Assembly: GCF_030028105.1 (NCBI RefSeq)
Contig: NC_092380.1
Coordinates: forward strand, 114,027,191 to 114,091,190
Direction of reading: 5' to 3'
DNA length: 64,000 nucleotides
From: Mobula birostris
Lineage: Eukaryota
Shown here: positions 1 through 64,000 of the stretch, one piece after another
Numbering within the stretch: the first letter of the stretch is position 1
How the letters are laid out: each line of letters begins with the position of its first letter
Program-made: the position numbers and the translations under genes
The notes under the pieces: model-generated
What the model was told of the DNA's origin: nothing
Seen by the model: only the letters and a program-made list of their open reading frames with translations
Databases searched by the model: none

Positions 1-335
1 CACCATACCCTCCCAAACCCCCACTCCCTCTTGCCCTACATCACACTGCATCATCCCCCTCCTCCCCACCCATCTTCCCCCTCATACCCTCCCCCAACCC
101 TCCTCCCTCTGCCTCCACTCTCCTTCCCTCCCCATACACTCCAAACACCATCCTCCCTCTCACTGCCTGCCTCCTTCCCCAACAACATACTCTGCCCATC
201 ATCCTTTCCCCCACTGCCTCACACTACACTCTCCTTCCCCAACACACCTTGTCCTCTCCCTATCCCCACCCATCTCCTTCCTCACCCTCTAACCCCACAC
301 CTCCCTCCATCCATCCCTCGCCCTGTCCCTGGTAC
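1..335. repeat. C-rich low-complexity tract at the start of USP47 intron 1 (G-rich on the sense/minus strand)
   Basis: Almost G-free C/T/A sequence on the plus strand; the Pro-rich ORFs here are compositional artefacts. Confidence 0.8.
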
Positions 336-345
336 CAGGCCTCAC

Positions 346-384
346 CTCCCGGGGTAACAGCCGGTTCTCCTCATTGGGCACCAT
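346..384 (-). CDS. USP47: Ubiquitin carboxyl-terminal hydrolase 47, first coding exon (gene continues off the left end of the window)
   Basis: ATG at 384 gives MVPNEENRLLPRE, then a phase-0 donor GAG|GTGAGG at 345; resembles the recalled USP47 N-terminus MVPGEENQLVPKE; lies in a CpG island; divergent from GALNT18 as in mammals. Confidence 0.88.
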
Positions 385-725
385 GTCTCGGGAGTGGGTG
401 GGCGGTGGGGAGGGGGAAACGACAATCCGGGCGCTGGAGCAGCGAGCGGGCCTCTCAAGAAGGAGACATCGTCGGGCCGCAGTAAACTGGCCGAAGCAGG
501 GAGCGGAGCCGGGTAAAAGAACAGACGGATGAACAGACCAACGACCCCGAGAGTTCCGAGAAACTCGGTCCAGGCGCCCGGGCAACAACCAAAATGGCGA
601 ATGCGGCCCCGGCGCTGCGTCAGCGGCAACGGCGTGTGACGTCACGCGGACCCGCCCCCGCCTGCCGGGACGGGCAGCTGTGCGCACGCGCCACCTGCCC
701 CAATCAAGGCGAACTGCACCAATGC
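385..725. promoter_or_regulatory. CpG-island 5'UTR/promoter of USP47
   Basis: CpG-dense; YY1-like AAAATGGCG at 591; palindromic CRE GTGACGTCAC at 636-645; NRF1-like TGCGCACGCGC at about 681; CCAAT at 700 and 719. Confidence 0.75.
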
Positions 726-1173
726 AACACAAACAAAATACTGGAGGAACTTCCCAGGTCAGGCAGCATCTGTGGAAAGGAATAAACAGTCAGAATCAGG
801 TTTATTATCACTGGCATGTGTCGTGAAATTTGTTAACAGCAGTAGCAGTTCAATACAATACATAGTATAGAGGAAAAACCAACATTTAAAAATAATAAAT
901 AAGTAAATCAATTACAGTATACGTATATTGAATAGTAGTCATACTTAACAGAAATAATATACATTTAAGAAGTGAAGTAATGTCCAAGGGTTGGCAGAGG
1001 GGAAGAAGCTGTTCCTGAATCGCTGGGTGTGTGCCTTCAGGCTTCTGTGTCTCCTACCTGATGATAACAGTGAGAAAAGGGCGTGCCTGGGTGCTGGAGG
1101 ATCTTACTAATAAATGCTGCCTTTCTGAGACACCAGTCCTTGAAGGTGTCCTGAGTACTTTGTAGGCTAGTAC

Positions 1174-4100
1174 CAGGGCCGGGGCCCCTGGGCTGGAGGA
1201 CCTGATGGACCCCTGTGGGCACCATAAAATGCTGCTGTACCAAGCAAAAAAAGGCAAGAACAAGAGCAAAGTTCGTACTGGTCTAAATATCAAAGCTGTG
1301 GACCAAGACATTGGATTAGTACAATATATAGGCTATAAACTTACAGGCCTTAAGAGGGAGGACAGAAAGTAATGCAGGTTCTTAGTTTGAAGGACAGCAT
1401 CTAAAGCACTGAAAAATTGACCTAGGCTTAGTTGGCTTAGTAAAGTTATGAGGGAGATGAAGTATGATGTACCCAATCTTAAATCTTTATTTAGCTATTG
1501 CTGCACATACCATAGGCCTTATTTCTCACCATAGGCCTTATTTCTCAAACAATGTCAAAGCATTTTTATCTAGGTATTTTCCTCAACTGTGTGTTCTGAG
1601 AAAGTAAAATGGAAATGAGAGACAAAAAGGCCAAGAGAGATGGCACTATGGCAAACTAGGAAACTTGACAATACTCCAATACTTTGAAAAATGAGATCTA
1701 GCACATACTAACCTATTGCTGTACTGTGTGGCTTGCAGAGTAAAGACCACTTATTACTTACTAGGTTTGTAAACAGTCAACTATTAGCCTATTGCCACAA
1801 AAACAGGAACAGCACTGACACACAAACCTAGATATTTACAAAGTCAGATGCTTGTTTTTCAAAATTAAAGCCTAGTTCTTCTGGATTTCTTCACAGCAAA
1901 GTCCTTGATCAGATCACTAAAATCCAGTTTCCGAACAAGATCACTTTCAAGTGACATCAGAGTAAGAGGATTCAGCCTGTCCTGTCCCATTGTGGATCTG
2001 AGCCTATCCTTCACTAGCTTGAGTTTGGAGAAAGATAGCTTACCACTTGCATTTGGTCTGGAGGGGGATGAGGACCATCACTGGGTTCCGGCAAACTAGC
2101 AACAGAGGAGCTGAGGGCAATGTGGACAGGGCTAATGAACGTAACCTGTTCTTTAACAGATTTCACATTGTGACCCCTGCCCATCCTCCACATGAGCCAT
2201 CTGTTATCGGCCCCCAATCAATACATGTTCCACTCTCCCCTCCTACCCCTCCTCACAGTCCCCCACCCTGCGCTCATGACTATACCCCTCCCCCACACGA
2301 AACCACCATGGTGGGCTTCATGGCTGAACAGGTGAGAAGACAGCTGAAACGTCTCAACCCAAGCAAGGCTGCAGGACCGGATGGTGTCAGTACCAGGGTG
2401 CTCAAAGCCTGTGCCCCTCAGCTATGTGGAGTACTTTGCCATGTATTCAACCTGAGCCTGAGGCTCCAGAGGGTTCCTGTACTGTGGAAAACGTCCTGCC
2501 TCGTCCCTGTGCAGAAGACACCGCGCCCCAGCGGCCTCAATGACTACAGACCGGTGGCATTGACCTCCCACATCATGAAGACCCTGGAGAGACTTGTTCT
2601 GGAGCTGCTCCGGCCTATGGTCAGGCCACAATTAGATCCCCTCCAGTTCACCTACCAGCCCCGACTAGGAGTTGAGGATGCCATCGTCTACCTGCTAAAC
2701 CGTGTCTACGCCCACCTGGACAAGCCAGCGAGCTCTGTGAGGGTCATGTTTTTTGACTTCTCCTGTGCGTTCAACACCATTCGCCCTGCTCTGCTGGGGA
2801 AGAAGCTGACAGCGATGCAGGTGGATGCTTCCCTGGTATCGTGGATTCTTGATTACCTGACTGGCAGACCACAGTACGTGTGCTTGCAACACTGTGTGTC
2901 CGACAGAGTGATCAGCAGCACTGAGGCTCCACAGGGGACTGTCTTGTCTCCCTTTCTCTTCACCATTTACACCTCAGACTTCAACTACTGCACAGAGTCT
3001 TGTCATCTTCAGAAGTTTTCTGATGACTCTGCCATAGTTGGATGCATCAGCAAGGGAGATGAGGTTGAGAACAGGGCTACGGTAGGAAACTTTGTCACAT
3101 GGTGTGAGCAGAATTATCTGCAGCTTAAAGTGAAAAAGACTAAGGAGCTGGTGGTAGACCTGAGGAGAGCTAAGGTACTGGTGACCCCTGCTTTCATCCA
3201 GGGGGTCAGTGTGGACATGGTGGAGGATTATAAATACCTGGGGATACGTATTGACAATAAACTGTACTGGTCAAAGAACACTGAGGCTGTCTACAAGAAG
3301 GGTCAGAGCCGTCTCTATTTCCTGAGGAGACTGAGGTCCTTTAACATTTGCCGGATGATGCTGAGGATGTTCTACGAGTCTGTGGTGGTCAGTGCTATCA
3401 TGTTTGCTGTTGTGTGCTGGGGCAGCAGGCTGAGGGTAGCAGACACCAACAGAATCAACAAACTCATTCGTAAGGCCAGTGATGTTGTGGGGATGGAACT
3501 GGACTCTCTGACGGTGGTGTCTGAAAAGAGGATGCTGTCTAAGTTGCATGCCATCTTGGACAATGTCTCCCATCCACTACATAATGTACTGGGTGGGCAC
3601 AGGAGTACATTCAGCCAGAGACTCATTCCACCGAGATGTAACACAAAGCGTCATAGGAAGTCATTCCTGCCTGTGGCCATCAAACTTTACAACTCCTCCC
3701 TTGGAGGGTCAGACACCCTGTGCCGATAGGCTGGTCCTGGACTTATTTCATAATTTACTGGCATAATTTACATATTACTATTTAACTATTTATGGTTCTA
3801 TTAGTATTTATTATTTATGGTGCAACTGTAATGAAAACCAATTTCCCCCGGGATCAATAAAGTATGACTATGACTATTTGTGACAGGGAGAGTCGGGTAA
3901 AGCCTCAAAACAATGCTTACGTTTGGGAAGATGACCTGCAAATTTTTTTCTCTGAGGAAGCATAAAAGCTCTGTTGCAGATTAAATATCTTTGCCACTTA
4001 CAAATTCCCTGAAATGGACAATCTCCTCCACAAAGTCTAGCTCCAGGTCAGCTGAATATCTGCTTTGAAGATCAGATGCTCTCCTGCGCAGATCTTGTAC

Positions 4101-5513
4101 AGAGAGAGAAGGGGTATTGTTTAGGATGCCAAATGTGTTGTTAAGGTGATGCAAATCTGCAATCAATTTCTGCAAGTAATCTATCCATCACGGCCAAAAA
4201 AACAGTAGCTGAGAATTTTCCCTGGCTGACAAGCCAACATCAGATGTTGTGGATTCACCCAGAAAGGCTTTACATTTTCTTTTTTGTTGGGTGTCTTCTT
4301 TGTACACTTGTGAGACTGTTGGAGACATAGTTTTAGCCTGGGTCTCAAAAGTATCAAATTGATCACGCAAGCTTGCTATGTATCTCCATAGTGATCTCAC
4401 CAAATCCACAGCATCACACAGGTCTAGATTTACAGCTTGCAATGCAACACTTGCACTTTCAAAGCACTGAAGAATGCAATGCCACAATTTGCTCAGAAAA
4501 ACTATCTCAAGCTTGTCCTTTTTTTTGTATAGTGACCTTGCTTCACTTCTAGATGCCACATTCTGATTAATGTCATCTGCAATGCTCTTTAACGAATCTT
4601 CAATATTGGCATAATGCCTGTGTGGCTTCTGCATGTGCAGAGTTTCAATGCGCTTGTTCGCATTAGGCCGAAGTCCTGCAGTCATCACTTTCCACCTCGA
4701 AGTTGACTTGGAGCGGAAGTCGAACGCATTCCGCACGAAGCTTAAAAAATCAGCTGTTTGAACACAACAGTTGACACTGTTGATTCCAACGCGATTCAAT
4801 GTGTGTGCTGCACATGGCACCCACTGTTCCAAGAAACAAAACACACAGCCGGTGGGAGGGGAATATAAGAGCCATTGCCTTGATATGTGCTCACCATTTA
4901 CAATCTTGCGTTTGAAGTGAAATTTGGAGAAAAAACGACTCTTCTGTTTGTATACTCGTTTCGAAGCTTTGATATCCACATCCTTATCCTGGCAGGACTC
5001 CGGCCCTTTCTCAGCCCAGTATACTCGGACTGAATCACCTAACGTTTCCTTTCCCCAGCGAGCAGGATCAGTGCTGTAGAATCCTCAGTAGCAGTAACGT
5101 TAACATTAATGGCGGCCTGACTTGGTTGTTCGGAGGCATCTGTGTTCAGGAATCTCAAAGTCATGTTCTCTACCTCTTCAACATTGGCTGCTGACTGTGG
5201 CAAGGCCTGTGCTCCTGTGCTAACGCTGGTGCTAGCGCTAGCTGTTGAACAAGTCTCCATTTGTCCACCGGTCTCAGACTGTGACAAGAGCAATGGTACT
5301 GCTGCGTCATTGAGAACAGGTTTAAACAATCCTGTCAATTTCAATGTCTTTTTAAATGCTTCTTTCTCATGGTCTTTTTCTTGTTTCTTTTTTTCTTTTC
5401 TGTACTCCACTCTTGTATCATCCGCCATGATGATAGCTACCTATTTTGGACCCCTCTGTAGCTCTGGCCCCTGGGCTGCAGCCCAGCCTAGCCCTGACTA
5501 AAGTTTGACCCTG
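1174..5513 (-). mobile_element. hAT DNA transposon with a pseudogenised transposase
   Basis: Ends CAGGG...CCCTG; 8-bp TSD GCTAGTAC at 1166-1173 and 5514-5521; minus-strand transposase pieces (QWLLYSP..VFCF, VPCAAHTLN, IFPNVSIVLRLY) and the C-terminal dimerisation motif TNASGKLSFSKLKLVKDRLRSTMGQDRLN ending near 1865. Confidence 0.9.
2056..3875 (+). mobile_element. 5'-truncated Rex1/Babar-like LINE with an uninterrupted RT ORF (2047-3729), inserted in the hAT transposase
   Basis: RT motifs KAAGPDG, DYRPVALTS, FFDFSCAFNTI, APQGTVLSP, KFSDD, YKYLG; 3' tail AATAAAGTATGACTATGACTAT; ATTTG at both junctions (2051-2055 and 3876-3880). Confidence 0.92.
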
Positions 5514-7329
5514 GCTAGTACCTAAGATGGAGCCGATTAAATTTACAACCCTCTGCAGCTTCTTTCGGTCCTGTGCAGTAGCCCTCCCCACCAAACCAGG
5601 CAGTGATGCCGCCTGTCAGAATGCTCCCCACAGTACCGTGGAGTGTATTTGTTGATATGCCAAATCTCTTCAAACTCCTAATGAAGAATAGCCGCTATCT
5701 TGCCTTCTTTATAACTGCACCAATATGTTGGGACCAGGTTAGATCCTCAGAGATCTTGACACCCAGGAACTTGAAACTGCTCACTCTCTCCACTGCTGAT
5801 CTCTCTATGAGGATTAGTATGTGTCCATTAATCTTACCCTTCCTGAAGTCCACAATCAGCTCTTTCATCTTACTGACATTGAGTGCCAGGTTGTTGCTGT
5901 GGCACCATTCCACTAGTTGGCATATCTCACTCCTGTACGCCCTCTCGTCGCCATCTGAGATTCTATCAACAATGGTTGTATGGTCAGCAAATTTATAGAT
6001 TGTATTTGAGCTATGCCTAGCCACACAGTCATGTATATATAGAGAGTAGATGTGTGGGATAAGCGCACACCCCTGAGGTGCACCAGTGTTGATCAATGTT
6101 TCGAGACAAGACACTTCATCAGGACTGGAAAGGAGGGGAGAAAAGCCAGAATAAGGTGGGGGAGGTGAGGAAGTACAAGCTGGGAGGTGATGGGTGACAC
6201 CAGGTGAGGGTGAAGGTGAGTGGGGAAGGTAATTGCTGGAAAAGATAACTTTATTTATTTCATTTATTCAGTGATACAGCATGGAATAAACCCTTCCACA
6301 ATTTCAAGCCACACCGCCCCAGCAACCCTAATTAACCCTGACATAACCTTGTGACAATTTACCTCTTTGGTGTGTGTTTGGACTCTGGGAGGAAACCATG
6401 GGGAGAGGACGGAAGAAGAATGAATCGGATGGAGAGGAGAGTGGACCGCGGGAGGAGGGGAACCAGAGGGAGGTGGTGGGCAGGTGAGGAGAAGAGAAGG
6501 GGTGAGGGGGGAACCAGAAAAGGGAGGGAGGGGGAACAGAGGGGAGTGATTACCAGAAGATGGAGAAATCAGTATTTACGCTGTCAGTTTGGAGGCTACC
6601 AAGATGGAATATGAGGTGTAAATGGTAACAAATGCATACTTTGATTACAAATTTACTTTGCATTTATCAACAACTCGACAACCAGCACTGACTCACTGCA
6701 CCAGCCATGTAAATGTCTACCTGAGGGCTGTGAATTCCACCGTAAATGTTTTAACTCCTGAGTCACCCTGGTCCAGTTCACTGGTTCATTGGCAAGACCA
6801 GAGGGACTGCGTTGCCTCAGCTGTCTGGTGCTGGCCCCACCCATCAGTGCTGCCCCCCAGTGTTCACTCGGAAGAAGTCCAGCTGGATTGCGTTTGTCTG
6901 CAGTGTGATAATGAACTGCTGTGTGCTCGTTCTTGCAGAAACGTGGCTCCAGGACAACATCCATGCACCATCAATCTACAGGCCGTGACACTCAGGGAGT
7001 CAGACGATATAATTTTTTTGTAACTATATGTTTTTTCTGCTATCGTAATTACGTGAGCGGTGTGTGACTTGGGTCTGTGTTTTACTGCTTGGCCCCAGAG
7101 GAACACTGTTGCATTTGCCCGCATTCATGTGTATGGTTGAATGACAATTAAACTTGAATTAGACACACCCATCAAAAAAAACATTTCCATCAGCTTGGAT
7201 GAATTCCTTGGCCCCTTTGCATGCTGTGTTACTCAATGATTCCAGTACAAGTCAGGAATGTAATGGAATACTCTCAAATTCACTGAGCTTCAACTTCATA
7301 CATCTCAACATCTCTGAAGATTAATCCTG

Positions 7330-7740
7330 GGCTTTTAAATGAGGATGACCTCATTGAAACCTATCGAATGGTGAAAGGCCTTGATAAGAATGGATGAGGA
7401 GAGGATATTTCCTTTGGTGGGAGAGTCTAAGACCAAAGGAGACAGCCTCAGAATAGAGGGGCGTCCTTTTAGAATGGAGATGAGGAGGAATTTCTTTAGC
7501 CAGAGAGTGGCGAATCTATGGAATTTGATGCCACGGGTAGTTATGGAGGCCAAGTCTTTATGTATATTTAAGGCAGAGGTTGATAGATCCTTGACTAGTC
7601 AGGGCATGAAGGATACAGGGGAGTGGAGGGAAGGCTGGAGATTGGGGCTGAGAGGAAAAATGGATCAGCCATGATGAAATGGTGGAGCAGACATGATGGG
7701 CCAAATGGCCCGATTCTGCTCCTATACCTTATGGTCTTAT
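7330..7740 (+). mobile_element. CR1 (HER1-like) LINE 3' fragment
   Basis: ORF2 C-terminus ...RIFPLVGESKTKGDSLRIEGRPFRMEMRRNFFSQRV, plus typical 3'UTR. Confidence 0.8.
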
Positions 7741-9099
7741 ATCACTGACATATGTCCTGAAATTTGTCGTTTTGCAGCAGCAGCAGTACATTGCAACACA
7801 TAATTAAAAACTATAAAGTACAGTAAGAAGTACACACAGAAAAAGAAAATTAAATTAAATAACTAGTGCATTAAGAGAGAAAAAATACTGAGGTAGTGTC
7901 ATGGCTTCATTGTCCATTGTAAATCTGATGACAGAGGGGGAAAGGCTGTTCCTGAAACGTATGTACGTGCCTTCAGGCTGCTGTGTCTCCCTGATGGTAA
8001 CAATGAGAAGAGGGCATGCCCTGGGTGATGGGGGTCTTTAACGATGGATGCTGCCTTTTTGAGTCATTGCCTTTCGAAGGTGCCCTGGATGCTGGGGAGG
8101 CTGGTGCCCGTGACAGAGCCAGAGTTCAAGAAGGCACAACAGCATCTATATTTCATTCAGAGGTTGTGGAGATTTGGAATGTCACCAAAGGTTCTTGCAC
8201 GTTTCTATGGATGTGCTGACTGGCTGCATCAGCTCCTGGTCTAGAAGGGCCACAGCACAGGAGCGGGAAAAGCTGCAGGGGGGTTATCAGCTCAGCCAGC
8301 TCCATCGCAGGCACCAGCCTCCACAACATCGAGGGCGTGCCAAAGCTGGTGCCTCGAGAACATGGCATTCATCATGAAGGACTCTCAGCACCCAGGACGT
8401 GCCGTCTCTTCATTGTTACCAACAAGGAGGAGATACAGGAGTCCGAAGACTCACATTCAATGTTTCAGGAACAGCTCCTTCCGCTCCACAATCAGATTTC
8501 CGAATGGACAGTGAACCCGTGAACACTACCTCACCACTTCGCGCTCTCTTTGCACTATCTATTTCTTTTATCTATACTGTGAAATGTGATTTCCAGTCAT
8601 ATTCATGTGTACTACTGCTGCCTCAAAGCAACATACTTACTGACATATATATAGTGATAATAATCCTGATTTTGATTCTGAATGTCCTGGGTGAATCCAT
8701 CTCCAGAAGCTTGGCCCCATGGCATAGCACCCCCCCCCCCCCTCCACCGGCCTGATTTATACCCACCCTAAACTTTCATTCCCTCCAGTATGGGCACGCT
8801 GTGGCTGCTGTATGCACCATCTACCAAAAGCAATGCTGCTATTTGCTTAGGCTATAACATAAACACCTCCCAACTCGTGACCAAAGATAAAAATGTGCCA
8901 CCTTCTGCCGGTTCCACGGTAGCCACACAACCCTCCTGTTCAGTCAATCATTGGTGAGAATCAGTTGATGTAGTGTACTTGGATTTTGATAAGGTGCCAC
9001 ACATGAGGCTGCTTAACAAGCTATGAGCCCATGGTATTATGAGAAAGATTCTAGCATGGATAAAGCAGTGGCTGATTGGCAGGAGGCAAAGTGTGCCGA

Positions 9100-9615
9100 C
9101 TTCCGGTGTCCGCTCAGTGCTGCCCTCCGGTGTCCGCTCAGTGCTGCCCTCCGGTGTTTGCTCGGTGCTGCCCTCCAGTGTTAGCTCAGTGCTGCTCCCC
9201 TGTGTTTGCTCGGTGCTGCTCTCCAGTGTTTGCTCATTGCTGCTCTCCAGTGTTTGCTCAGTGCTGCCCTCCTGTGTTCGCTCAGTGCTGCCCTCCGGTG
9301 TTCGCACGGTGCTGCCCTCCAGTGTTCACTCGGTGCTGCCCTCCGGTGTTCGCTCAGTGCTGCCCTCCGGTGTTCGCTCAGTGCTGCCCTCCGGTGTTCA
9401 CTCGGTGCTGCTCCCCTGTGTTCACTCGGTGCTACTCCCTGTGTTCACTTGGTGCTGCTCCCTGGTGTTCACTCAGTGCTGCTCTCTGGTGTTGGCTCAG
9501 TACTGCCCTCTGGTGTTTGTTCAGTGCTGCCCTCTGGTGTTCGCTCGGTGCTGCTCTCCAGTGTTCACTCAGTGCTGCTCTCCTGTGTTCGCTCGGTGCT
9601 GCCCTCCGGTGTTCA
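9100..9615. repeat. 24-bp minisatellite (CCTCCGGTGTTCGCTCAGTGCTGC variants), about 21 copies
   Basis: 8-aa periodic translations (SGVRSVLP); follows a CR1 RT fragment at about 8960-9095. Confidence 0.9.
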
Positions 9616-10545
9616 TTGGTGGAAGAACAAAGTGGACCAGGACAACTCAGGAAATTGGACTACAAGTCAACCTTCACTAATCCAGCACCATTGGGACCTG
9701 AGGAGTGCCGGATCAGTGAAAATACCGAATTACAGCAGGATCACGTTAAACACAATCAGTGCTGGATTATCGAAGGAACTGGATTACAGGTGGTCAGATT
9801 AGTGAAGGTTGACCTATACATTTTTTTTTTCCCTTTGTGACTGTTCTACCATTGTAACTATATGTGCTTGTTGTAATGTGTGCAATGTGCTGTGTGCTGT
9901 TGGTAACAAGTTTCTAGCACAATTGAATTCACGTTTAATTGTCATTCAACCATACATGAATACTCATGAATACAGCCAAACAAGACAGCTTTTCTCTGGG
10001 GCAAGGTGCTAAAATGCATTACCAACAGTTACATACAAGAACACATTCACAGAATAAAGAGACCCCCCCCCCACCCCCACGGCTTGATATGCCCAGTTCT
10101 CACACATACTAGTCAACAAACCTATACAGAATATCAGTAAAAAAACAACACAGATATGCATGAACATTGACTTCTCAAACTTCCGCTAATGCCCCACCTC
10201 CCCCTCGTACCCCATCCGTTATTTATTTTTATAGGCACATTCTTTCTCTCTCTCTCCTTTTTCTCCCTCTGTTCCTCTGACTATACCCCTTGCCCATCCT
10301 CTGGGTCCCCCCTCCCCCTTTTCCTTCTCCCTGGGCCTCCTGTCCCATGATCCTCTCATATCCCTTTTGCCAATCACCTGTCCAGCTCTTGGCTCCATCT
10401 CTCCCCCTCCTGTCTTCTCCTATCATTACTTGTGTTTTATATATGAGTTTTATGTACTGTGTTATGCACCCTGGTCCGGAGGAATATTGTTTCACTTGTT
10501 GGTATACATGTGTACAGTTCTGTGTGAGTTATATGAACTGTGTTG

Positions 10546-10845
10546 GTGCATGGCCAAGTGGTTAAGGCATTTGTCTAATGATCTGAAGGTCACTAGTTCG
10601 AGCCTTGGCTGAAGCAGCGTGTTGTGTCCTTGAGCAAGGCACTTAATCACACATTGCTCTGCGACAACACCAGTGCCAAGCTGTATGGGTCCTAATGCCC
10701 TTCCCTTGGACAACATCGGTGGCATGGAGAAGGGAGACATGCAGCATGGGCAACTGCCGGTCTTCCATACAACCTTGCCCAGGCCTGCGCCCTGGAAACC
10801 TTCCAAGGCGCAAATCTATGGTCTCACGATACTAACGGATGCCTG
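10546..10845 (+). mobile_element. tRNA-derived SINE with a 16-bp TSD
   Basis: A-box-like TGGCCAAGTGG and B-box-like GTTCGAGCC; TATATGAACTGTGTTG at 10530-10545 and 10846-10861; second copy on the minus strand at about 31780-32065. Confidence 0.85.
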
Positions 10846-10867
10846 TATATGAACTGTGTTGTGCACC

Positions 10868-11940
10868 CTGATGAGAAGGTATTTCTTTAGCCAGAGGGTG
10901 GTGAATCTGTGGAATTCATTGTCACAGACGGCTGTGGAGGCCAAGTCATTGGGTATATTTAAAGCGGAAGTTGATAGATTCTTGATTAGTCAGTGCATCA
11001 GAGGTTTACAGGGAGAAGGCAGGAGAATGGGGTTGAGAGGGATAATAAATCAGCTGTGATGGAATGGTGTAATGTATAATGGAGTTTAATGCTGATAAGC
11101 GTGAGGTGCTACGCTTTGGTAGGACTAATCAAAATAGGACATACATGGTAAATGGTAGGGCATTGAAGAATGCAGAAGAACAGAGGGATCTAGGAATAAT
11201 GGTGCATAGTTCCCTGAAGGTGGAATCTCATGTGGATAGGGTGGTGAAGAGAGCTTTTGGTATGCTGGCTTTTATAAATCAGAGCATTGAGTATAGGAGT
11301 TGGGATGTAATGTTGAAATTGTACAAGACATTGGTAAGGCCAAGTTTGGAGTATTGTGTACAGATCCGGTCACTGAATTATAGGAAAGATGTCAACAAAA
11401 TAAAGAGAGTACAGAGGAGATTTACTAGAATGTTACCTGGGTTTCATCACCTATGTTACAGAGAAAGGTTGAACAAGTTGGGTCTTTATTCTTTGGAGTG
11501 TAGAAGGTTGAGGGGGGACTTGATAGAGGTATTTAAAATTATGAGGGGGATAGATAGAGTTGACATGGATAAGCTTTTTCCATTGAGAGTGGGGGAGATT
11601 CAAACAAGAGGACATGAGTTGAGAGTTAAAGGGCAAAAGTTTAGGGGTAACATGAGGGGGAACTTCTTTACTCAGAGAGTGGTGGCTGTGTGGAACGAGC
11701 TTCCAGCAGAAGTGGTTGAGGCAGGTTCGATGTTGTTGTTTAAAGTAAAATTGGACAGCTATATGGACAGGAAAGGAATGGAGGGTTATGGGCTGAGTGC
11801 AGGCCGGTGGGACTAGGTGAGAGTAAGCGTTTGGCACAGACAGGAAGGGCTGAGATGGCCTGTTTCCGTGCTGTAATTGTTATATGGTAACAGACTCATT
11901 GGGCTGAATGGCCTAATTCTGCTCCTAGGTCTTAGGGTCT
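10868..11940 (+). mobile_element. CR1 3' fragment with a second CR1 fragment (about 11071-11888; ORF 11079-11816) nested in it
   Basis: ORF2 C-terminal motifs LYKTLVRPSLEYC, RRLRGDLIEVFKI, NFFTQRVV; the outer 3'UTR resumes at about 11890. Confidence 0.8.
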
Positions 11941-12789
11941 ATTTGGAGGTATTTTATTGGGACTGTCAGCTGAGCTGCACATAAAAACTTTTTCCTGAAG
12001 TGACATAAATGGCACAGGTAAACAGTGTCACAGAGCCTGATGAATCATCTCGATCTTACAGACTGTCAATACAGCTTCTAGCTGTGGGCACTATTTACAG
12101 GAGAGCTGACCGACAAGGAAATCTTTCTACTGCAGCCAGTCTCAAGATGAAACCTATTTATAATCAACACAAATAAAGACATTAACTGTTCAATTCATGA
12201 GAAGGGAACATTTTCACAATTTAATGTCCAGGAAGTTAAATTTAGCGGCTGACCAAAGGGAAATGTTTGTGACATTTTGGTGAAGAAAATTCTACCATGA
12301 GAAACATTTTCAACTGCTGAATGGGTGTTTTTCCTTTGCTGATACACGTGCATGTAATAAGATTACCGAATGATCATCACCCAGATCTTGTCACGTGTGA
12401 AGCGCCACTAACATTGCACTGCTTACTTTTTCACTTCTGTTGTAAATGCACCTCAAAGTTCAGAGTAAATGTATTATCAAATCAAATATATGATTGTTTT
12501 CTTGTGGGCTTCTTCAATAAGTACAATAATCATAACAGTATCAATGAAAGACCGCATAAACAGGGCAGACATCCAGAGTTCCAAAAACAACAAACTGGGG
12601 AAATACAAAAAGAAAGAACAACAAATAATTATAACAATAAATAAGTGAACAATAAATATCGAGAACATGAGATGAAGTGTTGTTGAGGGTGAGTCCAAAG
12701 GGAACAGTTTAGTGGTGGGGCAACTGAATTTGAGTGAAGTTATGCTTTGATTCAAGAGCTGTTAGTTGAGGGGTAGTAACTGTTCTTCC

Positions 12790-13548
12790 ACAATAGGTCT
12801 ACGGCAGACGCAATCTCAATGGCTCATCACACAGCCTTATATCACCTGGACTATACAAAACACCTATGTCAGGCTGCTATGTCAGACCATAACGCAACGT
12901 TTCACACCATCATTCATACAGTCCTGATCAATAAGCTACAAAAACTGGGTCTCTGTACCTCCCTTGCAAATTGGATCTTTAACTTCCTAATCAGAAAACT
13001 GAATATCTGTGCTGATTGGTAATAATATCTCCTCCTCGCTGACGATCAACACTGGCACACCTCAGGGGTGTGTGCTTAGCCCACGGCTCTACTCTCTCTA
13101 TACCCATGACTGTGGCTAGGCATAGCTCAAACACCATCTATAAATTTGCTGATGATACAAACATTGTTGGTAGAATCTCAGGTGGTGATGAGAGGGTGCA
13201 CAGGAGTGAGATATGCCAACTAGTGGAGTGGTGCCACAGCAACAACCTGGCACTCAACGTCAGTAAGACGAAACACTGATTGTGGACTTCAAGAAGGGTA
13301 AGATGAAGGAACACATACCAATCCTCGTAGAGGGATCAGAAGTGGAGAGAGTGAGCGGCTTCAAGTTCCTGGGTGTCAAGATCTCTGAGGATCTAACCTG
13401 GTCCCAGCATATCGATGCAGCTATAAAGAAGGCAAGACAGTGACTATACTTCATTAGGAGTTTGAGAAATTTCATTTGTCATCTAAAACACTTGAAAACT
13501 TCTACAGATGTACCATGGAGAGTTTTCTGACAGGATGCATCACTGTCT

Positions 13549-13623
<75 letters not shown>

Positions 13624-14068
13624 ACGCGCGCACGGCGGTTGACTACTGCACAGAATCGAAAGTTACAAAGATTTGTGGAAGTAGTCATCTCCATCTTGGG
13701 TACTAGCCTCTGTAGTATCCAGGACATCTTCAAGGAGCGGTGTCTCAGGAAGGCGTTGTCCGTCATTAAGGGCCCCCATCACCCAGAACATGCTCTCTTC
13801 TCATTGATACCGTCAGGTAGGAGGTACAGAAGCCTGAAGGCACACACTCAGTGATTCAGGAACAGCTTCATCACCTCTGCCATCCCATGTCGAAATGGAC
13901 ATCGAACCTGTGAACACTACCTCACTTTTAAAAAATTATTTCTGTTTTTGCACTATTTTAAAATTAACTATTTTATATGGTGACATACCATGAATTGCAT
14001 TGTACAGCTGCTGCTAAGTTAACAGATTTCACCAAATCTGCCGGTGATATTAGACATGATTCTGAATC
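12790..14068 (+). mobile_element. Decayed Rex/Babar-like LINE containing a (GT)n microsatellite at about 13549-13620
   Basis: IYKFADDTNIVGRISGGDE and GPHHPEHALFSLIPSGRRYRSL; 3'UTR ends ...GATTCTGAATC. Confidence 0.8.
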
Positions 14069-14109
14069 AGCCTGGTGGTGTGGGTCCTGATGGCAGGAGC
14101 AAAGAGAGA

Positions 14110-17100
14110 GTGTGACCGGGGTGCTGAGAGACCCCGGTGATGGGTGCTGAGAGTCCCTGGTGAGGAGTGATGGGTGGGTGAGAGACCCCGGTGATGGGTG
14201 CTGAGAGTCCCTGGTGATGGGTGCTGAGAGACCCCGGTGATGGGTGCTGAGAGACCCCGGTGATGGGTGCTGAGAGACCCCGGTGATGGGTGCTGAGAGT
14301 CCCTGGTGAGGAGTGATGGGTGGGTGAGAGACCCCGGTGATGGGTGCTGAGAGTCCCTGGTGAGGAGTGATGGGTGGGTGAGAGACCCCGGTGATGGGTG
14401 CTGAGAGTCCCTGGTGAGGAGTGATGGGTGGGTGAGAGACCCCGGTGATGGGTGCTGAGAGTCCCTGGTGAGGAGTGATGGGTGGGTGAGAGACCCCGGT
14501 GATGGGTGCTGAGAGTCCCTGGTGAGGAGTGATGGGTGGGTGAGAGACCCCGGTGATGGGTGCTGAGAGTCCCTGGTGAGGAGTGATGGGTGGGTGAGAG
14601 ACCCCGGTGATGGGTGCTGAGAGTCCCTGGTGATGGGTGCTGAGAGACCCCGGTGATGGGTGATGGGTGGTGAGAGGCCCTGGTGAGGAGTGATGGGTGC
14701 TGACAGTCCCTGGTGATGGGTGCTGAGAGACCCCGGTGATGGGTGATGGGTGCTGAGAGACCCTGGTGATGGGTGGTGGGTGGTGAGAGTCCCTGGTGAT
14801 GGGTGCTGAGAGACCCTGGTGATGGGTGATGGGTGGTGAGAGGCCCTGGAGATGGGTGGGTGAGTCCCTGGTGAGGGATGGGTGAGAGTCCCTGGTGATG
14901 GGTGATGGGTGGGTGACAGTCCCTGGTGATGGGTGCTGTGAGTCCCTGGTAACGGGTGCTGAGAGTCCCCGGTGAGGGGTGCTGACAGTCCCTGGTGACC
15001 GGGGTGCTGAGAGTCCCCGGTGAGGGGTGCTGACAGTCCCTGGTGACCAGGGTGGTGACAGTCCCTGGTGATGGGTGCTGAGAGTCCCTGGTGATGGGTG
15101 CTGAGAGACCCCGGTGATGGGTGATGGGTGGTGAGAGTCCCCGGTGATGGGTGATGGGTGGGTGACAGTCCCCGGTGAGGGGTGCTGACAGTCCCTGGTG
15201 ACCGGGGTGGTGAGAGTCCCTGGTGATGGGTGCTGGGTGGGTGACAGTCCCTGGTGATGGGTGCTGTGAGTCCCTGGTGACAGGTGCTGAGAGTCCCCGG
15301 TGAGGGGTGCTGACAGTCCGGGGTGACCGGGGTGGTGAGAGTCCCCGGTGAGGGGGTGCTGACAGTCCTTGGTGACCGGGGTGATGAGAGTCCCCGGTGA
15401 GGGGTGCTGACAGTCCCTGGTGACCGGGGTGGTGAGAGTCCCCGGTGAGGGGTGCTGACAGTCCCTGGTGACCGGGGTGGTGAGAGTCCCCGGTGAGGGG
15501 TGGTGAGAGTCCCTGGTGACCGGGGTGGTGAGAGTCCCCGGTGAGGGGTGCTGACAGTCCCTGGTGACCGGGGTGGTGAGAGTCCCCGGTGAGGGGTGCT
15601 GACAGTCCCTGGTGACCGGGGTGGTGAGAGTCCCTGGTGATGGGTGCTGGGTGGGTGACAGTCCCTGGTGATGGGTGCTGTGAGTCCCTGGTGACAGGTG
15701 CTGAGAGTCCCCGGTGAGGGGTGCTGACAGTCCCTGGTGACCGGGGTGGTGAGAGTCCCCGGTGAGGGGGTGCTGACAGTCCCTGGTGACTGGGGTGGTG
15801 AGAGTCCCCGGTGAGGGGGTGCTGACAGTCCTTGGTGACCGGGGTGATGAGAGTCCCCGGTGAGGGGTGCTGACAGTCCCTGGTGACCGGGGTGGTGAGA
15901 GTCCCCGGTGAGGGGTGCTGACAGTCCCTGGTGACCGGGGTGGTGAGAGTCCCCGGTGAGGGGTGGTGAGAGTCCCTGGTGACCGGGGTGGTGAGAGTCC
16001 CTGGTGAGGGGTGCTGACAGTCCCTGGTGACCGGGGTGGTGAGAGTCCCCGGTGAGGGGTGCTGACAGTCCCTGGTGACTGGGGTGGTGAGAGTCCCTGG
16101 TGACCGGAGTGGTGAAAGTCCCTGGTGAGGGGTGGTGACAGTCCCTGGTGACCGGGGTGGTGAGAGTCCCTGGTGATGGGTGATGGGGTGGTGAGGGTCC
16201 CTGGTGAGGGGTGCTGACAGTCCCTGGTGACTGGGGTGGTGAGAGTCCCCGGTGAGGGGTGGTGAGAGTCCCTGGTGACCGGGGTGGTGAGAGTCCCTGG
16301 TGAGGGGTGCTGACAGTCCCTGGTGACCGGGGTGGTGAGAGTCCCCGGTGAGGGGTGCTGACAGTCCCTGGTGACTGGGGTGGTGAGAGTCCCTGGTGAC
16401 CGGAGTGGTGAAAGTCCCTGGTGAGGGGTGGTGACAGTCCCTGGTGACCGGGGTGGTGAGAGTCCCTGGTGATGGGTGATGGGGTGGTGAGGGTCCCTGG
16501 TGAGGGGTGCTGACAGTCCCTGGTGACTGGGGTGGTGAGAGTCCCCGGTGAGGGGTGCTGACAGTCCCTGGTGACTGGGGTGGTGAGAGTCCCTGGTGAC
16601 CGGAGTGGTGAAAGTCCCTGGTGAGGGGTGGTGACAGTCCCTGGTGACCGGGGTGGTGAGAGTCCCTGGTGATGGGTGATGGGGTGGTGAGGGTCCCTGG
16701 TGAGGGGTGCTGACAGTCCCTGGTGACTGGGGTGGTGAGAGTCCCCGGTGAGGGGTGCTGACAGTCCCTGGTGACTGGGGTGGTGAGAGTCCCTGGTGAC
16801 CGGAGTGGTGAAAGTCCCTGGTGAGGGGTGGTGACAGTCCCTGGTGACCGGGGTGGTGAGAGTCCCTGGTGATGGGTGATGGGGTGGTGAGGGTCCCTGG
16901 TGAGGGGTGCTGACAGTCCCTGGTGACTGGGGTGGTGAGAGTCCCCGGTGAGGGGTGCTGACAGTCCCTGGTGACTGGGGTGGTGAGAGTCCCTGGTGAC
17001 CGGAGTGGTGAAAGTCCCTGGTGAGGGGTGGTGACAGTCCCTGGTGACCGGGGTGGTGAGAGTCCCTGGTGATGGGTGATGGGGTGGTGAGGGTCCCTGG

Positions 17101-17692
17101 TGAGGGGTGCTGACAGTCCCTGGTGACTGGGGTGGTGAGAGTCCCCGGTGAGGGGTGCTGACAGTCCCTGGTGACTGGGGTGGTGAGAGTCCCTGGTGAC
17201 CGGAGTGGTGAAAGTCCCTGGTGAGGGGTGGTGACAGTCCCTGGTGACCGGGGTGGTGAGAGTCCCTGGTGATGGGTGATGGGGTGGTGAGGGTCCCTGG
17301 TGAGGGGTGCTGACAGTCCCTGGTGACTGGGGTGGTGAGAGTCCCCGGTGAGGGGTGCTGACAGTCCCTGGTGACTGGGGTGGTGAGAGTCCCTGGTGAC
17401 CGGAGTGGTGAAAGTCCCTGGTGAGGGGTGGTGACAGTCCCTGGTGACCGGGGTGGTGAGAGTCCCTGGTGATGGGTGATGGGGTGGTGAGGGTCCCTGG
17501 TGAGGGGTGCTGACAGTCCCTGGTGACTGGGGTGGTGAGAGTCCCCGGTGAGGGGTGCTGACAGTCCCTGGTGACTGGGGTGGTGAGAGTCCCTGGTGAT
17601 GGGTGATGGGGTGGTGAGAGTCCCTGGTGATGGGTGATGGGGTGGTGAGAGTCCCTGGTGACCGGGGTGGTGAGAGTCCCCGGTGAGGGGGT
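14110..17692. repeat. G-rich minisatellite with 22-25 bp units (GAGAGTCCCTGGTGA[T/CC]GGGGTG[C/G]T); 54-bp and 200-bp higher-order repeats; embedded in a minus-strand LINE relic (about 14070-17950)
   Basis: GATGGGTGAT recurs at 16471, 16671, 16871, 17071, 17271 and 17471; both flanks translate as LINE ORF2 C-terminus. Confidence 0.92.
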
Positions 17693-18429
17693 GCTGCTTT
17701 CCTGCAACAACACTCTGTGTAGATCTGCTAGTTGTGGGGAAGGTTTTACCTGTGGTGGACTGGGCCACATCCACTGCATTTCGTAGGATTTTCTGTTCAA
17801 GGGTATTGGTGTTTCCATTCCAGGCTGTGATACAACCAGTCAATATACTCTCCTCCACACATCTATAGAAGTTTGTTAAAGTTTGAGATGTCACGCTGAA
17901 TCTTGACAAATTGTGAAGGCAGCAGAGGCACTGCCATGATTTCTTCATCGCCTTATGCTGAATGTCTGTCTTCTGGAATATAGTTTATTATTTGTTAGTT
18001 TATTTGTGGTAATATTACTTTACGTATTGGGTGTGAGTTATATGACCTGTGTTGTACATCTTGGTCCAGATGAACTTTGTTTCGTTTGGCAGTATACACG
18101 ATAACAAACTTGAACTAGAGCTGATTGGATCCACTGGTTGTGCTGAAAAGCATGGCGATAGAGCCAGTAGTTCACAACACCGGAGATCTGCACTCAATCC
18201 AGATGCGGCTGCTGTCTGTGGGTAGTTTGCAGGCTGCCCTCGTGACTACCTGGGATTTCCCCTGTGCACCCGTTTCCTCACACATCCCAAATATGTACAT
18301 GTTGGTTGGTTAATTGACCGCTGTAAACTGAGTGTAATCTGGGGGAATTTGCTGAAAATTTAGGATTAAGGTAGGATTTGGGTAATTGGATACTAATAAT
18401 TGGCAAAGGGCCTGTTTCCATTCACTAAT

Positions 18430-19232
18430 TTAAGACCCTAAGACCATTAGATATAGGAGCAGAATTAGGCCATTTGGCCCATCGAGTCTGCTCTGCCATT
18501 CCATCATGGCTGATTCATTAACCTTGTCAACCCTTTGATGCCCTGACCAGTTCTGGTCACCTCACTATAGGAAGGATGTGGAAGCATTGGAAAGGGTACA
18601 GAGGAGATTTACCAGGATGCTGCCTGGTTTAGAGAGTATGCATTATGATCAGAGATTAAGGGAGCTAGGGTTTTACTCTTTGAAGAGAAGGAGGATGAGA
18701 GGAGACATGATAGAGGTATACAAGCTATTAAGAGGAATAGAGTGGACAGCCAGCACCTCTTCTCTAGGGCACCACTGCTCAATACAAGAGGACATGGCTT
18801 TAAGGTAAGGGGTGGGAAGTTCAAGGGGGATATTAGAGGAAGGTTTTTTACTCAGGGAATGGTTGGTGCGTGGAATGCACTGCCTGAGTCAGTGGTGGAG
18901 GCAGATACACTAGTGAAGTTTAAGAGACTACTAGACAGGTATATGGAGGAATTTAAGGTGGGGGCTTATATGGGAAGCAGGGTTTGAGGGTCAGCACAAC
19001 ATTGTGGGCCGAAGGGCCTGTACTGTGCTGTACTATTCTATGTTCTATGTAATCAAGAACCAGTCAACCTCCACTTCAATTATACACATTGACTTGGCCT
19101 CCATGGCCACCTGTGGCACTGAATTCCTCAGATTCACCACCCTATGGCTAAAGAAATTCCTCCTCATCTCTGTTCTAAATGGATACGCCTCTATTCTGAG
19201 ACTGTGCCCTCTGGTCCTAGACTCCCCCACTA
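18430..19232. mobile_element. Minus-strand CR1 3' fragment interrupted by a plus-strand CR1 fragment (about 18546-19050)
   Basis: ORFs EALERVQRRFTRML (plus) and GESRTRGHSLRIE (minus). Confidence 0.7.
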
Positions 19233-19327
19233 TTTATTGTGAAAAGCATTGTTTGGCTCAGTGTGTTTTAAGTCAGAAGTCATTGGTTCACATTTGCAAA
19301 GAGAGTTAACATTTCAGGGCGATGGTA

Positions 19328-19900
19328 AGCAGTGGGTTCCAGTTAATGAGGACACATCAGGACCGGTAGATTTTGGCCCAATTAGGCAGCTGCCCCAATT
19401 AGCCAAAGTTTCATGGAAATTATTACACAGGTATAACAAAACCACCATTTAACAGAGCAAAAAATTATGTATTTAAATGAAATATAGACCAATTGATAAC
19501 ACTATCAATACTACTACAGTAGAATAAAACCCTGTGTACATTCCTAATAATTATTAAAGGAGGAACTCATCCAGTGTAGGTTGCTGTTTCATCCAGTGGG
19601 GTAAATCTTTTGGCTCGTGTCAGATCTTTTCATGGCATCTCTGCAAGGTAACAAACAAAATGATCTAAAATCACTGTTTTGAATTGGCGTCTGCTGGCTC
19701 AAATGTCTAACATAACACAAGTGAAGCTATTTAAAACCTGTCCATTTGACACTGTGCTGTCCTCAGAGAGAACAGTTGTTAAATAGCGTCTGGCGCAGTT
19801 GGCGTGCTGTCCCAAATAAACGAAGGGAATCCCAGCTATTTTACTGATTAGTCTGTGTTCTTTAAGAGTTATCCGAAATGAGCAGCTCAATTAACCAGAG
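19328..19900. mobile_element. Probable pogo/Tigger-type non-autonomous DNA element relic
   Basis: Starts CAGTGGGTTCCAGTTAAT with repeated CCCAATTA/CCCAAATAA subterminal motifs; no ORF. Confidence 0.35.
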
Positions 19901-21979
19901 TACGCTACGCTCTATTCTGAAATGGCGTATGGATGCAGCAGTTAGTGCTGATACCGCCCAGTACCAGCGCCCGGGTTAATCCTGGTCTCAGGTGTGCTTG
20001 TCTTCTCCCCGTTGCCGCTTGGGGTTTTCCTGGATGATCTGCTCTCCCTCTCCATCATCATCTCTGAACTATGATACTATCACGCTAACCTCTACGCTAC
20101 GCCGCTGGCAACGTGCATGGAGGGGTAACTGGCAGTTTAGTGTACACTTTTGGTCACCTACCTACAGGAAAGTTAGAAAGAATCTTGAAAGAGTGTGGGA
20201 AAAATTTATAAGGGTCTTGCTGGTACTTGAGGACCCGGGATTTTGGGCAAATGTTGTCTATTTTATTCCCTGGAACAGAGGGGAATGAGGTGGGATTTGA
20301 TACAGGTGTACAAAATACAGTTTTATATTTGCAGTACAGTGGGGAGCAGGCCCTTCCGGCCCTGCGTGCCCCGAGTGTGCATCTCGGCATTTGCTGAGGT
20401 AACAAGAGCCGGTATCCAAGAGCGAGTGGCTCACCTCTGGACACCCCAGAACCTTTCTGCCTCAGGGTACAGGTCAGGAACTTGCTAATATTTATCTATT
20501 TTGTGACACAATGCAGAACAGCCCCGCCAGCCCACTGAGCCACGCTGCCCAGCAACCCACTGATTTCACCCCAGCCGAATCACAATGACCAATTCACCTA
20601 CCAACGGGTGTGTCTTTGGACTGAGGGAGGGAAGTGAAGCACCTGGGAGAAACCCACATGGCCGTGGAAGAACATAGAGACTCCTTACAGAATGGAACTG
20701 ATGTCCCCAGATGTAACAGCATTGTGCCAACAGCTATGCTACTGCGGGATTACTCGGTGGAAAGTCCTCCCAGGCAACTCCAAGCTCATCACCTCTTGCA
20801 CCATGAAGGGTGAGGAGCGAGGGAAGCGGGTGCGGGGGAACTCCACCGCTCACAGGTTCTCCTCTCAGTCACACAACTCGACCTCTGTTCCCTTACGGTC
20901 ACTGGTTCTGAACCTCGGAACTCACTCCTCACCGGATCTGTGGGTGCAGCTTCACCAGAAGGACTATGTATGCTCAAGGATGTAATTCTGATGCTTTATG
21001 AGGCAATGGTCAGACTGCACTTGGAGCAGATTTAGGCCCTTATCGAAGAAAAAAATGTGCTGGCAATGGAAAGGATCCAGAGTATTTTATTAGAATCATC
21101 CCGGGAATGAAAGGGTTAACACATGAGAAATGTTTGATGGCTCCGGTCACTGGAGTTTAGAAGAATGGTGGGGGATCTCATTGAGACCTGTCGAATACTG
21201 AAAGTCCGAGATAGAGTGGATGTTTCTGAGAGTGGGGGAGTTTAGGACCAGAGGGTACAACCTCACAATAGAGGGACAAGCATTTACTACAGAGAAGGAG
21301 GAATTTCTTTTGCTAGAACATGGTAAATCTGTGGAATTCATTGCCACCGACAGCTGCGGGGGCCAAGTCATTGGATATATTTACACAATAGATAGGCTGG
21401 AAGGGCCTATTTCGCACTGTATCTCAATAAATAAAGAGCTGTGGTGAGGGAAGTTATCCACACCAGTTCCAGAGCCTGTTAGTCGTAGGGTAATAATTGT
21501 TCCTGAATCTGGTGGTGTGGGACCCAAGGCTCCTGTACCTCCTGTCCACTGGCAGCAGTGAGAGGGGGGCATGATGGGGGGAGTCCCTGATGATGGATGC
21601 TGATCTCCTGTGGCAGTGCTCCGCACGGATGTCCTCAGTGGTGGGAAGGGCTTTGCAAACCTACCAAAACTATTACAAATTGAAACTTTCAATGAGAACC
21701 ACTTCACTTAGAAAGCATCCCTGCTCACCCTGACCATACGGACTACACTGTAAATGCATGTAGTTAATTTCAGTGAAAGAGATGAAATGCAATACTGGGG
21801 ATATCATTGTCACCTCCTTGATCAACCAGAAATCCAATCTTCTACTCATGTGATACAACAGTTGACGCTCAACTTCAAAAATAGCTTTGCAGTTTTTTTC
21901 TCTGTTGCTGAAGGTCTCATTAGCCAAAAGGACATGTTCAGATCTAAAAGCTTAAATTTATTAAAACAATTGATTCATT

Positions 21980-22725
21980 CACAGAATTGAGTAGTGTCGC
22001 AGCAACAACATTGTACTCAACATCACTAAGACAAAAAAACTAATCAAAGAACTGATCACAGAGGGATCAGAACTGATCAGAAGTGAGAGAACAATTTCAA
22101 TCTCCTGGGTATCAAGATCTCTATCTTGGACCCAACATAGTGATACAGTTTCAAAGAAGGCACAGTTGTGGCTTTGTTTCATTAGGAGTTTGATGAGTTT
22201 TAGTTATGTCACCAAAAACACTTGCAAATTTCAACAGAAATACCATGGAGAGCATTCTAACAGGCTGCTATGCCACCTGATATGGGCGGGTGGGGGGGGG
22301 GGTCATTGCTGCACAGGATCAGAATAAGCTGCAGAGAGTTGTAAACTCAGTCTGCTCCACCACGAGCACCAGCCTCCCCAGCATCCAGGACATCTTCAAG
22401 GAGCGATGGCATCACCCAGGACATGCCCTCTTCTCATTGCTACCATCAGGGAGGAGGTACAGGAGCCTGAATACACACACTCAATGATTCAGGAACAGCT
22501 TCTTCCCCTCTGCCATCCAATTTCTGAGTGGACATTGAATCCATGAACACCACCTCACTACTTTTTTAAAATTTGTTTTTGTAGTACTTACTTAATTTAA
22601 CAATTTAATACTTATAGTACTGTAATTCAATTTTTTCTATTATTATATTTTGCATTTTACTGCTGGTGCAAAGACAACACATTTCACAACATAAGACAGT
22701 AATATTAAACCCGATTCTGATTCTA
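21980..22725 (+). mobile_element. Decayed Rex/Babar-like LINE 3' fragment
   Basis: IQDIFKERW-HHPGHALFSLLPSGRRYRSL; 3' GATTCT tail. Confidence 0.7.
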
Positions 22726-23379
22726 ATGTGCAAGAGGTACAGATCGAGTGTACAGCGGGAGACTCAATCCCAGGGTGGAAATGGTTAATCGGAGGGGCAC
22801 CATTTAAGGGTGATTGGAGGAAAGCACTGGCGGATGTACGGAGTGCTCTGTCAGGGCCGGTAGGAGAGACAGATACTGTACATTAGTGACATTTAGGAGA
22901 CTATTAGATTGACAGATAGGTGAAAGAAATGTGTCAGGGAAGGGTTTTATTGATGGTGGGAGTAGGTTCCAGGGTCATCGTGGGCTGGAGGGCCTGTACT
23001 GAGCTGGAGTGTTCTTTCTTCCTCAGAATCGGGTTTAGTATCAGTCTTCACTGGCAGTAAATGTATTGTTTTGCAGCAACAGGACAGTATAAAAACTTAA
23101 AATTATTAATTACGAAATAAATTACAAAGGGATTAGTGAGGTAGTGCTGGGGTTCTTGTCCATTCAGGAATCGGATGGCAGAGGGGGAGAAGCTGTTCCT
23201 GAATCGCTGAGTGTGTGTCCTCCCCGATGGTAGCGATGAGGAGAGGGCAGGTCTCAGTGATGGATGCTGTCTTCCAGAGACCCGGTGTCTGAGAGCGGCA
23301 GGGCCGGACGGGTAGCTGGACTGGGACGTCTGGACACTCACTCACAATGGGACGACCTCAGCGCTGCGGCTCCAGAGGG

Positions 23380-23662
23380 CTGGGACTCCGGTCCCGGGAG
23401 CGGGGTGAATCCCGGAGGGGCCGGACTCCGGTCCCGGGAGCGGGGTGAATCCCGGGGGAGCCAGACTCCGGTCCCGGGAGCGGGGTGAATCCCGGGGGGG
23501 GGCCGGACTCCGGTCCCGGGAGCGGGGTGAATCCCGGGGGGGCCGGACTCCGGTCCCGGGAGCGGGGTGAATCCCGGGGGGGGGCCGGACTCCGGTCCCG
23601 GGAGCGGGGTGAATCCCGGGGGGGCCGGACTCCGGTCCCGGGAGCGGGGTGAATCCCGGAGG
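23380..23662. repeat. CpG-rich 40-42-bp tandem repeat, about 7 copies (GGACTCCGGTCCCGGGAGCGGGGTGAATCCCGGGGGGGCC)
   Basis: Direct inspection; length variation lies in the G run. Confidence 0.9.
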
Positions 23663-23794
23663 GATGAAATTGCTGCCATTGAGCGAGCACCCACCCGCTA
23701 CCGTGATTCACAGACCTAAACCAAGGTTTGGAACGAGAAGTAGAGATAGCTGGCTGCTCAAAACCTGACAGCTTCTAAACGGCCAACCCTTTAT

Positions 23795-24900
23795 TTGCAG
23801 ACAGGGATAGAGAATTGGTTAGCAGACAGGAAGCAAAGAGTGGGAATAAACGGGACCTTTTCAGAATGGCAGGCGGTGACTAGTGGGGTACCGCAAGGCT
23901 CAGTGCTGGGACCCCAGTTGTTTACAATATATATTAATGACTTAGACGAGGGAATTAAATGCAGCATCTCCAAGTTTGCGGATGACACGAAGCTGGGCAA
24001 CAGTGTTAGCTGTGAGGAGGATGCTAAGAGGATGCAGGGTGACTTGGATAGGTTGGGTGAGTGGGCAAATTCATGGCAGATGCAATTTAATGTGGATAAA
24101 TGTGAAGTGATCCACTTTGGTGGCAAGAACAGGAAAACAGATTATTATCTGAATGGTGGCCGATTAGGACAAGGGGAGGTGCAACGAGACCTGGGTGTCA
24201 TTATACACCAGTCATTGAAAGTGGGCATGCAGGTACAGCAGGCGGTGAAAAAGGCAAATGGTATGCTGGCATTTATAGCGAGAGGATTCAAGTACAGGAG
24301 CAGGGAGGTACTACTGCAGTTGTACAAGGCCTTGGTGAGACCGCACCTGGAGTATTGTGTGCAGTTTTGGTCCCCTAATCTGAGGAAAGACATTCTTGCC
24401 ATAGAGGGAGTACAGAGAAGGTTCACCAGATTGATTCCTGGGATGGCAGGACTTTTATATGATGAAAGACTGGATCGACTAGGCTTATACTTGCTGGAAT
24501 TTAGAAGATTGAGGGGGGATCTCATTGAAACATATAAAATTCTAAAGGGATTAGACAGGCTAGATGCAGGAAGATTGTTCCCGATGTTGGGGAAGTCCAG
24601 AATGAGGGGTCACGGTTTAAGGATAAAGGGGAAGCCTTTTAGGACCGAGATGAGGAAAAACTTCTTCACACAGAGAGTGGTGAATCTGTGGAATTCTCTG
24701 CCACAGTAAACAGCTGAGGCCAGTTCATTGGCTATATTTAAGAGGGAGTTAGATATGGCCCTTGTGGCTAAAGGGATCAGGGGGTATGGGAGAGAAGGCA
24801 GGTACGGGGTTCTGAGTTGGATGATCAGCCATGATCATACTGAATGGTGGTGCAGGCTCAAAGGGCCAAATGGCCTTCTCCTGCACCTATTTTCTATGTC
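23795..24900 (+). mobile_element. Young 5'-truncated CR1 LINE (304-aa open ORF2 segment)
   Basis: GVPQGSVLGP, KFADDTKL, LVRPHLEYCVQFW, NFFTQRVVNLWNSLP; CR1 3'UTR. Confidence 0.9.
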
Positions 24901-26866
24901 TCAGACAGGGGCTCGGGTGTGCCCAAATTCAGACAATCAAATCTGCCTCACCTTTTGACCGTGGCTGATTTTAAAGATTAGCTTTACTTATCACATGTAC
25001 ATTAAAAAACCCATTTTGTCACCAATCAGAAACAGTCTGAGGCTGTGCTGGGGGCAGCCCGCAAGTGTGATCATGCTTCCGGCGCCAACCGAGCAGGTCT
25101 ACAGCTCACTAACCCTAACCTTGGAATGTGGAAGGACACCAAGCACCCGGAGGAAATCCTACATGGACATGGGGAGAATGAACAAACTCCGTACCGACAG
25201 CGGTGGGAACTGAACCGTGGTCAATGGTTCTGTAACAGGGCTGTGCCAACTGCTAGGCTACCATGCCACCTCTAGAGGGGCAATCTTCACGGTGATCTCA
25301 GGAAGTGACGGCACACACGCTGGCAGGGGGGGGGCAGTAACTCCCCAAACAAGCACCCCCCCCCACTGCTCTGCTCAGCTTTTTCCCCTTTATACTTTAT
25401 TGTCGCCAAACGATTGATACTAGAATGTACAATCATCACAACAATATTTGATTCTGCGCTTCACACTCCCTGGAGTACAAATCAACAGTAACTATTAAAA
25501 ATTTAAATTATAAATCATAAAAAGAAAATAGAAAAGGGGAAGTAAGGTAGTGCATAAAAACCAAGAGGCAGGTCCGGATATTTGGAGGGTACGGCCCAGA
25601 TCCGGGTCAGGATCCGTTCAGCAGTCTAATCACAGTTGGAAAGAAGCTGTTCCCAAATCTGGCCATACGAGTCTTCAAGCTCCTGAGCCTTTTCCCGGAG
25701 GGAAGAGGGACGAAAACTGTGTTGACTGGGTGGGTCGTGTCCTTGATTATCCTGGCAGCAGGGTCAGTTTCTCTCTCACAGAAGCTGTCAGGAGACCTCA
25801 TTGTTTCCCTCCCCACACCTACGACAGGATCAACCATAAAAGTCAAACTACTCTGAAAAAAAATCCCAGATTATTGCTCAAACTGTTTTTTTATTTAACT
25901 TAACGCAGCAAACAGGAGCGAGTGTTAGTTTGGTGCCTGTGACCTGAGAGTGGGTGATGGTCGGTTTTGAGGTTCATTGCCTCCGAACTCTGCTTTGTGT
26001 AATGATCAATGGCCCCACAACCTCTCCCGGTTGGGGAACACGTCCCTCCATCACACCTCAGCGCCTGACCTGTGCTGCACATTGCACAGAGCAAGATGCG
26101 TGTGATAAAGATCAGATCACTGGTTCTGGTGATGTTTGCTCCAGGATAGATGTTAGTATAGCTTACACCTCCCCTTCTTTACGAAGCAGAGGATCCAGGA
26201 ACTCCAGTGGAAGTCCCAACTGAAATCAGGGAGGTTAATCCATTGCCTCTTCACCTGACATCACCGACAGCAGACAGCATGCTGCAATGCTTGCTCCCCG
26301 GTGGGAGTCCGACCAGGAAACTTTCGCAGGACCACAGAAACCCAAACTGGACACTGAAACCGGAACCGATGCAATAAGTATTGAGACAACATTGACAAAC
26401 AAAAACACACCACACCCCGAGAGACGAGTTAACCAAGGCCACTGTCGACCCTGAAAACAGAATGCACCTCGCACTTTATGTCAACCCGTCAAACTCCAGG
26501 CCACGTCACTCAGGGACATTATTTTGTTACTGGATGTATGTGCTATTGTACCATGTTTCGGTATACGCTGTGCTATGTGCTACTGGTAATGTGTTTTCCA
26601 TCCTGGCCCTGGGAGAATGCTGTTTTGTTTGGCTGTATTCATGCACTGTTGAATGATAATTAAACTTGAATTTGTTTGGCTCCAGAGAGATTATCTTTTG
26701 TTTAGCTGTATCCACATGAATGACAATAAACTTGCACTTGAAAACCAGCAACTCACAACCAAGAGGTTCAACATTTCAAAGCAAAGCAAAACTCTGTCAC
26801 TCTAACATTCTGGCGGCAGGGTGAAGTTCAGAGAGTTCTAAATACTCTGGGAGAATCATGCTGGGA

Positions 26867-27085
26867 TTAGTTGTGTCTGAAGAGTTTAATCCCCATCCAA
26901 TTCCAGAGGTGGAAGAACACATAGACGGGAATGGTGATGGGGAGTAACAGGCTGTAGAAGCAGACACTGGCCGCACTGGTACAACCTTGCGGAAACCCCT
27001 CGTCAAATGCTGCAGAATACAACAACCCCGCAAGAGACATCAGGGGAACGAGTACGGTCAGTGTGGACAGGTGCACGGGCATCAT
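26867..27085 (-). CDS. PIGY: GPI-GlcNAc transferase subunit Y (downstream cistron of the PYURF/PIGY mRNA); 72 aa, or 71 aa from ATG 27082
   Basis: MMPVHLSTLTVLVPLMSLAGLLYSAAFDEGFPQGCTSAASVCFYSLLLPITIPVYVFFHLWNWMGIKLFRHN; matches the recalled human PIGY (...FPQGCTS...LLLPITIPVYVFFHLWTWMGIKLFRHN); two hydrophobic segments; intronless. Confidence 0.96.
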   Translation of the reverse strand: MMPVHLSTLTVLVPLMSLAGLLYSAAFDEGFPQGCTSAASVCFYSLLLPITIPVYVFFHLWNWMGIKLFRHN

Positions 27086-27149
27086 CCTGCAGGGTGTCGG
27101 GGAAATGATCACGCGGACCACAGTCTCCCACAGGTGTCCTCTCCACTCC

Positions 27150-27300
27150 TCACTGCTGGGAACTCTCTTCAGCCTTGCTGCCATCTTCACTTTTCTGAAT
27201 TAATGTGGCCTCCTGTGGGATCATGTTGGGAATGCCGTCAGTGACCGGATAGGCTATCCCGAGCTCATCGTTGATCAGCTGATTGGTGGACTCCTCATAC
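27150..27300 (-). CDS. PYURF: PIGY upstream reading frame (PREY; Trm112-like mitochondrial protein), coding part of exon 2
   Basis: Acceptor ...TCTGCAG|G at 27301; (R)YEESTNQLINDELGIAYPVTDGIPNMIPQEATLI...; TGA at 27150-27152; phase matches exon 1. Confidence 0.95.
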
Positions 27301-28250
27301 CTGCAGATGTGACAGACAGGGATTTGAAGAGGTAAGTGTAGATTCATAATGGACAGAAATGCTCTTTTTTTAACAAACATACAAATCTTTATTCAGTAAC
27401 AAAAGGCATACAAAGGTTAGTGATTACAATACTGTTAATGATTACAAATTAAGATAGTTATTACTATCTTCTATGCACCCAATTCCCTGGGGGGGGGCCT
27501 GCTCCTGGAAATCCCCCACTGAACCCACCTTGGTCGCATGCTCCCTCTCTAAGGACACCCTGGCATGAATGTAGCCCCAGAAAAGGGACAGGCAGTTAGC
27601 TCAGGCACAGCCCTTGACAGCTCACTGCCTGGACATCTTGGCCAGGCCAGGAGCAAAAATTCAACTTTGAATGCCTAAAAACTTAAACTTATGAAGGAGC
27701 AAGTTAAAGAACAAAAAAGTTATAAAAGAGCATTCAGGTATCGATGGGAGGGTCACATCCCAAAACCACAACCGTTTATTCATCTCCACAGATGCTGCCC
27801 AGCCTGCTGAATTTCTCCGGCATGTTGTGTGTGTTGCTCTGGATTTCCAGCATCTGCAGAATCTCTTGTGCTAATGTACAAATTGTCCCAAAAGATAACG
27901 TGCCAATGAACAGTTCCAGAAGATTAAGATGCTCAGGATCAAAGGTGACTTGGTTCAGTGGATTCAGAATTTTTGCCCACAGAAGACAGAGTGGGGTTGA
28001 AGCTCGTTATCCTCCCTGGAGGTCTGAGGCCAGTGGGGTTCCACAGGGCACCTCTGTCATTTATGATGTATATCAGTGACTTGGATACAAATGTGGAGGA
28101 TGGGTTGGTAAGTTTGAAGACAACACAAAGAATGGCAGAGTTTTTGGTGAAAAGGCTACAACAGGGTACAGAGCAGCTACAGACGAAACCTTCACTGCTT
28201 CAGTCAACCACAGATGTTACGTCCCAGCTACCCACTAGATACACAGGCGA

Positions 28251-28620
28251 GGGCAGTACAACATACGCAAGCCTGGGCAGTACAACATACGCAAGCCTGG
28301 GCAGTACGACATACGCAAGCCAGGGCAGTACGACATACGCAAGCCAGGGCAGTACGACATACGCAAGCCAGGGCAGTACGACATACGCAAGCCAGGGCAG
28401 AACGACATACGCAAGCCAGGGCAGTACAACATACGCAAGCCAGGGCAGTACAACATACGCAAGCCAGGGCAGAACGACATACGCAAGCCAGGGCAGTACG
28501 ACATACGCAAGCCAGGGCAGTACGACATACGCAAGCCAGGGCAGAACGACATACGCAAGCCAGGGCAGAACGACATACGCAAGCCTGGGCAGTACAACAT
28601 ACGCAAGCCAGGGCAGTACG
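28251..28620. repeat. 24-bp minisatellite (GGGCAGTACGACATACGCAAGCCA), about 15 copies, in the PYURF intron
   Basis: 8-aa periodic translation GSTTYASQ. Confidence 0.92.
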
Positions 28621-29289
28621 ATATGGAGATCAAGCTGTTCCCCGTGCAGTGGGCTCCCCCTCTCCTCGCAGCTGATGAACCCAAAGGAACGGCAGAGACC
28701 GATACAGTTTGGCACCAGCAGTGTTGCAGGAGTTGCCAGTCAGTATTGAACTCAATGTAGGACTGCCTTAGGAACCCCAGCTCTGGATTTTTCTTTGGGA
28801 TTTACTCCCGAAGCCTTCCCCTCGAGTGGGTATAGCCAAAGTGCAGCAGAGGTTTGAGATCAGCGTTTTCTCCTAGATGAGCTGCCAATCATGTCTGACG
28901 GGTCCCACCTGCCCAGAGTGACTGGTTTTAAGGAGCCATCTCCCGTCAGTAGAAATGGTTCCACTGAGCTTAGTAGCTAAGCCACGAGCGAAGGCCAGGA
29001 GTTGGCCTAGTTGTCAGAGGCTATTTGGGACTCATGCCATTGGGAGTATTTAATCAGCAGTGGGAGCTTGTCCCCATTACACCCCCTGACCCAGTGAATA
29101 CCTCCAACATCCTCCATCAGGTCCATGGTGTCGGGCTGAAAGGAGGTGTGGAAATGGATGTTGAGCAGTGACACTCACAGCCAACCAGCACAACGTCCTT
29201 CTCCATCATTGCATTCCTTTCACACAAATCTGACCAAGCAGAGGTCTCCAAGCACAAGATGCCGAAATCCAGAGCCCCACACACACACA

Positions 29290-30145
29290 CATTGCAGGAG
29301 TAGCTCGGCAGACCAGGCAGCATCAATGGAAATGGCGTTTCAGGCCCAGACCCTTCTTCCGGACTAGATAGGGTGAGATGCCAGAATGAGAAGACTAGGG
29401 GTGGGGCGGATAAGGAGGGCAAGCAAGAAGATGATAGGTGAGCATCTTCCCCAGGGTGGGTGGGAAAGGTAAAGGGCTGGAGAGGACCCAGGGAGAGGTG
29501 TAGGTAGGTGAGAAGAGTAAAAAGGACACTGTGGAATTGAAGAAGGGGCAGAGGAAAATTACCAGAAGAGGAGATCAATGTTCATGCCGTCAGGTCAGAG
29601 GATAACTAGATGGAATACGAGGCGTTGTTTCTCCAACCTGAGAGTAGCCTCATTATAGCAGAAGAGGAGGACGTGGGCTGACACATTGGAACAGGGATGG
29701 GGATAGGAATTGAAGCGGTTATCCACTGGAAAATTTCGCTTTTGGTGGATGGAGCGGAGGTGCTCGACAACCTGATAACATGAACATCGATTTCTTCTTC
29801 TAGTGATTTTCTGCTCCCCTCTTCTTCTGTTCTGCACTGTGGCCTCCCACCTCTTCTCCTCACCTACCTATCACCTCCCTTTTCCATTTTCCCACATTCC
29901 ACTCTCCTTTCAGATTCTTCTTTACCTTTTCCACCTATCACCCCAGCTTCTTACTTCATCCCCCTCCCCTCTCAACTGGCTTCACCTATCACCTGGCAGC
30001 TAGTCCTCTTTCTCCTCTCTCCACCTTCTCATTCCGGCTTCTTCCTCCTTCCTATCCAGTCCTGAAGAAGGGTCTCGGCCCGAAACGTCGACTGATTAAT
30101 TAATTTCCATTGCCGCTGCCTGATCTGCCGAGTTGCTCCAGAATC
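29290..30145. mobile_element. Penelope-derived repeat fragments in both orientations, in the PYURF intron
   Basis: GIY-YIG-tail-like segment (EKQRLVFHL, minus); pyrimidine tract plus CTGAAGAAGGGTCTCGGCCCGAAACGTC terminal motif. Confidence 0.6.
30057..30094 (+). ncRNA. Minimal type I hammerhead ribozyme motif (Penelope-type)
   Basis: CAGTC-CTGAAGA-A-GGGT(CTCG)GCCC-GAAA-CG-TC-GACTG: stem I CAGTC/GACTG, core CUGANGA, 4-bp stem II, GAAA, palindromic ACGU, UC cleavage site. Confidence 0.65.
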
Positions 30146-30294
30146 TCCTCGCTGGCCACCCCCGGGTTCACTGAATCGCTCCCCTCCTGTCTTGTGCAGA
30201 CACGGGTCCTCGATCCCCCACCTTCACCCTCGACCCCATGCACCGGGCACGGCACGGCACGACCTTGCTCACGGAACCCCGCGACCCAACCGAC

Positions 30295-30452
30295 CTCAGG
30301 CGCTTCCGGGACAGCGGGCAGACGAGGTAGGCGAGCAGTTCGGGGTCGATGCGGGGTTGCGGGTTCGCCCCTTGGCCCTTCCCTGGGCCGGTGCCCAGCC
30401 CGCGGACTCCCCGCACAATCCCGAGCCCGCTCCGAGCCGCCGCCCGCAGCAT
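30295..30452 (-). CDS. PYURF: PYURF exon 1 (mitochondrial-presequence-like N-terminus plus start of the Trm112-like domain); spliced CDS is 309 nt, 102 aa
   Basis: GCCGCCATG at 30452; MLRAAARSGLGIVRGVRGL...IDPELLAYLVCPLSRKRL(R); donor AG|GTCGGT at 30294. Confidence 0.95.
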
Positions 30453-30600
30453 GGCGGCACTCACCGCTGCACTTCCGGTTCCGCATCCGGGTAACGCCCT
30501 CCCGGAGCCGTCACGGCACCGCCCACTTAAAGGGACAAGTACCCCCCGCGGGCTAGGCCATTCAGCCCTTCCAGCCGCAGTTGGCCCTGCTCCATCCCCG
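30453..30600 (-). promoter_or_regulatory. CpG-island promoter/5'UTR of PYURF-PIGY
   Basis: CpG-rich from about 30150 to 30600; ETS/GABP site CCGGAAGT (minus, 30471-30478); GC-box-like CCGCCC. Confidence 0.65.
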
Positions 30601-31779
30601 CCAGTTCTTATTCACAGACTCCTTCCTTTCTCCATTCATCATCACTGACATTCCCCTTCCTCCATTCCCGAGACCACCTCCATCTCAAGGACACAGGTGT
30701 AGAATGTAAAACAGTACCGCACAGGACAGGCTCTTTAACCCACCACTAAAACAGTTACATTAGAATCCAAATGGCTAATGAATCTCTTCTGCTTACACAA
30801 TATCCCTATCCCTTCATTTTCCTCACATTCATGTGCCTACCTAAAGGCATCTTAAAGGCCCCTAATGTAGCTGCCTCTGCTGCCACCCCAGGTAGTGCAT
30901 ACCAGGCACCCATCACTCTAACTTGCCCCTCACATCTTCTTTGAAATTACCCCTTACCTTAAGTGCCTGTTCTTTTGTATTAGACAACCCTGTCAACCCT
31001 GGGAAAAGGATACTGTCTGTCTATTCTATCTATGCCTCCCATAATCTTATAAACCTCTATTAATTTCCTTTCAGGCTCTGCTGTTCCAGAGAAAACAAAC
31101 AAATTTATCCAAACTCTCATGATAGCACATGCTTTCTAATCCAGACAGCATCCTGGTAAACCTCTTCTGCCCCCTCTCCAGAGGCTCAGAGTCTTTCCTG
31201 TAATGAGGTGACCAGAACTGTATGCAATACTCCAGATGTGGTCTAACGAGAGTTTTAAAAAGCTGAAACGAATTTCAAAGGAGAAGTCTTTGCACTCAGT
31301 TACAACATTCTGCCCAGAATGGACAGGAGGAGTCATCTCTGTACAACAGGAGGAAATAAGAAATAGGAGCAAGAGAAGATCACCTGGCCTTCAAGCCTTA
31401 TTCTCAGTTCAGAGTAAATTTATTATCAGTATGTCCCTGGCAGGGGAAGATGTCAGCAGTATACTGGACATTCAAGAGTGTCAGGGAAGTGAACAATGTT
31501 TAGTGAAAATTATGACTGAGAAGGTGCTCAGGAAGCTTAATGGTCTGAGGGTGGATAAATCTCCTGGACCTGATGGAATGTGCCTTCGGGTTCTGGAGGA
31601 AGTAGATGGAGAGACTGCGGAGGCATTAACAATGATCTTTCAAGGATTGCTAGATTCTGGCATTGCACCGGATGACTGAAAAATTGCAAATGTCAGCCCA
31701 TGATTGAATGGCAGGGCAGACTTGATGGGCCAAATGGCCGCCTTCTGCTTCTATAGCTTATGGTCTTACAGTATGGTAT

Positions 31780-32065
31780 TAAGGCATCCGTTAGTCTTGC
31801 GAGACCAGGCCTGGGCAAGGTTGTATGGAAGACTGGCAGATGCCCATGCTGCAAGTCTTCCCTCTCCACAACACTGATGTTGTCCAAGGGAAGGGCAAGG
31901 ACCGATACAGCTTGTCTGGGCAGAATGCCAAGACTTCTCCTTTGAAACTCGTTGCAGCTTTTTAAGTGCCTTGCTCAAGGACACAACACGCTGCCTCGGC
32001 TGGGGCTCGAACTCACGACCTTCAGATCGCTAGTCCAATGCCTTATCCACTTGGCCATGTGCCCA
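31780..32065 (-). mobile_element. tRNA-derived SINE (same family as 10546-10845) with an internal replacement
   Basis: Reverse-complement similarity to the 10.5 kb copy. Confidence 0.8.
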
Positions 32066-32239
32066 CAACGGTCACCATTTACAACCCTGAGATTCATTTT
32101 CTTGTGGGCATTTAGAAAGAAACACAACAGAATCAACAAAAAGCTGAACACAACAATGACAGATAAACCAGTGTGCAAAAGACAAAAAACTGTGCAAATA
32201 CAAAAAGAAAACAAAATGATTATAATAGTAAAATATAAC

Positions 32240-33395
32240 AAAAGCAATAAACACTCTCGCTATACCCATACCAATGTATTCTTTTGGCAAATCGATAAGG
32301 AAATTTTACAACAAAAAAAAAACTGAAATGATAAATTTTAGAAAACACTATGCACACTTGAACACACTTAGATTAACACCACCCAGGGCAGCAGGAGGAA
32401 GAGAAATAACAGACATAAAACATTTATATCAACAAAAACAGGATTCATCACTCCACATGAGCATATTCAATTCTGATAAGCAGTACTCACCAGTACACTT
32501 ACTGTAAATGAGAACACAACCCAGGAAAGCAAAGAAATTATCACCACTGAAGAAAACGTTAACGAATGGAAGATCATGACCCTCCATGGAGAACATCCCC
32601 ACAATCTGAGCAGACTAGATGTCAACGAGGAAGCGGCAAACGCCCGGCTCAGAGTTGGAGACCTCGTCCCAAAAACATTGTGGCCTTACAGGGCCAGGAG
32701 CTTAACAAAAGAAAAATCAAACATGCAAAATGAAAGAACAACAAATTCAAGATGATAAATGCAGAAAATGCCAAGAGAAACCAGAAACAACCCAACATAT
32801 TACAGATTCCCGCAGCAGTTTAACACAATCTGATTACTTACACTGGCACAACCAGGTAGCAAACATCGTTCATCATAACCTTACTTTAAATTACAAACTC
32901 ATAAAAGGCACCAAACCTTACTATAAACACAAGCCTGATCCTGTTTTAGAATCAGAATCCTACAAATTATGTTACAGCTGATCCATTTTTACAGATAGGT
33001 CAATCTGTAATAACTGTCTGGATATAATACTATCCGATAAACAAGAAAGAACAACTTAATAGATACAGTATAGCCATTCCAAACACACACACAACATACA
33101 GAAGGCAAAAAGTGAAAAGCATTAGAAATATGCTGAACTAAAAGAGGAAATTGAAAGACTATGGAACATGAACAGGGTATACATTGTCCCGATAGTAATA
33201 TCTACAACTGGTATAATCCCGAAGTCACTACACAATAGCATTAAACAATTAGACCCACACAGCAATATTTATGTAAATCTCGAGAAAGTCACTATACTAA
33301 ACCCCACTAGACTAGTCTGAAAGTTCCTGGCAATTGAGAAATGGGTGTGTTTGGTTAAGCTGGCACCTCAGGTTTTACCAGCTTGAAATGAGAGA
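32240..33395 (+). mobile_element. R4/Dong-like non-LTR retrotransposon 3' fragment (zinc knuckle plus restriction-like endonuclease)
   Basis: DKCRKCQEKPETTQHI...DYLHWHNQVANIVH...PVLESESYKL, followed by degenerate DII...IAIPN...KYAELKEEI...VPIVISTTGIIPK. Confidence 0.75.
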
Positions 33396-34773
33396 AATCA
33401 ATATTAGTTACTTTTATCGTTATGGTTTGCAATGTATTGCTGCCACAAAACAACAACTTTCACGACATATGCCAGAAATTCAAGCAACACACACCAAAGT
33501 TGCTGGTGAACGCAGCAGGCCAGGCAGCATCTCTAGGAAGAGGTACAGTTGACGTTTCGTCAGGACCTGATTCGCATTCTGTTGATCTGACATTTCTATG
33601 TTCTAAGATCTCGTCTGGGATTGGAACAATTTGCAGGCAGAGGGGACGGGCTCACCATGAGGAGGTTGGGCCGTCTGGCCCGTTTACGGGTTGTAGCCTC
33701 TCTCTAATCAAAAAGTCTCTGAAGATTGATGGATGCTCTACTGATTCGAATCCCCTCCTGGAAAATCCATCATTCCTTCACCGGCATCTTTGTTCAGCTG
33801 TACTGCTGACAACTACGAGTCCCACGAGGGAAAAGATCTGCAGAGGAACAGAAAAATGTTGGAATATTTGACCACAGACAGATAAGTGTAGAGTAACTGG
33901 TAAGAAAGGTGGTTAAATAGGCCCATAAAGGCTATAAATTAAGATCTGTCACATGTACTTCAAAACATATACTTCTCATCAATCTACATCGATTTCTCAA
34001 ACTGCCAGTTGGACATCAATTTCACAAATTTCCGGTTGAACATCGATTTCTCAAACTTCCAGTAATTGCCCCCCTCCCCTTCTCCTTTACCATACCCCAT
34101 TCCCATTTCCCGCTCTCATCCTGTTTCCTCACCTCCATCCCTTTTCTTCCATGTCCACTGTCAGACTCCCCCTTCTCCAGCTCTGTATCTCTTTCACCAA
34201 TCAACTTCCCAGCTCTTTACTTCACCCCTCCCCACTCCCAGTTTCACCTATCACCTACCACCTTGTACATCTTCCTCCCCTCCCCCCACCTTCTTACTCT
34301 GATTTATAATCTCCTTTTTTCCAGTGCGGCTGAAGGGTCTCGGCCTGAAACATCAACTGCTTACTCTTTTCCATAGATGCTGCCTGGCCTGCTGAGTTCC
34401 TCCAGCATTTTGTGTCTGTTACTTGGATTTCCAGCACCTGCAGATTTTCTCTTGTTTGTGAAACACACAGTGAAATGTGTTGTTTGCATCAACGACCAAC
34501 AAAATCCAAGGTTGTGCTGGGGGCAGCCCACAAGTGTAACCAGCATAGCATGCCCAGAACTCCCTAACCCTAACCCACACGTCTTTCGAATGTAGGAGGA
34601 AACCAGAGCACCCGGAGGAAACCCACACGGTCACATGGAGAAAGTACACGTTCCTTACAGACAGTGGTGGCAATTGAACCATGATCAATGGTTCTGTAAA
34701 ACGTTACACTAACTGCCTCGCCATTCTGAAAGACAGGACAGAGAGGCAAAAAGAGACAGACAAAGACTAGAAC

Positions 34774-37700
34774 TGTACAACAGTCTGGTTAGTCCGACAG
34801 GAAGCAGTGTGTACAACAGTTTGGTTAGTCTAACAGTGAGCAGTGTGTACAACAGTCTGGTTAGACTAACAGTGAGCAGTGTGTACAACAGTCTGGTTAG
34901 TCTAACAGTGAGCAGTGTGTACAACAGTCTGGTTAGTCTAACACTGAGCAGTGTGTACAACAGTCTGGTTAGTCTAACAGTGAGCAGTGTGAGCAACAGT
35001 CTGGTTAGTCTAACAGTGAGCAGTGTGAACAACAGTCTGGTTAGTCTAACAGTGAGCAGTGTGAGCAACAGTCTGGTTAGTCTAACAGAGAGCAGTGTGT
35101 ACAACAGTCTGGTTAGTCTAACAGTGAGCAGTGTGTACAACAGTCTGGTTAGTCTAACAGTGAGCAGTGTGAGCAACAGTCTGGTTAGTCTAACAGAGAG
35201 CAGTGTGTACAACAGTCTGGTTAGTCTAACAGTGAGCAGTGTGAACAACAGTCTGGTTAGTCTAACACTGAGCAGTGTGTGCAACAGTCTGGTTAGTCTA
35301 ACACTGAGCAGTGTGTACAACAGTCTGGTTAGTCTAACACTGAGCAGTGTGTACAACAGTCTGGTTAATCTAACACTGAGCAGTGTGTACAACAGTCTGG
35401 TTAGTCTAACACTGAGCAGTGTGTACAACAGTCTGGTTAGTCTAACACTGAGCAATGTGAACAACAGTCTGGTTAGTCTAACAGTGAGCAGTGTGTACAA
35501 CAGTCTGGTTAGTCTAACAGTGAGCAGTGTGTACAACAGTCTGGTTAGTCTAACAGTGAGCAGTGTGTACAACAGTCTGGTTAGTCTAACAGTGAGCAGT
35601 GTGTGCAACAGTCTGGTTAGTCTAACAGTGAGCAGTGTGTACAACAGTCTGGTTAGTCTAACAGTGAGCAGTGTGTACAACAGTCTGGTTAGTCTAACAG
35701 TGAGCAGTGTGTACAACAGTCTGGTTAGTCTAACAGTGAGCAGTGTGTACAACAGTCTGGTTAGTCTAACAGTGAGCAGTGTGTACAACAGTCTGGTTAG
35801 TCTAACAGTGAGCAGTGTGTACAACAGTCTGGTTAGTCTAACAGTGAGCAGTGTGTACAACAGTCTGGTTAGTCTAACAGTGAGCAGTGTGAACAACAGT
35901 CTGGTTAGTCTAACAGTGAGCAGTGTGTACAACAGTCTGGTTAGTCTAACAGTGAGCAGTGTGTACAACAGTCTGGTTAGTCTAACAGTGAGCAGTGTGT
36001 ACAACAGTCTGGTTAGTCTAACAGTGAGCAGTGTGTACAACAGTCTGGTTAGTCTAACAGTGAGCAGTGTGTACAACAGTCTGGTTAGTCTAACAGTGAG
36101 CAGTGTGTACAACAGTCTGGTTAGTCTAACAGTGAGCAGTGTGTACAACAGTCTGGTTAGACTAACAGTGAGCAGTGTGTACAGCAGTCTGGTTAATCTA
36201 ACACTGAGCAGTGTGTACAACAGTCTGGTTAGTCTAACACTGAGCAGTGTGTACAACAGTCTGGTTAGTCTAACACTGAGCAATGTGAACAACAGTCTGG
36301 TTAGTCTAACAGTGAGCAGTGTGTACAACAGTCTGGTTAGTCTAACAGTGAGCAGTGTGTACAACAGTCTGGTTAGACTAACAGTGAGCAGTGTGTACAG
36401 CAGTCTGGTTAGTCTAACAGTGAGCAGTGTGTACAACAGTCTGGTTAGTCTAACACTGAGCAGTGTGTACAACAGTCTGGTTAGTCTAACAGTGAGCAGT
36501 GTGTACAACAGTCTGGTTAGTCTAACAGTGAGCAGTGTGTGCAACAGTCTGGTTAGTCTAACAGTGAGCAGTGTGTACAACAGTCTGGTTAGTCTAACAG
36601 TGAGCAGTGTGTACAACAGTCTGGTTAGTCTAACAGTGAGCAGTGTGTACAACAGTCTGGTTAGTCTAACAGTGAGCAGTGTGTACAACAGTCTGGTTAG
36701 TCTAACAGTGAGCAGTGTGTACAACAGTCTGGTTAGTCTAACAGTGAGCAGTGTGTACAACAGTCTGGTTAGTCTAACACTGAGCAGTGTGTACAACAGT
36801 CTGGTTAGTCTAACAGTGAGCAGTGTGTACAACAGTCTGGTTAGTCTAACAGTGAGCAGTGTGTACAACAGTCTGGTTAGACTAACAGTGAGCAGTGTGT
36901 ACAACAGTCTGGTTAGTCTAACAGTGAGCAGTGTGTACAACAGTCTGGTTAGTCTAACAGTGAGCAGTGTGTACAACAGTCTGGTTAGTCTAACAGTGAG
37001 CAGTGTGTACAACAGTCTGGTTAGTCTAACAGTGAGCAGTGTGTACAACAGTCTGGTTAGTCTAACAGTGAGCAGTGTGTACAACAGTCTGGTTAGTCTA
37101 ACAGTGAGCAGTGTGTACAACAGTCTGGTTAGTCTAACAGTGAGCAGTGTGTACAACAGTCTGGTTAGTCTAACAGTGAGCAGTGTGTACAACAGTCTGG
37201 TTAGTCTAACAGTGAGCAGTGTGTACAACAGTCTGGTTAGTCTAACACTGAGCAGTGTGTACAACAGTCTGGTTAGTCTAACAGTGAGCAGTGTGTACAA
37301 CAGTCTGGTTAGACTAACAGTGAGCAGTGTGTACAGCAGTCTGGTTAGTCTAACAGTGAGCAGTGTGAACAACAGTCTGGTTAGTCTAACACTGAGCAGT
37401 GTGTACAACAGTCTGGTTAGTCTAACAGTGAGCAGTGTGTACAACAGTCTGGTTAGACTAACAGTGAGCAGTGTGTACAGCAGTCTGGTTAGTCTAACAG
37501 TGAGCAGTGTGAACAACAGTCTGGTTAGTCTAACACTGAGCAGTGTGTACAACAGTCTGGTTAGTCTAACAGTGAGCAGTGTGTACAACAGTCTGGTTAG
37601 TCTAACACTGAGCAGTGTGTACAACAGTCTGGTTAGTCTAACAGTGAGCAGTGTGTACAACAGTCTGGTTAGTCTAACAGTGAGCAGTGTGTACAACAGT

Positions 37701-38651
37701 CTGGTTAGTCTAACAGTGAGCAGTGTGAACAACAGTCTGGTTAGTCTAACAGTGAGCAGTGTGAACAACAGTCTGGTTAGTCTAACAGTGAGCAGTGTGT
37801 ACAACAGTCTGGTTAGTCTAACAGTGAGCAGTGTGTACAACAGTCTGGTTAGTCTAACAGTGAGCAGTGTGTACAACAGTCTGGTTAGTCTAACAGTGAG
37901 CAGTGTGTACAACAGTCTGGTTAGTCTAACAGTGAGCAGTGTGTACAACAGTCTGGTTAGTCTAACAGTGAGCAGTGTGTACAACAGTCTGGTTAGTCTA
38001 ACAGTGAGCAGTGTGTACAACAGTCTGGTTAGTCTAACAGTGAGCAGTGTGTACAACAGTCTGGTTAGTCTAACAGTGAGCAGTGTGTACAACAGTCTGG
38101 TTAGTCTAACAGTGAGCAGTGTGTACAACAGTCTGGTTAGTCTAACAGTGAGCAGTGTGTACAACAGTCTGGTTAGTCTAACAGTGAGCAGTGTGTACAA
38201 CAGTCTGGTTAGTCTAACACTGAGCAGTGTGTACAACAGTCTGGTTAGTCTAACAGTGAGCAGTGTGTACAACAGTCTGGTTAGTCTAACAGTGAGCAGT
38301 GTGTACAACAGTCTGGTTAGTCTAACAGTGAGCAGTGTGTACAACAGTCTGGTTAGTCTAACAGTGAGCAGTGTGTACAACAGTCTGGTTAGTCTAACAG
38401 TGAGCAGTGTGTACAACAGTCTGGTTAGTCTAACAGTGAGCAGTGTGTACAACAGTCTGGTTAGTCTAACAGTGAGCAGTGTGTACAACAGTCTGGTTAG
38501 TCTAACAGTGAGCAGTGTGTACAACAGTCTGGTTAGTCTAACACTGAGCAGTGTGTACAACAGTCTGGTTAGTCTAACACTGAGCAGTGTGTACAACAGT
38601 CTGGTTAGTCTAACACTGAGCAGTGTGTACAACAGTCTGGTTAGTCTAACA
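34774..38651. repeat. 36-bp tandem array (GTGTACAACAGTCTGGTTAGTCTAACAGTGAGCAGT), about 107 copies
   Basis: Very homogeneous; point variants only; 12-aa periodic ORFs on both strands. Confidence 0.97.
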
Positions 38652-40989
38652 AGTCCAGAGTTTTCTGAAAATGGAGACACAGGAAAACAGGGCGGTGAAG
38701 GTTTGGATGATTTCCTGTGCTGTGTACATTTGTAAACTGTTCTGTTACTGTCTGTATGTAAACCTGAATTTACACCTGCCCCCCCTTCTCTGAGACAAAC
38801 ACGCTTGCCGGAAGCCGTGGGTGAGCGCAGGGAAACGGAGACTTTCACCACATAAACCAGTGATGGAGCCAGAGCAACTGATCTACGTTACTAGGCCGAG
38901 GCAGCAGATCTCCCTGCTCTGCTGCTCATGTCGGTCCCCCTGTGTCCTGTCCGGCCCACATCTCGGTGATAACTCGGCAGCTGCTGGCATTCCCCTCCAC
39001 GCCCACCAGGGAAGACACCTCTCTCACCTCAGAACCATTTCCAGCCCGTCCATCCCGAGCTCAGCGGGTTCACCCTTCCGTCTCAAAATTCTAATGTCTT
39101 GATGCTGATATTTCTAAATTTAGAAGCTGCCATTTTGAGTTGTGTCTAGATGGGTGTTTGCCATCCCGGATTGTTTCCAAAATGAGTTCTCCCCTGGGCT
39201 GGGCATTGGTGTCCAGACTCTGGTTCACCAGAGGGAAGCCCAATCCCACCCCTACACCCACCGCCACCCCCAACCCCCACCCCAAACCCCCAACCCCCAC
39301 CCTCAGAAGCCCAGTGGGAGCCTGGGTCAGTCACGACTTCTGTCGTACTGAACACAAGAGTGATTCGAGTCTGGAAGTCCGTCCATTTGTCCTGCCAGTG
39401 TCCCTTCCCCGTCTGTGCCCACTGGCAGTTCATGACTTGCGAGGTATTTTGAGGTGGCCACCGCTAACAGAATGAGGACCACCTGGGAGCGCCCACTGCG
39501 GCAGCAGGCTGTGCGGCCTCAGTAAAGGAGCGCGGTCTCTCATCGTCCTAGTCACCACTTCCCCTCCCCTTCCACCTCGGGGCCCCTGTGCCATGACAGC
39601 TGACCCTTCAGGAGATCCCTCACTGGTATCAAGGAGTGGGAACACAGCTCACAATAGCTTTCCCCCCTATACTTGCTCCCTCCTCCAGCCTCTCCAAGGC
39701 TGTGCCTGGACCTCAGTGTCCTTTGTGCCACGCTATCCCGTCATTCCGACTGGGAATGAAGAGCCACCTTTTGCAACCATTCGCCTCCCAGATCCTGTCC
39801 AGCTCCACTTTCCCAAGCACTGATCCTGCCTCGGTCACCCAGTACCACGCACGTGGAGTGGGCCATTTGCCAGTGGTCCCAAGGGGAAGCTAGGGGAGGC
39901 CCAGTCCAGTGTGAGGGTCCAGGAGTCCTGAGGGAGTGAGGACCCTCTGCTTTCGTGCCCTCAGCCCCCCTTGTTGCTCACAACGTGGGTTGTTTTGGCC
40001 CATTCACTCCCTCTGCCGGGAATGTGTCCACAAGTGAACCAGGATCTCAGATCTCATTGCCCAGCCCTCTCCAGGCTTGGTGCTGTGGCCCTCAGGCCCT
40101 TCAGTTGCTCCTTCAGCTCCGCCCTCATGACTGGATGATCCACATGGAGAACGTGCAGATCCCCTCTGGTCTCGGGGGGGGGGCGGGATTACTAGACTGA
40201 GCAAGTTGTTTGCATCCCTGGACAATCACCATTCTGCTCGGACCTCGGGTGGACCTCGAGGCTCCACAGTCTGTGGTCCTTCTCCAGCTCTTGGTGCTGA
40301 GGGTTGCCTGATCTCCAGGATGCTACCGGGAGTTCCAGTGGTTGGTAATCCTGGTTAACCCTTTCCAGGCCTCACAGACCATCCTCGTACGCCTTTGTGT
40401 TTCACTTCTGCTGGGCCAGGCCGGCTCAGGAGCCCCAGGAGAATGCCAGGTCATGGACGTTTGAAGATGAACCGACCTTCTGTTGGGTCTCTTCATTCCA
40501 ACATACTCCACACACTGTCGGACACTGTCCAGCTGGGCCTCAGGGTAAGGAGGCGGCTCTGGGGACAAATCGATCGAAGTGAGGGTTATTCCGGAATGCC
40601 ATTGTCGAACCCAAAACAGGAGCTCAGCAGTCAGGACGTGGACCTGGATCTTCCACACACTGATTGATGCTCCAGGTGCTTTCAGCTGGAACAAACATTG
40701 GATTCGGAAATCCCAGCAGTGTGGCACTCATGGAGCATGCTCACTTTAAGTCTCTCTTCCCAGCCAAGCCTCTCCTCCCCTCCTCATCTACTGGACTACT
40801 TGGTTAGTCTCCACCCCCATTGTGCCCGTGAGTGTTGTGGAGAGTAATGGGTCTGTTTGTTTTGGGTGTCAACAAGCTGAGTTCTCGGTCCCCCTGTGTC
40901 CTGCCGATATCACATTTCCCCCAGTACAGGAGTTGGGGAAGGATGGGAAAAGCATCAGGGTGTGGCCTCCAAAGGAAGAGAGTCTAAAT

Positions 40990-41792
40990 CAGGGCTACGG
41001 TAGGAAACTTTGTCACATGGTGTGAGCAGAATTATCTGCAGCTTAATGTGAAAAAGACTAAGGAGCTGGTGGTAGACCTGAGGAGAGCTAAGGTAACGGT
41101 GACCCCTGTTTCCATCCAGGGGGTCAGTGTGGACATGGTGGAGGATTACAAATACCTGGGGATATGAATTGACAATAAACTGGACTGGTCAAAGAACACT
41201 GAGGCTGTCTACAAGAAGGGTCAGAGCCATCTCTATTTCCTGAGGAGACTGAGGTCCTTTAACATCTGCCGGGTGATGCTGAGGATGTTCTACGAGTCTG
41301 TGGTGGCCAGTGCTATCATGTTTGCTGTTGTGTGCTGGGGCAGCAGGCTGAGGGTAGCAGACACCAACAGAATCAGCAAACTCATTCGTAAGGCCAGTGA
41401 TGTTGTGGGGATGGAACTGGACTCTCTCACGGTGGTGTCTGAAAAGAGGATGCTGTCTAAGTTGCATGCCATCTTGGACAATGTCTCCCATCCACTACAT
41501 AATGTACTGGGTGGGCACAGGAGTACATTCAGCCAGAGACTCATTCCACCGAGATGCAGCACAGAGCGTCATAGGAAGTCATTCCTGCCTGTGGCCATCA
41601 AACTTTACAACTCCTCCCTTGGAGGGTCAGATACCCTGAGCCAATAGGCTGGTCCTGGACTTATTTCCTGGCATAATTTACACATTACTATTTAACTATT
41701 TATGGTTTTATTACTATTTATTATTTATGGTGCAACTGTGACGAAAACCGATTTCCCCTGGGATCAATAAAGTATGACTGTGACAATGACTA
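40990..41792 (+). mobile_element. Rex1/Babar-like LINE 3' fragment, near-identical to 3070-3875
   Basis: MLRMFYESVVASAIMFAVVCWG...; same AATAAAGTATGACT tail. Confidence 0.9.
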
Positions 41793-42177
41793 TCACATCT
41801 TCACACCTGAAGGAATTTTCCTCAAACTGTGCTGATGCTTCTGTTGCCCCACCGTCCCATCCACCAGTCACTGCTGGCTCTGGAATTCCAGTCCAATCAG
41901 CACATCCCGCCCTGAAGGCATGGGATCAGCTCTCAGCTGATCGGCAGCTGCCACCGTTTGCACCGTGGGACAGGATGGGGAAGGGTTCAGGCCATCGGTG
42001 GGCTTGGGGGTTCTGGCTGGCTGCTGATCGAAGGGCTGGACTGGAGGCACTGTGTTCAAACGGAGGGAGTGGTCAGGGAAGGCATCACCTACATTATTGT
42101 TTCAATGGTTCACCGTGATTTAAAAATAAAGTGGAACTAACCATCTCTGGAGTGTTTGCTGATTTGTGCACATGGAG

Positions 42178-42476
42178 NNNNNNNNNNNNNNNNNNNNNNN
42201 NNNNNNNNNNNNNNNNNNNNNNNNNNNNNNNNNNNNNNNNNNNNNNNNNNNNNNNNNNNNNNNNNNNNNNNNNNNNNNNNNNNNNNNNNNNNNNNNNNNN
42301 NNNNNNNNNNNNNNNNNNNNNNNNNNNNNNNNNNNNNNNNNNNNNNNNNNNNNNNNNNNNNNNNNNNNNNNNNNNNNNNNNNNNNNNNNNNNNNNNNNNN
42401 NNNNNNNNNNNNNNNNNNNNNNNNNNNNNNNNNNNNNNNNNNNNNNNNNNNNNNNNNNNNNNNNNNNNNNNNNNNN
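42178..42476. other. Assembly gap (N run)
   Basis: N bases; followed by a (CA)n tract. Confidence 1.
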
Positions 42477-42501
42477 AGACACACTCACATACAGACAGAC
42501 A

Positions 42502-42547
<46 letters not shown>

Positions 42548-42726
42548 TCCCGAGTTCAATCCACTCACTGTCACTGATGCACAGCTGGTGAGATAAAAAT
42601 ATTTTCTTCAGTGGAAGTATTTGGAAGATTAAAGTGAGGAGAGGAGGAGATATTGTACGTTGGTGACAAACACCCATCCCTGTTCTGGTCTCCACAGTCA
42701 CCTCTGTCAGCTTCTGAAAAAGTTCT

Positions 42727-42761
<35 letters not shown>

Positions 42762-43199
42762 GAGTGTTAGAACAGAGGACTAGCCCCCAATGGAATTGCA
42801 TTTCTCCAGAGTCGTTTGTGAATGAGAATTCACTGAGACAAAACTTCACCTTCCGAGTCTGTCACCTCATGGTGCAGCCTCGTCTACGTAGGTGAGACCT
42901 GACGCAGTTCATCGAGTATCTTCAATCTGTCCACTACAAAAGGCAGCATTTCCTGGTGGCTACCCATTTCAATTCAACTTCCCATTTCCATGCCAACAAG
43001 TCCCTTCATCCCTCCTCTGAGTTCAAGGTAAATTTATTATCAAAGTACATATCTGTCACAGTATACAACCCTGAGATTCATTTTCTTGTGGGCATACTCA
43101 GTAAATCCATAATAGAATCAATGAAAAACCTCATCAACTTGGGGTTCAAACTGTGCGAAAGACAACAAGCTGTGCAAATACAAAAAGAAAAAAAATAAT

Positions 43200-44242
43200 A
43201 AATATAATTATTGGTATAAAATTTACTTGTCTTCATCCATGCCTGTAATATGTATTGTATCAACAATTTTCTTTAAAATTCTGAGAAAGTGCTTGAATTT
43301 TTGACAGAACAAAACACATCTTTTACCTAAAGGAGAAATCACAAATGACCCATCAAAATATCGTCCTATTACTTGCTTACAAACGACATCTAAAATTGTA
43401 TCATCTTGCATCTTGCAACTAATCACCACCCACTCAGATAACCACAATATACTCACAGAAGAGCAGAAAGGATGCCACAAGGATATGAAACGATGTAAAC
43501 TGATAATAGATTCTGTAATTCTATATCAAGCCCAGCAGAAAAGCAGAGATCTTTCATGTTGTTATATTGGCAACCAAAAAGCATTTGACTCTGTCCCACG
43601 CTCACGGTTAATAGAAGCTCTTAATATATATAAACTACACCCAATACTTGTGAAATTCCTGCAACATCTCATGAAGTATCGGCGTACTGTAATCACCCGA
43701 TCTATTAACAACCAAACAGCAAGCACCATTATCAAAATAAACCGAGGCATTTTCTAGGACAACTCTCTATACCTTCTGTGGTTTTGCTTAGCTTTAAACC
43801 CACTCTCTAATTTACCAAATTGGATGTAAATAGGGTATCAAATCAGAGACAAACAAATAAATTTCTATTTGATACCCTATTTCATCCAATTCTATACACG
43901 GACGATTTGAAATTGTGTGTTCCTTCATCAGTGAAGCTATAGCAATTAATTCAAATAGTCCCGTCGAAGGGTCTCGGCCTGAAATGTTGACTGTATTTTT
44001 TTCTATAGATACTGCCTGGCCTGCTGAGTTCCTCTAGCATTTTGTGTATGTTAAACAAATAGTAGAACTATTTTCAAAAGATGTTCAACATGAACTTTGG
44101 AGTAGACAAATGCAGAAGATAAAGAGAGGAGCGATAGGGCTTACTGAATACAAGACGGAGCAGCCGGATACAATACAACCGATGGATGAATAGGAAATAT
44201 GTTAGAATCTGGGAGATCAACAAACAAAGAAAGGAGACTCTT
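43200..44242 (+). mobile_element. R4/Dong-like non-LTR retrotransposon RT fragment, decayed, with a short Penelope-type insert at about 43958-44052
   Basis: DPSKYRPITCL, ILTEEQKGC, QKAFDSVP, INRGIF*..LSxLWFCLALNPLS, LYTDDLKL, FGVDKC. Confidence 0.75.
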
Positions 44243-44430
44243 TCATGTCAAGGTGTTTGTATTTGTAATTAACTTTATCACTTTGTAGAGATTTGCTTTC
44301 ACTTTGACACGAAAGAGTCTTTTTCTGTTGATCAGTGTCAAAAAAGCCAAATTAAATCCACTGTGATTCAATGTTGTAAAATAATAAAACATGAAGACTT
44401 CCAAGGAGGGTAAATACTTTTTATAGGCAC

Positions 44431-44467
<37 letters not shown>

Positions 44468-44524
44468 GTATGTATGCATGTATGTATATATATAAATATA
44501 TGTACAGTAATCAAAGGGTCAAAG

Positions 44525-45100
44525 GGTCAGTGCCGTCTCTATTTCCTGAGGAGACTGAGGTCCTTTAACATCTGCCAGACAATGCTGAGGATGTTCTACG
44601 AGTCTGTGGTGGCCAGTGAGATCATGTTTGCTGTTGTGTGCTGGGGCAGCAGGCTGAGGGTAGCAGACACCAACAGAATCAACAAACTCATTCGTAAGGC
44701 CAGTGATGTTGTGGGGATGGAACTGGACTCTCTCACGGTGGTGTCTGAAAAGAGGATGCTGTCCAAGTTGCATGCCATCTTGGACAATGTCTCCCATCCA
44801 CTACATAATGTACTCGTTGGGCACAGGAGTACATTCAGCCAGAGACTCATTCCACCGAGATGCAGCACAGAGCGTCATAGGAAGTCATTCCTGCCTGTGG
44901 CCATCAAACTTTACAACTTCCCCCTTGGAGGGTCAGACACCCTGAGCCAATAGGCTGGTCCTGGATTTATTTCATAATTTACTGGCATAATTTACATATT
45001 ACTATTTAACTATTTATGGTTTTATTACTATTTATTATTTATGGTGCAACTGTAATGAAAACCAATTTCCCCCAGGATCAATAAAGTATGACTATGATTA
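44525..45100 (+). mobile_element. Rex1/Babar-like LINE 3' fragment (third near-identical copy)
   Basis: Same ORF end and tail as 2056-3875. Confidence 0.9.
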
Positions 45101-45259
45101 TAATCACAATTTTGTTCTGCTCCTAGGCCTTACAATAGGTTATCTTCTCCTGCGTTGAATGGCCATTCCTTTTTTGGGTTATACAGAAAGGTGCTGGAAA
45201 AGGGCCAGTAAACTCATAAAGGATCCCACCCACCCTGCTCATGGATCGTTTGACCCACT

Positions 45260-46480
45260 TCTCGATCTCTCTGTCTCCATCCCTGGAGACAAGCTGTCTA
45301 CCAATCTCTTTCATAAACCTACCAATTCCCGCAGTTATCTTGACTATACCTCTTCTCACTCTACCTCCTGTAAAAGTGCTAATCCCTTTTCTCAGTTCTT
45401 TTGTCTCCGCCACATCTGTTCCCAAGATATGACGTTCCTTTCCAGGACATCAGAGATGTCTTCCTTCTTCAAAGAATAGGGTTTCCCTTCCTCCACCATT
45501 GATGCTGTCCTCAGCTGCATCTTCGCCATTTCCTGAGCAGCTGCGCTCACCCCATCACTTCCCGTCACCCGTCATCTTAACAGTGATAGAGTTTTCCTAC
45601 CACCCCATCAACCTCCGCATCCAACTCATCACCCTCGACAACTTCCACCATCTCCAAAGGGATTCTACCACCAGACCTATCTTTCCCTCCGCTTTCCACA
45701 GGGATCGCTCCCTCCATGATTCCCTTGTCCATTCGTCCCTCCCCACTAATCCCCTCTGGGCACCTATCCCCTGCAAGTGATTTTCCTCCTTTCTCTCCAT
45801 TCAGGGCCCCAAACAATCCTTCCAGGTGAGGCAACACTTAACCTGTGGACCTGCTGGGGTTGTTGCTTGTGTCCATTGCTTCTGGTGAGGCCTCTTCTAC
45901 ACTGGTGAGACCCAACGTAAATTGGGGGACCATTTAGTTGAGCACCTTCGCTTCGTCTGCCAAAAGCCAAACATTTTAATTCTGATTCCCATGCCTGTTC
46001 AAATGTGTTGGTCCATGGCCTCCTCTCCTCCTCTTGTGTCACAATGAGGCCACCCTCAGAGTGGACGAGCAACACCTTATATTCCGTCTGGTTAGCCTCC
46101 AAACCGATGGCATGGCTATTGATTTCTCCTTCCGGTAAAAAAAACTCTCCCACTCCCCTCACCTTCCATTCCACACCCTGGCCTTTTACCTCTTCTCACC
46201 TGCCTATCACATCCCCTGGGTCCCCTCCTCCTTCCCTTTCTCCCATGGTCCACTCGTCTATCAGATTCTCTCTTCTCCAACCCTTTACCTTTCCCACCCT
46301 CCCGGCTCCACTTATCACCTTCCAGCTGTCCTCCTTCCCCCGTCCACACCTTTTTATTCCGACATCTTCCCCCTTCTTTTCAGTTCAGAAGAAGGGTCTC
46401 AGCCTGAATTGTGGACTGTTTATTCCTCTCCGTAGATATTGCCTGACCTGCTGAGTTCCTCCAACATTTTCTGTGTGTTG
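45260..46480 (+). mobile_element. Penelope-like element fragment (RT thumb/GIY-YIG region plus terminal repeat)
   Basis: LDLSVSIPGDKLSTNLFHKPTNSRSYLDYTSSH...PFSQF..LRHICS; later YTGETQRKLG; terminal GAAGAAGGGTCTCAGCCTGAA. Confidence 0.75.
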
Positions 46481-47243
46481 TTTGATGTTTATTGTGTTGC
46501 TTACCTTATTGTGTTTTTTTGTGCTGCATCGCGCCTGGAGTAACAGTGGTTTTCTACTCCTTCACACTTGTGTGCTGGAACTGACAGTGAACATTCGAAT
46601 TTGAGAGTCTGTACAGCAGGTGGCGCCACAGGACTGAAGCAGCAGCAGATGCAGACATCCACCTCCCTGTCCCAGCTCCAGACTCCTGAAGGTCAGGGAC
46701 AGGGATATTTCATTCTACGGGTCCGGAGCAGTCATCAAACACCCTGAGAACCTGCCCTTCGCTGACTAGTGCACTTACTGAACCCTACTAAAATTGTTAT
46801 TAACAACTGAAGTCTGGGCAGCGTCTGAATCCATGGACACAAGCTCATTACTCATACATTTAGCTTATTTGTCTCATGCACATTGAAACATCCAGTACAG
46901 TGAAATTCATCGCCTGCATCAATGACCAACACTGTCCGAGGATGTGCCAGGGGCAGACCGCAGGTGTCGCTACACTCCCAATGGCCACGGCTTACTAATA
47001 CTTGCTCCAATGTCTTTGGACTGTGGGAGGAAACTGGAGCACCTGGCGGAAACCCACACGGCCAAACATACAAACTCTTTATAGCAAGCAGCTCTGGTCG
47101 AATCCCAGTTGCTGGCACTGTAAAGCATTATGCAACTGCTCAGCTAACTATTTATTTTGTCATTTTTAGTAAATTTATGTCTGTGCATTGCACTGCCACT
47201 GCAAAACTACAAATTTCATGTCATTCTCATCAAACCAATCCAA

Positions 47244-47430
47244 NNNNNNNNNNNNNNNNNNNNNNNNNNNNNNNNNNNNNNNNNNNNNNNNNNNNNNNNN
47301 NNNNNNNNNNNNNNNNNNNNNNNNNNNNNNNNNNNNNNNNNNNNNNNNNNNNNNNNNNNNNNNNNNNNNNNNNNNNNNNNNNNNNNNNNNNNNNNNNNNN
47401 NNNNNNNNNNNNNNNNNNNNNNNNNNNNNN
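47244..47430. other. Assembly gap (N run)
   Basis: N bases. Confidence 1.
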
Positions 47431-50425
47431 GAGAAGGAATGGGAATGGGATTGGGCAGCCAGTGCAGAGCACCCCGTAGCAGTTTCCCTCAATAATAAGT
47501 ACACTGCTCTGGATACTGTTGAGGGGGATGATCTACCAGGGGGAGCCACAGTGATCGGTTGTCTGACATTGAATCTGGTGCTGTGGCTCAGAAGAGCGGA
47601 GAGGTGAGGAGGACTGTAGTGTTGACAGGAGATTGCTTACTCAGAGGAACAGGAACAAGATTCTATGAATGCTATGGAGATACCCAGACGGTATGTAGCC
47701 TTCCTGGAGCCAGGATCAGGGATGTCTCGGATTGGATCCATGGTATTCTCAAGGGGGAGGATGAGCAGCCAGAAGTCTGGGCACATCTTGGCACCAGTGA
47801 CGAAAGTAGACAGGGTGAGGAGATCATGAAAAGACATTTTAAGGAGATACATAGAAAGCTGAGAAACAGGATCTCCAGGGTAGTAATCTCTGGATTGCTG
47901 CCTGTGCCGCGTGCCAGTGAGCGTAACAATAAGATGATTTGGCAGATGACTGTGCGGTTGAGGAACTGGTGCAGGGAGCAGGATTTCAGATTACTGATAT
48001 CATTGGGATCTCTTCTGGGGAAGGTACGATCTGTACGAAAGAGATGGGTTACACCTGAGCCCGAGGGGGATCAATATCCTTGCGGGCAGGTTGGGAGGGT
48101 TTAAACTAATTTGGCAGGGGGATGGGAACTGGAGTGATAGAGCTGAGGATGAGGTAGATGGTTTACAAACAGAGGCAGTGTGTAGTGATACTGTGGCAAG
48201 GAGAGGCTGATAATAGGGCAAAATAGCCGTCATTGTAAAATGTGGACAAAATCAGAAAGCGTGATTACGGGACTGAGGTGTTATATTTGAATGTGTGCAG
48301 TATACAGAATAAGGTAGATGAGTCGTACACAGTTGCAGATTGGCAGGTACGATGTTGTAGGCATCACTGAATCATGGCTGAAAGAAGATTATAGCTGGGA
48401 GCTCAATGTCCAAGGATACACATCGTATCGAAAGGACCGGCAGGTAGTCAGAGGGGGTGGTGTGGCTCTGTTGGTAAAAAATGAAATCAAATTATCAGAA
48501 AAATGTGACATAGGGTCAGAAGGTGTAGAATCATTGTGGGTAGAGCTAAGAAACTGCAAGGGTAAAAAGGCCCTGATAGGAGTTCCAGTATATACAGACC
48601 CCCAAACAATAGTAAAGAATATGTCTACAAATAGAAAATGCCTGTGAAAAGAGAGATGTTACAATAGTCATGGGGGATTTCAATATGTAGGTAGATTGGG
48701 AAAATCAGGTTGGTGCTGGATTCCAAGAGGGAGAATTTCTAAAAATCCTATGGCATAGCTTTTTAGTGCAGTTTGTGGTTGAGCCCACTGGGTGATCAGT
48801 TATTCTGGATTGATTGGGTGATGTACAATGAATCGGAATTGATTAGAGAGCTTAAGGTAAAGGAACCCTTAGGAATCAGTAATCATAATATGATAGAATT
48901 CACCCTGCAGTTTGAGAAGGAGAAGCTAAAGTCGGATGTATCAGTATTAAAGTGGAGTAAAGGGAATTAGAGGCATGAGAAGGAGCTGGCCAAAACTGAT
49001 TGGAAGAGAATAGTAGCTGGTATGACGGCAGAGCAGCAATGTCTGGAATTTCTGGGAGCAATTTGCAAGGCGCAGGATATATACATCCCAAAGAGGACGA
49101 AGTATTCTAAAGGCAGGATGAGACAACTGTGGCTGACAAGAGAAATCAAAGTCAACATAAGAGAAAAAGTACAATAGAGAAAAAAATTAGTGGGAAAAGA
49201 GAAAAAGTATAATAGAGAAAAAAATTAGTGGGAAATGAGAGGATTTTAGGAAGTTAGAAGTTAGAGGAAGTTTTTAAAAACCAATAGAAAGCAATTAAAA
49301 AGTTATAAAGAAAGAAGGATGGAATATGAAGGTAAGCTAGCCAATAATATTAAAGAGGATACCAAACATTTCTTTAGGCAAGAAATGATATTGGACCATT
49401 GGTAAATGATTCTGGAGAGGAAGGTATAAGGGTCAGAGAAATAGTGGATGAACTGAATAAGTATTTTTCATCAGTTTTCATTGTGAAAGACACTAACAAA
49501 TATGCCGGAAGTACATGAGTGCCAGGGTGCAGAAGTTTGTGAAGTGGCCATTACTAGTGAGAAGGTTCTTGGGAAACTGAACGGTCTGAAGGTAGGTAAG
49601 TCACCTGGACAAGATGGTCTACTGCCCAGGGTTCTGAAACAGGTGGCTTAAGAGATTGTGAAGGCATTAGTATTGATCTTTCAAAAATCAATTGATTAGG
49701 GCATGGTTCTAGGGGTCTGGAAAATTGCAGAGAGGCAGAAGAAAGGAAACTATAGGCCAGTTAGTCTGACCTCAGTGGTTGGGAAGATACCAGAGTTGAT
49801 TGTTAAAGATGTGGTTTCAGAGTACTTGGAGGACAAGCAAGAAATAAAAGCATAAACTATTTTCCAAATTGGGAGAAAATTTAAAAATCTGAGGTGCAAA
49901 TAGATCTGTGAGTCCTCGCACAGGATTTCCTAAAGTTTAACTTGCAGGTTGAATTGGTGGTAAGGAATGCAAATGCAATGTTAGCATTCATTTCGAGAAG
50001 ACCAGAATCTAAGAGCAAGGTTGTAATGTTGAAGTTTTATAAGGCTGCACTTGGCATGTTGTGAGCATTTTTGGGCCTTTATGTATTTAAGAAAAGATAT
50101 GCTGGCATTACAGAGGGTCCAGACGAAATTCACGAGAATGATTCTGGGAATGAAAAGGTTAAGGAAAGAAGAGTGTTTGGTGGCTCTGGGTCTGTACTTG
50201 TTGGAGTTTAAAAGTATGAGGGAGGATCTCATTGAAATCTATCAAATACTGAATATAGAGTGGACATGGAGAGGATGTTTCCTGTAGTGGGAGACTTGAG
50301 GACCAGAGGACACAGCCTCAAAACAGAGGGACATCCATTTGAAACAGAGGTGAAGAGGAATTACTTTACCCAGAGGATGGTGAATCTGTGGAATTCATTG
50401 CCATGGACAGCTGTGAAGGCCATCA
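47431..50425 (+). mobile_element. Decayed, internally deleted CR1 LINE (ORF1 esterase-like, APE endonuclease, RT); 3' end resumes at about 53910-54072
   Basis: VVLTGDCLLRG...LPGARIRDV; YDVVGITESWLKE; MGDFN; RT C-terminal motifs. Confidence 0.85.
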
Positions 50426-50429
50426 AATT

Positions 50430-53400
50430 TAGACCATAGGACATAGGAGCAGAATTAGGCAGCTTGGGCCATTGAGTCTGCTCCACCATTCAATCATGAC
50501 TGATCCCTTTCCCCCCCTCAGCTCCACTCTCCAGCCTTCTCCCCATAACCTTTGATGCCATGTCCAATCAAAAATCTATCACGCTCTGTCTTAAATACAC
50601 CCAACAACCTGGCCTCCAAAGCTGCCTGTGGTAACAAATTTCACAAATTCACCACCCTCTGGCTAAAGGAATTTCTCTGCATCTTGGTTTTAAATGGATG
50701 CCACTCTTTCCTGAGGTTGTACCCTCTTGTCCTAGACTCTCCCACCATGGGAAAAACCCTTTCCACATCTACTCTGTCTAGGCCTTTCAACATTCGAAAG
50801 GTTTCAATGAGATTCCGCCCCCCCCCTTCTAAATTCCAGCGAGCACAGACCAAGAGCTACCAAACGTTCTTCGTATGATAACCCTTTCATTCCCAGAATC
50901 ACTTGTGAACCTTCTGGACCCTCTCCAATGCCAACACATCTTTTCTTAGATGAGAAGCCCAAAACTGTTCACAATACTCAAGGTGAGGCCTCACCAGTGC
51001 CTTATAAAGCCTCAGCATCACATCGCTGCTCTTGTATTCTAGACCTCTTGAAATGAATGCTAACATTGCATTTGCTTTCCTCACCACCAACTCAACCTGC
51101 AAATTAACCTTCAGCATGTTCTGCGCAAGGGGTCTGAAGACCCTTTGCATCTCAGATTTTTGGAATTTCTCCCCATTTGCTAACATTGTATTTCATTTCA
51201 AACTTTCTTGCCCGTTCTCCTAATCTGTCTAAATCCTTCCGCATCCTACCTGTTTCCTCAACATTACCTGCACCTCTATCAACCTTTGTATCATCTGCAA
51301 ACTTGGCAACAAAGCCATCTATTCCATCATTGGTATACAGCATAAAAAGAAGTGGTCCCAACCGACCCCCTGTGGATCACTACTAGTCACTGGCAGCCAA
51401 CCAGATCCTTTTATTCCCACTCACTGCCTTGTACCAATCAGCCAATGCTCTAACCATGCCAGTAACTTTCCTGTAATACCGTAGGATCTTAACTTGTTAA
51501 GCAGCCTTATGTGTGCCATCTTGTCAAAGGCCTCTGAAAGTCCAAATATACAACATCCACTGAATCCCCTTTATCTATCCTACATGTAATCTCCTCAAAG
51601 AATTCCAACAAGGCAAAATATAAGGAAACCATGCTGATTTTGTCCTATCTTGTCCTGTGTCACCAAGTACTCCATCACTCCATCCTTAACAATTGACTCT
51701 AACATCTTCCCAACCACTGAGGTCAGGCTGACTGGTCTATAATTTCCTTTCTACTGCCTTCCTCCTTTCTTATAGAGTGGAACGACATTTGCAATTTTCC
51801 AATCCCCTGGCACCATGCCAGAGCCCAATGATTTTTGAAAGATCATTATTAATGTCTCTGCAATCTCTACCCTGGGGTGCAGTTCATCTGGTCCAGGTGA
51901 CTTACATATCCTTAGGTCTTTCAGCTCTTTGAGCACCTTCTCCCTTGTAATAGTAACTGCACTCACCTCTCTTCCCTTACACCCTTCAATATCTGGCACA
52001 CTGCTAGTGTCTTCCACAGTGAAGACTGATACAAAATACTCATATAGTTCATCTGCCATCTCCTTGTCCCCTATTATTATTTCTCCGGCCTCATTTTCTA
52101 GCGGTCCTATATCCACTCTCATCCTGCTTTATACTTGAAAAAAATTTTACTATCCACTCTGATATTGTTTGCTAGCTTGCTTTCATATTTCATCTTTTTA
52201 GTTTCTCTCTGTAGGTTTTTAAAAGCTTCCCAATCCTCTATCTTCCCGCTAAATTTTGCTTTGTTGTATGCCCTCTCTTTTGCTTTTACATTGGCATTGA
52301 CTTTCCTTGTCAGCCATAGTTGTACTATTTTGCCATTTGAGTATTTCCTTGATTTTTGGAATCCATTTATCCTGCACCTTCCTCATTTTCCCCAGAAACT
52401 CACACCATTGCTGCTCTGTTGTCATCCCTGCCAGCATCTCCTTCCAATTTACTTTAGCCAACTCCTCTCTCATACCACTGTCATTTCCTTTACTCCACTG
52501 AAATACTGCTACATCAGACTTTACTCTCTCCCTATAAATTTCAAGTTGAATTCAATCATATTGTGATCACTATCTCCTAAGTATTCTTTTACCTTAAGCT
52601 CTCTAATCACCATTGGTTCATTGCACAACACCCAATGCAGTATAGCTGATCCCCTAGCAGGCTCAAAGACAAACTGTCTTAGAAGTTATCTCTTAGGCAT
52701 TCAACAAACTCACTCTCTTGACATCCACTTCCAACCTGATTTTCCCAATTGATCTGCGTGTTGAAATCTCCCATGACTATCATAACTTTGCCCTTTTGAT
52801 ACATCTTTTCTATTTCCTGTTGTGATCTGTGGTCGACATCCCAGCTACTGTTGGGAGGTCTGTACTGTATATAATTGCCATCAGGGTCCTTTTACCTTGG
52901 CAGTTTCTTAACCCACAAGGATTCAACACCTTCTGATCCTATGTCACATCTTTCTACTGATTTGATGCCATTCTTTACCAGCAGAGCCACACCACCCCCT
53001 CTTCCTACCTTCCCACCCTCCTATCCCTCCGATACAACATGTAATCTTGGATATTCAGTTTCCAATTTCAACAATCCTCAGCCACGATTCAGTGATGGTC
53101 ACAACATCATTCCTGACAATCTGTAATAGTGCAACAAGATCATCCACCTTATTTCTTATACTCCTTGCATTGAGATAGAACACTTCGAGTACTGTATTTG
53201 CTACCCTTTTTGATTCTGCATCCCTAGTGCACTGATACTCACCTTACTGGCTATAATTTTGCCCTGTCACCTGCCTGCCCTTCCTGACAGTCTGACTGCA
53301 CACTAGCTTTGCTTTTTTACCAACCGTCCTGTCCTGAGTCCCATCACTCTGGTTCCCACCCCCCTACCAAATTAGTTTAAACTCTCCCAACAGCTCTAAC

Positions 53401-53900
53401 AAACCTGCCCGTGAGAGTATTGGTCCCCCCCCCCCCGGTTCAGATGCAACCCGTCACTTTTGAACAGGTCATACCTCCCCCAGAAGAGATCCCAATGATC
53501 CAAGAACCTGAAGCCCTGCCCCCTGCACTAGCTTCTCAGCCATGCATTTATTTGCCAGGTCATCCTGTTTCTACCCTCACTGGTGAGTGGCACAGGCAGC
53601 AATCCAGAAATTACTACCCTGGAGGTCTTGCTTCTCAGTTTTCTACCTAGTTCTCTAAATTCTCTTTTCAGGACCTTCTTGCTTTTCCTTCCTATGTCAT
53701 TGGTACCAACATGTACCAAGACAACTGGCTGCACCCCTTCCCTCTCCAAAATGCTGTGGACGTGATCAGAGACGTCCCTGACTCTGGTACCTGGGTGGTA
53801 ACATACCATTTCTCCTGACAGTCACCCAACTACCTGCCTCCTGCAACGTGGGGTGACTACTTCCCTGTAACTCTGATTGATTATCTCCTCACTCCCCTGT
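50430..53900 (-). mobile_element. Decayed CR1 LINE inserted in inverted orientation into the 3' end of the previous CR1
   Basis: ORF1 PGTRVRDV..HVGTNDIG; ORF2 KSPGPDELHP, KFADDTKV, NSFSQRVVNL. Confidence 0.85.
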
Positions 53901-56047
53901 ACATGCCAACTTAAAGTGGAGGTTGATAGGTTCTTGATTAGTCAGGGTATCAAAGGATACGGGGAGAAGACAGGAGAATGGGGTTGAGAGGGATAATAAA
54001 TCAGCCATGATGGAATGGTGCAGCAGACTTGATGGGCTGAACGGCTAAATTCTGCTCCTTTGCCTTTTGGTCAGGTCAGGCAACATCTGTCAAAAGTCAA
54101 AATCAATTGAAATTTATTTTCAATATATGTATATGTCATGATATACCTCCCTGAGATTCATTTTCTTGTTGGCATTTACAGGAAAATAAAGAGATACAAC
54201 AGAATTTATGAAAAACTGTGCATAAAGATGGACAAAGAACCAATTTGTAAAGGACGATAAATTGTACAAGTTAAATAAATAGCACTGGGAACATGAGCGT
54301 AGTCCCTGAAAGTGAGTCCACAAGTTGTGGATCAGTTCAGAGTTGAGGTGAGTGAAGTTCTCCAGGCCGGTGCAGGAGCCTGATGGTTTATCAGTTCAGA
54401 GTGTTCCCCAAGCTGGTTCAGGAGCCTGATAGTTTACCATCCACTCAAGTCCTTTTTGCGCACATCCGCTCTCATTCTATCTCGCTCCGCACTCAGTGAG
54501 AATCGGCTTCCCCTGATCATTACCAGTTCCACGTTCTCCATAGTTCCTGTCACCTCCAGGAGGACCACAACCTTGTCAGAGTGTTCAGAGGCTTGCGTCC
54601 CTCAGTGACCCGGGGATCTCCACTGGCTGGAGTGCTCTGGGGTCACCAATGCCAAACAGACCAAAGGGTAGAGGTCAGACTAAGAGAGCTCCACTGCTTC
54701 TCCAGGTTTGGGGGTTTAGCTCAGGGCTAACAACCCTGACTGATCAAACAAAATTGTTATTACTGTAAATAGCAATGAAGAATCCTTCTACACCTGAGTG
54801 TGATAATATTCCCGAGCCTCCATCCAGGACTTGCATGGCAGACAGGAGTGGAGACCCAGAGGAAACTACTGACACGATGAAGGAAGCCTTGAACACCGGC
54901 AGAAACGGGGGACCTTCATTGCTGCCCTAACCGGCAGCGGTGTAACGGTCAGGAAGATAAAATTCTACAGAATTCCACTCTCAGGCACGTCTCCACCTCT
55001 CAACCCACCCCACCCTCCTTCTGGTACCACCACTGCCTGGGCGGGTGGCTCGGGCCGCGTGTGTGGGGCAGCAGCAACACTTTCTCCCGTTCCCCTGGCT
55101 TCATCAGCTGCGTGGGAGGGGGGGTGTGGGGGGAGTCTATTGCACAAACAATGTATTTTCCAGATATTTTGATATACACGTGATGAATAAAGTCCATCTT
55201 GTTTTTGTATGACTGACTTTAGAACAACACCAGCTTATCCAATCGATCCACAGAATGAAAATTCATCCCTGGAATCAATTTAGGAAATCTTTTTCCGCCC
55301 TCTCTACGACCTTTATCGTCCCCACAACAGAGAGCGCGGATCGGGACACGGTGATGAGTTTATCGATGACTCAATGTTTATGAAGGTTGATCATGAGACT
55401 CTACTCCTGCACATCATGTCTTTATCCTACGATGACTGGACACCTGCGTGGGGGAGTTTTTAAAGTGGAAAACCTATTGCGCTGGGACCGTTCCATTCTA
55501 CCGGCCTCAGAAGTCGCTGTAAATTTCCTCCTCTTCTTCAGCGCCTCATCACGCTCTTCACTCTCTACGGAGCGGTGCAGAAGCATCTTCTTGGCAGTTG
55601 TATCTCACTGTAGGTCTCATCTGGCCATTCCGCTGAAGATAAATTCACTTGCTAGTTCGGCACGTCCCTATCATACTGCAGATCTCATCCGGCCAGTCTG
55701 CCGGAGCTGACTTCTCTTGATGGAACAGGCATGCCCGGTAGGAAACCCGCTGGCAACCCTCACCTCGTCTCGCTCAGCTGCTGAAGGGCGTGACCACTGT
55801 GACATGCCAACAGCTACTTGCGGCCACAAGTGAGAACTGAGGGTCCGGTGGACCGCAAGTTGAGTGAGCTGCCCCTGAATGTAACAAGACCCTTCATCAG
55901 AGGTGCTGCCCCTCCCTGAACACCACATACACCCTGCAGGTGCATAAAACCCAGGGTCCAATGTGAAGGTGGACGGCTCGATCCATGAATGGAACAATAT
56001 CTCTGGGAAGAGGAGGAAATCTCAACGTCACACGTCAGAACAGGTGT

Positions 56048-56171
56048 TGAGATTGGAAACTTGGACAATTCCTCTCTCCCACAAAGATCAAAAAACGGAT
56101 AATTCCTCTCTCTCACAGAGATCGGAAACGAGGACAATTCCTCTTTCACATAGAGATCAGAAACGTGGACA

Positions 56172-56224
<53 letters not shown>

Positions 56225-56362
56225 ATCGGGAACGTGGACAATCTCTCTCTCATAGAGATCGGGAACGTGGACAATCTCTCTCTCTCTCTCTCCCAAAGAT
56301 CGGAAACGTGGAGAATCCCTCTTTCTCCTTTCTGGGATCGGAAACGTGGACAATTCATCTCC
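56048..56362. repeat. About 8 copies of AGATCGGAAACGTGGACAAT separated by variable (CT)-rich linkers, upstream of GALNT18
   Basis: Direct inspection; includes a long (CT)n at about 56175-56220. Confidence 0.85.
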
Positions 56363-56589
56363 GGTCGCAGTGATAGGGATGGTGTGAGAGGGTGGGAGGG
56401 GGAAAGGGAAGCAAGGGGAAGCGGGGTGAGAGAGGGAGAGAAGGATGAGAGGGGTTCGAGACAGGAGGGGAATACTGTAGAGAGGGAGGGAGTAAGCATG
56501 GAGAGAGTGGGAGAGAGACAGGAGGGGAATGAGGGGAAGGGGAGGGGGAGGGAACGAGAGCGGGAAGGGGAAGGAGAGGGATGGAGCGA

Positions 56590-56908
56590 GGGAGGGCGAT
56601 CCAACAGCGCGGCGCTCCCTCAGTACCCCTCCCCCCCACGCGGCGCAGTCTCCCCTGTTAATGGCGTTCCCTCAGTGCCCCCACTACCCGGCGGGACGAG
56701 CAATGCGCAGACGCCGCCGGTTCTGGACCGGTGCGGCGGAATGGATTAACTTGGCCCGTAGATGGAGCTCGTTAATCGGCTGCAGACCCGGAGAGACACC
56801 GGCCTGGCGCGGCGAGCCCGGGAGCGCAGTCCCGCCCTCCAGCCGGGACACGAGGGGGGCGGAGCGGCCACATAGCCGGAGCCGGAGCGGCTGCGGAGAG
56901 CCGGTAGC
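56590..56908 (+). promoter_or_regulatory. CpG-island promoter/5'UTR of GALNT18
   Basis: CpG-dense, GC boxes (GGGGGCGGAG at about 56854); preceded by a purine-rich tract at about 56375-56595. Confidence 0.65.
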
Positions 56909-57122
56909 ATGGCACACCGCTGTCGGAAGGGCGGCTCGCTGCTGGGCAGCTGTGTGATTGTGGGCGCTCTCGTCAACCTCCTGTGTCTCATCTACGTCGC
57001 CTGGGTCGGCAAGGCGCAGCCTCCCGCGGCTGAGCGGCCAGCGGGGCAGGAGGATGGCGAGAGCCGCCGGCTGCAGGACAGGCTGGAGCGGCTGGAGGTC
57101 TTGGTCCAGGAGCACCTTAAAG
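56909..57122 (+). CDS. GALNT18: Polypeptide N-acetylgalactosaminyltransferase 18, first coding exon (type II signal anchor and stem)
   Basis: MAHRCRKGGSLLGSCVIVGALVNLLCLIYVAWV...LQDRLERLEVLVQEHLK, then phase-1 donor G|GTAAGA; resembles recalled GALNT18 (TCVILSGMTNIICLLYVGWV...IERLDHLENVIKQHIQ); synteny with USP47. Confidence 0.85.
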
Positions 57123-57796
57123 GTAAGAAGCTTGTTGGCAAGGACCACCCAGGCCATGCTCTCTTCTCGCTGCTGCGATCAGAGAGGCACAGGAGCCTCT
57201 GGACCCACACCACCAGGTTCAGGAACAGTTACTACCCCTCAACCATCAGGCTCCTGAACCAGAGGGGAGAACTTCACTCACCCCATCACTGAACTGTTCC
57301 AACAACCTCTGGACTCACTTTCAAGGACTCTTCATCTCATGTTCTTGATATTTATTGCTTATTTATTTATTATTTTTTAAAATTTTCCGTTCTTCAGTAT
57401 TTGCAGACTGGTTGTTTGTCCTGTTGGCTGCTGTCTTTCATCGATCCTGCGGCGGGTGTTTCTATTTCTATGGTGACGTAAATGTACTTTGATCATCACT
57501 TTACGCTTTGAGGGAATGGGGTAAAGCAAAAGAGATCTGGGAATCAAAAAATAATATCTTGCTATCATCTGCAAATGAGATTTTATTTTTAACAGAGTGT
57601 CTGGAATGCATTGCCGGGGTGGTGGTGGTCGTGATGCTGAAGAAGGTATTGAAAGTGCCCCTGAATCTGCAAGGATGTAGATCTTGTCTGGAAAAGATTT
57701 AGTTTGCTTTGCACTGTGTTCAGCACAGACATGCTGGTGTGAGGGACCCGTTCCTGTTCTGTGCTGTAGTATGTTCTATTGAGGTAATCAAATATA

Positions 57797-58323
57797 CACT
57801 CAGTACCCACCTTACTGGGTACCTCCTGTGGCCACTGGGTGTCTGATCCTGGTCTTCTGCTGCTGTGGACCATCCAGTTCAATGTTTGATGTGTTGTACA
57901 TTCAGTGATGCTCTTCTGCACCCGGCTGTTGTAACATGTAGTTATTGGATTTACTGTCACCTTTATATCAGCTTGAACTCCTCTGACCTCTCTCACTAAC
58001 AAAGTGCTTTTGACCACAGAACTATCACTCACCGGATGTTTTTTTTTGCACCATTCTCTGTAAACTCTCGAGACTGTTGTGCATGAAAATCCCAGGGGAT
58101 CAGAAGTTTCTGAGATACTCAAACCACCCCGTCCGGCACCAACAGTCATTCCACAGTCAGAGTCACTTAGATCACATTTCTTCTCCATTCTGATGTTTGG
58201 TCTGAACATCATCTGAACCTCTTGACCATGTCTGCATGCTTGTATGAGTTGCTGCCACATGATTGGCTGATATTTGCATTAATGAGCAGGTGTACTGGTG
58301 TACCTATTAAAGTGGCCACTGAA
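57797..58323 (-). mobile_element. Internally deleted Tc1/mariner element
   Basis: Degenerate inverted ends CACTCAGT.../...GTGGCCACTGA; HTH fragment KCDLSDSDCGMTVGAGRGGLSISETSDPLGFSCTTVSRVYREW. Confidence 0.75.
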
Positions 58324-58689
58324 TCTCATTACAGAGAAAATGTCGTGCAGTGAGACTAATACCATGCAAACACCATAACTGTGCAGATGAGGAGATAATG
58401 AATTAATCTAACTCTGTGTTCAAATTTTCAATAACTACTTCAGCTGCTCGTAGAAGAGAGAGTTTCAGTAGTCATTACTCTCTGAGAGGAGATGTTTCTC
58501 TGATCATTGCCCTAAATGGATATTTGCCTTTCACATACTTATGCCTTTTTAGACACAGAAGATAGAACAGTACAGGTCATCTGCCCACAATGCTGTGCTG
58601 ACCTTGTAACCTACTCCACCCACAAAGCCCTTCCTTTATCTGTTATCCATGTGCCGTGTGATGAACTGTGCGAGAATAGGACCAATCAG

Positions 58690-61090
58690 GTGCGATCGCG
58701 GAAACATGCACGGAGTCGGAGGAGGTAGCAGAGGTACTTAATGAATACTTTGCTTCAGTATTCACCAGTGGAAAGGACCTTGGCAATTGTGAGGATGACT
58801 TACAGTGGACTGAAATGCTTGAGTGTATAGACATTAAGAAAGAGGATGTGCTGGAGCTTTTGAAAGGTATCAAGTTAGATAAGTCACCGGGACCGGACGA
58901 GATGTACCCCAGGCTACTGTGGGAGGCGAGGGAGGAGATTGCTGAGCCTCTGGCGATGATCTTTGCATTTTCAATAGGGAAGGGAGAAGTACCAGAGGAT
59001 TAGAAGGTTGCAAATGTTGTTCCCTTGCTCAAGAAAGGGAGTAGAGATAGCCCAGGAAATTATCGACCAGTGAATCTTACTTCAGTGGTGGGCAAGTTGA
59101 TGGAGAAGATCCTGAGAGGCAGGACTTATGAGCATTTGAAGAGACATAAACTGATTAGAGATAGTCAGCATGGCTTTGTCAAGGGCAGGTCGTGCCTTAC
59201 GAGCCTGATTGTATTCTTTGAGGATGTAACAAAACACATTGATGAAGGTAGAGCAGTGGATGTAGTGTACATGGATTTCAGTGAGACATTTGATAAGGTT
59301 CCCCATGCAAGGCTCATTCAGAAAGTAAGGAAGCATGGGATCCAAGGAGACTTTGTTTTGTGGATCCAGAACTGGCTTGCCCACAGAAGGCAAAGAGTGG
59401 TTGTAGATGGGTCATATTCTGCATGGAGGTCAGTGACCAGTGGAGTGTCTCAGGGATCTGTTCTGGGACCCCCACTCTTTGTGATTTTTATAAGTGACCT
59501 GGATGAGGAAGTGGAGGGATGGGTTAGTAAGTTTGCTGATAACACAAAGGTTGGGTGTGTTGTGGATAGTGTGGAGGGCTGTCAGAGGTTACAGTGGGAC
59601 ATTGATAGGATGCAGAACTGGGCTGAGAAGTGTCAGGTGGAATTCAACCAGATGAGTGTGAAGTGGTTCATTTTGGTAGGTCAAATTTGAAGACAGGATA
59701 TAATATTAATGTGAAGACTCTTGGCAGTGTGGAGGATCAGCGAGATCTTGGAGTCTGTGTCCATCGGACGCTCAAAACTGCTACGCAGGTTGACAGTGTT
59801 GTTAAGAAGGTGTATGATGTGATGGCTGTCATCAATCAATCAACCATGGGATTGAGTTCAAGAACTGTGAGGTAATGTTAAAGCTATATAAGATCTTAGT
59901 TAGACTCCACTTGGAGTACTGTGTTCAGTTCTGGTCACCTCACTATAGGAAGGATATGGAAACTATAGAAAGGATGCAGAGGAGATTTACAAGGATGTTG
60001 CCTGGATTGGAGAGCATGCCTTATGAGAATAGGTTGAGTAAACTCGGCCTTTTCTCCTTGGAGCGACGGAGGACAAATGGTGACCTGATAGAGGTGTATA
60101 AGATAATGAGAGGTATTGATCATGTGGATAGTCAGAGGCTTTTTCCCAGGGCTGAAATGGCTAACACAAGGGGCATAGTTACGTTTTAAACCAAGTAAAA
60201 CAGATGTTTATTTTGCACTACAAATACACTTCCACTGAAACAATGAACAACTGTTCAAAGAAAAAATATTTTAAGTGCAAGAGTAAGAGGACAGGTTGGA
60301 GAGTATAAGAACAAGTCATCAGCAAATATTTACAGCAATTAAAATTAGCCAACAACATTTCAATAACAACTATCCCCTCTCATCTCATCAAGATAGAATC
60401 AAGAACAGGAATTTTGCCTTCTCCATCCATCCAAACTGAAACTAGGAAAACACTGACAACTGAAGAACTACACTTAGAACTAAATTTGCTATTTCCATAG
60501 TTTGTCAAGCTTGAAACAGGATCAGTAGTGCAGTGCTAAAATCGAACTATTTGTTTTAAAATATATGACCATCAGAGTCCTCCTGGTATCGGACAGTCTT
60601 TTTTGCATGACCTGTTGTAACTCTGGGTGCTATATCCATGTCAGCAGTGAAGTTGGAGTCTCCAGCATTATCAATGTGGAAACTATCATTGTCCAGCATC
60701 TTGGATTTTTTGTTGTTAGTGGCTTTTACAGGTATGGTTCCAAATTCATCTTCCGAATCTGAGTTAACAACCTTCTTCCTTTTGGGTATTTTAGACAAGG
60801 GGCATAGTTTTAAGGTGCTTGGAAGTTGGTACAGGCAGGATGTCGGAAGTAAATTTTTCACACAGAGAACGGTGAGTGTGTGGAATGCACTGCCAGCAAC
60901 AGTGGGAGGGGTGGATACAATAGGGTCTTTTAAGACTCTCATAGGTAGGTACATGGAGCTTAGAAAAATAGAGGGCAATGTGATAGGGAAATTCGAGGCA
61001 GTTTCTGGTGTAGGTTACATGGCCAGCACAACATTGTGGGCCAAAGGGCCTGTAGTGTGCTGTAGATTTCTATGTTCTATATTCTATCTG
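58690..61090 (+). mobile_element. CR1 LINE ORF2 and 3'UTR, interrupted at 60180 by a retrocopy
   Basis: KSPGPDEMYP, NYRPVNLTS, QHGFVKGRSC, KFADNTKV, FFTQRTV. Confidence 0.9.
60181..60794 (-). pseudogene. TOP2A: 5'-truncated retrocopy of DNA topoisomerase II alpha mRNA (last about 80 codons plus 3'UTR)
   Basis: KIPKRKKVVNSDSEDEFGTIPVKATNNKKSKMLDNDSFHID...IAPRVTTGHAKKTVRYQEDSDGHIF* (stop 60556) resembles the recalled TOP2A C-terminus (..KAVTSKKSK..DDFHMDF..VAPRAKSVRAKKPIKYLEESDEDDLF); AATAAA (minus) at 60207-60212; 15-bp TSD ACAAGGGGCATAGTT at 60166-60180 and 60795-60809. Confidence 0.8.
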
Positions 61091-61689
61091 AGTCTCTGAA
61101 ATGTCCCTGATGTGCCTGCCAATGCCACTACTCCTGGCTGTGCATTCCACACACCCAGCACTCTGTGTGGTGAGTCTTATACTGACATCCTCTTGTTTGA
61201 GACTTTCCTTCTCGTGGAAGCTCATCAGTATCTACCTGTAATGGTCTCTTTGTGTGTTGTGCTTCAATCAGATCTCTCCTCACTGGTAACTCCAAAGAGT
61301 GCAAATCTGCCTTTGTAAACCATAGAGAGAGAGTCCTCTTATTCCAAACCTTGTCTAAGTGAATCTTTTTCAGGCTCTCTCTGCCAGCATATCCTCCCTT
61401 GAACAAAGGGACCAAAGCTATGCATGATACCTGATGCCCCGTTCCTGTAAATCAGGGGCTGGCTACCTTTTTTATGCAATGGACTGCTACCATTACCCAA
61501 GGGGTCTGTGAACCACAGATTGGGAACCCGTGCTCTGAACTCCTGTCATTCTTGGAACATAGAACACTACACCTATTCCAAGATCAATCGAACCCTTCCC
61601 TCCTACACAGCCCTCTCTGAAATGCCCCTAATGCATCTGCCTCCAGGGAGTATCATTCTGGTTTTCTAGATTCTCTCACAAAGGAATTT

Positions 61690-63040
61690 GAATTTATTTA
61701 AATCTTGCATCCATCCCACAATGTGAGGGAGTAAAAATCTTCGTGTTACGACTCCGTTGCAATGTACAGACATGTGAATTTACAAGTCTAATGACTCGTG
61801 GAAAGAAGCTGTCCCGTAGCCTGTTGGTCCTGGCTTTAGTGCTGCGGTACTGTTTGCCAGACAGAAGCAACTATAACAGTTTATGGTTGGGGTGACTGGT
61901 GTCCCTGCTGATCTTCCAGGCCTTCTTTCTGCACCTGCTGCTGTAAATGTCCTCAATGGAGGGAAGTTCACATCCACAGATGCACTGGGCTGTCCGTACC
62001 ACTCTCTGCAGTGCCCAGCGATCAAGGTTGGTGCTGTTCCCGTACCAGGCAGTGATACAGCCAGTCAGGATGCTCTCAATGGTGCTCCTGGAGAAGGTCT
62101 TGAGCATCTGGGGGCCCATGCCGAAAATCTTCAGTTACCTAAGGTGGAAGAGGTGCTGTGGTGTTTTTTTTGCCACAAAGCCGGTGTGTACAGTCCAGGT
62201 GAGATCACTGGTGATTTGTGTCCTGAGGAACTTGAAACTACTCTCCCTCTCAACTGCAGTCCCATTGATGTTGATCGGGCCGAGCCTGTCTCCATTCTTC
62301 CTGTGATTCACGATCGGCTCTTTTGTTTTTGGACATTGAGGGAGAGGTTGTTATCTTGGCACCACTGTGTCAGGGTGTCAACCTCTCCTCTGTGGGCTGT
62401 CTCATCACTGCTAGAAATAAGGTCGATGAAAGTCGTGTCATTTGCGAATTTGATCAGCAGATGGAGTTGTGTGTGGCAGCACAGTCATGGGTGTAAAGGG
62501 AGTGGGGGGGGGGACTCAGGACACAACCCTAGGGGCACCTGTGTTGAGGGTCAGAGGAGCAGAGGTGAGGGAGCCCATCCTTACCACCTGTCAGCGATCT
62601 GATAGGAAGTCTAGGATCCAGCTGCACAAGGTGGGGTGCAGGCCGAGGTCTCTGAGCTTCCTGGGAAGTCTGGAGGGAATTATGGTGTTGAATGCTGAAC
62701 TGTAGTCCAGGGACAGCATTCTAACGTATGCATCCCTCTTCTCCAGGTGAGTGAGGACGGTGTGTAGTGCTGTGGAAAACCGGTTCTGTTGGTAGGTGAA
62801 TTGTAGGGGTCCAGTGTGGGTGGTAGCAAGCTGCGGATGTAATCTTTAACCAGCCTCTCGAAGCATTTGCTTATTATTGAGGTGAGTGCGACAGGGCACC
62901 AGCCGTTCGGGCATGCTACCTTGGTTTTCTTCGGTACAGGGATAATGATGGATGATTTGAAACAGGACGGCACTACACACTGGGAGAGGGAAAGATTAAA
63001 AATGTCCATAAACACACCAGCCAGCTGATCCACACACTTC
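61690..63040 (-). mobile_element. Decayed Rex/Babar-like LINE
   Basis: [35 protein letters not shown]...PVALTS; IESILTGCITAWYGN. Confidence 0.8.
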
Positions 63041-63219
63041 GAAGACGCGCCTCTCTACGTTCATTCCATCGAGACCTCTTAGGATTTAATATGCTTCCCT
63101 GTTCCCTATCAAATTCCCTGTTTTCCAAATTCAGTGGATAAAATCCCAAACTTTCCTCAGGAATTAGTCCATTCATTTTCATCCATTAGCCTTCACTAAG
63201 CAGTTTCTGTTGAATTTTA

Positions 63220-64000
63220 AGACCATAAGACACAGGAGCAGAATTAGGCCATTCAGCCCATCGAGTCTGCTCCGCCATTCCATCATGACTGATCCCAGAT
63301 CCCACTCAACCCCGTTCACCTGTCGTCTCACCATAACCTTTGATGCCCTGACTGATCAGGAAACGATCAACTTCCACCTTAACTTCACCTACAGACGTAG
63401 CCGCCACTGCAGCTTGTGGCAGAGGATTTCACAGATTTACTACTCCCTGGCTAAAAAAAATTCCTCCTGACCTCTGTTCTAAAGTGTCACCCCTCAATTT
63501 TGAGGCTGTGTCCTCTAGTTCTGGATACCCCCACCATAGGAAACATCCTCTTCGTATCCACCCTATCTAGTCCTTTCAACATTTGAACTGCCTCTCCTCT
63601 GTCCACTCTGCTTGTTACTTCCTCAAGGAACTAACAGATTTGTCAGGTAGAATTTCCCTTTACAGAAACTCTGATGACTTTGACTTATTTTATCGTTAGT
63701 ATCCAAGTACCTCAAAACCTCATCCTTAATAATAGACTCCAACAATCACTGAGGTCAGGCTAACTGGTCTATAATTTCCTTTCTTTTGCCTTCCTCCCTT
63801 CTTAAAGAGTGGAGTGACATTTACAATCTTCCAGTCCTCCAGGACCATGCCAGAATCAAGTGATTCTTGAAAGATCATGACCAATGCATCCGCAATCTCT
63901 TCAGCAACCTCTCTCAGGGCTCTGGGATGTAGTCCATCTGGCCCAGGTGATTTATCCACCTTAAGACCTTTGAGTTTGCCTAGCACTTATTCCTTTGTAA
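63220..64000 (-). mobile_element. CR1 LINE, internally deleted, running off the right end of the window
   Basis: KSPGPDGLHPRAL...NYRPVSLTS; CR1 3'UTR near 63220. Confidence 0.85.

What the first reader, a model, noticed from the sequence alone, without database searches (positions are those of the whole stretch)
26867..30452. Intact bicistronic PYURF-PIGY gene in a probable cartilaginous fish
Seen: one two-exon unit encodes PYURF (102 aa, spliced) and, 64 nt after its stop and in the same exon, an intact 71-72-aa PIGY ORF with no separate CpG island. Established: human PYURF/PIGY is one of the few bicistronic vertebrate mRNAs, coupling a mitochondrial Trm112-like factor (complex I/CoQ) to an ER GPI-anchor enzyme subunit. 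Inference: the arrangement predates the split of cartilaginous and bony fish. PYURF has a GCCGCCATG start and exon 2 holds several internal ATGs, so simple leaky scanning to PIGY looks unfavourable; reinitiation or another mechanism may apply. Automatic annotation often misses one of the two ORFs.
Basis: partly seen in the sequence, partly recalled or inferred. Interest (0 to 1): 0.7.

Follow-up and report, generated by a model that had tools for sequence, protein, structure and literature searches.

The report
Ray PYURF-PIGY gene with bypass donor
This is a ray's ordinary copy of the known two-protein PYURF-PIGY gene, whose spliced RNA carries both reading frames; a splice site 12 bases before the first start codon likely makes a minor RNA that skips PYURF and would supply part of the second protein.

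Summary
A two-exon minus-strand gene encodes PYURF (102 aa) and, 64 nt after its stop, PIG-Y (71/72 aa). One probable-RNA contig with no mismatches joins exon 1 to exon 2 and runs through PIG-Y; three other organisms show the same join.

It is not new. The PYURF protein is identical to a RefSeq Mobula birostris protein, and a skate mRNA holding both ORFs is in a 2026 paper's dataset.

(1) A consensus splice donor lies 12 nt before the PYURF AUG. A skate RefSeq model uses the matching donor and skips PYURF; a teleost model does likewise. Its use in this ray is inferred: none of 7 runs laid showed it, but no laid piece covered that site. (2) Of four internal AUGs, two open 7- and 4-codon ORFs, one is the PYURF-frame Met, and one starts a 105-aa PIG-Y overlapping PYURF; it is ACG in three relatives.

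Best reading: a mostly bicistronic mRNA, with low PIG-Y output from leaky scanning plus a minor PYURF-skipping isoform.

The parts
30200..30599 (.). CpG island / promoter region of the single transcription unit
   Evidence: GC 0.71, CpG o/e 0.88-0.96
30471..30478 (-). ETS-type motif CCGGAAGT just upstream of the bypass donor (motif label recalled, not from a call)
   Evidence: sequence
30484..30486 (-). Weak-context upstream ATG (-3 C, +4 C): 65-codon out-of-frame ORF in the main splice form, 15-codon ORF in the bypass form; may lie upstream of the start site
30459..30465 (-). Candidate bypass 5' splice site GCG|GTGAGT, 12 nt before the PYURF AUG; use in this species inferred
   Evidence: Joint best consensus match (7/9) of all GT sites in 30200-30560 and the only one matching all of +3..+6; 51 of 5000 shuffled 60-nt stretches hold GGTRAGT; matching donor used in skate model XM_033038860.1
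30295..30452 (-). PYURF coding exon 1 (AUG in GCCGCCAUGC; basic, acid-free N-terminus like a mitochondrial presequence, inferred)
   Evidence: 6 R/K, 0 D/E in first 35 aa; contigs cover 30293-30404
27301..30294 (-). Intron (GT..AG), holding a 24-bp x 16 tandem array at 28239-28621
   Evidence: junction in contigs; array
27150..27300 (-). PYURF coding part of exon 2, stop TGA 27152-27150
27254..27298 (-). Two short ORFs out of the PYURF frame (ATG 27298, 7 codons; ATG 27268, 4 codons)
26867..27184 (-). N-extended PIG-Y ORF (105 aa) from strong-context ATG 27184 (A-3, G+4), overlapping the PYURF stop; lineage-specific
   Evidence: exact protein in NCBI/UniRef as P0122; ACG in runs X6, X21, X9, silent in the PYURF frame
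27086..27149 (-). 64-nt intercistronic spacer
26867..27085 (-). Canonical PIG-Y ORF (72/71 aa, two hydrophobic stretches)
   Evidence: Pfam PF15159; 107 homologues; alignment A1; hydropathy
25873..26866 (-). 3' UTR, likely ending just past AATAAA at 25895-25890
   Evidence: contigs end at 25976 (X1), 25922 (X21), 25873 (X6); signal

Best explanation
The locus is the ray orthologue of PYURF-PIGY: its main spliced RNA carries both reading frames, and PIG-Y is likely made at a low level by two routes, ribosomes that scan past the PYURF start and a minor isoform predicted to use the donor at 30465 and skip that start. Shown: both ORFs, the splice junction, one contig across both, and the donor sequence. 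Inferred: most ribosomes make PYURF (mitochondrial Trm112-like partner of methyltransferases). Those that leak past its AUG, or load on the bypass isoform, meet two very short ORFs, reinitiate, and start PIG-Y at 27184 (105 aa) or 27085/27082 (72/71 aa). Start-site position would set the choice of donor: a cap close to the donor leaves it unused, a cap further upstream allows it.
For: X1 record of 1435 nt covers 30404-30293 and 27302-25976 with 0 differences; same junction in X2, X4, X6, X21, X9. Skate pyurf model starts 8 nt and pigy model 57 nt upstream of a G|GTGAGT donor; the pigy model splices there onto exon 2 (counted by eye). Myxocyprinus XM_051690182.1 also joins a short upstream exon to exon 2; Bufo X2 uses another first exon. 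A Val-Ser pair, compatible with GTGAGY, stands before the PYURF Met in 5 of 7 extended chondrichthyan records, 4 of 6 species. PYURF and PIGY are isoforms X1 and X2 with consecutive accessions in four elasmobranchs. Spacer length and phase vary: 64 here, 33/48 in L002, 236 in L003, 98 human (coordinates), 78 skate (by eye), which fits scanning. Human PIGY footprint density is 22.9 against 262.7 for PYURF. Human PIGY mRNA at 6-10% gave no significant CD16 loss (PMC4599673). A toy model with assumed probabilities gives 2-16% PIG-Y from the bicistronic mRNA.
Against: The bypass junction was seen in 0 of 7 runs laid. Contigs drop rare forms, nothing was laid above 30404, and the loose-end table was cut, so this is not absence, but the isoform is unshown here. 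Human long reads are 234 of 236 bicistronic in one data set, so the bypass is not needed there. The donor is not evident in the bird, crocodile or cattle leaders I read, and position -1 is A in baboon and orangutan. Skate, teleost and toad evidence is predicted (XM_) models; I did not see the exon structures behind the X1/X2 labels. Val-Ser does not prove the codons. The runs are only guessed to be RNA, and a contig across two ORFs is not a single molecule. No translation data exist here for a cartilaginous fish.
Confidence: 0.6

Rival explanations
1. Purely bicistronic: the upstream donor is idle in this ray and all PIG-Y comes from leaky scanning (with reinitiation after the short ORFs) on the one mRNA, as appears to hold in human.
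For: Only the PYURF junction was seen in contigs; human 234 of 236 long reads bicistronic and PIGY about 9% of PYURF; PYURF AUG lacks +4 G; toy model suffices without an isoform.
Against: The donor matches consensus better than the used one (7/9 against 6/9), is about 1% by chance, and is used in the skate model; X1/X2 labels in Mobula RefSeq.
Confidence: 0.2
2. Reinitiation after the full PYURF ORF is the main source of PIG-Y.
For: A 64-nt AUG-free spacer ends in a tandem AUG with A at -3; bird spacers are as short as 4-13 nt (by eye).
Against: Reinitiation falls with first-ORF length, and TURBS-type coupling needs stop and start within about 20-30 nt (PMC10275272 passages); spacers range to 236 nt with five intervening ATGs in L003.
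Confidence: 0.1
3. The bypass isoform is the main source of PIG-Y, so the gene is functionally two monocistronic mRNAs from one promoter.
For: Skate, teleost and toad models; in the toy model a 9-28% isoform share equals the bicistronic output; mouse has split the pair onto chromosomes 6 and 9.
Against: All six runs with a junction show the PYURF form; human long reads.
Confidence: 0.08
4. A fused or recoded product (readthrough, frameshift or a second splice) joins PYURF to PIG-Y.
For: Two 155-aa cyprinid predictions fuse Trm112p and PIG-Y domains (P0116, P0118); PIG-Y is in PYURF's frame in L002 and skate (by eye).
Against: Phase is not conserved (+1 here, 0 in L002, +2 in L003 and human); no joint in 26867-27300 in 4 runs; no fused protein among 37 longer hits to PYURF exon 2 (a weak search).
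Confidence: 0.02

Closest known systems
Human PYURF-PIGY bicistronic transcript (NM_032906.5 / NM_001042616.3; PMC13303939 passages and Datasets EV1, EV6)
   Same: Two exons, intron at the same R|Y codon, PYURF first, intronless 71-aa PIGY in exon 2, several internal AUGs, one CpG-island promoter.
   Different: Spacer 64 nt against 98 nt, different phase; a stronger upstream donor 12 nt before the AUG (human has GCG|GTGAGG 28 nt before, not fixed in primates); an in-frame strong AUG giving a 105-aa PIG-Y that overlaps PYURF.
Amblyraja radiata pyurf / pigy RefSeq models XM_033038859.1 and XM_033038860.1 (seen in Dataset EV6, first 400 nt)
   Same: Same layout in a batoid; the pyurf model holds both ORFs; G|GTGAGT donor upstream of the AUG.
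   Different: The skate pigy model shows use of that donor; skate exon 2 has only the PYURF-frame Met before PIGY, and a 78-nt spacer.
STREMI-SLC35A4, MIURF-MIEF1, ASDURF-ASNSD1 bicistronic mRNAs (PMC13303939)
   Same: Conserved protein-coding upstream ORF plus an unrelated downstream ORF; STREMI-SLC35A4 also dates to jawed vertebrates.
   Different: Unrelated proteins; stress regulation was tested for SLC35A4, not here.
Mouse Pyurf (chr 6) and Pigyl (chr 9); Branchiostoma belcheri PYURF and PIGY
   Same: Same two protein families.
   Different: Separate genes: different chromosomes in mouse, 5.6 Mb apart on one scaffold in amphioxus.

Membership tests
PYURF/PreY (Trm112p, PF03966) | Trm112p domain above the Pfam cut-off, with LVCPLS and GIPNMIP motifs | tested here: met
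   P0151, identical to the spliced window ORF: 37.4 bits against cut-off 22; six solved bacterial structures match
PYURF/PreY (Trm112p, PF03966) | Mitochondrial import and binding to COQ3/COQ5/NDUFAF5 | not testable with these tools
   Only N-terminal composition checked; human function from PMC12489013 passages
PIG-Y (PF15159) | About 71 aa, two hydrophobic segments, conserved C-terminal WMGIKLFRHN | tested here: met
   42.1 bits against cut-off 25; 29 invariant columns in 25 sequences; hydropathy peaks
PIG-Y (PF15159) | Association with PIG-A in the GPI-GnT complex | not tested
   Known for human (PMC4599673 passage)
Bicistronic vertebrate mRNA (criteria of PMC13303939) | Two conserved, non-homologous protein ORFs in one transcription unit | tested here: met
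Bicistronic vertebrate mRNA (criteria of PMC13303939) | Both ORFs on the same molecule (long reads), as the main form | tested here: inconclusive
   Single spliced contigs span both ORFs in 4 of 4 runs, but these are contigs, not long reads, and in organism A they stop 48 nt or more short of the PYURF AUG
Bicistronic vertebrate mRNA (criteria of PMC13303939) | Both ORFs translated from that molecule (Ribo-seq) | not testable with these tools
   Human data only
TURBS-type termination-reinitiation | Stop and restart codons within about 20-30 nt | tested here: not met
   64 nt here, 236 nt in L003; criterion from PMC10275272
Alternative-donor isoform that skips the upstream ORF | Junction reads from the upstream donor to exon 2 | tested here: inconclusive
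   0 of 7 runs, but the site was not covered by any laid piece; seen in the skate RefSeq model

The most novel reading that the evidence does not exclude
PYURF-PIGY carries an ancient splice switch: a donor just before the PYURF start, kept in rays, skates, sharks and carp-like teleosts and tied to start-site choice, turns the two-protein mRNA into a PIGY-first mRNA and sets the GPI-anchor versus mitochondrial output ratio, while mammals rely on leaky scanning. In this ray a newly gained AUG makes PIG-Y length (105 versus 72 aa) a built-in readout of the translation route.
Probability: 0.35. Interest if true: 0.55.

Novelty: already known. Interest (0 to 1): 0.3.

Why it matters
The arrangement itself adds little: it is annotated in RefSeq for this genus and listed for a skate in a 2026 dataset. 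What could matter is how the second ORF of a textbook bicistronic mRNA gets made. If the upstream donor is a conserved, regulated bypass, the pair is only partly bicistronic in fishes, and this offers a route by which duplicates split the two functions (mouse, Myxocyprinus). The ray's overlapping AUG gives a cheap test: 105-aa PIG-Y can only come from ribosomes that start before the PYURF stop, whereas reinitiation after PYURF can only give 72/71 aa.

Tried and rejected
No RNA holder on record was listed; all runs are contigs, guessed RNA or of unknown kind. Of 22 runs I laid 7 (X1, X2, X4, X6, X7, X9, X21); X7 laid nothing on exon 1 and no piece covered 30405-30570, which is no evidence either way. 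The 105-aa extension as a conserved feature: rejected, ACG in 3 of 3 other organisms, only 38 codons open upstream of PIG-Y, and 86 of the 150 proteins then held are 71 aa. The 7-codon ORF at the start of exon 2 as a conserved element: rejected, it depends on TAT versus TAC and is absent in L002, L003 and skate. Retrocopies that might preserve an isoform: none, 1 match in G000. Metagenome scan: 7 loci; L002 and L003 hold vertebrate-type PYURF exon 2 plus PIGY but no PYURF start; L004-L008 are weak (47-52% over about 30 aa) with no PYURF hit nearby and were not used. A polyadenylation signal in the spacer: none. Contigs of two studies would start near 30458-30459 if exon 1 has no indels (loose ends 163 and 162 nt): at most a weak hint of a very short leader, not used. 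The original PIG-Y cloning paper (Murakami 2005, recalled) could not be opened, so what it says on mechanism or isoforms is unchecked. Neighbour scan: 148 of 739 stop-free stretches were scanned against Pfam, so synteny is not established. No structure or complex prediction was run.
Full report
Observation. The minus strand holds exon 1 (ATG 30452 to donor 30295) and exon 2 (from 27300). Spliced, they give a 102-aa ORF ending at TGA 27152-27150. Sixty-four nt later a tandem ATG (27085, 27082) opens a 72/71-aa ORF ending at 26867. The second ORF matches Pfam PIG-Y (E=1.6e-10). The first is identical to P0151, RefSeq 'protein preY isoform X1' of Mobula birostris, which matches Trm112p above cut-off. 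The PIG-Y is 70/71 identical to a Mobula RefSeq protein, 69/71 and 68/71 to stingray ones and 54/71 to mouse, so the source is a ray. The only CpG island is at 30200-30599, there is no poly(A) hexamer in the spacer, and the gene is single-copy in G000.

One RNA over both ORFs. Of 22 listed runs, none on record as RNA, I laid 7. In X1 one 1435-nt contig covers 30404-30293 and 27302-25976 with no differences. X2 and X4 show the same junction, as do X6, X21 and X9 from three other organisms and studies. Depth drops from about 1000 in exon 2 to tens or zero in the intron for X1, as expected for spliced RNA. Contigs end at 25976, 25922 and 25873, around AATAAA at 25895. Limits: these are contigs, not single molecules, and in organism A they stop 48 nt or more short of the PYURF AUG.

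What is already known. PMC13303939 (passages, section 13, supplement files 5 and 10 in part; figures not seen) names PYURF-PIGY among previously characterised bicistronic transcripts. Human long reads cover both ORFs in 234 of 236 cases, and mean footprint density is 22.9 for PIGY against 262.7 for PYURF. Its Dataset EV6 lists the skate mRNA XM_033038859.1 as a hit for both human proteins, so the origin before the cartilaginous/bony split is in print data. Amphioxus has the two genes 5.6 Mb apart, lamprey has PYURF rows but no PIGY row, and mouse has them on chromosomes 6 and 9. I read parts 1, 10-15 and 17 of 137 of that file plus searches; sequence cells are cut at 400 letters, and unread rows may hold more isoforms.

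The internal AUGs. Between the PYURF AUG and PIG-Y there are four: 27298 (7 codons), 27268 (4 codons), 27224 (PYURF-frame Met, 24 codons) and 27184. The last has A at -3 and G at +4, is in the PIG-Y frame with no stop, and gives a 105-aa protein overlapping the PYURF stop. That exact protein is in NCBI (P0122). It is lineage-specific: X6, X21 and X9 all read ACG, a silent GAT/GAC change in PYURF. X6 and X21 instead have an in-frame ATG at 27112, the N-terminus also seen in the 81-aa P0128. Both gains look like CpG decay (inference). A toy model with assumed probabilities gives 2-16% PIG-Y per loaded ribosome from the bicistronic mRNA (illustrative only), close to the human ratio. Little PIG-Y seems needed: patients with 6-10% PIGY mRNA showed no significant CD16 loss (PMC4599673 passages).

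The spacer. Its length and phase are not kept: 64 nt (+1) here, 33 or 48 nt (0) in L002, 236 nt (+2) in L003, 98 nt in human (coordinates), 78 nt in skate and 4-13 nt in three birds (counted by eye). This argues against readthrough, frameshifting or tight termination-reinitiation, which needs about 20-30 nt (PMC10275272 passages), and fits scanning.

The bypass donor. GCG|GTGAGT at 30465|30464 lies 12 nt before the PYURF AUG. It matches the donor consensus at 7 of 9 positions against 6 of 9 for the used donor, and is the only GT site in 30200-30560 matching all of +3 to +6. The 7-mer occurs 19 times in the window, no more than chance overall, but in 51 of 5000 shuffled 60-nt stretches of the island; I noticed it after seeing the skate model, so it is a prediction met rather than a blind scan. 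The skate pigy model XM_033038860.1 splices from a G|GTGAGT donor 30 nt before the skate AUG onto exon 2 and starts 49 nt upstream of the pyurf model. Myxocyprinus XM_051690182.1 joins a short upstream exon to exon 2 in a duplicate whose PYURF frame appears broken. Bufo X2 uses another first exon, and Chelonia X2 a donor just after the AUG that shortens the ORF in frame. Five of 7 N-extended chondrichthyan PYURF records (4 of 6 species) have Val-Ser 4 or 8 codons before the Met, as the window's own leader does in frame; Stegostoma and Callorhinchus do not. PYURF and PIGY carry X1 and X2 labels with consecutive accessions in four elasmobranchs; I did not see their exon structures.

Against the donor. 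No run showed the bypass junction (0 of 7), although no laid piece covered the site and contigs drop rare forms. Human is 99% bicistronic in one long-read set. The donor is not evident in bird, crocodile or cattle leaders, and -1 is A in baboon and orangutan. All cross-species evidence of use is predicted models.

Mechanism. Shown: ORFs, main junction, contig continuity, donor sequence, variant AUGs. Inferred: PYURF is the main product; PIG-Y comes at low level from leaky scanning with reinitiation after the short ORFs, plus a minor PYURF-skipping isoform chosen by start-site position (0.6). Rivals: idle donor (0.2), reinitiation after full PYURF (0.1), isoform as main source (0.08), fusion (0.02).

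Novelty. The gene and its age are known. I found no paper discussing the upstream donor in nine searches of the held library (listings only, except papers named above), but the PIG-Y cloning paper was unavailable and most subscription papers are not held. The scan's index had no note with PYURF or PIGY. Verdict: real, ordinary orthologue with one testable mechanistic lead; interest 0.3.

Noticed in passing
window 60559-61014 (-): Stretch matching Pfam DTHCT (E=2e-11), the C-terminal region of topoisomerase II (family link recalled); likely the last exon of a TOP2 gene about 30 kb upstream. The human locus is flanked by HERC genes (PMC6002735), so the neighbourhood may differ.
   Followed up: partly
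window 28239-28621: Intronic tandem array, 24 bp x 16 copies, 94% matches; gives spurious long ORFs and a CpG-rich patch.
   Followed up: partly
window 2023-3726, 5698-6267, 23750-24706, 43305-43754, 59004-59687: Reverse-transcriptase (RVT_1) fragments of LINE-type elements; related fragments at 41168-41644, 44414-44950, 48318-48644 and 53531-53821.
   Followed up: no
window 14001-18000: GC-rich, strongly skewed low-complexity stretch (GC 0.58-0.67, GC skew about 0.4), probably a satellite; not examined.
   Followed up: no
P0116, P0118 (cyprinid proteins): 155-aa predictions that fuse the Trm112p and PIG-Y domains; probably gene-model artefacts, but a real splice fusion in cyprinids was not excluded.
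   Followed up: partly
P0156, P0159, P0192, P0194, P0195: Shark PYURF models are extended to an upstream Met (MRKR...) that corresponds to the window's weak ATG at 30486 among ETS-type motifs; likely leader sequence annotated as coding.
   Followed up: partly
L003:1211-1446: Teleost-like locus with a 236-nt spacer whose five ATGs all have T at -3 while the PIGY ATG has A, as leaky scanning would favour.
   Followed up: partly
L004-L007: Four metagenome loci with a distant PIG-Y/Eri1-like C-terminus (47% over 30 aa) and no PYURF hit in the locus; probably a microbial eukaryote.
   Followed up: no
human PIGY c.-540G>A (PMC4599673): This promoter variant cuts the shared mRNA to 6-10%, so it should lower PYURF too; the paper's main text does not mention PreY or bicistronic.
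   Followed up: no
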